From assembly GCA_963765765.1 (NCBI GenBank), contig CAVXYC010000023.1, positions 96,001 to 160,000 of the forward strand: DNA of 64,000 nt, written 5' to 3'. The notes under the pieces were generated by a model, which saw only the letters and a program-made list of their open reading frames with translations, was not told the DNA's origin and made no database searches. Shown here in pieces: positions 1-64,000 of the stretch (positions are counted from its first letter, which is position 1; each line of letters starts with the position of its first letter). The translations under genes and the position numbers were made by a program. The stretch comes from an uncultured Chloroflexia bacterium. GTDB taxonomy: Bacteria; Chloroflexota; UBA6077; JACCZL01.

Positions 1-12
1 TACGCCCAGTTC

Positions 13-705
13 TTGCTTGATGTCAGCTCAGCACTCCATGCCGACGGACGGGGAAAAGTTCTCGTGCTCAACGGCGCGTTGGATCAGTACGCACCACATA
101 CCCACGGCGTGGCAATCAACGGCTTCGAAGCGATCGAGGCGCATGCCTTTCTCGATGCCATGAACCAGGCGGTACCCGAAGTCTGGAACGGCATCGACAT
201 CTGGGCAGCACACTCCTACCCGATGGGCCCTTTTCAGGAGCCCCCCAACAAAGCCGAGTATCGGATCGACGATGTCTATACCGATGAGCCGCTGCGCACG
301 CCGCCCGTTCCGGGACTCACGAATCGCGGCATCAACTCATATCGGTCGGAGATTCACCATCTGCGACGACTTGGCGTGAATCACTTCGAGAAGGTCCTCG
401 TCACCGAGTCTGGCTGGCGCCACCGCGACACACAAGTGCCAAGCCGTGATAGCGCCGGCGCGACGATCTCGTCGAGTCACGCCGCCGAGAACCTCATCGC
501 CGCCTTTTACGGTGGTGCAGGCTGGGACCAATTTACTTCCAGCATCTGGATGCCCTGGATGTGGGACGCCGACGTGCAGGGCGTAGTGCTCTTCGCCCTG
601 GGCGGTGCGTCTTACAAGTGGGGACACACAAATTATGTCGACCTCAGCGATCAAGGCCAGATAATTGGAATCAAGCCAGGGTTCGCAGAGCTGTCAATGC
701 CATAG
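13..705 (+). CDS. C-terminal part of a putative clan-A glycoside hydrolase-like protein (5' end outside window)
   Basis: WAAHSYP and VLVTESGW resemble the strand-6 HxY and strand-7 nucleophile (TE.GW) motifs of GH-A TIM barrels; the frame is open from the window edge. Confidence 0.5.
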   Translation: MLDVSSALHADGRGKVLVLNGALDQYAPHTHGVAINGFEAIEAHAFLDAMNQAVPEVWNGIDIWAAHSYPMGPFQEPPNKAEYRIDDVYTDEPLRTPPVPGLTNRGINSYRSEIHHLRRLGVNHFEKVLVTESGWRHRDTQVPSRDSAGATISSSHAAENLIAAFYGGAGWDQFTSSIWMPWMWDADVQGVVLFALGGASYKWGHTNYVDLSDQGQIIGIKPGFAELSMP

Positions 706-818
706 GGGCCTAACCATCAAAGGCTCGGCAAAGGCTTCCCGCGGGGTCGACGTTGAGGCGGCAGGCTTCGTGCTCTGGACGTCGGTATGACAAGGACGAG
801 TGTGGGAGGTAAGCACGA

Positions 819-1407
819 GTGAGCACCGGACGATTGGAAGCGTTCAGCGATGGTGTGATTGCAATTGTGATCACCATCATGGTGCTCGAGTTGAAAGCCC
901 CCCAGGGCACGGAGATCGATGCATTGCTACCGCTGTGGCCCGTATTTATCAGCCACATGCTTAGCTTCATCTACCTGGGAATCTACTGGAACAATCACCA
1001 CCATATGCTGCACGCGACAGAGCGCGTGGACGGTCGGGTGTTGTGGGCGAATCTCCATTTCCTATTCTGGCTGTCGCTCGTGCCATTTGTCACCGGCTGG
1101 ATGGGTGAAAATCAATTTGCACCCGTACCGGTCGCGTTATATGGGACGGTGTTGTGCCTCACGGCGATCGCTTACTACATCCTGGCACGTACGCTTCTGG
1201 CGCTTCACGAGAGGGGGTCCGCACTGGCAAATGCGCTGGGCGGGGATTTCAAGGGCAAGATCTCAGTGGTGATCTACCTGGTTGCCATCCCTCTTTCGTT
1301 CGTGAACAACTGGCTCGGCATTCAGCCTGTATGCGCTGGTAGCCGCCATCTGGTTTGCGCCCGATCCGAGAATTGAGCGAGAGGTATTGCCGGAGATCGA
1401 GTCATGA
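819..1407 (+). CDS. TMEM175/DUF1211 family potassium channel (frameshift near 1320)
   Basis: N-terminal RLEAFSDGVIAIVITIMVLE signature and YWNNHH; the C-terminus LYALVAAIWFAPDPRIER continues in another frame to TGA 1405-1407. Confidence 0.85.
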
Positions 1408-1487
1408 GTCGGGTGCGGTGAACAGTCTCTATCCGTGGGATAAGCGTCGATCTAACCTATGGCGCCTATCAACCAGAGGCTACGTGA

Positions 1488-2702
1488 TTACCGCACCGGC
1501 ACCTGATGCTCGAGCATGATCTCCCGCCGTTCTCGTCCAGATTGCATGATGGCGGTAAGTACCTCCAGCGTGGCGAGCCCCCAGCGGCCATCGTCCTTGG
1601 CCTGGCGCCCGGTGTTGATGGCGTCGAGCAGCTCGCGGATCTCGGCCAGCTCCATCTCCTGGCCTTCCACTGGGATCTCACGCATGCCATGGTCGTCATA
1701 GACGAAGAGCCCATGTTGAGAGTGACGAAGCATGCCGCGCTCGCAGCTCACGAGATGGATGCCAAAACTGAGGCCGGTAGGCCGTCGTTGGCCCGGCGCG
1801 GTGGCGGAGCTGGATGAGCGCGCCTCGACACGCTGCTCCTCCTTTGCTCCGGATACGTTGAAGCTACCGTCACGAAGCTGACGCCGGACCTCAATGCGCT
1901 TGCTCGGCGCTGTACATGCGGTCGCCGATGCCCCAGGCAAGCTCCTGCGTATTGAAGTAGCCATAGCCGCCGTAGGAGATCGTCGCTGGCGTGCCGTCCT
2001 CGAACTCGAGAAAGGTGCTGTGATTCCCAGGCGCCGGCCGCTCCGGCATCCAGGCTCCCCAGCTTGCGCGAACGCTACGGACCATGCCACCACCGATGGC
2101 GCGAACGGTGTTCACGATATGCGGCCCATGTCGATAGATCACACCGCCGCCCCGATTGATGTCATATTCCTCGGGCATACGCGGCTTGAGCAGCCAATCG
2201 GAGTACATCCAGTGAGCCAACTGCGTGATGCGCCCCAGCTCACCCGACCGTGCGACCTCAACCATCTTCTGGATGGCCGGGTTCAGATCAGTCGGATGCC
2301 CGAGCACCAGCTTGACGCCGTTGCGCTCGGCAGCGTCCACCATCTGCAAGCCTTCAGCCACGGAGGTGGCCATAGGCTTCTCGCACACGATGTGCTTGCC
2401 CGCATTGGCGGCCGCTACTACATGCTGACAATGCAGATCGTTCGGTGTGGCTACCCAGACAGCATCGATCTCCCGATCCTGGCACATCGCTTCCACGCTG
2501 TCATACGCCCGACCGCCGTACTTCTGGGTGAACTGCTCACGCGCCTCTGGGCGGACATCCGCGGCCGCAACGACCTGCGTCGCGGCCATTCGCTCCAGCC
2601 ACGGCAGTGCCATGGCGCTACCGATACCCAGGCCGGCGATGCCGAAACGGAGCGAGGTGACGGGCGGTTGGGCTGCGGCACCTGAGCCACCGGAGTGGTC
2701 AT
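1488..2702 (-). CDS. Gfo/Idh/MocA oxidoreductase, similar to phthalate 4,5-cis-dihydrodiol dehydrogenases (frameshifted)
   Basis: RFGIAGLG, VWVATPNDLH, HIVCEKPMA and GGGVIYRHGPH in ORF 1891..2850; the C-terminal HLVSCERGMLR...WGLATLEVLTAIMQS is in ORF 1488..2093; it lies downstream of a Rieske oxygenase. Confidence 0.75.
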
Positions 2703-2891
2703 GAGATCCTCCCGTGAAATGTGCGTGGGCGGGGAGATGATCCTGCGATGCCGCAGGTGGCGCCCCTATACGAGCGTCGCCTGGTTCGCGGAAGCAGACT
2801 TCTTGAAGAATCCTCGGTGGCGCCCGTTTAGGGACGCCACCGAGACTCATCTTCGCTTGGCAGAAGTTGGGCTTTCCCCACGCCGAGAACG

Positions 2892-4117
2892 CTAACGCGC
2901 GCCCGTTGGTGACGCCGCGCTGGGCGCATAGGTGCGCGTGTCCTGATACCCATCCTTAATGGTGAACGCCGCGCGCGCCTTCCCGTGCTCGTTCTCATCG
3001 TGGTACTGCAGCATCGGCCAATTGCGCGAGTCATCCCACAATAGGCACGGTGGATCGCCGCCCTGTTCAACAGCAGCCATCGCCTCGTTCAGCATCCCCC
3101 GATACAGGATGACACCCTTGTCCGAGACACCCAGGTGCTCCATGTTGCGCGGCGTCACGGGCCCCTGACTTACCCAGGCCAGCATGTCGGTCCCGAGGAT
3201 GGTGTCCGTGATGAGCTTGCCCTCATCGGTCAGATACGGGACCGGCACCACGTTGGTCGTGGGCGCCGCTTGCCCTCGGCCACTGGGCTCAGGCCGTAGT
3301 TGATGTGCCAGGTATGCGTATCGTCAATCGGCACCCGTATCTGGAACAGCGATCGAGTCACGGCCAGCGTATTCGGGAACAGAACCGGATGCCCGACCAG
3401 CCAATCGGTGGAGGTATTCGGATCGTCTCCCTCGAGCAGACGACGTTTGTAGATGCCGAACTCGAATACGTCAAAGTCGATAGCCAGGTGCTTCGCTGGG
3501 TTCATTGCTTTCTTGGTGGCGCCCTTGCGACGAGCAGCATTGTTCATGACGTTTGCATGCAGCCACTCGAAATGCACCGGGTCCAGCGAATTCTCCATGC
3601 ATTGCAGCCAGCTACACGGCAGATCGGACACCCCGATGGTTCGGTTCAGCCCTTCTAACACGAAGCCTTCCCAGCGCGGTAGCACCGGCTGCTTCTCTCT
3701 GGGGCCGAGGTACGCCCAGATCAGCCCACCCATCGCCTGCACCGGGTAGGCCGTGACGGTGATCTTGTCCTTAAAGCGCGCTTCGGCGTTAACGGTCTCT
3801 TCAAAGGGCTGCTCGAGGCATTGCCCCTCTTCATTGAAGTACCAGCCGTGATATGGACATCGGATGCCCTCATCGTCCGGAGTGCCATATGCAAGTGAGG
3901 CGGAGCGGTGCGGACAGCGCTCCTGGACGAGTCCCATGGTGCCATTGAACGCCTTGTAGAGCACCAGGTTCTCACCGAAGCGGCGGATAAGCATCACCTC
4001 TTCACGATCGAGGTCCGATTCGGTCGCGACGGGCTGCCAGAATCGACGCATCATGTTACCCATGGGCGTGCCCGGGCCAACCTGGGTCAATCGTTCATTC
4101 TCTTCGATGCGTAACAT
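2892..4117 (-). CDS. Rieske non-heme iron oxygenase alpha subunit (phthalate 4,5-dioxygenase/LigX-like), frameshift near 3250
   Basis: CPHR...CPYHGW Rieske motif, ENSLDPVHFEWLH mononuclear Fe motif and LTQVGPGTPMG N-terminus; the C-terminal EHLGVSDKGVILYR is in ORF 2892..3251. Confidence 0.85.
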
Positions 4118-4317
4118 GGGCGAGCCTCCGCGATGTTATTGAAATCTCAATAGGGTTAGATTGAGAGTACCGCAATCCGACTGAGCCGGCCAACGCGATG
4201 CACCTGTAGGGTGGGTTTGCTCTTCTAGTGACGGCCGCCATTAATGGCTTGTCAATAGACAGCGCTGATGACATGGATCGAGTGCATCGGGAGACGATCT
4301 AGAAGCACAGGAGATGG

Positions 4318-5197
4318 ATGGCAGATATGGAAATTCCACTGAATTTGAAGGATCGCGTCGTTGTGATCACCGGGGCGGCGCGAGGCATGGGCGCGGCCTA
4401 TGCGCGGGAATTTCTGGCCGAGGGTGCCCGAGTCGTCGCAACCGACCGTCACTGGAGCGGTGTCGAGGCAGTTCGCGACGAGCTTAGCGCCAGTGATCGG
4501 TCGCTGGCTCTTGATATGGATCTGACGAGCGACGAGCAGATTGATGCGGCCTACGCGGCCACCCTCGAGAAATTTGGTGCGGTGGACGCGTTGGTGAACA
4601 ACGCCGGCGATGCGTCAGCGGGACCTCTTCCCGCCACACGGGAGGATCACGACGCTGGAGACCAGCGATGACGACTTCTTCCGCATGTACAACGTCAACG
4701 TCTTCGGCACATTGCGAGTGATTCGCCGATTCATCCAGCCAATGATTCAACAACGGCGCGGCAGCATCATCAGCGTTGTCAGCAGCGGGATGATCATTGA
4801 TTCAAACGGGGGCGCTTATACAGCGCTACGCCCCAACAGCCGAGAGCAACCCTACATGTCATCCAAGGCGGCACTCGCGAATATGACGTGCTATCTCGCG
4901 GATGAAGTGAAAGAGCACAACGTAGCTGCAAATGTTGTTGTTCCGGGGCACACGCGCACCACTGGATTCGACCAGCAGAATCGCGCACGGCTGGAGCGAG
5001 GCGATGCGTTGGGCCCGCGGCCAATGGTGCCCGAGCACATCGTGCCGATAGTGATGTATCTCGCTGCGCAGGATGCCGGCTCGGTGACCGGCCGCATCTT
5101 CGACGTGATGACCTGGAATATCGAACACGGACTCGGCGGAGCCGAGAACTGGTCCGACATGACCGTGGAGCGGGAGCTCATCATCAATCCAAGCTAA
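4318..5197 (+). CDS. Short-chain dehydrogenase/reductase (frameshift near 4610)
   Basis: TGAARGMG and VNNAG in the first ORF; the YMSSK catalytic motif in the second ORF. Confidence 0.85.
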
Positions 5198-5400
5198 AGC
5201 GCTCGCGCGATGAGTGCGTGAGATGGTGTTCCACCGCATGCTTCGCGCAGGCGCATGCGGAACTACCTGTCACGACAGGGGCCGTGGTGGACCTGCGAAG
5301 ACCTTACCCGCAACGTGAGCTCCATACCGTGATCACGCGCTTGATGGGAAGCTCACGGAGCTGAGCGCGTCTCGCCGGAAGGGTCTCTAGCGAGGCATCA

Positions 5401-6048
5401 TCACCACAGCGAATTCCGGGCGCGCTCCGGCCAGGCACGATCATATTCTGCCCCGCCAAGCCGCTCATCGGTCAGGCCTGCCAGGATGTCTCCCGGCGAA
5501 GGGAGCGTGGTGGGCTCGACGTATTTTTCGGGGTTCCAGATGTCCGACCGCACAATGGCCCGTGAGCACTGAAAGTACACCGCTTCAATATGAATCACGA
5601 TGACACAGCGCGGAGGCTTATCGTCCACTGCGAACGAGGCTACTAGATCCGCGTCCGTTGAGAGGATCGCTCGGCCATTGACCCGCAGTGTTGTGCCGGA
5701 TCCCGGGATCATGAACAGTAAGCCGACACGCGGATCTTGAATGATGTTCTTCAACGAATCGGCGCGATTGTTCCCGCGGCGATCCGGCATGAGCAGCGTC
5801 ACGTCATCGTGAACTCGAACAAATCCGGGCCTGTCGCCGCGCGGAGAGCAATCGAGACCCTCCGGGCCGCTGGTTGCCAGCGCAACGAACGGCGACGCCG
5901 CGATCAAAGCGCGATAGTCATCGGTGAGACGATGCACCTCTTTAACGATCGATGCTTCCACGGGCTGGCCGTACAAGGCCTCGAGCTCTTCAACGGAAGT
6001 GATCGTACTTATCGTTTCCGCAGACATCGTGTCCATTACTCGTACCAC
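5401..6048 (-). CDS. Pyridoxamine 5'-phosphate oxidase-like FMN-binding protein (MSMEG_1061 type)
   Basis: DCSPRGD.PGFV, PDRRGNNRADSL.NI and YFQCSRAIVRS motifs. Confidence 0.85.
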   Translation of the reverse strand: MVRVMDTMSAETISTITSVEELEALYGQPVEASIVKEVHRLTDDYRALIAASPFVALATSGPEGLDCSPRGDRPGFVRVHDDVTLLMPDRRGNNRADSLKNIIQDPRVGLLFMIPGSGTTLRVNGRAILSTDADLVASFAVDDKPPRCVIVIHIEAVYFQCSRAIVRSDIWNPEKYVEPTTLPSPGDILAGLTDERLGGAEYDRAWPERARNSLW

Positions 6049-7270
6049 CTTCGCTTCGTGGCCACTGTCGGACTATTGGGGCCAGCTCCACCCGTTCGAT
6101 ATATAGCACTTCGCCAGGGTGCGCCACCGGCTTGTCGTTGAATCGATCGCGCAGCCAATCACACATGACACCGTGTGTCGGCGCTGACCAGGTGGTGCCA
6201 GCCTCGGTTCCGCCGATATTCGGCATGTGATGTTGATCGGCAAAGAGCCACAGCTCGGACGGCGCGGTAACTTGTTCGAACAGCTCGAAGATCTCATCAA
6301 TGGGGCTGCGCGGATCGTACTCACCGACCGTCATCAGCGTCGGGCAGGTGATCTTGTCCAAATAACCGTCCAGCGTCATGTCGCTCACCACGGCATCCAG
6401 CTCCTCTTCCGTCTCACTCTGAGTGAGGTAGGCAAAGAGCTGTTTCCAGCGAGGCGACTCGAGATTCATGAGCACTCTCTTGTCGCCGTACGTGGATGCC
6501 GGCGCCACGATTGCACGCACACGGGAATCACGCGCGGCCAGGCGCAGCCCCCAGTGGGAGCCAAAGCTGACTCCGTATACGCCGATACGATCGGCGTCGA
6601 TCTCAGGCCGATTTACCAGGTAATCAATCGCTGTACTGGCGGCCTCTTCGTAATTGCTGGACGTGAGCTTGATACCGCGCAAGTTGCACTCCGCCTGCCC
6701 CGGCCCATCGAACGAGAAGACGTGCATGCCGCGCATATGAGCGAAATTGAACTGCGGGTGCGGCCAGCCCTCTTTCATGGTGTCGCAGCCGGGGATATAG
6801 AAGATGAGCGGTCGCGGCTCATCGCCCGGGCAAAGGTGGAGGTTCCCCGAGACAAGTGTGCCGTTCCACGGGATGTCGATGTGCTCCAGCTTATAGGGCG
6901 CCAGAGCGCACACCTGGTCGTAGCATCGCCGCACTCCGGAATAAAGGTAGCGCTTCTCATCGTTGTTCTGGAAAATGACGTGCTGCGCGGCGGCCCACAT
7001 GACGGCAGCACGATAGTAGAGGTCTAGCGCGGTCTCTGAATGCCCAGCCTCGGCCTCTGTGCGCGCCAGTCCCTCCAGGCGTCGTGCCGATTGGCCCACG
7101 TGCTTACTGATCATGGCGTGGCTACGGACAGAGCGCGGTAGATTCCCGCGGCCTTCACCCTGGAAATGGAAGACCTTGCCGGTCTCCTGAACCAGGTAAT
7201 CGAGAACCCACTGCTGACTATCGCGGGCCAGCCGAGCTCGGCCGGCAACTTTGGTCTCAGAATGGGGCAT
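5990..7270 (-). CDS. Alpha/beta hydrolase, FrsA / 2,6-dihydroxypseudooxynicotine hydrolase-like
   Basis: IPGCDTMKE, FDGPGQAE and nucleophile elbow GVSFG; the overlap with the next gene probably reflects a 3' frameshift. Confidence 0.75.
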   Translation of the reverse strand: MPHSETKVAGRARLARDSQQWVLDYLVQETGKVFHFQGEGRGNLPRSVRSHAMISKHVGQSARRLEGLARTEAEAGHSETALDLYYRAAVMWAAAQHVIFQNNDEKRYLYSGVRRCYDQVCALAPYKLEHIDIPWNGTLVSGNLHLCPGDEPRPLIFYIPGCDTMKEGWPHPQFNFAHMRGMHVFSFDGPGQAECNLRGIKLTSSNYEEAASTAIDYLVNRPEIDADRIGVYGVSFGSHWGLRLAARDSRVRAIVAPASTYGDKRVLMNLESPRWKQLFAYLTQSETEEELDAVVSDMTLDGYLDKITCPTLMTVGEYDPRSPIDEIFELFEQVTAPSELWLFADQHHMPNIGGTEAGTTWSAPTHGVMCDWLRDRFNDKPVAHPGEVLYIERVELAPIVRQWPRSEGGTSNGHDVCGNDKYDHFR

Positions 7271-7506
7271 GAGAGCCTCCCTTAAGACATGTGATCTCGT
7301 GTTCGAAGACTCTACACCCGCCGCTATCGCAGTGGCGCGTCCCGTGAATGCGGGGGACCGCCGACATCCTGTCGGCCCGGCTCTTCGGAGGGCCGCGGCG
7401 CGATCGCCACAGTCATCCGGTCTCAGTGATTCCGCCAGCGGACCTCACGGGCCGAGCCGACAAGATGTCGACGGTCCCGGAATGGGATGTCAGTCTCAAG
7501 GGGCCG

Positions 7507-7860
7507 CTAGTACAGCAGGCTCGGGTCCTGCTTCTCGCGCCAGAGCGATTCCAGCACCGCAAGGTCGCTCAGGATCTGGTCGCTGGTGCTCTCGGGCTTC
7601 GTATCCAGCACTTCCAGGATCTCCAGATCAAATGCCTCAATGCCGAATTTCCGGCCATCTTCCTTGAGTGCGAAGTGCAGCGCAGATGCCGATCCCGTGC
7701 TCCTGGCGAATCGCATCTTGCTTTCCATGCTAGCCAGATTGGAAGTGGAGCCAACGAGCACTCGGTTATTGCGATTGTTCACGATCCGGAATACGCCCGC
7801 CTCCGGTCGATTCTGCTTGTACTCATCGACAAGCTCTTTGCGGCGCGTCTTCTCGGTCAT
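7507..7860 (-). CDS. Small GIY-YIG-like domain protein
   Basis: RKEL..EYKQ...AGVFRIVN..N.RVLVGST pattern and FDLEILEVLD typical of the short GIY-YIG (LuxR-associated) family. Confidence 0.65.
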   Translation of the reverse strand: MTEKTRRKELVDEYKQNRPEAGVFRIVNNRNNRVLVGSTSNLASMESKMRFARSTGSASALHFALKEDGRKFGIEAFDLEILEVLDTKPESTSDQILSDLAVLESLWREKQDPSLLY

Positions 7861-8026
7861 GACGAGTCCTTCATCAGTCGTAGTGGTTCGCGAACGTTAG
7901 AACGCATCTTGCTGTGGTCAGTATTCCCATACGTGTGGGAGACTTCATCAATTGTATGAAGCGAGGAGTTGGGAGATGACCCAGAGCACACCCGGTGGAT
8001 GACCCGTTGGTTGGCAAAAAGAGCAC

Positions 8027-8413
8027 ATGCAGCGGTATCTGGATACGAACGGCGAAGATGGTCACATCTGGAACGGCCGACCGACACTGCTTCTAACCAC
8101 CACCGGACGGAAAAGCGGTCAGCAGCACACCACGCCGCTCATCTACGGTGAATCAGACGGTCGTTACCTGGTGGTCGGCTCGCGCGGCGGTGCGCCAGAG
8201 CATCCCCAGTGGTACAAGAACCTGGTGGTCAATCCAGACGTGGAAGTACAGGTCCTGGGCAACCGATTCAAGGCGCGCGCCCGTACCGCCACAGGCGATG
8301 AGAAGCAGCCGCTCTGGGATCTGATGGTGGGCGTCTATCCGTCGTTCGCCGACTACCAGACGCGCACCGAGCGAGAGATCCCGGTTATTGTCCTGGAACG
8401 GGTCGGAAACTAG
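8027..8413 (+). CDS. Deazaflavin (F420)-dependent nitroreductase/quinone reductase (Ddn family), intact copy; true start probably 7976
   Basis: LLLTTTGRKSG, SRGGAPEHPQWYKNL..NP and YQTRTEREIPVIVL motifs. Confidence 0.9.
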   Translation: MQRYLDTNGEDGHIWNGRPTLLLTTTGRKSGQQHTTPLIYGESDGRYLVVGSRGGAPEHPQWYKNLVVNPDVEVQVLGNRFKARARTATGDEKQPLWDLMVGVYPSFADYQTRTEREIPVIVLERVGN

Positions 8414-8717
8414 TTTCCAGTCCGGTGTGCCTGGGGCATACTGGCCCAACGACGGATATCGTCCCACCCTTTGCGATGCCCACCGCGGAGGGCATGCAGG
8501 CCTATCGGCGAAGTGGGCATCCGAAACAGCTTCCCCGCTCCGCGAGAATACGGCTTGCCTAATCGAGCGGGGAGGGCTCTTATGCGGATTCGATTGTTTG
8601 GCACATTGTTCGAGACCAAAACGACACGGCGAAAGTCCAGAATCGACCGGATGACGACGAGGCGCGGGCAAAAGCCAAGCACGAGAAGGGCAAAGAAGAC
8701 TAGCTCTTACGAGTGGA

Positions 8718-8947
8718 TCACGTCGCCGCGACTTCACCTGACTTCTCACGATCCCTGCGATCATGCCGGGCCAGCGTATCGCCCAGCACCTCGCCCACGG
8801 CCACCAGCACGGAGCACATGCCAAGGTAAATGAACCTGTAGCCGAATCCAAAACGCTCGGCCATGGCGGCAAACCCTGCCGGAGTCACCGGCGCGCGAGG
8901 CTCTGCGAGACAGCGAAGAACCGGAACAGGTGCGAATGTTGGCTCGC
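8718..8947 (-). pseudogene. Decayed duplicate of the 3' end of the MFS gene at 13947-15242
   Basis: VTPAGFAAMAERFGFGYRFIYLGMCSVLVA...LGDTLARHDRRDREKSGEVAA aligns with the MFS C-terminus VTPAAFAAIAEHFGFGYSFVYLGMCAVLVA...LGDTLARHDREDRAKTGEVAA, with small deletions. Confidence 0.85.
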
Positions 8948-9005
8948 GTTCAATGCTCAACTGCATCGCCCGAGTGAACCTAATACGGATCTACGGGCGA
9001 CATCT

Positions 9006-12000
9006 CTAAGGGAGAGATTCCGAACGCCCGAGCGGTGAAAAAATGGGAAGTGTCAAAGGAAGCTCAAGATCTGTCTCAAGCTCGCTCATGTCCAATTCAG
9101 CAGTCCCGACGATCGAAAGATAGATCTCGACGAGCGCGTACACCAGGTTCTGAGCCAAATGCGTGCGCAGACTTAAACACCATTCCATTATGTCGATTGA
9201 CTCCTCGGCATTTGACCCACTCATGATCCGTCTCAACAGAGTAACGAGTGCCCCAGTCAATGCTCCATTTTCCAACGACGCCGACTCAAATATTCGCGCG
9301 ACCGTTCTTCGCGAGATCGGTTCCTTGGTCGCAGCGATTAACTTGATCAAGCCTGACTGGGCTGTGGGACCGAACTCTGGAATTCTCCCAGTCAACTGAT
9401 CCACGTTGTCAAGCGATTTGGGAAGCCGAAGAACTCTAACCGGTCTTGCGCCTGAGGGATCTGTTAGAATGCCGGACAAATGGACCAGGCGGAAGAGTCC
9501 CGTCGAATGCGGGGATTGACCTCTGGCAGCGACTGTAAGTAGTCGCTCAAGAATCCTTGGCGCCAACGGGTCCATTGTGGCAGCTCCGTCTTCGGCGCAG
9601 AACAAATACTCCTCGGCTCCACTCAAACGAACGAGCAATTTGCTAGTTGTCGCATCGAAGGCAGGATATCGCGCGAACAGGACCGCCAACTTGGCTAGCG
9701 TAATGACTTCACGCCTGCTTGATGGAATTGCGGACGCGATCTCGAAAAGCCGCTCAAGTGGCGCTGAGAGGACCTCAACAGCGGAACTCAACCTCGATGA
9801 CGGAGCGACAGCAAAGTAGGCTACAAGAAGTCGCTCAAGTACCGCCCAGCCACGCCAGTGACCCGACACGTTTCCGCTCCACACTGAGGTAACCGTATCC
9901 AAAATCGCCGATACAATTGACGGCTGCAACGCCCCGTCAGTCATTGGGAGACGGAGACTACCTAACCGAACTCCCCTACGTAGACCCGGGCTCTAGGGAA
10001 GATGACACTAATCCCGAACGCACATCATCCGTGGCACGCAGTCCCTCTCGGAATTTAGCTATTTCTTTAGGGCCGAACGAGTCAACTACATATGCCAAAA
10101 GCAAGCGCTCAGGCGACTCGGTCGAGATTGTTGCCCGCAACCTCATCGCTCCGCGACTAAGCGCAATGCCCTGAGTTTGCTTGATGGCCCTCAACAAGTC
10201 CGATCGCATACGTGAGACATCTGGAAACCCGACCAAGTACGCGAAACGGTCCACTTGCTCGAGATCCTTACCTACAAACAAAGGACGATCCAAGAAGTCC
10301 ATTGGAATGTCCTGCGCTCGTCCTGGGTGGCGGTTCACGCGTCGCCATAGCAGCATGAATGCTGACACGCGAAACTCAAGCAATAATGACGTGTCGGTCG
10401 CGATCTCGATCAACTGCGCATTCGGGAGATGTCCAGTTACATCGTCTAGGGGCGAAGATAGCTCAGTCGCGAACGCTCCCGGGGCCTGTAGGAATTGAGA
10501 CCGCGTCGACCGAACTCGGTTGGCCGCGTACATTCTTTGATGATCGTTATAAAGAATCATCAGTTGACTGAACATCCATACGGCCCGCAGTTGGCCAAGC
10601 CAATCGCGTCTGTCGAACAATTCCTCGCTGATCTCAATGCCACCTGTGGGAAATCGCCATCCCGCGTCACCCACCGCAGACCGAAAGATAGCAGCACCAG
10701 CGTCGGTTGAGAGTATTCGCTCCTCTATGAGCCGAACCACGTATTCTGAATCCGCAAGAAAAGTCTGAACCCACAAGCGTCGAAAACGCGGCAAGGATGG
10801 GTCCGGAACACCCGGGACATCTCGCCACGCCGGAGCTCCACAGCGCCACTCGGCGAGCAACCCGACTCGCTCTCCGTCGGTTAGGACGCCAGCACGAACC
10901 AGCGAAGCCAACACCTCACTTGCGCGCCGATCATCACCCGACATGGTGTGAAATAGTTGGACCAGGCGCAACTCATGCCTGGACTCCACCTCGCTCATGC
11001 GATCGGACAATATCGGCTTAACGAAATCCCTGATATCCTCCGCCGGCAGCTCTCCTAAACGCTTGCTCAACTCCGCAAAGCGCAACCTGTCCAGACCAAC
11101 CGTCGCTAGCCGCAGAGCGTATTCAAGTGCCCCACGTTGAAGAATCCGATTCGGCGCGAACGATCGGTCGCTAGCAATTTCCAACGCCAGCCAGCCGCCC
11201 CGAAACGCAAACCGGTGAACCCCGCTGCGATCTATATCGCGACAACCTTCGAGAACATGCGCCGCCTCACCCGAATGCGCACGGCCCACGCGCCCTGCGA
11301 AAAACAAAACAACATTGCGCCAGTGCGGTGCAAGAGAAATCGATTGAAATCGTTTAAACCGAAGCTCACTCCCGCTTGCCGAATCGACCAAATGACCCGC
11401 AGCGAAAAACTCCTGAATCGATCTCAATTCGAAACCGTACACTCCGGGTTCGCTCTCCACTAACAAAACCAGACGTTCGTGGGCTTCGCTGATCAGCTGA
11501 TTTGCAACCTCACTAACCTCCTTCTCTCCAGAAAACGGATTATTGAACCGCAACAATCTCACAACCTCCGCCTTGAATTCATTCTCGCCTAAAATTGACC
11601 GCGTATCGCCTGCGGCCGTTGACCTTCGATGCAATATATATGCCAAGTACTGATGCAGCCCGAAGAGTAATCTCTTTTCTGTCTGGATTATTGTCTTGGA
11701 CTTCGAACGTTCACGCTTATAAATGACTTCTAGGTATTCGTTGAACAGTTCTTCTCGCTGCCTTGGCGGCGTGCCGCCACTCAATATGATTAGAATAAAG
11801 ATGGTGACCTGAAGTGGTGTTGTCATAAGCGACTGGAAGTTTGGATCTGCCAAACAATCCTTGATCATTGCTCTTAACGCCAGGCCCTTCGGTTGCTCGA
11901 TACTCTTTGCTGAGATCCACCTCTCCGTGTATTCGAGGACTTTTTCCGTTGACATATTGACGAGTGTGAAGTGAACGAACTCCTCCGGATTAAAATTATC

Positions 12001-13262
12001 TGAATACCCAGTAGGTCTAGATGTCGCTATGATCTGACTATCCGCCTTAAGAACATTGTCCAGGCGATTAATGAATTCTGCAACCAAATTTAACAGTGAT
12101 ACTCGGAGTTCTTTGTCTGTTACCTCATCGAGACCATCCAATATAAGAAGTATTGGGTTAGATTTGATCAGTTCTTGGATTTGCTCAGGACTAACAGACC
12201 GTCCAGATCTCTCTTCGATTATCGTTGCAATGAACCGTTCCACATGATGTGATCCCGCGGTATCTGTTATCCATTGGGCATAATCTTTGAGAATAATACG
12301 GATTGGAATTCGCAAGACCCGAGGCGTGAAATCATCAGTGTTACTGCCAAACTCTTCGCTACGTTTGAGAATATGGGCACGATGGATTTGGGCAATGAAT
12401 TGACCGAGCGTCGATTTTCCCTGACCCGGCCCTCCGATAAGAACTGACTTAAGCGGTCCCGCCCCTATTAGTCTTTGGGCCGCCGGAATAGCTTCGGGAA
12501 CTTGGTCCACCCGCATGCCAGTCGCAATTACCGTGGTGCGGCCATGGAAGGTGAACCGCAGGTCCTCGAGATTCCGGGGCCGGGACGTCCAGATCGATGA
12601 ATATGCGACGAAGAGGAATCGGGTGCTCACCGATTTCACCGGCTTGGTTGAGCATACTGATCGTGGTCGAAGGATCCTTGAATGTAGAGTTGGACCGTTT
12701 CTGCCATAAAGGAGCGGGACCGATTTTGAGCATCTAGGAGTTCTGCCAGAACGTCACCGGGCGTTAAGAGGTGGTAGTAGGTCCGTCTTATCTCCGGGCT
12801 TAGGTCTAGCATTCGGGCAATATCGTCATAACCCCAAACCTGAATATGTCGAATTACAGTCGAGAAGTTCGGGATAACTTGGGTTTGTATCTGGTCATGC
12901 GTTCCAATATCAGGAACAGATGAGAGTGCAACATTAGTCGCAAGTATGTAGTTGTCACAGTCACGTTGATACTTGCCAGTGATTTTCTCAAGCTCAGAGT
13001 TCAAGTCCCGTACAATTAGCCTCCGGGCTTGATCGGGCCGGACTAGCTTCGTGTCATGAAACTTCGCTTGGATGATCCAGTTGCCGTCCCACGGGTCAGC
13101 CGTGGACGGGAAGGTCGATCGCCCCGAGTAAGTGGCTTCGCGACCTCCGTCAGGCCCAGCTCCAAACGTGGTTGTCCCAGGCGCGATGAATTTCTTTGCG
13201 AGCGCCTGGACTAGGTGCTCAAATTGGGTTTCACCTAGTCGATTGAGTTCATAATCTGGCAT
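9006..13262 (-). CDS. Large STAND/NACHT NTPase with N-terminal restriction-endonuclease-like domain (split into 3 ORFs), putative anti-phage protein
   Basis: N-terminal FEHLVQAL...GPDGGREA...WIIQAKF; Walker A GGPGQGKST; Walker B LLILDGLDEV; ATSRPTGY, TPLQVTI and RSIQEFFAA; long helical C-terminus; visibly more AT-rich than the flanks. Confidence 0.8.
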
Positions 13263-13519
13263 AGGTTCACGCACTCCATAGCAAAGTCCGCATAGGGAAG
13301 TGGCAACTACTGAGGCGGCGTCATGTAACGAGTTCGCGCTATTCGAGATGATGAACGGACTCTTGAAAATTGGCAAGCTCAAGATCAGGCGGTGACTGCC
13401 AAGGTCCAGTCGACTGCAAGTCGGCCTTCGTTTTGATTCTCGTCCAGCGGTTGCTTGCGTGATGGAAAGCTAACGAAAGCGGTTTGTAAGTTACACGCAT
13501 AAAAGGGCGCCTGTCGGCC

Positions 13520-13927
13520 GGTGGGCTGGCAGAAGGAGCACAGGGATCGCTATCCCGCCACGAGGGTGAGGACGGCCATATCTGGAACGGCCGACCCAGG
13601 CTTCTCCTGACGACCACCGAACGCAGGAGCGGCCAGCAGCACACCTAGCCGATCAATTGCGGTGAGTCAAGTGGTCGTTACCTGGTCATCGGCTCGCGCG
13701 GGGGTGCGCCCGAGCATCCCCAGTGGTATCAGAACCTGATGGTCAACCCAGAAGTGGAAGTACAGGTCAAGGGCGACCGATTCAAAGCCCGCGCGCACAC
13801 GGCCACGGCGGACGAGAAGCCGCCACTCTGGGACTTGATGGTGGGCGTCTACCCATCGTTCGCCGAGTATCAGACGCGGACGGAGCGCGAGATTCCGGTC
13901 GTCGTCCTCGAGCGGGTCGAGGAGTAA
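13520..13927 (+). pseudogene. Second, decayed Ddn-family copy
   Basis: Aligns with 8010-8413 (GWQKEH...GHIWNGRP...EREIPVVVLERV) but lacks a start, has an indel near 13560 and an in-frame TAG at 13646-13648. Confidence 0.85.
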
Positions 13928-13946
13928 ACTCTCCTCTTATCTGACC

Positions 13947-15242
13947 CTAGGATCCACTGGCGGGTTTCGCCGCGACCTCGCCCGTCTTTGCCCGATCCTC
14001 GCGATCGTGGCGCGCCAGCGTATCCCCTAGTACTATGCCCACGCCTGCTGCGACCAGGACAGCGCACATGCCAAGGTACACGAAGCTGTAGCCGAATCCG
14101 AAATGCTCGGCGATGGCGGCAAACGCTGCCGGAGTCACCGTGGCGCCAAGCTGAGCAAACGTCCGCCAGATGGCGAAGAAGCGGCCCCGTGCAAATGTTG
14201 GCGAAAGATCGGTCCCCAGGACCTGCATCGTTCCGCCCGTCATGCCTTGACTGGCCTGCACCAGCACATAGCACACCATGAAGTACTCGGTCGGCACGTC
14301 GAAGAACGCCGTCAGGGACATCAGGAAGAGCGCCGAGGCGTAGGTGCTGAACCCAGGAACAATAACCTTGCGGCGACCGATTCTGTCCATGAGATAGCCG
14401 GTCAGGAACGGGATGGGCAGGGCGCAGGCCACCGCCGCGGTATTGAGCAAGCCGAGCGTGTCAGGACCGAGGTTGTAGTTGTAGACGGCGTAGAGGTTCA
14501 GCGCGCCCTGATCGAACCCACCCCGGGCGAGATTTGCCAGGGTTTGGATGGCCAGGAAAGTGATCATCTGGAAGGTGAGCATGTAGGCGATGACTCGACC
14601 CCACTCGTTCCCCTCAGACGCGGCAGCGGGTGCTTCGCCCTCCACTCGCTTCCGGCGCATGGGATCACTCTCCCTGACCAACCAGAAACTCGGGATAATC
14701 GCCAGCACCGTGAGGAAAGCGTGCACCATGAATGGCACAGCTAACCCGAATCCGGCCGCGAGGAAACCACCCACCGATGGCCCGAAGAGCGTCCCTGCCT
14801 GTCCAACCCCCATCATCCATTGCTGCTGCCTGGCGCGCTCGCGATGTCGGGCCGTATCGGCGATTATTACCAGACGAGCCTGCATCCAGATCTGAAGCGC
14901 CACGCCCGCCAGGAATCTCCAGAACAGCAGCTCGCCGATGCTATGTGCCAGCGGCGTCATAAAGGATGCGATGCCAGCGAGCATCGGCCCGCACAGCAGC
15001 ACCGGTCGGCGACCAACCTTATCGATCAGCACGCCCGTGGGAAACGTCGCCGCGAGCTGGCCAGCGTTTGACGCCACGAACACCAGCGAAGCCACACCCA
15101 CCCCAACATCGAACGACTTGGCCAGCCCGGGGATCACGGGGGCTACGAGACTGGTGCCCAGTGAGAGCAGCACGGAAGGGAGATACAGCGACAGGATCTG
15201 GTTCATGGAAACCAGCCCTTCCGAGCGCGGTTGGGACATCAA
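13947..15242 (-). CDS. MFS transporter
   Basis: About 12 hydrophobic segments; motif A GVLIDKVGRRPV repeated as GYLMDRIGRRKV. Confidence 0.9.
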   Translation of the reverse strand: MMSQPRSEGLVSMNQILSLYLPSVLLSLGTSLVAPVIPGLAKSFDVGVGVASLVFVASNAGQLAATFPTGVLIDKVGRRPVLLCGPMLAGIASFMTPLAHSIGELLFWRFLAGVALQIWMQARLVIIADTARHRERARQQQWMMGVGQAGTLFGPSVGGFLAAGFGLAVPFMVHAFLTVLAIIPSFWLVRESDPMRRKRVEGEAPAAASEGNEWGRVIAYMLTFQMITFLAIQTLANLARGGFDQGALNLYAVYNYNLGPDTLGLLNTAAVACALPIPFLTGYLMDRIGRRKVIVPGFSTYASALFLMSLTAFFDVPTEYFMVCYVLVQASQGMTGGTMQVLGTDLSPTFARGRFFAIWRTFAQLGATVTPAAFAAIAEHFGFGYSFVYLGMCAVLVAAGVGIVLGDTLARHDREDRAKTGEVAAKPASGS

Positions 15243-15411
15243 GGCTCCTCATGTCGGCTGGACGTAGATGGATCCAGTGCCGACCGCTAGGTATTTTACG
15301 ACCGAAGCTCAGCGCTGTCTAACGTGAACGTGAAGGTCAGATTTAGGCGGTGTCCGCAATTGGATCCATAGATTCAATGAGCAGCCTTGTAGAGGGGTAC
15401 GCTTGAGACAA

Positions 15412-15590
15412 GTAGTGAGCACTTCATTTCAGCAGCTTTTCGCGAAGACAGAGAGCGAGCGGAGCGATGCGTCAAGCGAAAGCGTGGTTAGCCCTCTACT
15501 GCAATTGGCCCGCCGATCGTGATCGGAGGCGGCGTCGCTTCGCTTGCTCTTAGCGCTCGCGAAAAATCGCCGAAATGAAGCGATCACTAC
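15412..15590. repeat. MITE-like element with about 60-bp imperfect terminal inverted repeats
   Basis: Left arm GTAGTGAGCACTTCATTTCAGCAGCTTTTCGCGA matches the reverse complement of the right arm, GTAGTGATCGCTTCATTTCGGCGATTTTTCGCGA. Confidence 0.65.
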
Positions 15591-15663
15591 GTACATAGTA
15601 AGCCCAGGAGCTCTTTCCCACGCATGATAGAATCGGCTTAGCCGTGCCTGCCCATTACCTTCC

Positions 15664-17241
15664 GTGACCGGCGCAATGCAGGTTCCCCTGCCCGCCTCGC
15701 GCTCGGCTCTGGATTCACCCCTCGCCTGGCTTCTTGGCTGCGGAACGCTGAGCGGCGTTATCTGGTGGCAATTCTTTACTGTGCCGTTCCCGCTGGCTCA
15801 GTACTACGCCCAGGGCCACGTGGACTACGCCTGGATCACTCAGTACCGTCCAGAGGGTACGTTCATCTTCATGGCCGCGTTCGGAGCGCTCTTCGCGCTG
15901 GCCTGGGTGGCGCAGCAGAAGGTTCTAGGGGATAAGTCTGCCGAGGCGATTCTCACTGTGCTGGCCGGACACGTAGTGTTCAGTGCGGTACTCCGAGGCA
16001 TGTATCCGACCGCGGCGGTGGATATTTACGATTACTTTCTCTATGGCCGGATCTCGCTGATCCACGGTGGAAACCCATTCATCCAGCCACCGCGCGACTT
16101 CCCTCAGGATCCGTTCCTCTATCTATCACCCTGGCAAGCTGAGCCGTCTGTCTACGGTCCAATCTGGCAGATTATCAGTTTAGCGCCGACCGCGCTCGCA
16201 GGCGACGATCTGTTGTTTGCGATCGGCGCGTTCAAGGTGACGGCGATACTCGGCTCATTCCTCACCGCGGTAATCATCTATCTGACGCTCCGCCGCATTG
16301 CACCGAACCGTGCTGTTGCTGGCACGCTGTTCTTCGCCTGGAACCCGCTAGTGCTCTTCGAAACTGCCGGCAATGGCCACAATGACTCAATTCTGACGGT
16401 ATTGATGATGGCGAGCGTCTTCTGCCTTATTGTCGGTCCGCGCTGGGGAGCACTTCCTGGACTAGCCGCCGCGGCACTCACCAAGGTCCCCGTGATTCTT
16501 CTCGGCCCGCTGATGCTGGCGGGCGTTCTACGCGCCGACACACTTCAACGCTCAATCCGGACCGCGACCATCGGCCTGGCCGCATCGCTAGCGCTGGTCG
16601 TCGCCGCTTACCTGCCGTTCTGGGTGGGCCTGCCCACGCTCAGCTTTCTAGGCCGTGGTCACTGGTTCACAGCCTCCCCAGCCACGCTGCTCCGTGAGGT
16701 GCTGCGACTCCAAGGCATAGAGTTCGAAACAGCCAACCAGTACGCGACACTCATTTCGGCGGCGATCTTCGGGCTGATTTACGTCTGGTGTCTGGTCGCG
16801 TACCTGCGTTCACCAGCCCCGCGCTCCGCCTCCATTCATCAGAATGAGTCCGTAACCGCTCATCACTCGTCACACATGACTCATCACTGGCTCGCTCGTG
16901 ATTGGCAACCCTGGCTCCGCGCAGCCTATCGAGTGACCATGGCTTATCTGGTGATCGCGGCGCTCTGGTGGCACGCCTGGTACCTGCTCATGCTGATCTG
17001 CTTTGCCGCGCTGCTGGGGGATTCCGTACTGGAGACACGCTGCAATCTGTTCTGCTTCGGTGGCCTACTCTCGTACGTGGTGTTCAAATACGTCTGGTGG
17101 TATTGGGAGCCAACCGGCGACTACTTTCGAATCATGACCGTGAGCGTGGTGGCCATCTTCTCGCTTCCGGCACTCCACTGGCTGCTGTCATTCTTGCCGT
17201 CCAACCATCAAGCAACCGTGGCGGAAGCTCAGGGCACGTAA
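15664..17241 (+). CDS. GT-C fold polyprenol-phosphate-sugar-dependent glycosyltransferase (MptA/MptB-like)
   Basis: DIYDYFLYGRI...GGNPF, SVYGPIW and FAWNPLVLFETAGNGHNDS motifs; many TM helices. Confidence 0.8.
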   Translation: MTGAMQVPLPASRSALDSPLAWLLGCGTLSGVIWWQFFTVPFPLAQYYAQGHVDYAWITQYRPEGTFIFMAAFGALFALAWVAQQKVLGDKSAEAILTVLAGHVVFSAVLRGMYPTAAVDIYDYFLYGRISLIHGGNPFIQPPRDFPQDPFLYLSPWQAEPSVYGPIWQIISLAPTALAGDDLLFAIGAFKVTAILGSFLTAVIIYLTLRRIAPNRAVAGTLFFAWNPLVLFETAGNGHNDSILTVLMMASVFCLIVGPRWGALPGLAAAALTKVPVILLGPLMLAGVLRADTLQRSIRTATIGLAASLALVVAAYLPFWVGLPTLSFLGRGHWFTASPATLLREVLRLQGIEFETANQYATLISAAIFGLIYVWCLVAYLRSPAPRSASIHQNESVTAHHSSHMTHHWLARDWQPWLRAAYRVTMAYLVIAALWWHAWYLLMLICFAALLGDSVLETRCNLFCFGGLLSYVVFKYVWWYWEPTGDYFRIMTVSVVAIFSLPALHWLLSFLPSNHQATVAEAQGT

Positions 17242-17769
17242 TCAGCTCAATATTCTGGCTCGACAAAATGTTGACGGCATTCGATACGAAGCTACCGGCA
17301 AGAACCTGACACAGTAACGGCCACAGTGTCCCGGAGATGGTACTTGGCGACACCGGTCACAAAGAGAAGAAGAAAGCCCTCTGTAAGAATCAGCTCTCGA
17401 ATCAACAGATGAGCGTTGTTGAGGATCGCACCTGGCGCCACGCGCCGTGGAGTGCGCCGCGGGTAGCAAGAATTCTTGTGGAGTTTGAGGAAAGAGCACG
17501 GGCGGACGCTCCGCTGCAGTGGTCGAGACATCGGAAGGAGGGACACCCCATGGCCAGAGTCAAAGCCCTGACCGTTTTCGCACTCTGGCAGAGCGCTGCG
17601 CCGAAACCACAACACGAGTACCCGGTGTGGGCGACATGAGCTCCGAACGAAGCCGCTCCTCCAGCGCATCCGGAAGTCGGCGCTGGAGGAGGCGCTGCAG
17701 CACCGAGTGCCGGCCGGGCGCTCCCCACGCACCGAAGTGCGCCCGTATCAATCGCACCGGCGGCTCGTG

Positions 17770-18822
17770 CCGAACTGCTCCGCAGCCGCCGTCCAGATCC
17801 AGCGCGCGCCGTCGCCTAGCACGACAACCGCCCGCAACCTCGCCAGCCCGGGCCCGGTGACCGGGCCATCGACGCCGAGGATGTCCAGGCCGCCCCGCCG
17901 CGCCACTTCGGCGCCCCAGCGCCCGGTGAACGGCCCCACCGGCTCGCGGGCCGCCACGTAACTCGGGGCCTCCAAGCGCTGCCGTTCCGGGGGCGCAGCC
18001 GGATCCCAGCCGCCGACCACGCCGAGTTTGACTTCGTGCCAGCCATCGTTGAAGCGCACCAGCACGCCATCGGTTTCAGCGACCAGCTGGTGCGGGGCGG
18101 CGTCCACCGGCCCGGCCGGGGCCCGCGTCCGTTCGACGGTGGCGCGGTCGGCCTGCTGAGCCTGATCGAGCGCGGCCCCGGCGGCCTCGGTCTGGGTGCG
18201 CACCGTCTCGGGACTCACGGCCAGGCCGGTCAGGTCCTCGAGCAGGTCGGCGGCCTCGGCAAACGCCGTGGCGCCCCCCAGCCGGACCAGCCAGGCGCGC
18301 AGCGGGCCGCTCAGGCGCTGGTGCGGCGCGAGGCCCAGCGTGCGGTCGGTCGGGCTCCAGCCGTGGCGGCAGGTCGGGCAGTGCGCCCACGGGCGCGACC
18401 AGCGGACCGGGCCGCAGACCGTGACCACCTGGCGGGAACGCCAGCTGTGCGTGGGCGCGGTCGTGCCGCACTCCGGACAACGGGACCGGTCGCGCTGGAG
18501 CCCGGGATCCAGACTGCGCTGGGTAGCCGCGATCATCCCGGCGACCAGCGTCGGGGCCACGGTGCGCAGCTCGGTCTGGACCTGGCGCTCGAGATCCGTC
18601 AGAGAGGCATCGCGGTGGGCGCGCGCCCAAGCCGCCAAGCGGTGGGCACAGGCGGCGAGCGGTGCGACAATCGTCTCGGGAAGGTTCTCCGCGTCCATGC
18701 GACCTTCCTCGCGGCCGGGGCATCTCACTGCCCCGGCCGCCTCGGCATGAGAATCCGCGTTCGCAGCGTAACCCATCCGCTCCGTTCTCACCACAGCTCT
18801 CAAAGCTTTTGGTTACACCCCC
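17770..18822 (-). mobile_element. Truncated ISKra4-family insertion sequence (transposase from 18698, 3' part missing)
   Basis: CPECG and CPTC zinc motifs, ETDGVLV, WHEVKLGVV and VVLGDGARWIW catalytic Asp motifs; much higher GC than the flanks; candidate left end GGGGGTGTAACC at 18811-18822. Confidence 0.75.
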
Positions 18823-18931
18823 AGTCCCTAATCGTTTGCGCATCCCGCGAAATTGAACTACGCTGGCCTCATTCCTCGGCTGCTCGCGTCTGCCAAGGAC
18901 CGAGTGGCGAACCCTAGAATGGGATGGTGTC

Positions 18932-20668
18932 ATGACGCGTTACGGCTCAGACCTGATCGTCGATCTCCTTCAGAAGTTCGAGATTCCGTGGGTGACACTC
19001 AACCCAGGGTCCTCATTCCGGGGCTTGCACGACTCAATGGTCAATTACGGTGGCAATAAGCCGCCGATGATCTTGTGCAACCATGAGGAGATCGCAGTAT
19101 TCATGGCCCACGGTTACGCCCGAACAACCGGGAAACCGATGGCTGCGATCGTCCACGATACGGTGGGTCTCCTGCACTGCGCCGAGGCCGTCTACTACGC
19201 GTACCTCGATCGCGTTCCGCTCCTGCTGTTAGGAGCCACCGGGCCGATGGACACCACCCGCCGACGTCCTCATATCGATTGGATCCACACCACGGTGATG
19301 CAGTCGCAACCGATCCGCGACTACATCAAGTGGGACCGTCAACCGGTGAACGCTACTGAGGTGGCGGAGTCTTTTGCGCGGGCTTACCGTGTGGCCACCC
19401 AGGAGCCGCGCGGGCCGGTGTATCTCGTGTATGACAGCGCTTTTCAGGAAGACCCGCTCAGCGAAGAAGTGGCCATTCCGGATCCGCGGAAAGTAACTGC
19501 CGGGACCCTGGCCCATCCCGATCCGGCCGCCGTGGAAGAGCTGGCGGACCTGCTGGTCAACGCTGAGATGCCCGTTTTGCTCGCATCCTATGCCGGGCGC
19601 AACCCATCGGCCTTCCACGATCTCGTCCGGCTAGCGGAAGCGACCGGCGCGGCGGTCATTGATGAGCGCATGCGACTGAATTTCCCGAACCGCCATCACC
19701 TGAACGTGACCGATTTCGAGCAGCCCTTCCTGGAGCGCGCCGATCTCGTTGTGGCGTTCGACCTCAAAGATCTGTACGGCCCGCTTGTGCGGCTCAATCG
19801 ACTAACGCGAGAGACCGAATACGTGACCGGGCCCGGGTGCAAGATCGCCGAGGTTGGCTACCGCGATATCAGTATCAGCAAGTGGTCAGACGAGTGGCAG
19901 CAGCTCGTGCCGGTGGATCTCCAGATCATTGCCGACACGTCCGTCACCCTCCCGCTGCTGGCGGATCGCGTGGCGGAGAAGATCTCGTCTAACCCCGCGG
20001 CTCAAAGTCGTGCGCGTGGACGAGCGGATGAGATCCGCGCCGCTCACGAGCAGCATTGGAGCAAATGGCAGGAGGACGCCAGGAAGGATTGGGATGTCGC
20101 GCCCATGAGCACGGCGCGCCTGGCTAGCGAGGTCTGGGATGTCATCAAGAACGAGGATTGGGTGATGACCTCGGCGTCACTCTCCAACTGGATCTTCAAG
20201 CTCTGGGACTTCGACCGTCCTGATCGCTACCCGGGCTCAGCGCTGGGCACGTCCACACAGATTGGGATCGCTCTCGGCGTAGCGCTGGCGCACAAGGGCA
20301 GCGGCAAGGTGGTAGTCAACCTCAACCCTGATGGCGACCTGATGTTCGATGCCGGCGCGCTCTGGATAGCTTCGAACAATGAGCTGCCGTTGCTGACGGT
20401 CATGTACAACAACCGCGCCTACTACAACGACTGGGAGCACCAGATTCGCATGGCCGAGCACCGCGGCACCCCTGTTGACAACGCGTGGATTGGCCAGGCG
20501 ATCGATGGTCCCGCGCCTGACTTCGGGGCGCTGGCGCGATCTATGGGTATGCACGGTGAGGGTCCGTTCGAGGATCCATCGGAGGTTGGACCCGCGTTGC
20601 GGCGGGCCCTCGAGGTGGTCAAATCTGGCAAGCCAGCACTGGTGGATACGGTCACTCGGCCACGGTGA
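18932..20668 (+). CDS. Thiamine pyrophosphate-binding enzyme (ALS/benzoylformate decarboxylase-like)
   Basis: LNPGSSFRGLHDS, HEEIAVFMAHGYA and TPP motif PDGDLMF...MYNN. Confidence 0.85.
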   Translation: MTRYGSDLIVDLLQKFEIPWVTLNPGSSFRGLHDSMVNYGGNKPPMILCNHEEIAVFMAHGYARTTGKPMAAIVHDTVGLLHCAEAVYYAYLDRVPLLLLGATGPMDTTRRRPHIDWIHTTVMQSQPIRDYIKWDRQPVNATEVAESFARAYRVATQEPRGPVYLVYDSAFQEDPLSEEVAIPDPRKVTAGTLAHPDPAAVEELADLLVNAEMPVLLASYAGRNPSAFHDLVRLAEATGAAVIDERMRLNFPNRHHLNVTDFEQPFLERADLVVAFDLKDLYGPLVRLNRLTRETEYVTGPGCKIAEVGYRDISISKWSDEWQQLVPVDLQIIADTSVTLPLLADRVAEKISSNPAAQSRARGRADEIRAAHEQHWSKWQEDARKDWDVAPMSTARLASEVWDVIKNEDWVMTSASLSNWIFKLWDFDRPDRYPGSALGTSTQIGIALGVALAHKGSGKVVVNLNPDGDLMFDAGALWIASNNELPLLTVMYNNRAYYNDWEHQIRMAEHRGTPVDNAWIGQAIDGPAPDFGALARSMGMHGEGPFEDPSEVGPALRRALEVVKSGKPALVDTVTRPR

Positions 20669-20805
20669 GCCGAGCCTAAGCGACGGCTCGTCGAAAGCTA
20701 AGCGAGGATCGCGATCAACGTGGCGTCCCTTGAGGGCCGCCACCTAGATTTCCATGACAGCGACCGGCAGAAGGGATACTCAGGTGACGCGGGTGAAGGG
20801 CGCCA

Positions 20806-21498
20806 CTACGGGTTAATGTCGCGACCGACTAACTCGCCAAGGTCTTCCAGCGCCCTGGCCGCGACCTTCAGATCATCCACAAGCATCTGATAAGCGGCGC
20901 GGCGTGCATCAGGGTCGGGCGATCGGAGGATCGCCGATGGATGGATTGTGGCCACTACTTTGAATCCGTGTTCAGAGGCGATGACGGTTCCACGCTGTTG
21001 CATTAATTTGAACTTCGGTCCGAGGACGGCCCGTGCCGCGGTGGCGCCGAGGCACACAACGACTGCTGGTCTGACGGCGCGGAATTCGGCCTCAAGCCAG
21101 GGGCGGCAGGCGTTGATCTCGTATGCCCCGGGCTTCTTGTGGATGCGCTTCTTCCCGCGCGGCTCGAATTTGAAGTGCTTGACGGCGTTAGTCACATAAG
21201 CTCTGTCGCGGGCAATTCCGGCTTCGGCGAGCGCCTCGTCCAGTAGCGTGCCAGCCGGACCCACGAATGGCGCTCCCTGACGGTCTTCCTGATCGCCGGG
21301 CTGCTCGCCGACGAGCATAATCCGGTCGTTCTCTGGGCCGGAGCCGAAGACTGCTTGAGTCGCGTCCTTGTAGAGATCGCACCCGTGGCATTCCTGGACA
21401 GCAGCACGTAACTCGGCGAGGCTGGCTGAGTCCGGAACGAATGGAGCGGCGCCGACCTCATTCTGATCGTCGGTCCCCGTGGTCTTTCGAGTTGGCAT
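20806..21498 (-). CDS. udgX: UdgX-type uracil-DNA binding protein (family 4 UDG relative)
   Basis: CHGCDL Fe-S motif, GEQPG, NAVKHFKF, R-loop RGKKRIHKKP and HPSAILR. Confidence 0.85.
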   Translation of the reverse strand: MPTRKTTGTDDQNEVGAAPFVPDSASLAELRAAVQECHGCDLYKDATQAVFGSGPENDRIMLVGEQPGDQEDRQGAPFVGPAGTLLDEALAEAGIARDRAYVTNAVKHFKFEPRGKKRIHKKPGAYEINACRPWLEAEFRAVRPAVVVCLGATAARAVLGPKFKLMQQRGTVIASEHGFKVVATIHPSAILRSPDPDARRAAYQMLVDDLKVAARALEDLGELVGRDINP

Positions 21499-21769
21499 GC
21501 TGGCCGGATCTGCAGCAATCGGGCCACGTCAATGGATCAGTCCCAGATCCGCGAACGTACCGAGCTCATCGCCGCCGAGCCTCGTCGACACGCGTGATCA
21601 GCTCATCAACCAGCGGGCTTCACGTGCTTCCCTCTCGGGAGCCACAGTGATTGGTTCCCCGGGGCGCCCGGGTCACACTCTCGCACGGGCTCGGCGCACC
21701 AGACACGAACCGACCTCGGACACCGCGACCGCCACCTCGGGGTAGCACTCTGCCAGCCATTTTCACCCG

Positions 21770-21799
21770 CCGGTGGTACCCCCGCGGGGGTACCACCGG
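21770..21799. repeat. Perfect 30-bp palindrome
   Basis: CCGGTGGTACCCCCGCGGGGGTACCACCGG is its own reverse complement. Confidence 0.85.
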
Positions 21800-21867
21800 A
21801 TCTCTGGGTTGCGCGGCAGGGCAAAGCGCGTGCCGAAAAATTGTAGACGGTAGAGCAGAGTCCCTTT

Positions 21868-21983
21868 GGTGGGTGGGCGTCCTCGTCCGCAGCGTCGAGG
21901 CCGCCCATAGAACTCAACACTGCCGATTGGAATCCCGAAGTGCGACCTCGACGGACGCGGCGGACGAGGACGTCCACCCACCA
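21868..21983. repeat. REP-like inverted repeat pair
   Basis: TGGTGGGTGGGCGTCCTCGTCCGC ... GCGGACGAGGACGTCCACCCACCA. Confidence 0.75.
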
Positions 21984-22006
21984 GAGTGGCAGGGCATCCG
22001 CGAGAG

Positions 22007-23131
22007 CTAGCTAATGGTCAGACGCAGGACGCGGTCATCATCCGCTGAGGGCGACCCGCGGCCATCCCGGTTGCTCGTGAGCAGGTAATACGCGCCATCA
22101 GGCCCTTCGACGATGTCGCGCAGGCGACCGAACTGTCCCTGGATCACGGGTTCCAGACCTATCGCTCGGTGTGAGTCCTCTGGATCTAGTATGAGTCGAT
22201 AAAGCGACTGGCCGCGCAAGCCCGTGAACAGAAGCGACCCTGACCAGCTTCCTGACGAAACGAACGTTGCCCCGCCTGGCGCCCACGTCACGTTGGATCC
22301 GCTCTGCCAGATTGGCGAGATCATGCCCTCACGCTGCTCGTCGCCTGTGATCACCGGCCAGCCATAGTTCTGGCCGGCATCTATCCGGTTCACCTCGTCC
22401 AGGCAGCAGGTGGGGCGACCGCTCGGCCCGTGTTCGGTGGCGAAGAGCTGGCCGGTCCCGGGCTGCCAGGCCAGGCCCTGCGCATTGCGGTTACCGTATG
22501 AGTAGACGGTGGATCCCGGCCAGGGATTGTCCGCCGGAGCTGAGCCGTCTGTTTCCAGTCGATGAATCTTGCCATTCGGAATCGCCGGATCCTGCGCCAG
22601 CATGTCTGTCCCGGCATCACCCACCGTCCAGTAGAGCTTGCCGTCAGGGCCGAATCGAACGCGCCCTCCGTCGTGAACCGAGTTCGCTCGCACCCCATCC
22701 ACCAGCACGGCATCCTCGGCCCCAGTGCCCGTGGCTGGATCTTCACGGAGACGGGCGAGTTTGTTGACCAGACTGCCATCAGCCCCCCGATAGGTGTAGG
22801 CCGCGTACATCCAGCCATTGGAAGCGAATAAGGGATCAAGCGCAAGCCCCATAAGGCCTGCCTCACCGGTGCTGGCCACATTAAGGGTTGCCCATGGCTG
22901 GTCCTGGAGCTGCCCGTTGATCATCACGCGGATACGGCCCGGTCGTTCGGTGATGAAGACACGACCATCTGGAGCAAAGGCAATTTCCCAGGGAGCTTCG
23001 AGTCCCCGGGCCACCGTCTCAATTGACAGGGACGGATCTACTTGGGCTTCCACTGGATCAGCGACAGAAAAGCGCCCGATCAGGACGATCGCGAGGGACA
23101 AGAATATGATTCGACTTGCGAGCGGACTCAT
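22007..23131 (-). CDS. Secreted PQQ-dependent glucose/sorbosone dehydrogenase
   Basis: Signal peptide; GLEAPWEIAF, HDGGRVRFGPDGKLY, YGNRNAQGL, TEHGP, NYGWP and GRLRDI. Confidence 0.9.
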   Translation of the reverse strand: MSPLASRIIFLSLAIVLIGRFSVADPVEAQVDPSLSIETVARGLEAPWEIAFAPDGRVFITERPGRIRVMINGQLQDQPWATLNVASTGEAGLMGLALDPLFASNGWMYAAYTYRGADGSLVNKLARLREDPATGTGAEDAVLVDGVRANSVHDGGRVRFGPDGKLYWTVGDAGTDMLAQDPAIPNGKIHRLETDGSAPADNPWPGSTVYSYGNRNAQGLAWQPGTGQLFATEHGPSGRPTCCLDEVNRIDAGQNYGWPVITGDEQREGMISPIWQSGSNVTWAPGGATFVSSGSWSGSLLFTGLRGQSLYRLILDPEDSHRAIGLEPVIQGQFGRLRDIVEGPDGAYYLLTSNRDGRGSPSADDDRVLRLTIS

Positions 23132-23303
23132 CAGCGTTCTCCATCGTTCATGCCTTGAATCTTCGAGACGGATGCGCTTCGCATGACCTATGCCCACCAG
23201 CACTCCGGACTGCGGCGGTCTTCACCGCTTTCATTTCAAAGCGTAGCGGCCCGTGAGCTCGGCTTCCAGCGAAAACCGCCGCAGCTCAAATCCTGGCCGG
23301 TTC

Positions 23304-25343
<2,040 letters not shown>

Positions 25344-25374
25344 GGCATGTAAACCGGTCGTATGCTCATCATGA

Positions 25375-26535
25375 TTAGCTGGCAGTCATCGCGCTGCGAA
25401 GCAACTGTCGTGCCAGCGGAAGCCATTCGGCTCCGCGCTCTTCGAGACTCGTCAGCGCCTGCAGCTCCGTGTCACCTGCCTGGACGAGCTTCAGGCCCTC
25501 TGCACGAATCATAGTTCCGAGCTGCTTCATGACACCGCCGTAGATCGCTCGCCAGCGACGGTCCTCACTCTTGGAATCAAAGCCCATGCCTTTGAGATCC
25601 GTGGCGTAACGACCGAAGGGATAGGCGCCGCGTTCAACGGAGCGAAGCTTCTGGATCAGCTCCCCCGACCAGTCAGGGCCCGGTCCAGGTGGGCGATGAT
25701 CTCGACGACGCTTCGGAGTTTGCGTTCTCGTTGGAGCGACGCCAGCGCCGCGAGATCGTCAAAGTCGGCTGCCTCTGCGCCAAAGATCCCCGCGGCCAGC
25801 TTTCGTATGGCGCCACGAACGCCCGCCCCCAGGCGATAGTATCGCTCTGCCTGTTCCAGCGTTTTGATGGGGGTTCGATCGAGACGGGAAAGCTCCTCTG
25901 CGACGCTCCAGCCAATCAGCGGTGGAAAGAACTCAGTCCAATTCACCGGTACCAGCGCAGCCCAGGCGGGGTCCATTGGTCCTCTTGGCGTCAGGTGGCG
26001 CTCGATTCGCCATGGTATCCGGCGCCAGGAAGATCCCGTCGTGCAAGCGCGGATCGCTGGCTATGGCGCTCACGCGTCCAACGGCGGCTTGCAGGGCACG
26101 CTCGAGTAGCGGAGGCGGCTCGTCAAGCAATCCCTGAAGAACCGGCGTGCTCACCTGCTTGGTGTCAGCCGTTTCCAGCGTCCATTTGAAGTCCACGGGC
26201 TCCAGGATGATGGCTGCATCGAGCGTTCCGACAAGAATGGCGTCCGCGTGCGACTTTCCATTGGCTTGAACCTGAGCCGCTAAATCAGGCGCGGCCGAAA
26301 TGATGACCGCTTCACGTGGCGTGTACATCTCACCGTCTGGACCCGGTCGCGAGATATCAAGCAGTGTCAATAGCGCGCGTGCGCCCAGCGCTTCCCACTG
26401 CTTGCCAATCTGCTCGCTCGCCCCGCCCCAATCACCGATACGCCAGAGCTGCCGGCCCTCGAGGGGTGATTTGGCGGAGATAGGGCGCCGCTGAAAGGTA
26501 CGCCGTGGCGCGGGAGTCCCCGACTGCGTGTTCAT
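25375..26535 (-). CDS. Hypothetical protein, probably one gene split into 3 ORFs
   Basis: ORFs 25933..26589, 25656..25976 and 25375..25587 are contiguous, on the same strand and protein-like; a D...DFK motif is present. Confidence 0.55.
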
Positions 26536-26670
26536 GCTGCGAAGCGTACCACGGCTTGAGGATCGGCCGGTGCACGGACCGAGTGGCACCGGCGGCTCTA
26601 CCTGTCCAGTACGCCATCGCTGGATCCTGCGCTAATCGAGCGTTAGATCGACGTGGATCAGATCGCCGTT

Positions 26671-27696
26671 CTATTGACGAGCCTGGCCGCGTTGCCGGTT
26701 CCCGAAGGTACGGAAGGATGTGTGCGGCGGCGGGGCCGATGGCAGCGCATCGAGGATCTGCTGGAGCTTCGCGGTGGGCCGGTGTAGCGAGCGTCCATGT
26801 TTGTGCAGGTCGGTCCAGACGTCACCCGCGGCTGCAAGACGCTCGGGCAGGTTGCGCAGGGTGAACGATTGTGGGTGAACGGCGCCGCTCTCGATCTCAT
26901 CCCAGGTACACGGCGCGGAGATCGGCGCGCCGGGTTTAGGGCGAACCGCGTAGGCCGCGGCGAAGGTGGCGCTGTAGCCGTTGCGCCCGATATCAACGAA
27001 GATCCGGCCGTCACGCTCCACCTTAATGAACTCCTGAGTCAGGAGGTCGGGGTGGCGACCCACGAGCACCCGACCGACTGAGTCGGCGAACTTCCAGAGC
27101 TCGTCGAAACCGGCCTTGCCGTCCAGCGGCAGGACGATGTGGAAGCCCTTCGAGCCGGATGTCTTCACCCAGCTCGCTAGGCCCAGCTCGGCGAGGAGGT
27201 CACGGACCATGAGCGCGGCTGCACACACGCTCCCGGCATCCTCACTTGACGGGTCGAGGTCGAAGACGCACAGGTCTGGGTAATTCAGATCCGGCACGCG
27301 CGAGATCCAGACGTGGGGCGTGATGCAGTTCTGGTTCGCGAGCCACAGCAGTGACTGGAGGTCGTCAACCAGCGGGTGATGGACGACACCGCCCTTCTTC
27401 GGTACCTCCACTCGCTGCAGCCAGTCTGGGAAGCCTTTCGAGACATCCTTCTGGATAAAACCGCTGGCCCTGATGCCGGAAGGGAAGCGCTCCATCGAAA
27501 CCGGACGCCCGCGGACGTGCGGCAGCATTAGCGGCGCGACAGCCTCGTAGTAGTCCGCAAGCTCGCCCTTGGTGATGCCGTCTTCTGGAAAGAGCAGTTT
27601 TTCGGCGTGAGTAATCATGGTGCTTCCCTCAACACTTCGCGCGCCGACTTGTCGACGCGGATGCCGAGCAGCCGGGGGCGTCTCCTTCGTCGCCAT
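26671..27696 (-). CDS. Stand-alone LigD polymerase (AEP primase-polymerase) domain
   Basis: ITKGELADYY, RFPSGI, VFDLDP, KTSGSKGFHI and IFVDIGRN. Confidence 0.9.
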   Translation of the reverse strand: MATKETPPAARHPRRQVGARSVEGSTMITHAEKLLFPEDGITKGELADYYEAVAPLMLPHVRGRPVSMERFPSGIRASGFIQKDVSKGFPDWLQRVEVPKKGGVVHHPLVDDLQSLLWLANQNCITPHVWISRVPDLNYPDLCVFDLDPSSEDAGSVCAAALMVRDLLAELGLASWVKTSGSKGFHIVLPLDGKAGFDELWKFADSVGRVLVGRHPDLLTQEFIKVERDGRIFVDIGRNGYSATFAAAYAVRPKPGAPISAPCTWDEIESGAVHPQSFTLRNLPERLAAAGDVWTDLHKHGRSLHRPTAKLQQILDALPSAPPPHTSFRTFGNRQRGQARQ

Positions 27697-27738
27697 CCCT
27701 CGTCTCCCCCGTGCGACTTCCGTCTCCCGTCCGTTGCG

Positions 27739-28923
27739 CTAACGGAAGAAGTACTTCTCCCAGATCTTCGCTAGCTCGGCGTTGTATGCCGGATCGGAAT
27801 CCTGATCGTCACGGGGCAGGATCTTCGCTCCGTCGATGCTGTATTCGGGCGCCTTGGCCGGTATGCCCGTTCGAACGGGTGTGCTTCCCGCCGCGGCAAC
27901 CGACGTCTGGCCCTCCTCGGAGAGAATCCAGTTGGCGAATAGCTTGGCGGCATTGGGGTGTGGCGCGTTCTTCACGACCGTCACGCTGATCGGTGTGATC
28001 GCCACGCCTTCTTCAGGGCGAATGAACTTGATGGGCGCGCCCTCGGTTGCGGCGCGATATGCGTTTTCAGCCGTGTCCGTGAGGAGAATGGTGTACTCAC
28101 CTCGGATGAGGGCGTTCCGGATATCGGCTGTCTGAGAACCTATGAAGACTTGCTGGTCAGCAAGCTTCTGCAGAAACGGCTCGCCGTAGATCTTGAGCAT
28201 GGCGGTGAGGACGGTGTTGCCACCACCGCTGCCGCGAGGATCCTGCATGGCGATCTTCCCCTTGAATTTCGGATCGACGAGATCAGCCCATCGCTGCGGG
28301 GCCTGCCCCTCTGGTAGGGCGCGCGTGTTCACGGTGAGCCCGTAGAGGTTCAAGTTGCGTGGGATAAGGATATTTCGTGGGTCGCGGAAGTCTTCTAGGA
28401 CGCCCTGCAGCTCCGGCGGCTGAAACGCGTCCAGAAATCCAAGTTTGTCCAGCTCGGTCGTGGAATCGGGCCCCGCTGAGACAATGTCCGCGACGACCTT
28501 CCCAGCGCCTTGCTCAGCAATGACCTTCTCGCGGCTATCTCGCCCACGTTGAGCCACGACCTGCAGATCTATGCCCTGGTAGCGCTTGTTCCAGGCTTCC
28601 TTCATCGGTTCCCACTGGCTAAGCTCGCCCGAGGCATAGATCACGACAGCGCCTTCGCGGCGCGCTGCCTCGGTCACTGAATCAGCGAGTGCGATTGCGG
28701 GTTTTGCAGCCGCGGCACTCACCGGTGAGGCAGCTGGCGATGCACCTGGAGAAGCGGCCGGCGCTGATGCCGGCCCTGCGGCTGGTGACGACGCGGCAGT
28801 CGGCTTCGGCGCCGATGTAGGTGCGCTTGTGGGCGTGCTGGCTACTGGGGGTGAGCAGGCAGTGATGACTGAGCAGAGCAATATCAATGCACCGGGAAAT
28901 CCCGGAAGGTTTCGGTAAATCAC
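27739..28923 (-). CDS. ABC-type extracellular solute-binding lipoprotein (Fe3+/thiamine/2-AEP class)
   Basis: Lipobox ITAC, Pro/Ala linker, WADLVDPKFKGKIAM and APHPNAAKLFANWILSEEGQ. Confidence 0.85.
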   Translation of the reverse strand: MIYRNLPGFPGALILLCSVITACSPPVASTPTSAPTSAPKPTAASSPAAGPASAPAASPGASPAASPVSAAAAKPAIALADSVTEAARREGAVVIYASGELSQWEPMKEAWNKRYQGIDLQVVAQRGRDSREKVIAEQGAGKVVADIVSAGPDSTTELDKLGFLDAFQPPELQGVLEDFRDPRNILIPRNLNLYGLTVNTRALPEGQAPQRWADLVDPKFKGKIAMQDPRGSGGGNTVLTAMLKIYGEPFLQKLADQQVFIGSQTADIRNALIRGEYTILLTDTAENAYRAATEGAPIKFIRPEEGVAITPISVTVVKNAPHPNAAKLFANWILSEEGQTSVAAAGSTPVRTGIPAKAPEYSIDGAKILPRDDQDSDPAYNAELAKIWEKYFFR

Positions 28924-29319
28924 GGATGTGCCTCCGATGGAGTTTCACGACGGGCCTTACAGCGACGCATCGCAGACTAACCTGAATGCTCGGTGACGGC
29001 AATAGCACATGCAACCGCACCCATGCGAGATCGCAGGAATCCGAAGCGGCACTTCCCTACGCCGCCCCGAGGGCGCTCCGCCTGGTGCAATCTGTTGCGG
29101 GCCTATTGGATCCCCGGTAGTATCGACTGTTAGATCGATGCCGGCCGGCCCACATGGACCGGCAACGGGGGGTGAACACACCGCACGACCACGGCTCCGG
29201 CTCAATAGCCCAGCAGAGCAGTGCCCACTTCCGGGCACAGAGTCATCCCAGCACAACCCTCGATTGGTTCGACGTCATGCCAGGCCGAGCTCGGCCTGGC
29301 TACGTCGTCAGGAGGTGCC

Positions 29320-30489
29320 ATGTCCCGCGGATCGCTTCTCATCGGGCTGCTCGCAATCATTGTCGGCTGTAGCCCTGCTGCTCAACCCTCGCCAACCGCC
29401 GCGCCGGCAAAGCCCGCCGCGGCTCCTACAGCGGCGCCCGCCGCGAAGCCGGCGGAAAAGGAAGCCGCCGCCAAGCCTGCTGAGAAAGCGGCGACATTAG
29501 CGCCCGACTACTTCAAAGATAAGACCGTGCGCGTCATCACGGGCTATGAGCCCGGGAGCGGCTCCGATCAGCAGGCCCGTTATCTGGCGCAGGAGTGGCC
29601 GAAGTTCATCCCAGGCAACCCACGGATGACGGTGACAAACCAGCCTGGAGCCTCCGCCATCATCGCGGCCAATGGCATGTGGGAAGCCAAACCTGACGGC
29701 ATGACGGTCTATTACGGTAGCGGTGGCGGCCCCGAGGTGCAGCTCGCGCGACCCGAGGAAGTTCGCTACAAGTTCGACGAGTTCGTGCGTATCGGAAGTT
29801 TCGAGCAGCGGCCATCGCTCTGGGTGGTTCTCGGAACCGCTCCATACAAGCGTATCCAGGACGCGATCGGTGGTGACAAGGAGTTCACGTTCGGAACGCC
29901 CACCGAAGGCGACAGCTACGAGATCAACATGCTCAAGGACTTCCTGAGGCTGCCGGTGCGTGTGGTGTATGGCATTCAGGCTGGAACTGCGCAGACCCTG
30001 CTTGCCTTTGACCGCAAGGACGTGGATAGCCAGATCACCGGTGGCGCCTGGATCCAGTACGCAAAGCAACGGCCTGGCTGGTGGACGGACAAGTACGTCG
30101 AGCCATTCGCCATCATTGCAAGTCCGTCTATCAAGTTTGTGAACAACGGCGAGATGGACCTGCCGTCCGACGTGAAGAACGTCCGCGATTTCATGACGGA
30201 CGAGCAGAAGCGCCTTTACCAGATTCTTGGCACCGGCGAAAACGAGCTCTACCGCACTGGTTTCCTTCCGCCGGGTACCCCCGCCGAGATTCAACAGGTC
30301 TACTCGGATTCCCTCGCGACAGCGCTGAAGGATGCCGCGTTCCTTGACGGCCTCACCAAGATCATGGGACGGGACCCCGACCCGTTTATCACAGGACCCG
30401 AGCTCAACAGGATCGCCAAGTCATTTGATATGAAGGAGCTCGATCAGCTCCTGATCAAGTATCGGCCCGGATACAAGTCGCCATTCTGA
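29320..30489 (+). CDS. Tripartite tricarboxylate transporter substrate-binding lipoprotein (TctC/Bug-like)
   Basis: RBS GGAGG at 29311; lipobox IVGC; YFKDKTVRVITGYEPGSGSD, IPGNP and NQPGASAIIAAN...KPDG. Confidence 0.8.
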   Translation: MSRGSLLIGLLAIIVGCSPAAQPSPTAAPAKPAAAPTAAPAAKPAEKEAAAKPAEKAATLAPDYFKDKTVRVITGYEPGSGSDQQARYLAQEWPKFIPGNPRMTVTNQPGASAIIAANGMWEAKPDGMTVYYGSGGGPEVQLARPEEVRYKFDEFVRIGSFEQRPSLWVVLGTAPYKRIQDAIGGDKEFTFGTPTEGDSYEINMLKDFLRLPVRVVYGIQAGTAQTLLAFDRKDVDSQITGGAWIQYAKQRPGWWTDKYVEPFAIIASPSIKFVNNGEMDLPSDVKNVRDFMTDEQKRLYQILGTGENELYRTGFLPPGTPAEIQQVYSDSLATALKDAAFLDGLTKIMGRDPDPFITGPELNRIAKSFDMKELDQLLIKYRPGYKSPF

Positions 30490-30496
30490 GACCGCC

Positions 30497-30546
30497 GAGT
30501 GATGAGTGATGAGTCCAGGATGCACTCCTACTCATTGCTCATCACT
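30497..30546. repeat. Short heptamer-based inverted repeat
   Basis: GAGTGATGAGTGATGAGT ... ACTCATTGCTCATCAC. Confidence 0.55.
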
Positions 30547-30566
30547 TGTCACTAGTTGGGCTGAGT

Positions 30567-32665
30567 ATGGATACCTTCGGGCAGACAATCCAGATTATGG
30601 CCGAGCTGCTCACCGAACCCGGTGTACTGGTTCGTGCTCATCATGACGGTGCTCATCACCGGGCCACTGGGCATGATCCCGGGCGTTGGCAGCACCACGG
30701 TCATTGCTATCTCCTTGCCGTTCCTGGTGTTGAACGTCGACCCGGTGATCGGGATGGTGTTCGTGGCAGGCCTGCTCTCGCTCGGGAACACCATGGATAT
30801 CATCCCGGCGGTGTTGCTCGGGTATCCCAGCGTCGCCACGGCGGTGGATTTCCTGGAAGGGCACCAGCTTGCGCGACGAGGGCTCGGCGCGCGCGTGCTG
30901 GGCGCCAGCTATGCCGTGTCCATGTTTGGCGGGCTCATTGGGGCGCTAGCCATGGCGTTCGCGCTACCGCTGATGAGGCCGTTCATCACCAGCTTCTCCT
31001 ATGCGGAGATCGCGGCCCTGGCGTTGTTCGGCGTGGCCATGGTGGCCGTTCTTGCGCGTGGCGCCGTCTTCAAGGCCCTCGGCGCGGCGATGATCGGACT
31101 GCTGCTGGCAACGATCGGCTCCACTCCCACGAGCGCGGTCGATCGATTCACCCTCGGTCAGCTCTATCTTGTGGACGGACTTCCTCTAATTCCGACGATT
31201 CTTGGGATCTTTGCTCTTCCCGAGATCGTCGACCTGGCGATGAGTAAGTCCGCCGTGGCCCAGGCCGGGATCGGTGTCCAACCGTGAAGTCTGGATCGGT
31301 TTCAAGGAGGGTCTCCAGCGCTGGCGCACGATTCCGCGACAGAGCCTTTTTGGCGTTTTTATGGGCGCCATCCCGGGCATCGGCGGTGCGGCCATTGAGT
31401 GGCTCTCATACGCCCTCGGTATCGCGTTCTCCAAGGACAAGTCGCAGTTTGGCAAGGGCAGCATGGATGGCATTCTCTTCACGGAGTCTGCCCAGAGCGC
31501 CAAAGAAGCGGGGCAAGCTATCCCGACTCTGGCCTTCGGCATCCCTGGTGGCTCGGGCTGGGCGCTCTGCCTCGCGGCAATGATTGCCTACGGCATCGCT
31601 CCAGGGCTGGGCATGCTGGGTCAGAACTTGGATATCACCATGGGCATCGTTTTGACCATTGGCCTGGGTAACCTGCTGGGTACGATCCTCGCCCTGTTCA
31701 TCACCGGCCAGGTCGCGCGGCTGACCTTGATCCCATACCAGTTTGTTGCCGGGATGATTCTGCCGCTCATGTTCCTGAGCGCCGTGCAAGCCCGCTCGCA
31801 CTGGGGTGACATCGTGGCCCTGCTGAGCATGGGCGCACTCGGCATGGCGATGAAGTGGTTCGGCTGGCCGCGTCCACCGCTGATTCTCGCGTTCGTGCTC
31901 GGGAGGGCCCTGGAGCAGAATCTCTGGACGGCAATCAGTATCGGCGGTCCACTAATCTTCGTCACCCGCCCGTACGCCCTGACGATCATTATCCTGGCCG
32001 TGCTATTCGCGGTCTATATGATCCGGATGCTTCGCTCCACTCAGCAGCAGGTGGAGCAGGCCGTGGCGAGAATTGACCTCGATGCACCGATAGCTCCTCC
32101 GATTTCATCGGGTGGCATGGCGGCGGCCATGCCACCCGATGAACCAGAACGGCCACGCCGATTTGCAGTGCGCCCTCGCTGGCGCTGGGAGCATCTACTC
32201 TGGCTGGCGCTGGCGGCCTGGGCCGGCGGCATCATCTTCCGAGAGAGCTTGCGCTATACAGGGCCGGCGCAGTTCTTCCCGCTGCTGGCCAGCTCAGGGT
32301 TTCTCTTGATCCTGGTGGGGCTAGTCATTACGGACCTGCTCAGGCCTGACCAGCGCGCCAACGAGATCATGGACATCGGCATGCGGACCGGCACGGGCAA
32401 GGAAGCATTCCGAGCATTCTTACCCATCGTTGGCTGGATCATCGGGTTCATTGCGCTGATGGGTATTCTGGGACTGCAGCTCGCCAGCATCGTGTTCCCG
32501 GCGATCTATATCACCGCGTCGCTTCGATGGCGGGGGAAGAAGGCCTTGTGGGTACTCGCACCAGTCGCGCTCTCGACGTTTGTGTCGGTGATCATTATGG
32601 AAAACGTCTTGAACGTCTACTGGCCTGAGCCATTCATTACTTCATGGGTGCAGCGCCGGTTCTAG
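30567..32665 (+). CDS. TctA permease with fused C-terminal TctB-like domain (frameshifted)
   Basis: GMIPGVG, IPAVLLGYP, GAIPGIGG, IPTLAFGIPG and WPRPPLILAFVLG; four extra TM helices after a linker. Confidence 0.8.
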
Positions 32666-32789
32666 ATCAGCGCAAAGCACTTCAGAGTGCGGTGCGGCGT
32701 GGGTAGGGCCGCCCTCCACTCTACCCACTGCCCGTATCGGTGATGTCGCCGGAATCCAAAGCGGCCTTCTCCACGCCGCTTCGCACGGG

Positions 32790-33351
32790 TCAGCGGGTGA
32801 TTTCAGCCAGCTTCGCATCGATGACCTGGGCAAAGGTCTCGACGTTTTGCGGCAACGAGGCGCTCACCGTTGATGACGAAGACCGGCGTGGCGATGATGC
32901 CGATACTCCGTCCGTTAGTAAGGTCGTCTCGAATCGACGGCAAATCTTCGGCCGAATCGAGACAGGCGCTGAATGGCTCCGGGCTCAATCCGAGATCCAC
33001 GGCGAATTGTTTCAGATTGGCAGATGAGAACTGGCCCTGGTTGTATCCGCGCTGATTCCAGAAGAGAAGATCGTGGTAGTCCCAGAATAGCTCTTCCTGC
33101 CCGGCGCAACGCGCCGCCTGCGCGGCCATTCGACTCTCTTCGCCGATCCAGGCAAAGTCATTCCAGACAACTCGTAGCTGCCCGGTACCGACGTATCGTT
33201 CGATGAGCTGTGGTAACACCTCACGGGTGAATCTTCCACAGCCGGGTCATTGAAAGTCGGCGTATTCCTCCATTGTTACCGGAGCGTCGAGCGAGCCTAG
33301 ATAGCGCTGAGGGTGGGGATCGGACCGTGGAGTTGTGAGGACGTGGAGCAT
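32790..33351 (-). CDS. DsbA/Com1-like selenoprotein (U-P-G-C), no signal peptide; 3' frameshift near 32850
   Basis: LGSLDAPVTMEEYADFQ-TGA(33247-33249)-PGCGRFTREVLPQLIERYV is one frame; cis-Pro loop GIIATPVFVING; hairpin 3' of the TGA. Confidence 0.85.
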
Positions 33352-33394
33352 AGAATCACCAGGAGTCCACCGCGGTTGATGAATGGGAGGCCCG

Positions 33395-34243
33395 ATGCCA
33401 ACACTCCGCTTTGCCAATGCAGAAGACCTACCGCCCGAAGAGCGCGCCGTCCTTGAGCGGATCGCCAAGCGTATGGGGCGCGCTCCCGATGATTTCGGGG
33501 AGATCTTTCGCGCGCAAGCACATTGGCCCACATACCTGGAAGCGAATCACCAGCAAACACTGTATGGCTTTCGGATCAAGGGCCAATTGCCAGAGATCAC
33601 CAAACAAGCTATGCACGTCGCCGTCTCGATGGCGAATCGGTGCGAGTATTGACTTAGCAGCCATGTAGCCGCCGTGCTGCGGCTGGGACTGACCGAGAAG
33701 GGCGTGACCGAGATCCTCGCAGTGTCCGAGCACACCGTGAGCGTGTGTGCCGCGGCCGAGGGACTGCGTATTCCTTCCGATGTGCCAACTGGGAGCACGC
33801 ACCCGGCCACTGCGATCGTTGCTCCGTTGAGCGATGCCGAACTGGGCGATGCCATTTCCACCATCGAAGCAATTGCCGCCTGGAGCCGCGAGCACCTGGA
33901 CACCGCAACCGCGCCGGCATTCTGGCGAACCATCGCGCACCAGCCGCGCTTTCTACAGGCAACCTGGGCCAAGGACCGACTCATAATGGGGGATGGGGAG
34001 CTTGACGCTGCCGCCAAGGTCTGCACGGCCCTCGCCGTGGCGATGTTCCGTCAGAGCTCGTACTGGACCGGGTACCTTGCGCAACAGCTTCGGCACGACT
34101 TCCGGATGAGCGACGCCACGCTGGTTGAGCTTACGGCCGGCGTGATGCACTACGTATCGTTCAATACGGTGGCGCACGGCATGCGCCTGGCCGCGCCACA
34201 CACAGACATGACCGCGAGCGCATTTCGTGAGCCGGCCCGCTGA
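33395..34243 (+). CDS. AhpD/carboxymuconolactone decarboxylase-like selenoprotein (C-E-Y-U), two CMD-like halves
   Basis: HVAVSMANRCEY-TGA(33650-33652)-LSSHVAAVLRLG is in frame with ORF 33674..34243; matches the AhpD CxxC..H motif with Sec. Confidence 0.85.
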
Positions 34244-34498
34244 GTCACCGCTCCACGCTCGCCAGCCTATTTGATGTTCGACGGCTCCTTCCTCCAAGCA
34301 AACTGGGCACGCGGTAGGGATACGGTGTCCGAAGATAGCGCGGCGATTTGTGCACGACGCCCGGGATCGCAGGAATGGGGATACATGTTCCGGTGCCGGG
34401 ATCCCCGGGCTCGTGGAGCGAGATCGCCGCGCTACCCGTAGGGCGCCCATTGTGTGGAAGAGCGTCCGGTGCAGTACTGGCTCTCGCCGTGGAACTAT

Positions 34499-35143
34499 TC
34501 ATCCCCCTTCGAGTTGCCAGATCGGCTTGGGCAATGCCGCGTCACGAACGTCTGCCAGACGACTGGCGCGCTCGCGTCCGGCAACAGCCGACTCGACCGT
34601 GCTATCTGAGAGCTCGAGGCCCAGGGCGTCTACCACCCGCAGGCGAAAGTTGAAATACGCGCAGACCTGCACGATGTCAAGGATGTCGCGGTCGGTCCAG
34701 CCATGGTAGCGGAGCGTCTGCACATCCGCCGCGGTCATGCCGCTGGGATTAATCGTCAGCTTTTCGACGTACTCCAACATCGCAAACTCTGCCGGGCTCA
34801 GGTCCGCTGACCGCCAGTCAGCCTTGAGCGTTTCGGCCACCAGGTCATCGCCGCCCTCTTTACGCAGAGCCTCTGCGTGAGCGGTCGTTCAATACTTGCA
34901 GTTCGCGGTCAGCGAGGTAACCGTGGCAATCATCTCGCGCTGCTGCGTGGTGAGTCCGGAAGGGCCGCGCATGACCTCCCACATCAGCTCCGCCGCGTGC
35001 CACATAGCCTTCGGATTGAGGCTGTGGAGCGAGGAGGGGCTGGGATGCACCCGCTGTTGGCCGCGTTGCTGACGAATCTTCTCGTAGTAATGTAGGAGGT
35101 CCCCGTCAGCCTCGTCGTCGGGGATTGTTCTGATCCAGGTCAT
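34499..35143 (-). CDS. AhpD-like peroxidase-related selenoprotein (C-K-Y-U)
   Basis: REMIATVTSLTANCKY-TGA(34889-34891)-TTAHAEALR is in frame with ORF 34499..34840 (AMLEYVEKLT, AYFNFRLRVVDALG). Confidence 0.9.
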
Positions 35144-35327
35144 GCGCTTCCTCTCATGTGCTCCAAGCACTCGGTATAGCTCACTTCACGGCACTCAACT
35201 CGCTTAGCCCGCGTTATTCACCGCTCACAGCCTACCTGCCACTGAGGATCCTGAGTATCGCGAGAACGTCAACAGGGCATAAGCTTCTTCAGTCAAGGAC
35301 AGCAAGGTAACTCTCCTTGTTGTCATG

Positions 35328-36143
35328 TTAAGGAATGACGGGATCAGGCAAACGTGCCGTGAGCAGCACGTAGCTCAGAATCCCCTGATCGACGGCCTGC
35401 GCCGCGACGCGGGCGAGCGCTGAGGCCTCGTCGAGGTCGACACGGTCGAGCCCGATGCCATGAACCTTCGTCAGTAACTCGCCGCCGGTCAGGCGCAGGC
35501 GAATTTGGCGCACCATCGCAACGAGCGCGGCTCGGTGATCTTCTGTGCGATCGATGGCGAAGCCAGCCTGCTCCAGTTGGCGTACGTATTGCTCCAGCGG
35601 CTGAGCATCGGCAATGCAGCTTACCCAGGCATGGAGCGTCAGGAGCTCAGCGGGCAGAGCTCTCGTTCGGACGAGGTCGCTCAAGCCCAGCCGGCCGCCG
35701 GGGCGGAGGACGCGCGCAAACTCGTTGGCCGCCGTGGGTTTGTCTGGAAACGTGCAGAAGGCGCACTCGCAAATAACGACATCGAACGAGTTGTCGGGGA
35801 ATTGAAGCCGCTCGGCGTCGCCTTGATGGAAATGCACCCGTGCGTCAAGGCCCGCCTCCCTGGCCGTCGTGTCAGCCAGGGCCACGTTCTCAGCCCCGAA
35901 GTCCACGCCGGTCACAGAGCATCCCACCGTCCGGGCGAGGTGGATCGCCGACTCGCCCCGTCCGGAGGCAACATCCAGAACGCGATCCCGCGGAGATAGC
36001 AGGATCAACTCTGCCAGCCGCTCGGTGAGCATCGTCCCACCTGGATGGAACGAGCCAGCCAGGAGCCAGCGCGCCCAATCGCCCTGGTACGCCGCCGCGC
36101 AGCAGGCCTTGAGAATGTCGGGCGAGGGCAACGCTTCAGACAT
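35328..36143 (-). CDS. Class I SAM-dependent methyltransferase with N-terminal CC motif (ArsM-like fold)
   Basis: KACCAAAY, FHPGG, motif I VLDVASGRG, GDAERL, FDVVICECAFC and RVLRPGG. Confidence 0.85.
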   Translation of the reverse strand: MSEALPSPDILKACCAAAYQGDWARWLLAGSFHPGGTMLTERLAELILLSPRDRVLDVASGRGESAIHLARTVGCSVTGVDFGAENVALADTTAREAGLDARVHFHQGDAERLQFPDNSFDVVICECAFCTFPDKPTAANEFARVLRPGGRLGLSDLVRTRALPAELLTLHAWVSCIADAQPLEQYVRQLEQAGFAIDRTEDHRAALVAMVRQIRLRLTGGELLTKVHGIGLDRVDLDEASALARVAAQAVDQGILSYVLLTARLPDPVIP

Positions 36144-37644
36144 CGAGACGCGCAGCCGTCACGGCAGGATCGAACGAAAAGCTCAAGGGGATCACGCGTG
36201 CGGTGCGGCCTTCATGTTCAGCTTGCTGTCGCTCCCGCTGACGCCAGGCAAGCTGCGCCCGGGCCTGCTCGCGATAGCCCACGCTGTTGTACGCGCAGAA
36301 CGGGATCTGCTTCCCATCCGGCAGGAGCATCGCCTTGCAGCACTTCATGAGGTTCTTCTGATTGAACGTCCATGGGTCCATGAAGTCCTGGAACATAATC
36401 ATGAACACGCGCTCGGCAAGCGATCCGAGGCTAAGACCATCGGGAAGATCGCAGGCCGCGCAGGAGATCGCAAAGTTGCTCGCCGCGGTGTCCGAGCCGG
36501 GTACAGATGAGCTCGACCACAGCCCCTCCAGCGCGCCCTGGATATCCGCGCCAAGATCGGGCAGGACCCGGTTGGTGATGTAATCCAGGTAGTCCTCCAC
36601 GTTGATCAGCCGAGGCAGCGGCATGATCCTCTCGCCGTCCACATACGCGTAGGTGACGGCGTTGCACGTGGGGAAGCAACAGGGGACAGGAACGAAGTCC
36701 GAGGCGACAAAAAGTTGCTCTGTCTGAGATTCCAGCGCGCCGATGATATCTGGAATCGTCACTCGTTTCAGTGGGTCGTGCGCGCCATGACGGCCAGCGT
36801 GGAACGCGGGTTGAAAATTGACGCCACGGACGGCCGGATGTTCTAGCCCGAAGCGAACGATGCGCCCGACCTCATGCAGGTTCACGTCCCGCTCGATCGC
36901 CGGCACCAGGATGACCTGACAGCCGATCGAGGCGAGTCGGTCAAGCGCCCGCAGCTTCTCATCCAGGAGGTCCGGCTCACCTCGGATGATTTGATATGTC
37001 TCCAATGCAAAACCATCAAATTGAAAATAGATGGACGGCTGCACGGCCGCGAGCTCGGCGAGAAACGCGTCATCACGGGCAATGCGCTTCCCGTTGGTGT
37101 TGAGCATGACATGCGGGATCTGGCGCTCCTGTGCCGCCCGGAGCATCGGAATGATTTGAGGATGGATACTCGGCTCGCCACCTGAGAACTGGACGACTTC
37201 CGGCCGGCCTTCGGTCGCCACGAAATTGTCCAGGATCGCTTCCACGTCATCGAGTGTCAGGCTGAAGCCTACCCCTGCGTTGGCAAAGCACAATGGACAG
37301 TCCATGTTGCAGGCGCTGTTGACCTCGATGATTCCCAGGCAAACGTGCTGCTGGTGGTCCGGACAGAGCCCGCAATCATGCGGGCAGCCGCGGTCAACCT
37401 GACTGCCAAACGCAAGCGGGAACGTGCCTGGCTTGTTGAACCGCGCCAGTCGCACATAAGCTTCGGCGTCTCCGTAGATCAGCGCCTCTACCCGGCCGTG
37501 ATCAGGGCAGCGCTTGCGCATGATGACCTGATTGTCGCGCAGGAGCACCTGAGCGTCGATCGGTCGCCGACATTCGGGACAAATACTGCGGGTGAGCTCA
37601 TGGAACACGTAATCCGCGTTCCGTGGCGAATCAATCACGAACAT
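36136..37644 (-). CDS. Radical SAM protein, Tes/MJ0619 (COG1964)-like family
   Basis: N-terminal CPEC...KRCPDHG, CPHDCGLC, radical SAM CNMDCPLC, FSGGEPSIHP, IYFQFDG and C-terminal CC...IPFCAYN. Confidence 0.8.
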   Translation of the reverse strand: MFVIDSPRNADYVFHELTRSICPECRRPIDAQVLLRDNQVIMRKRCPDHGRVEALIYGDAEAYVRLARFNKPGTFPLAFGSQVDRGCPHDCGLCPDHQQHVCLGIIEVNSACNMDCPLCFANAGVGFSLTLDDVEAILDNFVATEGRPEVVQFSGGEPSIHPQIIPMLRAAQERQIPHVMLNTNGKRIARDDAFLAELAAVQPSIYFQFDGFALETYQIIRGEPDLLDEKLRALDRLASIGCQVILVPAIERDVNLHEVGRIVRFGLEHPAVRGVNFQPAFHAGRHGAHDPLKRVTIPDIIGALESQTEQLFVASDFVPVPCCFPTCNAVTYAYVDGERIMPLPRLINVEDYLDYITNRVLPDLGADIQGALEGLWSSSSVPGSDTAASNFAISCAACDLPDGLSLGSLAERVFMIMFQDFMDPWTFNQKNLMKCCKAMLLPDGKQIPFCAYNSVGYREQARAQLAWRQRERQQAEHEGRTARVIPLSFSFDPAVTAARLDV

Positions 37645-38198
37645 GCTCCTGTTCTCGGCGGTGAGCGGCTGCCGCCGCCCGAACGGCGTCCACTATCGCA
37701 GAAGGACTGGGGCGGTCCGCGGGCTCCCTGCTGCGGTGGGCGAAGACGATTCGGCCAGCATTATCCAGGACAAAATCGCCGCCAAGCTGGGTAATGTCGG
37801 TTCGGGGCAAACGGAGGGATCGGCCACGCCAAATTCCTCGGACGTACACCATGAGACTCCGCCAGTTCCAGAGTTCGCCGAAGCCGCCCCGCTCCAAGGC
37901 CGAAAGCCCCGTATGCGCGCCGGGTCGGATCACGCAGAAGAGGAAATGGGACATGCTCTCGGTCCGCAAAAAGGGCAGCGCGCTCAGGTGATTCGAACGA
38001 GATAGCCATTACTCTAGCTCCAAGCTCCTCTAGCTCGGTTTGATGATCGCGCAACCGCGCGAGATGCTCTCGGCACGGTATTCAACCCAGCCACCGCAGA
38101 AACACCAGAACCAGCGGTCGCCCGCGCAGCTCAGACAGATGAACCTCGCGTTCATCACGATCCATCAGTACTACGTCGTGAGCGCGCTCACCGATCAC
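37631..38198 (-). CDS. Peroxiredoxin-like/SelL-related selenoprotein (U-I-P-C); frameshift near 37900
   Basis: From GTG 38198: ...VHLSELRGRPLVLVFLRWLG-TGA(38082-38084)-IPCREHLARLR, in frame with ORF 37761..38054; the C-terminal QLGGDFVLD..GRIVFAHRS..PADRP is in ORF 37631..37969. Confidence 0.85.
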
Positions 38199-38208
38199 TC
38201 GACGGGCC

Positions 38209-39567
38209 TCACCGGTGCCGCGCCATGAATCGCACAGTCGCACCTCTCCACCCCTGAGTGAGTGCTTTCAGGGTCACGTCGGCGCTGAGCTGCTGAAGAC
38301 CAAAGCTCAATGTTGGGTAGGCATGCATGGTGCCCGCAAGGTCAGCCACCGAGGACCCAAGCCGCAGAGCAACGGCGAGCTCGTTGATCATCTCGCTCAC
38401 ACCACGGCCCACGAGTGTGGCGCCGATGAGCCGGCCGTTCGCTCGGCAGATGAGCTTAATGAAGCCGCGCGTACTGCCCAGCGTCTGTGCGCGGTCCACG
38501 CGGTCCAGCGGTAGGGTATGCACCCTCGTGTCGGCGTTCCTCGCGCGGCAGGCGATCTCGCTCAGGCCGATATGCGCGACCTCGGGGTCTGTGAAGACGA
38601 CCCAGGGAAGCGCCGATCCCGTGCCTGGCAACGCCCCGGGGAGAAGCGCGTTCCGCGCCGCGACGAATCCCTGCCAACCAGCCAAGTGCGTGAATTGCGA
38701 CGCCCCGGTAACGTCTCCCGCGGCGTACACGTGCCGCTGCGATGTGCGTAGATTGCGGTCAAGTTTCAGCCGACCCGCACGGATCGTGATGCCCGCGCGC
38801 TCCAGACCAAGCTGCCGCAATCTTGGGTGCCGACCAGTAGCCACCAGCAATCCGTCGCCCGTGACCGTTCGATCGCCGAGGCTGACTGTGATCTCCGCGC
38901 CATGTGACCGGATGCGGGTGACGGCGTGCTTCAAGAGCAGCGTCACGCCATCGTCCACGAGTGCTCGAGCGAGCGTCTCGCTGGCGGCCGGATCCGCCAC
39001 GGTCAGGACACGATCGGCATGGTCAATGATGGTGACGCGCGCGCCCAGGCGAGCAAATGCTTGGCCCAGCTCAAGACCAACCGGCCCAGCCCCCAGGACG
39101 ATGAGTCTGTCCGGTGTCTGGGTGACGTTGAAGATGTCACGGTACGTCCAGTGCGGCGTGTCTGCCAGGCCCTCGATCGGTGGCTCAGCGGGGCAGGCGC
39201 CAGTGGCAAGGATGATGCGGCGCGCGGAATGAGCCACTTGGCCCACGCACACCGTGTGCGGTCCTTGCATCTCCCCGCGACCAGTGAGGACTTCCACACC
39301 GAGTCGGCTGAGCTGCGCGGAAGACTCTTGCTGACCGACAACTCGAGCGACTTCCTGAACTCGAGCCTGGATAGGTCCGAGATCGGCTAGTCCTGGCCGA
39401 TGGGCTTGAACGTGCGTGTTGGCCAATTCAATCAGCGTCTTGCTCGGGACGCAGCCATACCAGGTGCAGTCGCCGCCCAGGCGCTCCTCCTCGACAATGC
39501 CGACACGCAGGCCAAGCCGACCCGCGAAGTTGGCCGCAGTCAACCCAGCGGACCCGCCGCCGAGCAC
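38209..39567 (-). CDS. FAD-dependent pyridine nucleotide-disulfide oxidoreductase (LpdA/MerA-like, class I)
   Basis: GGGSAG, redox motif GGDCTWYGCVPSK, GAGPVGLE, YAAGDV and HAYPT; the frame stays open (TDFDLL) to about 39595. Confidence 0.9.
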   Translation of the reverse strand: MLGGGSAGLTAANFAGRLGLRVGIVEEERLGGDCTWYGCVPSKTLIELANTHVQAHRPGLADLGPIQARVQEVARVVGQQESSAQLSRLGVEVLTGRGEMQGPHTVCVGQVAHSARRIILATGACPAEPPIEGLADTPHWTYRDIFNVTQTPDRLIVLGAGPVGLELGQAFARLGARVTIIDHADRVLTVADPAASETLARALVDDGVTLLLKHAVTRIRSHGAEITVSLGDRTVTGDGLLVATGRHPRLRQLGLERAGITIRAGRLKLDRNLRTSQRHVYAAGDVTGASQFTHLAGWQGFVAARNALLPGALPGTGSALPWVVFTDPEVAHIGLSEIACRARNADTRVHTLPLDRVDRAQTLGSTRGFIKLICRANGRLIGATLVGRGVSEMINELAVALRLGSSVADLAGTMHAYPTLSFGLQQLSADVTLKALTQGWRGATVRFMARHR

Positions 39568-39770
39568 AAGGAGATCAAAATCTGTCGTTTGCTCCGCCTA
39601 ATGGACGACGTTAGAACTTATTATGCAAGCTCTTTACGACAGAATATGATTTAAAGTTGCTATCCTTCTACTTCAACTAAAAATCCACCGTAAGCCATCC
39701 GTTTCATCGCGCCTGCTCAGCGAGGCTGGTGGCTCGCTCACAACCCAGACAGTAGGCGGAGACGAAGATG

Positions 39771-40730
39771 TCAAGCGTGGGGGCCATACGATTCCACGCG
39801 GGCGTCACCCCGAGAGCGCGCCGGCTCTCCAGTGCGCGAGCCTGTCCGCGTGGCCACACCTGGAGACCTAGCTGTCGTGGGTGAACGGCGGAACCAGCGA
39901 AGGGCGATAACAGTGCCCGCCAGGCCGAAGCCGGCGAGGATCAGCCAGGCCACCGGAGCGAGGTTCGGGCCTTGCTCTGCGATCCATGCCTGGGCATGGA
40001 AGCCGGCGTCATCGAATCCAGCAGAGGCGTAGACGCCGCTGAGTGCTGAAGCGCCTTGGAGGTGGATGAAGCTCGCCCCGAGCAGTATGAGCAGCGTGCC
40101 TGCCAGAAGGCTCGTTGTGTGCGTGTGGAGTGGTCCGATGGGCAGGGTCCGACCGCGGAGCCAGACGCGTCGTCCGAGCTGGAATCGATCCCACAGCCAG
40201 GCAATGACGAACAGCGGCGCCGCCGTCCCAAGCGAATACGTGAAGAGCAGGGCGGCTCCTGCAAGCGGGTTGGCGGTTGACCCGGCAATGGTGAGCACGG
40301 CCCCCAGAAGCGGTCCCGCGCAGAAGCCCGAGACGCCGTATACCAGGCCGGTGAGGTACACGGAGAGCATGCCGCGACCGGTCTGAACTCGTCCGGCTAG
40401 TTGCTGCGGAATGATGGTGAAACCTGTGCCCGTGATCTCGAGCACGCCGAAGCCGATTAACAGCAGGCCAGCGGCGAGGATCGTTTGGTCGCGATAGTCG
40501 AGCAGCAGCGCGGCCACGAGCGACGCGCCGAGCCCGAGGGGAATGAAGATCGTGCAGAGTCCGGCGAGGAAGAGCATCGTCCGGCCGAGGAGCTCTGACT
40601 TGCTTGTGAACGCATAGGCAAAGAACGCTGGTAAGAGGAGCGCGCTGCACGGGGCGAGCAAGGAGAGGACTCCGCCAGCGAATGCCGCGACGAACGCCGC
40701 CTCAAGCATGCCGTGGCCGAATTCGATCAT
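39771..40730 (-). CDS. CcdA/DsbD-beta transmembrane electron transporter
   Basis: AFAGGVLSLLAPCSALLLPAF and second Cys in GFCAGPLLGAVL. Confidence 0.85.
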   Translation of the reverse strand: MIEFGHGMLEAAFVAAFAGGVLSLLAPCSALLLPAFFAYAFTSKSELLGRTMLFLAGLCTIFIPLGLGASLVAALLLDYRDQTILAAGLLLIGFGVLEITGTGFTIIPQQLAGRVQTGRGMLSVYLTGLVYGVSGFCAGPLLGAVLTIAGSTANPLAGAALLFTYSLGTAAPLFVIAWLWDRFQLGRRVWLRGRTLPIGPLHTHTTSLLAGTLLILLGASFIHLQGASALSGVYASAGFDDAGFHAQAWIAEQGPNLAPVAWLILAGFGLAGTVIALRWFRRSPTTARSPGVATRTGSRTGEPARSRGDARVESYGPHA

Positions 40731-40809
40731 GACCGTGACCTCAGACGGACCTCAACCCGCACGCCCGAGCCACCGTGAGGCGCGTGCCGATGCACGGCGA
40801 ACGCGTCCA

Positions 40810-41633
40810 CTATCGACTGCCTCGGGCGAGCTCGGCCTCGATGGCCTGCATGAATGAGCTCGCACTGAGCGCGCCGACGAGACGCTGACCGTTGAGAAGA
40901 AACGACGGTGTGGCGCTGATGCCGTGGACGCGGGCCGTTGCCAGGTCCTGCTGGATAGCCGAAAGATCGGCGCTAGCCTCCAGGCAGGTCGCGAACGCGA
41001 CCGGCTCGAGTCCTATGGCTGCCGCGAACGACTTGAAATTCGTTGCGCTGAACTGACCGCCGTTCTCGCCGCGCTGGTTCTGGAAGAGATAATCGTGATA
41101 CGGCCAGAACTGCTCCTGCTGACCGGCGCAGCGCGCCGCCTGGGCCGCCTGCCGGGACTCCTGGCCAATCCAGGCGAAGTCATGCCATACGATACGCAGT
41201 TTCCGGTATCGACGTAGGCTGCGATGAGCTGTGGGGCCACCTCACGGGTGAACCGGCCGCAGCCCGTTCACTGGAAGTCGGCGTACTCGTCGAGCACGAT
41301 CGCCGAGGCCGCGGATCCCAGAAAGTAAGGCCCGGGATATACGCCACTGGCCAGCGTGGGCCCCGACAAGCCGGACGCCAGCGGAGACGGCAGGGCCGAT
41401 ACTGTGGGACCAGGTTTGGACGCCACCGGCGTGGTGGGCGCCGCGGTGGGCTCGGTTGCCCGCGCGGTCGGTGACGGAACCGAGACGGTCGCTGTTGGTG
41501 ACGGCGCGCCGGCAGGCGCGCAGGCGGCAGCCATGATGACGATCGCCAGCGCCGACAGCCACGTCGCGGGCGAGGGGCGCGCGCAGACTGTCCAGAGCCG
41601 TCGCTGACAGATTGAAGCACGAACCTGAGACAC
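40810..41633 (-). CDS. Lipoprotein DsbA-like selenoprotein (U-T-G-C); frameshift near 41200
   Basis: Lipobox MAAAC, Pro/Thr linker, LGSAASAIVLDEYADFQ-TGA(41268-41270)-TGCGRFTREVAPQL; the other frame continues WHDFAWIGQES...GISATPSFLLNG to TAG 40810. Confidence 0.85.
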
Positions 41634-41743
41634 TAAATAAAGCTCCTGCTGACGTAGTCACTGAACGCCGCCCGAGGCCATTCTAGTCGGGACGCACGGG
41701 CACATTGCTAACGAGGGTTACAAGGCACAGGACGTCGCATGTG

Positions 41744-42433
41744 TCAGCCCTCCGTTCCGACATCGTCGGGCACCAGTCCGCGGCGTACGGCAAAGATCGC
41801 GGCCTGCGTTCGATCCCGCAGACCTGTCTTGGCAAGGATCACTGAGATGTAATTCCGAACCGTGCCCTCGGAGATCATGAGATGGGCGGCGATCTCTCGA
41901 TTGCTGGCGCCACGTCCTAGGAGCGCTAGGACTTCGAGCTCACGGGGGGTGAGTGATTCGCCGCTACCGAGGGCAAGAGGCTCAGTGGTCGCAACGCGGC
42001 CGGCGTGGCGCGCTCGCAGATGGTGCAGGAGCTTCCGCGCGACGGTGGGCTGCAGTGGTGACTCGCCCCGGGCGACCGTCCGGATCGCCTCGGCCAAAGC
42101 GTCCGATCCGATATCTTTGAGAAGGTAGCCGGCAGCCCCTGCTTCAATGGCCTGGAGAACGAGCTCGTCATCGTCAAACGTCGTCAGGACGAGAATCTGC
42201 GCTGACCCTCGGTGGCCGAGGACTGCCTTGGTTGCTGCGATGCCGTCGCGTCGGGGCATGCGCAGGTCCATGAGCACGATGTCCGGTTCATGGTCCCGCA
42301 CCACCCGCTCCGCCTCCAGACCATCCGCCGCCTCGCCGATGACATCGATGTCGGCGTGCAGCTCCAGAAGAGTCCGCAGCCCTTCCCGCATCAGGCTCTG
42401 ATCATCCACGATGACGACGCGAATCGGCTTCAT
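41744..42433 (-). CDS. NarL/LuxR-family response regulator
   Basis: IVDDQ, VLMDLRMP, LTTFDDD and HTH LTPRELEVL...SNREIA. Confidence 0.95.
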   Translation of the reverse strand: MKPIRVVIVDDQSLMREGLRTLLELHADIDVIGEAADGLEAERVVRDHEPDIVLMDLRMPRRDGIAATKAVLGHRGSAQILVLTTFDDDELVLQAIEAGAAGYLLKDIGSDALAEAIRTVARGESPLQPTVARKLLHHLRARHAGRVATTEPLALGSGESLTPRELEVLALLGRGASNREIAAHLMISEGTVRNYISVILAKTGLRDRTQAAIFAVRRGLVPDDVGTEG

Positions 42434-42454
42434 CCGGCGTGCATGCGCCGTTCG

Positions 42455-43594
42455 TCAGGCTGCCGCACGTGCCGCGCTCCCAATTGGAATCTCGGCCCGG
42501 AGTTCCCCACCGCCTCCGTCCGCCGTACCAAAGCTTAGTTGGCCGCCGCAAAGCTCAACGCGTTCACGCAACCCGGTAAGTCCGAAGCCTTGCCTAGGTC
42601 CGGAGCCGGCCATCGTCGGCCCTGGCCCATCGTCGCGCACATACACGGAGACCAATGTGCTAGAGCCCTCGAGAGCCACGACCACCTGGCGAACATGAGT
42701 GGCATGCTTCTGCACATTCGTGAGCCCTTCCTGGGCAACTCGATAGAGCGCCTGGGCAACGTCGGACGGAACGTGTTGATCCGGTGGGAGTGAAATCCGC
42801 AGCTCCACCTCGATCGTCGTCGCATCCGAGAAGTCTCTGGTGAGCTTCTCTAGCGCGTGAGCCAGGCTTAGCTCCTCGAGGGTCGCTGCTCTTAGAGCGC
42901 CAACGGATCGACGCACGTCCTGGAGCGAGTCTAGTGTGAGACGGCGCGCCAGGCGCACCGCGGCCAGAGCCCGCTCCTGCTGGGTGGCCGCGAGCTTTTC
43001 GGCCGCCTCGAGCTGCACATTGATGACGGTTAGATAGTGGGCCAGTGAGTCGTGAATCTCACGTGCCATGCGGTTCCGCTCTTGTGCAACCGCGGCCAAG
43101 CGGGCGCGCTCGCTAAGGTCCTGAAGTTGTTGGTGCGCCTTGGACAGTTCGTCGTAAAGCGCCTGTAGGCGGTGCCGGCTGGACGCCTGTCGCAGGACGG
43201 CGAGCGTCAGCACGATCGTGAGCAGATAAAGCGGCAGGACGAAGGAGACGTAACCCGGCAGCTCCGCCAGGCGGTCGGGCCAGGCATACTGCAGCAGGTT
43301 CACGCCGTAAGCCGCCCATACCAGCAGGCTCAGGAGCACGCCGGGCCGCTCCTCGAAGAGCAGCAGCGCTCGACTGGCCGGGACGAGGTAAATCAACGTC
43401 GGCCGAATAAGGGTCCCGTGCGCGCGCACAATCAGGTACCCGATTACGAGCTCCAGCAACAGGCAGCCGATACGCTTCCAATAGGGCGCCTCGGTGCCTG
43501 GCGCTCGGAGCTCGACCAGCGCCATCAACCCCGCCAGGGACGTAAACGTGACGACATACTCTGGTGTCAGGCCGTCCCGCGGTGGTGACAGCAT
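42455..43594 (-). CDS. HisKA_3 membrane sensor histidine kinase (N-terminus probably extends to about 43670)
   Basis: ERNRMAREIHDSLAH, QEGLTNVQKHA, DDGPG and GFGLTGLRERV. Confidence 0.9.
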   Translation of the reverse strand: MLSPPRDGLTPEYVVTFTSLAGLMALVELRAPGTEAPYWKRIGCLLLELVIGYLIVRAHGTLIRPTLIYLVPASRALLLFEERPGVLLSLLVWAAYGVNLLQYAWPDRLAELPGYVSFVLPLYLLTIVLTLAVLRQASSRHRLQALYDELSKAHQQLQDLSERARLAAVAQERNRMAREIHDSLAHYLTVINVQLEAAEKLAATQQERALAAVRLARRLTLDSLQDVRRSVGALRAATLEELSLAHALEKLTRDFSDATTIEVELRISLPPDQHVPSDVAQALYRVAQEGLTNVQKHATHVRQVVVALEGSSTLVSVYVRDDGPGPTMAGSGPRQGFGLTGLRERVELCGGQLSFGTADGGGGELRAEIPIGSAARAAA

Positions 43595-43664
43595 GCCCAG
43601 GACCCAGACCCCCAGTGGGAGCGCGAGGCCGGCCAGGCGCAGGAGGCGAATATCTTCCGTTGAG

Positions 43665-44545
43665 CTACTCCACGATCAAGCGTGCCTTCATATTCTGGTG
43701 GAGCGTGCAAAGGTATTCAAATGTGCCCGGCTCCGAGAACGTTACGCTGAACGTCGAGCCTGGGCCCATGCGGCCGGAATCAAAGCCCTTGTCAGTCCCT
43801 GTCACCGTGTGCGCCAGCGGGTCATCGTTCGTCCATGTTACCGTGGACCCCACCCGGACCGCGGCGGTCGCGGGGAGAAACGAGTAGCTCTGAATCCCCA
43901 GGCGCCCGAGCGCTGCTGCCCCGAGCGTGTCGGTTGGCACCGCGCCGCTCGCCCCACTGAAGTAGAGGTTGGCGCGCATCACCCAGTCCCGGGTCGCGCC
44001 AGCGTCCTGATGGCAGAGCGCGCACGCGTGGCTGTCCTGAGGTGGCGTGGCATATGTGCGATCGGGCCGGAAGGCCACCCACTCCCACTCACCCGCGCGC
44101 GCGACCTGGTAGGCCTCTCCAAAACCGGGCTCCTTGCGCTCTACAAATATTCCCGTGAGCTGCTCCTTCTGGAAGCGACGTCGACATCGAGCTCCGGGTT
44201 GCCGTTCGCATCGAGCTTGGCGCGCCACGTCTCCATGACCATGATTGAGCCATAGGGAAATACCTGATTGGGTGGCGCGGAAGGATTTCCCGCCGCGGCC
44301 TCCGCGTTGCCGTAAATTACCCGGACCTGGCGATTGTCCGGTCGATCGAAGACGTAGAGTTGGGGCCATTGTTCATAGCCCTCGGGGAAACCCACGCGGT
44401 CCTCGCTTGGTGCTGGTTTGGGCTGTGCGGCGGTCTGGGCGTGGGCGTCCGATGGTGTCGAATTGAGCCGGGCCAGCTCGATTGGAACGAGTACGACGCT
44501 TGCGAGGACGGAGATCAGCGTGATCCTGAGCACGGAGACGTTCAT
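43665..44545 (-). CDS. Secreted cytochrome P460/c'-beta family domain fused to a cupredoxin (frameshift near 44180)
   Basis: Signal peptide; FPEGYEQW, FPYGSIMVME, GEWEW, CALCH heme motif and DWVM; then WTNDDPLAHTVT and YLCTLHQNM type-1 Cu ligands. Confidence 0.8.
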
Positions 44546-44636
44546 ATCGCAGGTCCTCTTCTCAGTACTGCCGCCAGAGTAGACCTGTGAGGCGGCTGCT
44601 TCCAGTGGCCCGCGTCATGTTTCAAGTGAAGATTCT

Positions 44637-44650
44637 GTGACATTTGTCAT
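44637..44650. promoter_or_regulatory. Palindromic operator, candidate NarL-type regulator site
   Basis: GTGACATTTGTCAT (TGACA-N2-TGTCA) about 90 bp upstream of the cytochrome-HK-RR unit. Confidence 0.5.
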
Positions 44651-45021
44651 ATTCAGGACCGGTGGCCTAGCCGCGTAAGCCCAGAACGCTTGCAATAGCT
44701 AGGGGCGTTTGTTCAGGCCTCGCGCCTCCGAGCCTCGAATTGTGTGTGGGCTCCGAACTGATGCTCGACCCCGTGACCTGTTTCGTACGTTCCGCAATTG
44801 GCCAGTTCTCTCCTCGTCGCGGTCCCGCCAATTGGAAAATGCTCGGGGAAGCGACGCACTTGGTGTCTTCGGCTCGGTGGTTGATACGGTCAGTGTCCAA
44901 AGAGTCAGCGCGGCGACAGACTAGACGGCACGAGTCAACTGTGGCATAAGTTTCCGTAACAACACGTTGCCGCGGGCGAATTCAGCGATTCGGCGGCTCA
45001 GCTCGAGGAGGAGACTGGTCC

Positions 45022-46095
45022 ATGCCAACGATTGACTCAGATGCTCATGTGGTGGAGAGCATCCATACATGGGAGCACATGGACCCGTCTGAGCGGGAGT
45101 TCATGCCTCAGCTTGTGCGTCCGTCCGGCGATGGCAAGCGCGAGTACTGGATGATCGACGGGAAGCTTCGCGGTCTGGCTCGACAAGTCATCAATACTGA
45201 GCAGTTTCAGGAGCTGTCAGAGCGTGCCGGGCGGAGAATGGATACTCCGCAGGAAACGCGCGAAATGGAGAACATCCCCGCTCGACTCAAGCATATGGAC
45301 GAGCTGGGAGTGGATATTCAGGTGCTCTACCCCACCGTCTTCATCGAGCACGTGGCCGATCGACCAGAGGTCGAGATCGCTCTGTGCAAGAGCTACAACC
45401 GCTGGATGGCGGACATCTGGGAGCAGGGCAAAGGTCGTCTTCGCTGGGTGACGCCCTTACCGCTTCAGACCATCGACGAGGCGGTGGCGCAGCTCAAGTT
45501 TGCTCACGAGCACGGTGCTTGTGCTGTCTTCATGCGCGGCATTGAGGGCCAGCGCCTGACCCACGATCCGTACTTCGACCCGGTGTTCCATGCGGCCAGC
45601 GAGCGGAACATGGCCATTGGAGTTCACATCGCCAACTCTAATCCGTACATGTGTGACGTACTTTCTCAGCGCAACGGTGGCGGCGCCTTCTGGAAATTCC
45701 GGCTTTCGAATGTTGGATCATTTCATTCGCTCATCATGAATGGACTGCCACAGCGCTTTCCCAACCTCCGAGTCGTTTACGCCGAGGCGGCCGCGCAGTG
45801 GGTCCCGTTCGTACTCAAGGACCTAAAACGGCGTTGGGCTGCTCAGGGCAAAGAGTTTCCGGCCGATGCCATGCATCAGTTCGGCCTTTATGTCACATTC
45901 CAGAACGATGACGATATCGACTACCTGATCAAGTACGTGGGCGAGGACAACGGCCTGATTGGCACCGACTACGGCCACAACGATCAGTCAACAGAGATCG
46001 AGGCCATCCGCAACCTACGCACCAGCGGCATTCTGAACGAAGAGCAATATCGGAAGATTACCTGGGACAATCCGAAGGCGCTGTACGGGCTGTAG
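45022..46095 (+). CDS. Amidohydrolase_2 family protein
   Basis: IDSDAHVVE, RLKHMDELGVDIQVLYPT, YNRWMAD and GTDYGH. Confidence 0.9.
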   Translation: MPTIDSDAHVVESIHTWEHMDPSEREFMPQLVRPSGDGKREYWMIDGKLRGLARQVINTEQFQELSERAGRRMDTPQETREMENIPARLKHMDELGVDIQVLYPTVFIEHVADRPEVEIALCKSYNRWMADIWEQGKGRLRWVTPLPLQTIDEAVAQLKFAHEHGACAVFMRGIEGQRLTHDPYFDPVFHAASERNMAIGVHIANSNPYMCDVLSQRNGGGAFWKFRLSNVGSFHSLIMNGLPQRFPNLRVVYAEAAAQWVPFVLKDLKRRWAAQGKEFPADAMHQFGLYVTFQNDDDIDYLIKYVGEDNGLIGTDYGHNDQSTEIEAIRNLRTSGILNEEQYRKITWDNPKALYGL

Positions 46096-46152
46096 CTGCG
46101 ACGAACGACGGCGCACCGCAGGCAAACGCTTCCTATAGCTACCGATAATCTA

Positions 46153-47356
46153 TTGATAACTGAGACTTTCCTCGAGACGGATGAGGTCGTCCGCCATCCC
46201 TCGTCTCTCTCTCGCGACATACAGCCGCGCGCCGTTGCTGGCATCGCAGCAATCCTTGCTGTGGCGTTCCTGACTGCGGTCCTTGCGCCGCAGCACTTCG
46301 ATCTATCCGCGCTGGTGAATGCCGGCACATCGCTCAGTGACTCCGTGTCGGTTCCGCCCAGCCTGACAACTATTCGTCAGGGGAACGGGTATGACGGTCA
46401 GTTTTCATATCGACTGGCGCTGGATCCCTTTACGGCAGAGCGCGCGGCGGAGGGCATGTCTCTCGATCTGCCAGCATACCGCCAGCAGCGGATTCTGTAT
46501 CCAGCCATCGCGTGGGTACTATCGCTCGGTCGATCGACGCTTCTTCCAGCAATTCTCGCGCTGATCAATGTGGCAGCGTTCGCGACGCTGGCCTGGCTGG
46601 GTGCGCACTACGCACGGCTCCATGGACGTCGAGCCCTCTGGGGGCTTGCGATCGCAGCCTTCCCCGCGTCCATCATTGCGCTGGCCAATGACCTTGGCGA
46701 GATTCTGCTCACGGTCTGCCTGGTGACGGCGGCTATCGCAATGGAGCGAAGTAAGCCGGTGGCCACCACCCTGGCACTAAGCCTTGGCCGTTCTCTCGCA
46801 CGAGCATGGAATCCTGCTCGTGCTCGCCGTGGCGCTCGTGACCGCCTGTGCGCCAGAGCTGCGTAGCCGAGGATGGTGGTTGACGTGGCTCATTCCTCTT
46901 GGCTTGTTCGTCGTCTGGCAGATCCATCTCACGACCCTGTGGAGCGAAACTCCGATTCGCGTATCGATCGGATTCTTGAGCGGTCCATTCCGTGGCATTG
47001 TGTCGGTCGCACTTCACCTTATTACGTCGGATACCACAACTGACATCCTTCAGCTCGCAGGCTTTGCTTTTGCGCTGGCGCTTCCCGCGGCATGTCTCTG
47101 GGCGCTGCGCACCACGGGTTCCCACCGCGCCATTTGCATGGGCTGGGTTTTTGCCACCGCGCTGCTCTTTCTCGGCACGGGGATTGTTTGGGAAGCGGAG
47201 CTCTCGTTCTGGCGGGCGGCGGCAGCGCCGCTAACGCTTGGTGCGCTGGTCTTGCTTGGGTCACGCACGTGGATGGCGCCGGTGACGCTTCTCGCTGGCT
47301 GTGCGTTTGGCATCGTTACGGCGACGCGAATTGTATGGACCGTCTGGCACGGATAG
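46153..47356 (+). CDS. Membrane protein, AZOBR_p60025-like cell-surface glycopolymer (GT-C-like) family; frameshift near 46785
   Basis: GYDGQFSYRLALDP and AYRQQRILYPAIAW motifs; multiple TM helices over two ORFs. Confidence 0.65.
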
Positions 47357-47470
47357 GGCGGTGCCCTATGCATGTGCCGCCCAATACGTTTGAGTCGGAC
47401 GCGCTAGCCTGGCCCGCCAAATGGCCGACTATACTGGCGATATAGAGCCGGACGGGGGTTCCGACGTACC

Positions 47471-47974
47471 GTGCATCGTCATTTGCTTACGCTCTGCAGC
47501 CTGCTCGCGCTCGCGTGTAGCGTATGGCCCTTGCCCGCTCACGCCCAGGCGAGCATTCCCGAAGCCTGCGTCGATGTTCTGGCCACTGAAGAGAATCGAT
47601 GGGATGGAATACCCATGGATGTCTTCGTATGGGACGGCGCCGCGATCAACCTAGGCGAGATTGACGTCAATCCAATCTCTCTCTGTCGCGCTTCTGGACC
47701 GCTTGAGATCTTGCCCCCCTCTCAGCTCATTGGCTGCGTTCTCGTTGGGGTGACCCCGGCGCGGGTGGGCGATGATCTCGCATGCGGCGCTTATCGGGAG
47801 ATTCGCCTGCTGGACGATGGCTCACTCTTGTGGATTGCTCGCAGCAGTGCCGCCTCAAATGAGGTCATGGTTCTCCCGTGGGACGGCGTGCGTTTCTTCC
47901 GTGGATCCACATACACCGCGTGCTGGGATGACCCACTGACTCCTATCGTCGATCCCATCGATTGCGGACGATAG
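47471..47974 (+). CDS. Secreted Cys-rich hypothetical protein
   Basis: Signal peptide ending AHA-QA; six Cys in the mature part. Confidence 0.5.
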   Translation: MHRHLLTLCSLLALACSVWPLPAHAQASIPEACVDVLATEENRWDGIPMDVFVWDGAAINLGEIDVNPISLCRASGPLEILPPSQLIGCVLVGVTPARVGDDLACGAYREIRLLDDGSLLWIARSSAASNEVMVLPWDGVRFFRGSTYTACWDDPLTPIVDPIDCGR

Positions 47975-48060
47975 TGCTGTAGCATCTCGAGTCATCGCTC
48001 TTGAGTGGGCGGGTGACGCGCACAACAATTGGTTCAACGCAGCTACGTGAGGAGCCGCTC

Positions 48061-49098
48061 ATGCACATTGGCATCGGCCTGGACCAGCGCCTTCGGTTGT
48101 CGTTCGATGAACAGAAGACACTCGTCGCGGAGGCGACGCGCCTGGGTTATCAGTCGGCCTGGACGCCACACAACGTCACACAGGACGGTTTCCAGATATG
48201 CAGTCACTGGTGGCGTACGAGCGACGAGATCAGTCCAGGCGGAATCGGTACTGGTATCTCCGTGGTGCCGGTGCCAGGCTGGTCGCCCGTCAATCTCGCC
48301 GTCGCGGCCGGGACGGTGGCAGAGCACAGCGGCGGGAAGTTCATTCTTGGCGTGGGTTCCGGATCGATCTACGACGAGAATGCTCGGCGTCAGAACAACT
48401 GGCCGGCGCTCAAGCCGATTGGCATGATGCGCGAGTATCTCACGGCCTTGCGCACGCTTCTGGATGGCCAGCCCTTGAATCACGAAGGCACGGCGTTCAC
48501 AGTGCGCGGTGCTTCGCTGTCGTTCAAGCCGCCGCGCGTGCCGATCTACCTGGGGGCACTTGGCCCACAAATGGTGCGCCTGGCGGGTGAGCTTGCGGAT
48601 GGCGTAGCGTTGAATTGGTCATCGGCGGATCAAATCGCCTGGAGTCGCGAGCAGGTTGCAGAGGGCGCGCGCCGGGCCGGTCGAGATCCCGCGCAGGTGA
48701 ACATCATGCAGTACATCCGCATCTGCGTTGACGAGGACGAAGACGTGGCGCGCAGGGCGTACACAAAGGCGACACTGGGCTATGCGATGGCTCGCCCGGG
48801 TGCTTCGCTGGAGCACGGATATCGCGGGCACTTCGGCCGAATGGGCTTCGAAGATTCACTGCGAGAGCTTGAAGCGATGCGCGATCGTGGTGAGTCAGAA
48901 GACGCGATCATCGAAGCGTTCCCCCGAGACCTGCTACTTAAGGTGGGCTACTACGGAACGCCCACTGGTGCGAAGGCCGCGTTCACCCGCATTGCCGAGG
49001 GACTCGACACCGCCGTGGTGCGCGTCGTAGCCGCGCGGCCGGGCGTCGACTCAGTGGCCGCGGTAATGAAGGCGTGTGCGCCAGGGGCGAGTAAGTAG
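48061..49098 (+). CDS. LLM-class (probably F420-dependent) oxidoreductase
   Basis: RBS GAGGAG; GKFILGVGSG, MREYL and PIYLGALGPQMVRLAGELADG. Confidence 0.9.
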   Translation: MHIGIGLDQRLRLSFDEQKTLVAEATRLGYQSAWTPHNVTQDGFQICSHWWRTSDEISPGGIGTGISVVPVPGWSPVNLAVAAGTVAEHSGGKFILGVGSGSIYDENARRQNNWPALKPIGMMREYLTALRTLLDGQPLNHEGTAFTVRGASLSFKPPRVPIYLGALGPQMVRLAGELADGVALNWSSADQIAWSREQVAEGARRAGRDPAQVNIMQYIRICVDEDEDVARRAYTKATLGYAMARPGASLEHGYRGHFGRMGFEDSLRELEAMRDRGESEDAIIEAFPRDLLLKVGYYGTPTGAKAAFTRIAEGLDTAVVRVVAARPGVDSVAAVMKACAPGASK

Positions 49099-49119
49099 AT
49101 CTCGTCCTGGAAGACCTTG

Positions 49120-49224
49120 CGAGACCCCACCCCAGCCCTCCCCGCGCGGCAGGGAGGGAGCATGTCTGTTATTATTGGTCCGGCTCCCTCCCTGCCGCGC
49201 GGGGAGGGCTGGGGTGGGGTCTCG
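49120..49224. repeat. REP-like doublet, family A, copy 1
   Basis: CCCCACCCCAGCCCTCCCCGCGCGGCAGGGAGGGAGC ... GCTCCCTCCCTGCCGCGCGGGGAGGGCTGGGGTGGGG between convergent genes. Confidence 0.85.
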
Positions 49225-49240
49225 CCGTACGGGTGCCGGA

Positions 49241-49794
49241 TCACCGAAACGCGTAGATAAAGTCCACTGGCGCGCCGGCCACTTTGATCCAGCGGGTATC
49301 GATCTGGCCGCGCTTCCAGTTCTTATCTCGAACATACACCCAGCCGTTGGTGTATTCCTCCACCCAGGCTACGTGGCCGAGCGACGGGAGGGTTGTCTTG
49401 TAGACGACCCCGTCATTGCGCTTGATCTCGTACTTGTAGCCTGGTGGCGATTGCATGACCAGAACGGAATTCACTTCGGGCTTCTTGCCCACGGTCCACC
49501 CAGCGGCGCGCGCCTCCGCGGTCCATTTGTAGGCACTGCCGCGCACCTTCATCCAGAGGCCCGTCGCCTCGTACATCCTATCGAGGGCATATGCGGTGCA
49601 ATACGCACCATACCGGCAGCGCGAAAGACGTTTTGACCCCACGTCCGCCGCAATGGCCGCAGTCGAGCGGCGGCCGTCTCAGGGGCCGTCGTCTTCGTAT
49701 CTGCCGTGGCATACGCCGTTTCGCTAATCAGTGGTGTGAGCGCGCATGCTCCCACCATTTGCGCAAACGACTTCAAAAATTTTCTCTTGTCCAA
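49241..49794 (-). CDS. CHAP-domain peptidoglycan hydrolase with Tat-like leader (frameshifted)
   Basis: MDKRKFLKSFAQMVGACAL...AYA leader; YCTAYA, GSAYKW and GHVAWVE catalytic Cys/His/Glu. Confidence 0.75.
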
Positions 49795-49923
49795 CCTCGA
49801 TCTCCATCTCCTCGCCCGGGAGAGCATGCTGCACTTTAACTTGCAAAACGCCAGAAATGGAGGAGGTGATCCAGCCCATCAGGGTAGTTTCTGTAGGCCC
49901 TTGTCCGATCAGATTCCAAGTCA

Positions 49924-49952
49924 TTGACACGGGGAGGAAGCGTCATTAGCAT
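49924..49952 (+). promoter_or_regulatory. Sigma70-type promoter of the cupin gene
   Basis: TTGACA-17 bp-TAGCAT. Confidence 0.55.
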
Positions 49953-49993
49953 CCCCGTTTAGGTCAGTCAGATGTACTAACGCGGAGGCGCGG

Positions 49994-50404
49994 ATGAACA
50001 AGTATGTGGTTCACTTCAACGAGGGAGTGAAAGGCAAGCTGCCCGTTCCGGGCGGCGGAGGCGATTTCTGCATTCTCATCGACAAGCAGATGAGTGGCGC
50101 TGAGCATTTCTCGCTCCTGGTCAACTCGTTCCAGCCCGGCTACGTGGGACCGATGCACCAGCATGAGGTCGAGCACGCCTGGTACATCCTGAGCGGTCAG
50201 GGCACCATCACGATCGGTGACGAAACCTGGGATATCGGCCCTGATATGGCGATCTTTGCGCCCATCGGCGTGCCGCACCAGGTTGCGTGCACTGGCAATG
50301 AGCCCATGCGCTACGTGGTGGTTTACGCGCCTGCAGGACCGGAGCAGGATCTACGGGAGCGTGGAGATCAGGCCTTCAGCGGTTATGGAGAGAAGAAAAC
50401 TTAG
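49994..50404 (+). CDS. Cupin domain protein
   Basis: HQHEVEHAWYILSGQG and PIGVPH. Confidence 0.9.
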   Translation: MNKYVVHFNEGVKGKLPVPGGGGDFCILIDKQMSGAEHFSLLVNSFQPGYVGPMHQHEVEHAWYILSGQGTITIGDETWDIGPDMAIFAPIGVPHQVACTGNEPMRYVVVYAPAGPEQDLRERGDQAFSGYGEKKT

Positions 50405-50431
50405 AGGCTCAGCGACTTATGTATTTGGGCG

Positions 50432-50698
50432 TCAGGATGGGTTGAGCCAGGGATCCGCGCCGGGGTCCCTGCCTTCGCCAGCCACGACGAGCCGTTCCAG
50501 GTAATGCTCCCAGCCAATTGCGTGCTGCTCAGCAGCCTCAGCGGGCAGCCCACGGTGCGTTAGTCGCACGAGCGTGCTCTTGCCCTCAGCGATAAGATCC
50601 ACCTCCACGCGGGTTGAGCCGGGCGGAATGAATACGAGCTCCGGCGGCGCCGAAATTCGCACTTCGCGAACCACAGCGTCTTGCTGCTCAGTGGTCAT
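50432..50698 (-). pseudogene. SRPBCC/AHSA1 protein with in-frame internal deletion
   Basis: VVREVRISAPPELVF is joined directly to IPPGSTRVEVDL...TLVRLTHRGLP...HAIGWEHYLERL; only 88 aa. Confidence 0.65.
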
Positions 50699-51005
50699 GC
50701 CCGATTCCTCCGCGCTCCAATTCCGCGACCTCCTTGAGTCGTGCCAGGCTGTCGCCCCACAGCTCATCAAGAAATTCGCGCAATTCGGTAAAGCGCTCAG
50801 GGCGTGCCCGGTAGAGGCGCCGCGTTCCCAGTCGTCGTTCCACGATGAGCCCCGCATCCTTCAAGATGCGTAGGTGTTGGGATATCGCTGGACGCGACAC
50901 ATCAAAGCACGCGGCGATTTCTCCCGCGGTGTGCTCTGAATCGAGGACAATGCGCAGAATATCCCGACGTCTTGGCTCCGCTATGGCCCGAAGCGCTCTA
51001 TCCAT
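50688..51005 (-). CDS. ArsR/SmtB family regulator
   Basis: ALRAIAEPRRRDIL and SRPAISQHLRILKDAGLI; typical pairing with SRPBCC. Confidence 0.9.
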   Translation of the reverse strand: MDRALRAIAEPRRRDILRIVLDSEHTAGEIAACFDVSRPAISQHLRILKDAGLIVERRLGTRRLYRARPERFTELREFLDELWGDSLARLKEVAELERGGIGHDH

Positions 51006-51136
51006 CCGCTTTAAATTAAGCGAACCCTTACAAAGTGGGCAAATTCGCACCCGGGGCTACTTGTTGTGATGCACACTTCGAACTCAGGCGTCCTTCGACC
51101 GCGTTGTGGTACGGTCCCTCCAAGGAGTGACTATTA

Positions 51137-52656
51137 ATGGCCGAGACGTTGCGATTCTCCGAAGTGTTTGCCGGTACGGCGGGTGAGGTGATGCCGCTGG
51201 CGATCCGTGTCGGCGACGCCGTTTACTCCTGGCGTATTTCGGGCCTGGGGCCCGCCGCCGCCAAAGCCCCGGCGAGCCGGTCCAGTAACGCAGATGGGGC
51301 AAGCTATCAAGAACATGCAAGCTGTCCTCGATGCAGCTGGGCTGAGTGTGGACAACGTGGCTCGAGCCACGGGTTACATCCGCGATCCCGGTGACCGCGA
51401 AGTCGTGTATGAGCCGTGGGATGCGCTCTATCCGGACCCTCAGGACCGCCCGGCGTTTAAGGTCCTCATTGACGCGCTGCCGGAGGGCGTCGAGGCCTGG
51501 ATGCAGATGCTTGCCTATGCGGGGGCGCGACGATCGCGATTTGATATCGAAGGCGTCTCGGCTCGAGACCCCACGGTGAAACTGGGGCCGTGGGTGTTCA
51601 GCTCACGCGTTCACGGTACTGATCGATCCACAAAATCAGTGCCGTCCGGAGCGGAGGCGCAGGTCAAGCTTGCCTATGAGAATCTGAAGACCTTGATCGA
51701 GCTCGCGGGCGGATCTACTCGGGATATCAAGCAGATCACGGCCTACATGCGTGAGCTGGATGTTGCGCAAACGGTGGACGCTCGTCTGCGCGAGCTCACC
51801 GAGGTGGAGCTTCCCGGCGTTGCCAAGCGAATCGTGCAATCGTTCGTACGGCCCGAGATGGAAGTAATGCTGGAGATGAGTGCCGCACTTCTGGACGGTC
51901 CGGCATTCCTGGAAATGAGCACGCCGCTCTCGCCGGGTCGGCCGGTGCCTGCCGGTGTGCAGATTGGTCCCGTCATCTACCTGCCTGAGCTACGCGGCGT
52001 AGATTTCGCCAGCGGCGAGCTACTGCAGGGCTACGAGCAGCAGATCAGGCAATCGCTCCGCAATGCCGAGCTGACCCTTGAGCAGACTGGCGCGACGCTG
52101 GACAACGTGGCTCACGCGACGGTGTACGTGCGGGAGCTCGGTCCGGGTCATGAAGCGCTCAATAAGATCTGGCCCGAGTTCTTTCCCGACGCGGCGGACC
52201 GTCCGCCGCACAAGTACCTACCCGCGTCATTGCCCGGAAGGCGTGCTGACACAAGTGCACGTTACTGCGATTCGTGGCTCCCGCCGCACGGTGCTCGAGA
52301 TCCCGGGCATGAAGCACGGCGATCCAATGTCCATGGGAGCGCGGATCGGGTCCATGATCTTTTCATCGCGGGTAGTGGGGACTGATACCAGGACTGGTTC
52401 CATGCCCGAATCGCCGGCGGAGCAGGCTAGCCTGGCGTTCGAAAACGTGAAAACGTTGCTGAAGCAGGCGGGCGCGGACATCGCGAACCTGACTCAAGTG
52501 AACGCCTTTGTTCCCGACGCTAGCCATCGTGACGTTGTGCAGGCAGCTTTCGCCAAGCGCTTTCCGAATGCCGCGAGTGCGCCAGCATTCAACGTGCTCG
52601 AGGTTGATCTACCGGCCGGTGCGGTGGTTCGGCTGGAGATTACCGCCAGCCTCTGA
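51137..52656 (+). CDS. Four-domain Rid (YjgF/YER057c/UK114) family protein (2 frameshifts)
   Basis: Four repeats of R/K.G..(V/I)(Y/F)S...Q...A..N....L..AG....N(V/I)..(V/I) spread across ORFs 51137, 51207 and 52078. Confidence 0.75.
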
Positions 52657-52659
52657 GCT

Positions 52660-52741
52660 GAGAGGTCAGGGGCTAGAGGTTAGGGGCTATGGACCGGCTC
52701 CGATCGTCTTTCACTCCTTGACCTCTAGTCCCTGACCTCTC
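52660..52741. repeat. Heptamer-based inverted repeat between convergent genes
   Basis: GAGAGGTCAGGGGCTAGAGGTTAGGG ... CCTTGACCTCTAGTCCCTGACCTCTC. Confidence 0.65.
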
Positions 52742-52743
52742 GT

Positions 52744-53049
52744 CTATCGTGCTGAGCGAACGCTGTCCAGTGTGAAATGGCCGACGCCGAGGGCCTGGGT
52801 CACTCGCCACTCGTAAATCTCGCATTCGCGCCAACCGCGCTCGACCCATGGGTGCGTCTTCACGAGCGCCTCGGCTTCTTCGCGCGATCCAACGTGGAGA
52901 ATCCAGATGCCCACACCCTCGGTGGTTGGGCCCGAAAAGAGGACTTTGCCTGCCTCGTGCTGAGTCTTCATCCAGGCAAGGTTATCCGGCTCGGTTCCCG
53001 CGATCGTTTCGCGCGGAACAATGCTCTTGCTCATGACGACGTACCACAT
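52744..53049 (-). CDS. YciI-like protein
   Basis: GKVLFSGP and SREEAEALVKTHPWVERG; the usual His is replaced (DNLAW). Confidence 0.75.
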   Translation of the reverse strand: MWYVVMSKSIVPRETIAGTEPDNLAWMKTQHEAGKVLFSGPTTEGVGIWILHVGSREEAEALVKTHPWVERGWRECEIYEWRVTQALGVGHFTLDSVRSAR

Positions 53050-53201
53050 GGTTTAGCCTCCTCACTTCGATGCAATCGTACTACGGCCCCTTAGTCGCTT
53101 AGATGCATAATGCTGGCATCCGACAACTCCACTCGGCGTTGGATGAGCCACCAGCGAAGTCCACGCCGACCGTACGACCGAACCCCTGGAGGTGACGCAC
53201 C

Positions 53202-54803
53202 ATGGCGGTGACGATGGCAGCGCCAGCGCAGCACGAGCCAGACGGCGCCTATTCGCGGCTGGAGGAACGGATTCTCGCGCGCGATCAGGTCGGCGCCAGC
53301 TCAATCTTCTATGAGCTGATCAAGGCAGGCCGGCCTGTTGATGAGCTGGTCCGCGAGACTGTTCGGATCCACGCGCCCTTCACCCATGTGCCGTTTCACC
53401 AATGGAATGACAACGGCGACATTCGGTTCGTCAACAACGACCATTGCCTGCTAAGCATGCGCGCCGCTCTCCAGCTAAAAAAGCTCGTGCCAGATGAAGC
53501 CGCCTTTCTACCGATGGCCCAGACCATCTGGTACATCCCAACCGGACTGGATCCGTGGAACCAGGTGCGTGGTCTTGCTCCCGGTCACTACAACCGCGTC
53601 TACAACACGGAGCTCTCAGGTACGCCAACGCCGCCCGTCGCGCACTGGGTCGACGGCGAAGCGCGGCCCTCAGATGGCTCGTTGCAGGAGCGGCTCGACC
53701 ACTGGCTGACCCTGGTAATGCGCTGTCAGGTGGACGAAGCGTACGGGGCGTTTCTCAACCTGCTGGAAAATCCGGCCGATCGCGAGAAAGTGCTGGCCCA
53801 ATTGATGTTCGCCGGCCTTATCGATGTGCAGGATCGGACGGTTTTCCGGCTGTCGTTCACCACGGGGCACCGCTCGTACCGGGCTCGCGCGACGATCGAG
53901 CTGGCGGAGACCGTTGGTTGGGACAAGGCCCACGATGTCATCTACGCCGGCGTGATGGATCTTGGGGTCGGGCCGCACTGGTACTCGATGTACGAGATGG
54001 CCTGTACTTTCAGCCGCGTGGTCTTGCAGGGCCAGGACGTCGAGATGCGGCACAAGAACGTTAAGCCGCTTTCACGCCGTGACGTCAAGCAGACGATCGA
54101 CGTAATCCAACATGGGAACGAGATTTCGGTCGTCAAGCACATTGGTGAATTGCTTCAAGCTGGCAAGTCGCTTCGGTCGATTATCGACGCGATTCAGCTG
54201 GCGGCAACGGAGACGATCCTCGAATGCGGTTCGCCACTGGCCTACAACATGCCGATGCATGCCTACGAGTACGTCAACACCGTCCGTTGGTTTTACGACC
54301 GCTTCGATCACCCGCACATGACGAAACTGCTGTTCGTCGCGGGCTCGTTCGTTAACGAGGTCTACCAGGGCCAGCAGGCGTTCCCCGGCAACGGCCCACG
54401 CCACATCAAGGCGCCGCGCGCCGCCAGCGGCTGGTCACAGGGGCAGCTGCTGGAGAAGCTGGACGAGGCCATTGTCGGACTGCGGCCGGATGACGCGGTG
54501 GCGCTGGTGCAGGCCTATCTAAAGGCGGAGCACGATCACCAGCCGTTGATTTCTACAATCGCCTACGGGGCCAGCAAGATGGGCAACGATCCGCACAATC
54601 AGGAGATTAGTCTCGTGCAATTGGAAGACTTCCAACGGAATACCCACGCCGGCCGAGAGCGTCTCCTGATGGGGGCCGCAGCGTTTGCGGCCGGGCATCG
54701 CAAGTACGCTGATCCACTCGAATCGTATCGGCGCTTCGCCGAGTCGATGGGAATCTCCACGCGCCAGGAAGCAAAGGACGACGGCGATGTGGAGGAGGCT
54801 TAA
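53202..54803 (+). CDS. Hypothetical all-helical protein with repeated His motifs
   Basis: 533-aa clean ORF with RBS GGAGG; no family recognised. Confidence 0.75.
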   Translation: MAVTMAAPAQHEPDGAYSRLEERILARDQVGASSIFYELIKAGRPVDELVRETVRIHAPFTHVPFHQWNDNGDIRFVNNDHCLLSMRAALQLKKLVPDEAAFLPMAQTIWYIPTGLDPWNQVRGLAPGHYNRVYNTELSGTPTPPVAHWVDGEARPSDGSLQERLDHWLTLVMRCQVDEAYGAFLNLLENPADREKVLAQLMFAGLIDVQDRTVFRLSFTTGHRSYRARATIELAETVGWDKAHDVIYAGVMDLGVGPHWYSMYEMACTFSRVVLQGQDVEMRHKNVKPLSRRDVKQTIDVIQHGNEISVVKHIGELLQAGKSLRSIIDAIQLAATETILECGSPLAYNMPMHAYEYVNTVRWFYDRFDHPHMTKLLFVAGSFVNEVYQGQQAFPGNGPRHIKAPRAASGWSQGQLLEKLDEAIVGLRPDDAVALVQAYLKAEHDHQPLISTIAYGASKMGNDPHNQEISLVQLEDFQRNTHAGRERLLMGAAAFAAGHRKYADPLESYRRFAESMGISTRQEAKDDGDVEEA

Positions 54804-54834
54804 TACTGCCCGTATTCGAGCAAACCCACTTCAG

Positions 54835-54945
54835 GAGGGACCCCACCCCAGCCCTCCCCGCTGCGGCAGGGAGGGAGCCGGATGCTCCTTTTTCTTAAAC
54901 ACGCTCCCTCCCTGCCGCAGCGGGGAGGGCTGGGTGGGGTCCCTC
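54835..54945. repeat. REP-like doublet, family A, copy 2
   Basis: CCCCACCCCAGCCCTCCCCGCTGCGGCAGGGAGGGAGC and its reverse complement, between convergent genes. Confidence 0.85.
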
Positions 54946-54958
54946 GTACAAGCAAAGC

Positions 54959-56530
54959 CTACCTTGGCCTCATCACCCGCCCAGCGGCAGCGCCGGTGTC
55001 CTCTCCACTCTCGATGACCATCTGGCCGTTCACGAGGACGTACTCCACACCGCGGCAATACTGATGCGGATCCTCGTATGTAGCGACTTCGCCAACGGTC
55101 TCGGGATCGAACACGACGAGGTCTGCCTGGCATTCCGGCACCACGCGACCCAGATCTGAACGGCCCAGCCGGGTGGCGGGCAGCGATGTCATTTTTCGGA
55201 CTGCTTCCTCGAGCGGCAACACTCCCTCTTCACGCACGTAGTGACCCAGCACACGCACATACGTACCGTAACTGCGCGGGTGCGGTTTGCCGCCGGCGTC
55301 CGGGCTCAGGGTCCACCCGTCGCTGGCAACGGCCACCGATGGGTGTTGCATCACGCGGCGCACGTCGTCTTCGGACATGGAGAATGTGATCATGCCGATC
55401 CGCGCTCCTTCGGCGGTGATCAGGTCGAGCGCCGCGTCAACCGCGTCCTCACCGCGCCGCGCGGCGATCTCGGCGAGACGCAAGCCTTCGAACTGCTTGA
55501 ACGGGCCATCCGGAATCGACGCGACCAGCACCGTTTCGGCGCCGAAACGCTCCGATTTGAAGATATCTTCGCGGATGCGAGATCGGGTGGCGGGATCGCG
55601 CAGCCGAGCCTGCATCGCTTCCACTCCTCCTTCCACGGCCCAGCCAGGTAGGAGCGCGGAAAGCGTCGTACTGCCGGCGGTGTACGGATACTGGTCGGCC
55701 AGGACGTCGAGACCCTCGCCGCGCGCGGCGTCGATCAGCTTGAGCGACTGCTCCGTACGGCCCCAGTTCCGCTCATCAACAGCTTTGTGATGGCTAAGCT
55801 GTACGGGCACGTGGGCTTCTCGTCCCACGGTGATTGCTTCAGTCACCGAGTCCAGCAGTGTTGCGCCCTCACCGCGGATGTGGCTGGAATAGAAGCCGCC
55901 GAAACGCCCGGCCACCTCGGCCAGGGAAATCAGCTCGGTCGTGTCGCTGTAACCGCTGGGTGAGTAGATCAAGCCGGACGATAGTCCCACTGCCCCATCT
56001 TCCATGGCCTGCGCGACGAGCGCCTGCATGTGCTCCATCTCGGTAACTGTCGGTGCGCGGTTCTCGAATCCCATCGCGGCGATGCGGACCGCGCCATGGC
56101 CCACCTGGAGGGCGATGTTGCAGCCCAGCGGCAACGATCCCAGCATCGCCGCGTATTCAGCCGCTGTGCTCCAGCTCCAATCGATGCCGGCGTCCAGAAA
56201 CGCGGAATAAGAGCGCATAAGCTCGAGTCGCTCGGGTGTGACGGGGAACGGCGAGAAACTGCAATTCCCGCCCACCACCGTGGTCACACCTTGCCGTACC
56301 ATCGCCTCAGCGCGTGGAAAACGTGGAAGCGTGAAGTCACAGTGGGTGTGAATATCGATGAAACCGGGCGCGATACAACGTCCTTCGAGATCGATGGTCC
56401 GCCTCGCGACGCGACCTGTCAGATCACCGATATCCGCGATGCGCTCTCCCTCAACGGCCACATCGGCATGCCTGCCCGGTGCGCCGCTACCGTCAATTAC
56501 ACGACCGTTGCGGAACAGAAGATCATGCAT
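54959..56530 (-). CDS. N-acyl-D-amino-acid deacylase family amidohydrolase
   Basis: PGFIDIHTH, GNCSFS, HIRGE, SHHKA, DQYPYTAGST and HPRSYGT. Confidence 0.92.
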   Translation of the reverse strand: MHDLLFRNGRVIDGSGAPGRHADVAVEGERIADIGDLTGRVARRTIDLEGRCIAPGFIDIHTHCDFTLPRFPRAEAMVRQGVTTVVGGNCSFSPFPVTPERLELMRSYSAFLDAGIDWSWSTAAEYAAMLGSLPLGCNIALQVGHGAVRIAAMGFENRAPTVTEMEHMQALVAQAMEDGAVGLSSGLIYSPSGYSDTTELISLAEVAGRFGGFYSSHIRGEGATLLDSVTEAITVGREAHVPVQLSHHKAVDERNWGRTEQSLKLIDAARGEGLDVLADQYPYTAGSTTLSALLPGWAVEGGVEAMQARLRDPATRSRIREDIFKSERFGAETVLVASIPDGPFKQFEGLRLAEIAARRGEDAVDAALDLITAEGARIGMITFSMSEDDVRRVMQHPSVAVASDGWTLSPDAGGKPHPRSYGTYVRVLGHYVREEGVLPLEEAVRKMTSLPATRLGRSDLGRVVPECQADLVVFDPETVGEVATYEDPHQYCRGVEYVLVNGQMVIESGEDTGAAAGRVMRPR

Positions 56531-57284
56531 CGGACTGTGCCTCCTGACCGATGACCTCGATGTAGACCATTGCCGCGGGGGTTTGGGGATAGAGAACGGT
56601 ACGAACGACCGGGCGATCCGCGCTTCCCTGGAAGAACGCGTTCCAGTGCTTCTGCACCGTCGAAATGAGTGCACGATCCGAAACAAAGAGCCGCGCCTGG
56701 CGCAGCTCCGACCGATCCATTCCGGCGGCTCCCAGAAACGTCTGGAGGTTCTGAAACACGAGCTCGCACTGGCGCTCGAGGCCATCACCGGGAGCATTGG
56801 TGGAGGGCTCAAACGGCAGAATTCTCGACGAGAACACGTAGCCGCCGATTTTGACGCCCATGGGGATGGGATTGGTATGGGCTACAGGCGGCGTATAGAT
56901 CACCCGGCGTCGTCCATCAAGGACGGCCCACATCTCCGCCTGAACGAGCGTGCCGTCCGGTAAATCCGCGGCCATGAACTTGTAGGTCGGGCGATCCTGA
57001 TCATTGGGGAACATGGCTACCCAGGGCGGGTTGATGAGAGGCCGGTCGTCGAATTGCTTCAGGAAGAAGCTGACTTGGGCGACATTGTCGAGCGTTCCCC
57101 CGGCGGCCTCCACCACGTGCCTGATACCGTCGTGGACGAGCTCCAGCTGCTTTTCGACGCTATCTCCGAGTTGCCCGGTTTGGAGGTCGATTCCGGTAAT
57201 CCGCGACGCATGGACAAGATTACCGACGCGGATGCCGAGGGGAATTGGGTCAATGTCTGGATTGCCGAAGATCTCGGAGAGCAT
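56523..57284 (-). CDS. Two-domain Rid family protein
   Basis: PIPLGIRVGNLVHAS and HTNPIPMGVKIGGYVFSS repeats. Confidence 0.8.
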   Translation of the reverse strand: MLSEIFGNPDIDPIPLGIRVGNLVHASRITGIDLQTGQLGDSVEKQLELVHDGIRHVVEAAGGTLDNVAQVSFFLKQFDDRPLINPPWVAMFPNDQDRPTYKFMAADLPDGTLVQAEMWAVLDGRRRVIYTPPVAHTNPIPMGVKIGGYVFSSRILPFEPSTNAPGDGLERQCELVFQNLQTFLGAAGMDRSELRQARLFVSDRALISTVQKHWNAFFQGSADRPVVRTVLYPQTPAAMVYIEVIGQEAQSDA

Positions 57285-57355
57285 CAGGTCGGTCGCCTCG
57301 CCTTTCGTTGCGTTGTGCGTGCGCTCTTGATGTTTGTCTTCAATCGCCGATTTCG

Positions 57356-57817
57356 TCAGGACCAGTCTAGGCGATGCCTGAACCCAGGCCCCAGCGCCGC
57401 CAGGGCGAACTCGGCGAAGTCCACATCTTCCAGCCCCGGCGTTCCATTGGCGCCGCCGCTATTCCCTATGCCGCCAACGACCTGGTCGCCGTGGACTACC
57501 ACGAATCCACCCGGCAGCGTGGTGAGCATTGGATCATTCCAGTCGTGTGGACCCTGATGTCCGCGAGCCTCGTTCTCTTTCCACCAGGCCATGAGACCTA
57601 ACGTGTCCCGCTCGAAGACGGCGGCCGTATACGCCTTGCGGTGAGCAGCTTTCACGTATCGGCCAGCCAGACCATCCATGCGGGCACAGGCCAGCAGATC
57701 ACCGAACTTGTCCACCACGACAATGGCAACCTTGCGGTTCTTGGATCGCCCGGCCTCAAGCACGGCTGAGACGGCCTGTTGGGCTGAATCTAAGTTGAGA
57801 GAGCGCATCTCGATCAT
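57356..57817 (-). CDS. GlcG/HbpS-like heme-binding protein
   Basis: VAIVVVDKFGDL...RMDG, AHRKAYTA and GGIGNSG. Confidence 0.85.
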   Translation of the reverse strand: MIEMRSLNLDSAQQAVSAVLEAGRSKNRKVAIVVVDKFGDLLACARMDGLAGRYVKAAHRKAYTAAVFERDTLGLMAWWKENEARGHQGPHDWNDPMLTTLPGGFVVVHGDQVVGGIGNSGGANGTPGLEDVDFAEFALAALGPGFRHRLDWS

Positions 57818-57839
57818 GTTTAGGTCCGTTCTCAAATGC

Positions 57840-57933
57840 TTCCGTAGCTTCGGGCTTCCAGCCCAAGCGCATAACGCCGGCTTGTACCTGTGTACTTTGC
57901 TACGCGTTCGGCTGGAAGCCCGAAGCTACGGAA
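57840..57933. repeat. REP-like inverted repeat
   Basis: TTCCGTAGCTTCGGGCTTCCAGCC ... GGCTGGAAGCCCGAAGCTACGGAA. Confidence 0.75.
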
Positions 57934-57982
57934 GCGTAAGCTTGTGAAACCAATGCAAGTGGCCGATGATCGATGATCATTG

Positions 57983-58011
57983 TTGAACATTTATATCGGT
58001 CGTGGTACAGT
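57983..58011 (+). promoter_or_regulatory. Sigma70-type promoter of the ilv-leu leader
   Basis: TTGAAC-17 bp-TACAGT with extended -10 TG. Confidence 0.5.
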
Positions 58012-58040
58012 TTCCAGACCCTGAAAGCTGAATATTAAAC

Positions 58041-58302
58041 GCGACGACGGGGAGTACTACGTGACTCGAGGTGTCCAGAGAGCCGGGGCTAGGTGAGAGC
58101 CCGGTACACCAGAAGCGCTGAACTCGCCCCTGAGCGGTCACGGTGAACTTGATGACATCAGAAGTAACTGTGAACGGGGTGACGGGCGAGAGACCGTTAT
58201 GAGTGAGCCAACTTCGGAGATTTCAATCGCTCCGATGCGCTAACCAGGGTGGTACCGCGAGGCTTAACCCTCGTCCCTGTCTATCGGGGATGAGGGTTTT
58301 TT
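58041..58302 (+). ncRNA. T-box riboswitch, Leu specifier (CUC)
   Basis: AGAGA and GGTGA boxes, GAA-CTC specifier at 58123-58125, T-box AGGGTGGTACCGCG at 58246-58259, followed by a terminator; upstream of ilvB. Confidence 0.92.
58266..58302 (+). terminator. T-box attenuator terminator
   Basis: AACCCTCGTCCC-loop-GGGATGAGGGTT followed by a T run. Confidence 0.85.
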
Positions 58303-58435
58303 GTCGCCCCGATCGGCGGCCAGGGTACGGGGAAGAGAAGAAGGTGGGCTCAGCGTCAGCGTAGCCGCGGAGCTTCAGGTGGGTCAGGGTAGACCCGTTC
58401 AGCGTGACTCACCTGTGTGAGAGAGGAGCATCCAT

Positions 58436-60204
58436 ATGCGGCTCAACGGATCGCAAATCGTTGCGGAGAGCCTGCTGCGTGAAGGCGTGGAGGTCATGTT
58501 TGGCCTGCCCGGCGGCGCCATTATGCCGCTCTACGATGTCTGGTCACAGTATCCACAGATCAAACACGTACTCGTGCGACACGAGCAGGGGGCGGCGCAC
58601 ATGGCTGACGGCTATGCGCGCGCAAAAAACACCGTAGGCGTGTGTCTCGGGACGAGCGGCCCGGGCGCAACAAATCTAGTCACTGGCATCCTGAACGCGC
58701 ACATGGATTCGGCTCCGATCGTGGCTATCACGGCCAACGTGGCCAGCAAGTTCATCGGCTCCGATGCGTTTCAGGAAGCCGACATCACCGGTATCACGAT
58801 TCCGGTGACCAAGCAGAACTATCTGGTGCGTCGCGTTGAGGACTTGCCGCGCGTCATGAAGGAAGCCTTCCATATTGCACGCACGGGTCGACCCGGTCCG
58901 GTGCACGTGGACATTCCTAAGGACATTCTCGTGGCAACAACCGAGTTCAAGTATCCAGACTCGGTAAACCTGCCCGGTTTCCAGCCATCCGCCGAGGGCA
59001 ACATCGCCCAGATCCGCAAGGCGGTGCGGCTGATCGAACAAGCTAAAAGGCCGGTGATCATCGCCGGGCACGGTGTGATTCTCTCTGCCGCGTTCGATGA
59101 GCTGCGTGAGTTTGCCGAAGCCACCAACATCCCGGTCGTCACGACGCTGCTCGGAATCGGCTCGTTCTCAGAAACGCACCCGCTGTCGCTGCAGATGATG
59201 GGCATGCATGGCTGGGTGCACTGCAACTACGCCGTCCACAACGCCGACCTGATCATTGGCATCGGCAATCGCTTCGACGATCGCGCTTGCGGCGATTTCG
59301 AGCGCTTTGCGCCACATGCCAAGATCGTCCACATCGATATCGATCCAGCCGAGATCGGCAAGAACGTCAAGGTTGACGTGCCGATCGTGGGCGACGTGAA
59401 GCGGGTGCTCCAGAAGCTGCAGCCAGAGATCGACGCGTGCGCGGACAAGAGCGAGTGGCTGGCGCAGATCGATGAGTGGCGGCGGACCTATCCGCCCAAG
59501 TCGCTATCCCGGACGACACGCCGAAGTGCTGTATCAGCCACAGGTGATGCGCGCGATCGCAGGACGCGACGCACGGCGACGCGATCATCGTGGCCGACGT
59601 CGGTCAGCACCAGATGTTCGCGGCGCAGCATTTCACATTCACCGAGCCGAATCGCTTCATAACGTCCGGTGGCCTGGGCACGATGGGCTTCAGTCTGCCC
59701 GCGGCTATCGGCGCTCAGTATGCGCGGCCTGACAAGACGGTCTGGTGCGTCATCGGCGACGGTTGCTTCCAGATGGTCTCGCAGGAGCTTGCCGTCATGG
59801 CGATCGAAAACGTGCCGGTGAAGGTGGCCATCATCAACAACGGCTATCTGGGCATGGTGCGCCAGTGGCAGGAGCAATTCTTCGATCACAACTACTCGCA
59901 AGTGGACCTGGAAGGACCGCCTGACTTTGTCAAGCTGTCTGAGGCGTACGGCATTCCTGCCTGGCGAGTGAAGAAGCCGCAAGACATGGCTCAGGCAATC
60001 GGAGCGGCCATGGCTTACCCGGGGCCCGCGCTGATCGATTTCCGGGTTTCGCGTGAAGAGAACGTGTTGCCGATGGTCGTGCCAGGCACGTCCCTCGCGG
60101 AGGTCATCCCTGATGAAGCATACGTTGGTAGCGACAGCGGAAAACAGCCCGTCCATGCTGAATCGCGTAGTGAGCTTGTTCCGTCAGCGGGGTTTCGCGA
60201 TTGA
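58436..60204 (+). CDS. ilvB: Acetolactate synthase large subunit (frameshift near 59510-59580)
   Basis: FGLPGGA, RHEQGAAHMADGYAR, TSGPGATN, DVGQHQM, SGGLGTMG and GDGCFQM. Confidence 0.95.
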
Positions 60205-60634
60205 CAGTCTAGCCATCGGCAGGACGCACGAAGCGCACATCTCACGCATCACGATGGTGGTGGACGGCTCAAAGACTGGCATCGAACAAGTCGTCAAGCA
60301 GCTCTACAAGATCATCGAAATCCGCAAGGTCTCGGACATTACGGATGACAAGAGCGTGGAGCGCGAGCTTGCGCTCCTGAAGGTCACCAGCAAGAACGCC
60401 GCCATGCGCGCCGAGATCATGCAGATCGTGGATATCTATCACGCCAAGGTCGTGGACGTGGCGCTGGGATCCTTGACCGTTGAGGTCACGGGCCCAACCG
60501 ATAAGATCGACTCCGTTGTCGGGCTCCTGCGCGGCTACGGAATTAAAGAGATGGTACGCACAGGTGTCGTGGCTATGACCCGCGGCGCCGGCGTGGCGGC
60601 CGCTGATTCGAGCAAGCTGCAAGTCGTAGCGTAA
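60113..60634 (+). CDS. ilvN: Acetolactate synthase small subunit
   Basis: MKHTL...[25 protein letters not shown] and EMVRTG. Confidence 0.95.
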
Positions 60635-60659
60635 CGAGTCATGGGGGAGGAGATTTAAA

Positions 60660-61653
60660 TTGGCAACGGTGTATTACGAGAAGGATTGTGATCTCTCGCT
60701 TATCAAGGGCAAGAAGATCGCCATCATCGGCTACGGCAGCCAGGGACATGCCCACGCGCTGAACCTGCGCGACAACGGCTGCAACGTGATGGTGGGCCTG
60801 TACGAAGGCAGCAAGTCTTGGCAGCAAGCCGGCAAAGATGGCCTGGAAGTGGCCACCACCGATCGAGCCGCGGCCTGGGCCGACGTCGTCATGATCCTGG
60901 CGCCTGACCAGTACCAGAAGGCGATTTACGAGAAGGACGTCAAGGAGAACCTCGAGGCCGGCAACATGCTCATGTTTGCCCATGGCTTCAGCATTCTGTT
61001 CGATCAAGTGGTCCCGCCAACGGATGTGGACGTGACAATGATTGCGCCCAAGAGCCCGGGCCATGTCATGCGTGACATGTTCAAAGACGGCGTGGGTGTG
61101 CCCGGGCCTTCTGGCGGTTCAGCACGATGCCACCGGTCAGGGCAAGGCGCTGGCGCTGGCCTATGGCGCGGGGATTGGCTGCGCCCGCGCGGGCATCGTG
61201 GAGACCACGTTCAAGGAAGAAGCCGAGACAGATCTCTTTGGCGAGCAGGCTGTGCTGTGCGGCGGCGTGACTGCACTGATGCAGGCGGGCTACGAGATTC
61301 TCGTGGACGCCGGCTACCAGCCAGAAATGGCCTATTTCGAGTGCATCAACGAGATGAAGCTCATCGTTGACCTGATCTTCAAGGGCGGCATGGGCATGAT
61401 GCGCTACTCGATCTCAGACACTGCTGAGTTCGGGGATTACACCGCTGGCCCGCGCGTGATCGACGATCATGTGAAAGCCAACATGCGTCAGCTTCTGGCG
61501 GAGATCCAGAATGGCGAATTTGCCAAGAAATGGATTCTGGAGAACCAGGCCGGTCGGCCCAGCTTCAACGCCATGCGACGTCGCGCCAGGGAGCATTCCT
61601 CCGAGCAAGTAGGCGCTGAGCTCAGGGCCATGATGCCCTGGATCAACAAATAG
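60660..61653 (+). CDS. ilvC: Ketol-acid reductoisomerase (frameshift near 61100)
   Basis: [32 protein letters not shown] and SISDTAEFG. Confidence 0.97.
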
Positions 61654-61667
61654 GAAGGGAGCGTCAG

Positions 61668-62831
61668 ATGGACCGCGTCCTCATTTTCGATACCACGCTG
61701 CGCGACGGGGAGCAATCGCCGGGCGCGTCACTGACGTCCGAACAGAAACTCGAGATTGCGCATCAGCTTGCTCGTCTCGGTGTGGATATCATCGAGGCAG
61801 GCTTCCCGGCCGCTTCGCCTGATGACTTCGCCGCTGTGCAGCGGATTGCACGCGAAGTCAAAGGGCCGATCATCGCCGGCCTGGCGCGCGCCGTGCCTGA
61901 AGACATCGATCGCTGCTGGGAAGCCATCAAAGATGCCGAGCGACCGCGCATCCACACCTTCCTCTCCACATCCGATATTCATCTGGAGCGCCAGTTCCGG
62001 ATGACGCGCGATGAGGCGCAGAAGCAGGCCGTGGATATGGTCCAGCGCGCTAAGTCGTACACAAACGACGTCGAATTCAGTCCGATGGATGCAACGCGTT
62101 CCGACTGGGACTATCTCTACTCGGTGCTCGATTCGGTCGTAGAGGCCGGCGCGACCACACTGAACATCGCCGATACGGTTGGCTACGCCGTTCCGGACGA
62201 GTTTGGGGAGCTCATCGCGGGCATCTTCGGTCACGTCCGTAATTCGGACAAGATCACGGTCTCTGTGCACTGCCACAATGACCTTGGTCTTGCCGTAGCC
62301 AACTCGCTGGCCGCCGTGCGTGCGGGCGCACGCCAGATCGAGTGCTGCGTGAACGGAATCGGCGAACGGGCCGGCAATGCCGCGCTCGAAGAGATTGTCA
62401 TGGGGCTCACGATTCGGAGCGACACGTTCGGCGGTGTGGGACACAACATCGACGTTACGCAGCTTCATCCCACCAGTCAGATGGTTCGCGAGCTAACGGG
62501 CCTGATGGTGCAGCGCAACAAGGCGGTCGTGGGAGAGAATGCTTTCTCTCACGAGGCTGGCATTCACCAGGACGGCATGCTCAAGGATCGCGACACCTAC
62601 GAGATCATGCGCGCTGACGCCATCGGGTACGGTCAGACCAAACTCGTGCTCGGCAAGCACTCCGGTCGTCACGCTCTCCGCGTGCGCCTCGGAGAGTTGG
62701 GCTACACCCTCACGCCCGAGCAGCTCAAAGACTGCTTCGCGATGTTCAAAGATGTCGCCGACTACAAGAAGGAAGTAGACGACGATGATCTGAAGGGCAT
62801 TATGGGGCGGATGACGGTGAGCGCGGGCTGA
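61668..62831 (+). CDS. leuA: 2-isopropylmalate synthase, short form
   Basis: [26 protein letters not shown] and LGKHSGRHA; 387 aa. Confidence 0.93.
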
Positions 62832-62855
62832 GGCCTTCAGGCATCAAGAGTTATT

Positions 62856-62891
62856 CGGGGGTGGGGCGGATGTCCTGCCCCCGAGTTGTTT
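62856..62891 (+). terminator. Terminator-like hairpin after leuA
   Basis: TCGGGGGTGGGGC-GGAT-GTCCTGCCCCCGA followed by GTTGTTT. Confidence 0.45.
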
Positions 62892-62935
62892 GGCGGAGAT
62901 GTGAAGCAAAAGGTCGATGTGATCCGCGAGAGTTA

Positions 62936-63031
62936 CCCTACCCCAGCCCTCCCCGTGCGCGGGGAGGGAGCCGGGTTCTCGATTTCTGAGTCTCCGGCCC
63001 CTCCCCGCGCACGGGGAGGGCTGGGGTAGGG
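62936..63031. repeat. REP-like doublet, family A, copy 3
   Basis: CCCTACCCCAGCCCTCCCCGTGCGCGGGGAGGG ... CCCTCCCCGCGCACGGGGAGGGCTGGGGTAGGG, ending 5 bp before the DUF559 ATG. Confidence 0.85.
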
Positions 63032-63036
63032 CTCCG

Positions 63037-63447
63037 ATGAGAAATCAACGGCACAGGGCGCCTCCTATTACCTACCAACGAGCGCGCGAGCTTCGTAGGA
63101 ACATGTCCTCACCTGAGCGCATCCTCTGGAAGCTCCTTCGCGCCAATCAGCTTGGTGTGAAGTTTCGGCGCCAGTATCCGATAGGCCCCTACATCGCCGA
63201 TTTCTACTGCGCTGAAGCAGAGTTCATCATCGAAATAGACAGCAACACCGCCCACGGCACTGAAGTGGCAGAAAACCATGACAAGCGTCGAGACCAATAT
63301 ATGAGCAATCTCGGTCTGAGCGTATTGAGAATCCGAGCCAACGACATCTTCTACAACCTCGATGGCGTGATCGATACAATCAAGACTGCGTTACCTTATG
63401 AGCTGCGGGAACAAGAGGGGGAAGGGGCGATAGCAACATGGCAATGA
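63037..63447 (+). CDS. DUF559 (Vsr-like) endonuclease domain protein
   Basis: RARELRRNMS..E..LW..LR, KFRRQYPIGPYIADF, IIEID and D..RD..M...G..VLR. Confidence 0.9.
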   Translation: MRNQRHRAPPITYQRARELRRNMSSPERILWKLLRANQLGVKFRRQYPIGPYIADFYCAEAEFIIEIDSNTAHGTEVAENHDKRRDQYMSNLGLSVLRIRANDIFYNLDGVIDTIKTALPYELREQEGEGAIATWQ

Positions 63448-64000
63448 CAGCCGTCTCAAAAATCATCGCTGCCAGGTCTGGCCAGAAAGAGGTCGAGCCG
63501 GGGCAGTTCGTTTCGGCCAAGGTAGACCTGGTGATGTGCAACGACATCACAGCGCCGCTGGCGGTGCAGACCGTGAAGGACCTGGGCGTCAAGAAGGTCT
63601 TCGACAGGGAAAAGATCACCTTCGTCGAGTCGCATTACGTGCCTGCCAAGGACATCGCCTCGGCTATCAATGTGCAGCAGCTGCGCGAGTTCGTGAAGGA
63701 GCAGGACATCAAGTGGTTTTTCCCGAACGCTCGTGGCGGCATCGAGCATTCGCTGTTGCCTGAGGAAGGCGTGGTTGTTCCTGGGCAGCTCATCGTTGGC
63801 GCGGATTCGCATACGCCGACGTACGGCGCGCTCGGTAATTTCGCCGCGGGTTTCGGATCGACCGACGCGGGCGTTGCCATGGCGACGGGAGAGGTCTGGC
63901 TGCGTGTACCCGAGACGATCAAGGTCACCCTGACCGGGACCAAACACCCCTGGGTCGTTGGCAAGGACCTGGTGCTACGCGTCATTAGCGAGATCGGGGT
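63438..64000 (+). CDS. leuC: 3-isopropylmalate dehydratase large subunit (partial, runs off window)
   Basis: MAMTAVSKII...NDITAPLA, GIEHSLLPE, GADSHTPTYGA and GKDLVL. Confidence 0.9.
   Translation, partial: MAMTAVSKIIAARSGQKEVEPGQFVSAKVDLVMCNDITAPLAVQTVKDLGVKKVFDREKITFVESHYVPAKDIASAINVQQLREFVKEQDIKWFFPNARGGIEHSLLPEEGVVVPGQLIVGADSHTPTYGALGNFAAGFGSTDAGVAMATGEVWLRVPETIKVTLTGTKHPWVVGKDLVLRVISEIG

What the first reader, a model, noticed from the sequence alone, without database searches (positions are those of the whole stretch)
32790..41633. Hidden five-selenoprotein redox island around a radical SAM-methyltransferase core
Seen: five of the nine genes in about 9 kb are interrupted by an in-frame TGA exactly at a redox Cys position: DFQ-U-PGC (33247), NRCEY-U (33650), ANCKY-U (34889), RWLG-U-IPC (38082) and DFQ-U-TGC (41268). 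In each case the domain continues in frame and a hairpin follows. The other four genes encode CcdA, a class I flavin disulfide reductase, a Tes-family radical SAM enzyme and a CC-motif methyltransferase. Known: DsbA-like, AhpD-like and Prx-like Sec families each exist. I do not know of a described locus combining them with this radical SAM/methyltransferase pair, and standard gene callers would fragment it. Inference: a selenium-dependent electron relay (NAD(P)H to reductase to Prx/AhpD inside; CcdA to lipoprotein DsbA outside) serving metalloid detoxification or a redox-sensitive biosynthesis.
Basis: partly seen in the sequence, partly recalled or inferred. Interest (0 to 1): 0.92.

Follow-up and report, generated by a model that had tools for sequence, protein, structure and literature searches.

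The report
Five-selenoprotein cluster around a radical-SAM cassette
A soil bacterium carries five real selenocysteine-containing redox genes packed around a widespread, uncharacterised enzyme trio (a disulfide reductase, a lipid-synthase-like radical SAM enzyme and an arsenic-methylase-like methyltransferase); the selenoproteins are of known kinds, and what the trio makes is unknown.

Summary
The genome has selA, selB, a Sec-containing selD and a tRNA-Sec. Homologs in related genomes carry either TGA or Cys at each of the same columns. Conserved hairpins with compensatory changes follow the TGA in three of the four families. All five families are already catalogued selenoprotein families.

These are most likely assembly errors: rpoB, a tuf-like gene and TctA are split too, and public short-read contigs restore the frame at two of the sites.

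The conserved core is disulfide reductase, Tes/TrsS-like radical SAM enzyme and four-Cys ArsM-like methyltransferase. The methyltransferase follows the radical SAM gene in 53 of 56 orthologous loci with room downstream, across several phyla. Sec or Cys redox genes join this core in only five other loci, in varied arrangements.

A selenol/thiol reductant relay serving the cassette is plausible but unproven. The substrate (metalloid or lipid) is unknown. I rate this a new variant of a known kind, of moderate interest.

The parts
32790..33351 (-). DsbA-like thioredoxin-fold selenoprotein gene #1 (UxxC; TGA at 33247-49). It has no signal peptide in the assembled frame and its start is uncertain. 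The frame breaks near 32852, and the true C-terminus lies in another frame ending at 32790-92.
   Evidence: Thioredoxin_4 96 bits; NF041057 135 bits, cut-off 190. One search shows the two frames. In one search, contigs of runs X1 and X4 carry 2 extra bases after 32852 that restore the frame. In one search, 12 TGA and 17 Cys fall at this column among 29 hits in relatives.
33206..33243 (-). Hairpin after the UGA of DsbA#1 (outer stem plus inner CACC/GGUG stem, loop CGUGA).
   Evidence: -20.1 kcal/mol, z -1.3, not significant alone. One search found no consensus across the family in an ungapped alignment. In one search, the region downstream of TGA homologs folds more stably than in Cys homologs (13 vs 17, -17.1 vs -13.1 kcal/mol, one-sided p 0.009; the sequences are related, so not independent).
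33383..34243 (+). Two-domain CMD/AhpD-like selenoprotein gene (CxxU; TGA at 33650-52).
   Evidence: CMD 54.6 bits; ahpD_dom 42.7 bits; homologs matching 252-279 of the 286 residues in G032 and G028 (47-48% identity) each carry 1 TGA; 3 TGA and 3 distinct Cys at the column.
33669..33682 (+). Conserved 4-bp hairpin core 20 nt after the UGA of the two-domain AhpD gene (loop CGUGCU).
   Evidence: 4 sequences; 1 of 4 pairs has changes on both sides. Weak because only 4 sequences were available.
34499..35143 (-). AhpD-like 'peroxidase-related enzyme' selenoprotein gene (CxxU; TGA at 34889-91), 185 nt downstream of the methyltransferase on the same strand.
   Evidence: TIGR01926 130.7 bits, cut-off 81.8; 6 TGA and many Cys at the column. 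TGA kept in an X4 contig about 90% identical.
34863..34877 (-). Conserved 6-bp hairpin 15 nt after the UGA of the AhpD gene (3-nt loop GGC/GUU).
   Evidence: 7 sequences; 3 of 6 pairs have changes on both sides.
35328..36143 (-). Four-Cys ArsM-like class I SAM methyltransferase. It overlaps the end of the radical SAM gene by 8 nt.
   Evidence: DVU_1556 family 142.1 bits, cut-off 155; ArsM subfamily 112.7, cut-off 263. In one search, the best PDB matches of residues 110-200 are arsenite methyltransferases, and Cys127/Cys176 align with Cys174/Cys224 of chain 4fr0. C14 47/48, C15 48/48, C127 53/53 and C176 52/52 conserved in orthologs.
36136..37644 (-). Radical SAM enzyme of the Tes/TrsS superfamily (Zn-ribbon, CX3CX2C, auxiliary-cluster cysteines). 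It has no in-frame TGA.
   Evidence: Tes 315.4 bits, cut-off 450; TrsS 308.7, cut-off 490; near-full-length match (residues 16-461) to GDGT-MAS 7tol, E 1.7e-76. One search gives the invariant Cys; 4819 proteins at E<=1e-30.
37631..38243 (-). SelL-related Prx-like selenoprotein gene (UxxC; TGA at 38082-84), wedged between the reductase and radical SAM genes and overlapping both. The frame breaks near 37910.
   Evidence: NF040769: 85.8 bits for the N part and 66.4 bits for the C part, in two frames; cut-off 120. AhpC-TSA_2; the ortholog in G015 is continuous across the break; 14 TGA (4 of them UxxU) and 9 Cys at the column.
38047..38062 (-). Conserved 6-bp hairpin with a GGUU tetraloop 22 nt after the UGA of the Prx-like gene.
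   Evidence: 14 sequences; 4 of 6 pairs have changes on both sides. It differs from the single-sequence MFE fold.
38209..39567 (-). Class I flavoprotein disulfide reductase with a CxxxxC redox motif. The assembled copy has no start codon before the first Rossmann strand.
   Evidence: Pyr_redox_2 193.6 bits; MerA 333.7, cut-off 454; orthologs start 3-6 codons earlier with M; here a TAG lies just upstream.
39591..39790 (-). AT-rich spacer and a truncated small CxxC ORF that overlaps the CcdA 3' end. Related contigs stop matching at 39590 and at 39708.
   Evidence: records 6 and 7. One search found no Pfam family for the remnant.
39771..40730 (-). CcdA/DsbD-type membrane thiol-disulfide transporter.
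   Evidence: DsbD_TM 42.3 bits, cut-off 27.1; paired with a DsbA-like gene in G003, G007, G008, G038 and G060.
40810..41633 (-). DsbA-like (seleno)lipoprotein gene #2 (UxxC; TGA at 41268-70). It has a signal sequence with a Cys in a lipobox-like AAAC and a Pro/Thr/Ala-rich linker. The frame breaks at 41202.
   Evidence: NF041057 88.9 bits and Thioredoxin_4 54.8 bits for the C part. In one search, an X1 contig (1809 nt, 20 mismatches) carries one extra base after 41202 that restores the frame, and it keeps the TGA.

Best explanation
**Shown.** The locus holds five genuine UGA-Sec genes of already known selenoprotein families:
- two Rcas_1661-type DsbA-like proteins (UxxC);
- two AhpD/CMD proteins (CxxU);
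- one SelL-related Prx-like protein (UxxC).

The genome is a soil Chloroflexota-type MAG with a complete Sec-insertion system.

**Shown.** The non-Sec core is a cassette of flavoprotein disulfide reductase, Tes/TrsS-like radical SAM enzyme and four-Cys ArsM-like methyltransferase. This cassette is conserved and horizontally spread across soil phyla. On the minus strand here the order is reductase, Prx(U), radical SAM, methyltransferase, with overlapping gene ends. AhpD(U) follows, and DsbA(U)-CcdA lie upstream.

**Inferred (about 0.4).** The Sec proteins are an accessory reductant relay for this cassette. NAD(P)H reduces the flavoprotein's CxxxxC. That reduces the selenenylsulfide of the Prx-like and/or AhpD-like proteins. 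They in turn re-reduce the cysteine pairs of the methyltransferase, as thioredoxin does for ArsM's disulfide cascade (recalled knowledge), or they protect the Fe-S radical SAM enzyme. CcdA passes reducing power to the DsbA-like lipoprotein outside the membrane.

**Inferred, weaker (about 0.2).** The radical SAM/methyltransferase pair acts on a thiophilic substrate, a metalloid or chalcogen bound by the methyltransferase's ArsM-like cysteines, possibly on a lipid-like carbon chain.

**Frame breaks.** The three indels, and probably the reductase's missing start, are most likely errors of a long-read assembly rather than decay.
For: **Sec decoding.**
- selA and selB are adjacent on contig C14.
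- selD carries TGA in its GAG-U-ACK motif.
- aragorn calls a tRNA-SeC(tca) with a 6-bp anticodon stem and a long extra arm. Rfam's general tRNA model matches it at 33 bits.
- Sec or Cys falls at every one of the columns in relatives: DsbA 12 TGA and 17 Cys of 29; double-AhpD 3 TGA and 3 Cys; AhpD 6 TGA plus about 20 Cys; Prx 14 TGA and 9 Cys.
- Hairpins at a fixed distance carry compensatory pairs: Prx 4 of 6 pairs, AhpD 3 of 6, double-AhpD 1 of 4.
- The region downstream of TGA homologs folds more stably than that of Cys homologs: DsbA p 0.009, Prx p 0.05.

**Cassette.**
- The methyltransferase lies directly downstream of the radical SAM gene in 54 of 80 loci. That is 53 of 56 loci with >=45% identity and room downstream.
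- The reductase lies within the flanks in 25 of 80 loci, and directly upstream on the same strand in 8. The same holds in G022 and G060.

**Recurrence of redox partners beside the cassette.**
- Dormibacter L150: AhpD-TGA, reductase, Prx-TGA.
- Anaerolineae L151: Prx-TGA, CcdA, reductase.
- Limnocylindrales L182: DsbA(Cys) and CcdA (all).
- G060: reductase, radical SAM and methyltransferase convergent with CcdA and DsbA-TGA. G008: Prx-TGA, reductase and radical SAM.

**Methyltransferase.** Four conserved Cys, two of which align with CmArsM Cys174 and Cys224.

**Indels as assembly errors.**
- rpoB is read in three frames.
- A tuf-like gene is split.
- TctA is split.
- Public contigs restore the frame at 32852 and 41202.
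Against: **The nine-gene set is not conserved.**
- G001 (same genus, 92% complete) gave no hit to the radical SAM, AhpD or double-AhpD queries.
- 50 of the 53 methyltransferase-paired loci show none of Prx, AhpD, DsbA or CcdA.
- The left-hand genes (DsbA#1, double-AhpD) have no recurrent link to the cassette. The double-AhpD homologs in G032 and G028 stand without the other families.

**No arsenic context.** No arsenic-resistance genes appear among the recurrent neighbours. The ones that do recur are MFS transporter (11 loci), CDP-alcohol phosphatidyltransferase (6), PlsY (5), patatin (5) and MerR (4). These point as much to lipids as to metalloids.

**The methyltransferase fails family cut-offs.** ArsM 112.7 vs 263 bits; DVU_1556 family 142.1 vs 155 bits.

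**Weak or missing support.**
- Single-sequence hairpin stability is not above shuffles.
- The DsbA family gave no consensus structure.
- The Prx break near 37910, and the TGAs at 33650 and 38082, were not covered by any listed contig.
- The reductase start and the truncated CxxC ORF could be real lesions.
- There are no expression data, no selenium labelling and no binding data.
Confidence: 0.4

Rival explanations
1. The five selenoprotein genes are genuine but only co-located. The region joins independent modules: an extracytoplasmic DsbA-CcdA reducing pair, general AhpD/Prx antioxidant genes, and the reductase/radical SAM/methyltransferase cassette. They would be gathered by rearrangement or by shared regulation on selenium supply, with no shared pathway.
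For: - DsbA(Sec)-CcdA is a self-standing conserved pair in G003, G007, G008 and G038.
- 50 of the 53 methyltransferase-paired loci lack Prx, AhpD, DsbA and CcdA genes.
- G001 has the DsbA ortholog but gave no hit to the cassette.
- Gene orders differ among the six loci that do combine them.
Against: - Sec or Cys redox genes lie beside the cassette in five other loci from different phyla, classes or families, with differing identity levels.
- In the window, Prx(U) is wedged between the reductase and radical SAM genes with overlapping ends.
- The reductase is strongly enriched beside the cassette (25 of 80 loci).
Confidence: 0.33
2. The cassette is a membrane-lipid system, a bacterial Tes-type coupling or modification of lipid tails as proposed for brGDGT producers. 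The Sec/thiol proteins would protect an oxygen-sensitive Fe-S enzyme or repair peroxidised lipid. No metalloid would be involved.
For: - Near-full-length homology to the lipid enzyme GDGT-MAS.
- Lipid genes recur as neighbours: CDP-alcohol phosphatidyltransferase in 6 loci, PlsY in 5, patatin in 5.
- The literature proposes bacterial Tes homologs as brGDGT synthases (PMC8941075, bioRxiv 10.1101/2022.04.07.487437 and PMC11868695; passages read).
- Carriers include Acidobacteriota and Chloroflexota.
Against: - All 11 tested members of this clade fall below NCBIfam's Tes cut-off (279-344 bits vs 450).
- The obligatory partner keeps ArsM's metalloid-binding cysteines and an N-terminal CC pair. A lipid C-methylase has no obvious use for these.
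- The reductase is a disulfide reductase with a CxxxxC motif.
- None of the passages read mention a paired methyltransferase. I did not see supplements or whole texts.
Confidence: 0.2
3. The locus is decaying. The indels in three Sec genes, the reductase without a start and the truncated CxxC ORF are real lesions, so the 'relay' no longer works in this strain.
For: - There are four or five lesions within 9 kb.
- Related contigs diverge exactly at the AT-rich spacer, at 39590 and 39708.
- Relatives with intact frames exist, so the window's copy is the odd one.
Against: - Essential rpoB is also read in three frames, and a tuf-like gene and TctA are split. Indel errors are therefore general in this assembly.
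- Two of the three indels lie in short runs of a repeated base (GGG, GG).
- The Sec machinery is intact.
Confidence: 0.07

Closest known systems
Multi-selenoprotein neighbourhoods (SAO system, Tso operon, TrsS; Haft & Gwadz 2023; Haft & Tolstoy 2025)
   Same: Several Sec genes of different families are packed in one neighbourhood around non-redox enzymes. A Tes-related radical SAM family (TrsS) and ArsM-type methyltransferases, including an ArsM/AhpD fusion selenoprotein (NF041537), belong to that published set (review PMC13188914, table and operon section).
   Different: Here the radical SAM enzyme and the methyltransferase are not selenoproteins and fail the TrsS, ArsM/AhpD and DVU_1556 cut-offs. 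The Sec genes are DsbA-, AhpD- and SelL-like. The host is a soil Chloroflexota-type MAG. I could not read the 2025 paper, so overlap with its neighbourhoods is untested.
Tetraether lipid synthase Tes / GDGT-MAS (PDB 7tol)
   Same: Near-full-length alignment (residues 16-461, E 1.7e-76). The N-terminal Zn-ribbon, the CX3CX2C motif and the GCPxDCGLCP auxiliary-cluster motif are conserved.
   Different: It scores 315 bits against a cut-off of 450. The clade is bound to a methyltransferase and often a disulfide reductase, which the Tes passages I read do not mention. The substrate is unknown.
Arsenite methyltransferase ArsM (PDB 4fr0, 5evj) with its partner radical SAM enzymes ArsS (arsenosugar) and ArsL (arsinothricin)
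   Same: Class I fold. The two As(III)-binding cysteines align and are conserved, and there is an N-terminal Cys pair. The radical SAM plus ArsM gene pairing has precedents (PMC8552651 and bioRxiv 10.1101/2024.02.01.577332, listing and abstracts only). NCBIfam also holds an AhpD-like 'arsenosugar biosynthesis-associated peroxidase-like protein', which the double-AhpD gene hits weakly (25 bits).
   Different: It fails the ArsM cut-off (112.7 vs 263 bits). The partner radical SAM enzyme is of the Tes type, not ArsS or ArsL. No ars resistance genes appear among the recurrent neighbours.
Rcas_1661 DsbA/DsbG-like (seleno)lipoproteins, AhpD-like CxxU proteins and Prx-like/SelL UxxC-UxxU proteins
   Same: Same folds, same Sec position, and the same mix of Sec and Cys forms among relatives. 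All are listed as known families in PMC13188914.
   Different: Nothing essential differs. These are new members, and what is unusual is five of them within 9 kb.
CcdA-ResA/DsbA extracytoplasmic reducing pathway
   Same: A CcdA-type membrane protein is encoded next to an exported thioredoxin-fold lipoprotein. The pair is conserved in relatives.
   Different: The exported partner uses Sec in place of the first Cys. The cytoplasmic donor is unknown. A dedicated flavoprotein reductase lies next door.

Membership tests
Bacterial selenoprotein gene (UGA-Sec decoding) | In-frame UGA at a position where homologs have Cys or Sec | tested here: met
   every one of the five columns holds TGA or Cys in relatives. 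The counts are 12 TGA/17 Cys (DsbA), 3/3 (double-AhpD), 6/about 20 (AhpD) and 14/9 (Prx).
Bacterial selenoprotein gene (UGA-Sec decoding) | SECIS-type hairpin shortly downstream of the UGA | tested here: met
   Conserved hairpins with compensatory pairs were found for Prx, AhpD and double-AhpD (weak). The DsbA pair has a hairpin but no family consensus. TGA forms fold more stably than Cys forms.
Bacterial selenoprotein gene (UGA-Sec decoding) | selA, selB, selC and selD in the genome | tested here: met
   Searches are above the curated cut-offs. Searches give tRNA-SeC(tca). The Rfam tRNA-Sec model did not list this site, and the general tRNA model matched it at 33 bits.
Bacterial selenoprotein gene (UGA-Sec decoding) | Selenium actually incorporated | not testable with these tools
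   Needs 75Se labelling or Sec peptides in proteomics.
NF041057 Rcas_1661 thioredoxin-like (seleno)lipoprotein | Score over the 190-bit cut-off; UxxC motif; lipoprotein signal | tested here: inconclusive
   135.2 bits for gene #1 and 88.9 bits for the C part of gene #2. Both are cut by frame breaks. UxxC is present in both. Only gene #2 has a signal with a lipobox-like Cys, judged by eye.
TIGR01926 peroxidase-related enzyme (AhpD-like) | Score over the 81.8-bit cut-off | tested here: met
   The AhpD gene at 34499-35143 scores 130.7 bits. The two-domain gene scores only 42.8 bits.
NF040769 SelL-related redox protein | Score over the 120-bit cut-off | tested here: inconclusive
   85.8 and 66.4 bits for the two frame pieces. 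The sum exceeds the cut-off, but neither piece does alone.
Tetraether lipid synthase Tes (NF045702) | Score over the 450-bit cut-off | tested here: not met
   315.4 bits. Ten further clade members score 279-344 bits.
Radical SAM (seleno)protein TrsS (NF045646) | Score over the 490-bit cut-off | tested here: not met
   308.7 bits. Ten further members score 310-373 bits. The window gene has no in-frame TGA.
Arsenite methyltransferase ArsM (NF008823) | Score over the 263-bit cut-off | tested here: not met
   112.7 bits.
Arsenite methyltransferase ArsM (NF008823) | Conserved As(III)-binding cysteine pair (Cys174/Cys224 of CmArsM; their role is recalled, not from a call) | tested here: met
   Aligned. 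Conserved in 53 of 53 and 52 of 52 orthologs.
DVU_1556 family methyltransferase (NF045667) | Score over the 155-bit cut-off | tested here: not met
   142.1 bits, just under the cut-off.
Mercuric reductase MerA (TIGR02053) | Score over the 454-bit cut-off | tested here: not met
   333.7 bits. It is a class I disulfide oxidoreductase by Pfam.
CcdA/DsbD membrane domain (PF02683) | Score over the 27.1-bit gathering cut-off | tested here: met
   42.3 bits.

The most novel reading that the evidence does not exclude
The reductase / Tes-like radical SAM / four-Cys ArsM-like methyltransferase cassette is a new, widespread soil pathway. It is neither Tes nor TrsS nor ArsM. It would use Tes-type radical chemistry to bind a soft metalloid or chalcogen (As, Se or S), held by the methyltransferase's cysteines, to an unactivated carbon of a lipid-like chain and then methylate it. 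That would be an arsenolipid- or seleno/thio-lipid-type product. In some Chloroflexota and Dormibacterota a dedicated selenoprotein relay would keep the cysteines reduced. If so, many 'bacterial Tes homologs' now counted as markers of brGDGT producers would be something else.
Probability: 0.1. Interest if true: 0.85.

Novelty: new variant of a known kind. Interest (0 to 1): 0.55.

Why it matters
- **Annotation.** Five Sec genes in 9 kb is among the denser selenoprotein clusters described. It shows that UGA recoding plus long-read indels can hide a whole redox module from gene callers.
- **The cassette.** A Tes-related radical SAM clade has thousands of homologs in metagenomes. It is almost always paired with an ArsM-like four-Cys methyltransferase and often with a disulfide reductase. 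Bacterial Tes homologs are used in the literature as candidate markers of brGDGT (palaeothermometer lipid) producers. A clade with this partner set may do different chemistry.
- **Testability.** Cultured carriers exist: Ktedonobacteria bacterium brp13, Dictyobacter alpinus and Streptomyces sp. DSM 40971. The question can be taken to the bench.

Tried and rejected
- **Genome-wide TGA scan.** I scanned for other Sec genes using a GC3 filter. It returned 1651 candidates, 91 of them with Cys at +/-3, and recovered only 2 of the 5 known sites. I abandoned it as unspecific. One candidate inside the window (position 2683) is the antisense strand of a Gfo/Idh/MocA-like gene. The total size of the selenoproteome is therefore unknown.
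- **Single-sequence folds.** They gave z-scores of -0.1 to -2.1, so they are no evidence by themselves.
- **Promoter and terminator scan.** It found fewer sites than shuffles, so it was uninformative.
- **Composition profile.** No anomaly, so there is no sign of a recent foreign island.
- **Complex prediction on radical SAM + methyltransferase.** It returned no verdict. I count it neither for nor against binding.
- **Read laying.** No listed contig covered 33650, 38082 or the Prx break near 37910, so those stay unverified by reads. Small-share runs X2, X4 and X5 gave only short pieces, and I draw no habitat claim from them beyond 'soil metagenomes'.
- **Haft & Tolstoy 2025, mSystems.** The paper is not held. 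The TrsS gene neighbourhood and the position of its Sec are unknown to me.
- **Literature coverage.** The DVU_155x locus-tag terms matched no paper. The searches surfaced no paper pairing a Tes-like radical SAM enzyme with an ArsM-like methyltransferase in the listings and passages I read. Supplements are closed. The supplementary tables of PMC8941075 and PMC11868695, which list bacterial Tes homologs, may bear on whether this clade is the one used as a brGDGT marker.

Full report
**What is there**

The window is contig C23:96001-160000 of a 6.49-Mb, 33-contig MAG. The MAG is 91.8% complete, 6.9% contaminated and about 61% GC. Between 32790 and 41633 lie nine genes:

| Gene | Coordinates | Strand |
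|---|---|---|
| DsbA-like #1 | 32790-33351 | - |
| Two-domain CMD/AhpD | 33383-34243 | + |
| AhpD-like | 34499-35143 | - |
| Class I methyltransferase | 35328-36143 | - |
| Radical SAM | 36136-37644 | - |
| SelL-related Prx-like | 37631-38243 | - |
| Flavoprotein disulfide reductase | 38209-39567 | - |
| CcdA | 39771-40730 | - |
| DsbA-like lipoprotein #2 | 40810-41633 | - |

Five table-11 ORFs end at TGAs at 33247, 33650, 34889, 38082 and 41268. In each case the same domain continues behind the TGA. The motifs are DFQ-U-PGC, CEY-U, CKY-U, LG-U-IPC and DFQ-U-TGC.

**Is it selenocysteine?**

- The genome has selA and selB side by side on C14, both over the curated cut-offs.
- selD itself has TGA in its GAG-U-ACK motif.
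- aragorn calls a tRNA-SeC(tca) on C15 with a 6-bp anticodon stem and a long extra arm. Rfam's tRNA-Sec model did not list this site, and the general tRNA model matched it at 33 bits. aragorn's drawing shows two acceptor-stem mismatches.
- In 60 related genomes, homologs read through stops carry TGA or Cys at each of the same columns. For DsbA there are 12 TGA and 17 Cys among 29 hits. For double-AhpD there are 3 TGA and 3 distinct Cys. For AhpD there are 6 TGA and about 20 Cys. For Prx there are 14 TGA, four of them UxxU, and 9 Cys.
- Single-sequence folds show a hairpin after every UGA but are not more stable than shuffles (z -0.1 to -2.1).
- Alignments of the TGA-bearing homologs give conserved hairpins at a fixed distance with compensatory changes. 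Prx has 6 bp with a GGUU/AGUU loop, and 4 of 6 pairs covary in 14 sequences. AhpD has 6 bp, and 3 of 6 pairs covary in 7 sequences. Double-AhpD has 4 bp, and 1 of 4 covaries in only 4 sequences. The DsbA family gave no consensus.
- As a control, the 47 nt behind the codon fold more stably in TGA forms than in Cys forms despite lower GC. The one-sided p-values are 0.009 for DsbA, 0.05 for Prx, 0.19 for AhpD and 0.2 for double-AhpD. The sequences are kin, so these p-values overstate.
- Public soil-metagenome contigs keep the TGA at 33247, 34889 and 41268. No listed record covered 33650 or 38082.

I put the odds that these are real Sec codons at about 0.9.

Three of the five genes are also broken by small indels:

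- **DsbA#1** changes frame near 32852. Contigs of runs X1 and X4 have two more bases there, which restores a normal DsbA C-terminus.
- **The Prx-like gene** changes frame near 37910. Its G015 ortholog is continuous across that point. No listed contig covered it.
- **DsbA#2** changes frame at 41202. A 1809-nt X1 contig (98.8% identical, depth 13) has one more base there, which restores the frame.

In addition, the reductase has no start codon before its first Rossmann strand, whereas orthologs start with M a few codons earlier. Upstream of it lie an AT-rich spacer and a truncated small CxxC ORF. Related contigs stop matching exactly at 39590 and 39708.

The assembly makes such errors elsewhere. 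rpoB is read in three frames within 500 nt. A tuf-like gene is split. TctA, just left of the locus, is split. I therefore read the indels as assembly errors (about 0.8). The reductase/spacer lesion stays unexplained.

**The families**

All five Sec genes belong to catalogued selenoprotein families:

- NF041057 Rcas_1661 (seleno)lipoprotein;
- TIGR01926 and CMD AhpD-like CxxU proteins;
- Prx-like/SelL-related UxxC proteins.

These assignments rest and on the table of review PMC13188914 (passages read).

**The core**

- The radical SAM enzyme is a near-full-length homolog of the lipid enzyme GDGT-MAS/Tes (7tol, residues 16-461, E 1.7e-76). Its Zn-ribbon, CX3CX2C motif and auxiliary-cluster cysteines are invariant.
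- It fails both the Tes cut-off (315 vs 450 bits) and the TrsS cut-off (309 vs 490 bits). So do ten other members of its clade.
- The methyltransferase scores just under the DVU_1556-family cut-off and far under ArsM's.
- The best PDB matches of methyltransferase residues 110-200 are arsenite methyltransferases. Its Cys127 and Cys176 align with Cys174 and Cys224 of CmArsM. Their As(III)-binding role is recalled knowledge.
- C14, C15, C127 and C176 are conserved in 47/48, 48/48, 53/53 and 52/52 orthologs (alignment A2).

**Conservation of the neighbourhood**

A scan of one genome per species found 595 relatives, and the best 80 loci were kept. Orthologs at 45-75% identity occur in Chloroflexota, Acidobacteriota, Dormibacterota, Armatimonadota, Verrucomicrobiota and Actinomycetota. 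Two MAGs labelled as archaea also carry them.

- The methyltransferase lies directly downstream in 54 of 80 loci. That is 53 of the 56 loci with >=45% identity and room downstream, and 1 of the 22 with <=43% identity.
- A homolog of the reductase lies in the flanks of 25 of 80 loci, and directly upstream on the same strand in 8. The same holds in G022 and G060.
- Other recurrent neighbours are an MFS transporter (11 loci), CDP-alcohol phosphatidyltransferase (6), PlsY (5), a patatin-like protein (5) and MerR (4). No ars genes came up.

Sec or Cys redox partners are rare but recurrent:

| Locus | Partners beside the cassette |
|---|---|
| L150 (Dormibacter) | AhpD-TGA, reductase, Prx-TGA |
| L151 (Anaerolineae) | Prx-TGA, CcdA, reductase |
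| L182 (Limnocylindrales) | DsbA(Cys)-CcdA |
| G060 | Cassette convergent with CcdA-DsbA(TGA) |
| G008 | Prx-TGA, reductase, radical SAM |

The same-genus genome G001 has a DsbA-Sec ortholog, but the radical SAM, AhpD and double-AhpD queries found nothing there. DsbA(Sec)-CcdA is a pair of its own in four further relatives.

**Reading**

The conserved unit is reductase, radical SAM enzyme and methyltransferase. The selenoproteins are a lineage-specific accretion.

In the window, Prx(U) is inserted between the reductase and radical SAM genes with overlapping ends. The methyltransferase overlaps the radical SAM gene by 8 nt. AhpD(U) follows 185 nt later. This layout fits one transcript, but that is inferred and not shown.

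My best account (0.4) is a reductant relay. NAD(P)H reduces the reductase, which reduces the selenenylsulfide of Prx and/or AhpD. These reduce the cysteine pairs of the ArsM-like methyltransferase or protect the radical SAM enzyme. CcdA-DsbA(U) forms an outward branch.

The rivals are:

- plain co-location of separate modules (0.33);
- a purely lipid role for the cassette, with the Sec proteins as protection (0.2, overlapping in part with the first);
- real decay of the locus (0.07).

The chemistry of the cassette is open. The ArsM-type cysteines and the MerA-like reductase point to a thiophilic substrate. The Tes homology and the lipid-gene neighbours point to a lipid.

**Taxon**

G060 is in the same class as G000. 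Its contig C7 is 256,492 nt long. That matches the longest contig of protein P0023, which NCBI names 'Chloroflexota bacterium' (76% identity). I therefore infer that the window's genome is Chloroflexota. The best-holding run is a soil metagenome.

**Novelty**

The selenoprotein families are known. Multi-selenoprotein neighbourhoods are known (review section read). A Tes-related radical SAM selenoprotein and ArsM/AhpD fusion selenoproteins are listed from a 2025 paper I could not read.

What appears undescribed is the obligatory pairing of this Tes/TrsS-related clade with a four-Cys ArsM-like methyltransferase and a disulfide reductase, and its occasional selenoprotein entourage. This judgement rests on the listings and passages I saw (searches; passages). 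I rate it a new variant of a known kind, with interest 0.55.

Noticed in passing
G000 contig C20:327266-327760 (outside the window): rpoB matches its family model in three successive reading frames within about 500 nt, while the rest of the gene is in one frame. A tuf-like GTPase at C20:253894-254767 is split in two frames. This points to indel errors in the assembly.
   Followed up: partly
window 30622-32665 (+): A TctA gene is split by a frameshift near 31270-31290. The N half and the C half are in different frames. The C half is fused to a TctB domain. A TctC-like receptor gene lies upstream at 29221-30489.
   Followed up: yes
window 39568-39790: The reductase lacks a start codon. A 117-nt AT-rich spacer and a truncated small CxxC ORF lie upstream. 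Two related metagenome contigs stop matching at 39590 and 39708, so this stretch differs between strains or is misassembled.
   Followed up: partly
window 41744-43594 (-): A NarL/LuxR-type response regulator and a HisKA_3 histidine kinase lie directly upstream of the DsbA-lipoprotein gene on the same strand. They are a possible regulator of the locus. This was not tested.
   Followed up: no
window 43665-44369 (-): An ORF combines a cytochrome P460 domain with a cupredoxin (plastocyanin/azurin-like) domain.
   Followed up: no
window 23304-25343 (-): A large DUF255/Thioredox_DsbH thioredoxin-domain protein with a GlcNAc 2-epimerase-like part. It is another thiol-redox gene about 8 kb from the locus.
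   Followed up: no
L118, L121, L123, L124 (G005, G004, G007, G003): The closest family-level homologs of the Prx-like gene carry two TGAs (UxxU, the classic SelL motif) where the window has UxxC.
   Followed up: partly
L081 (G013:C376) and L083 (G032:C151): Homologs of the AhpD-like selenoprotein carry two in-frame TGAs. The second position was not examined.
   Followed up: no
L199 (MAG labelled Nitrososphaera) and L218 (MAG labelled Methanococcoides): The radical SAM/methyltransferase pair, with the same conserved cysteines, also occurs on contigs of two MAGs labelled as archaea. Their radical SAM proteins are likewise below the Tes and TrsS cut-offs. Binning errors cannot be excluded.
   Followed up: partly
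L126, L130, L136 (G019, G018, G014): A different Prx subfamily in relatives has TGA three residues downstream of the aligned column (…SPG-U-T…). This is another Sec-peroxiredoxin type in this class.
   Followed up: no
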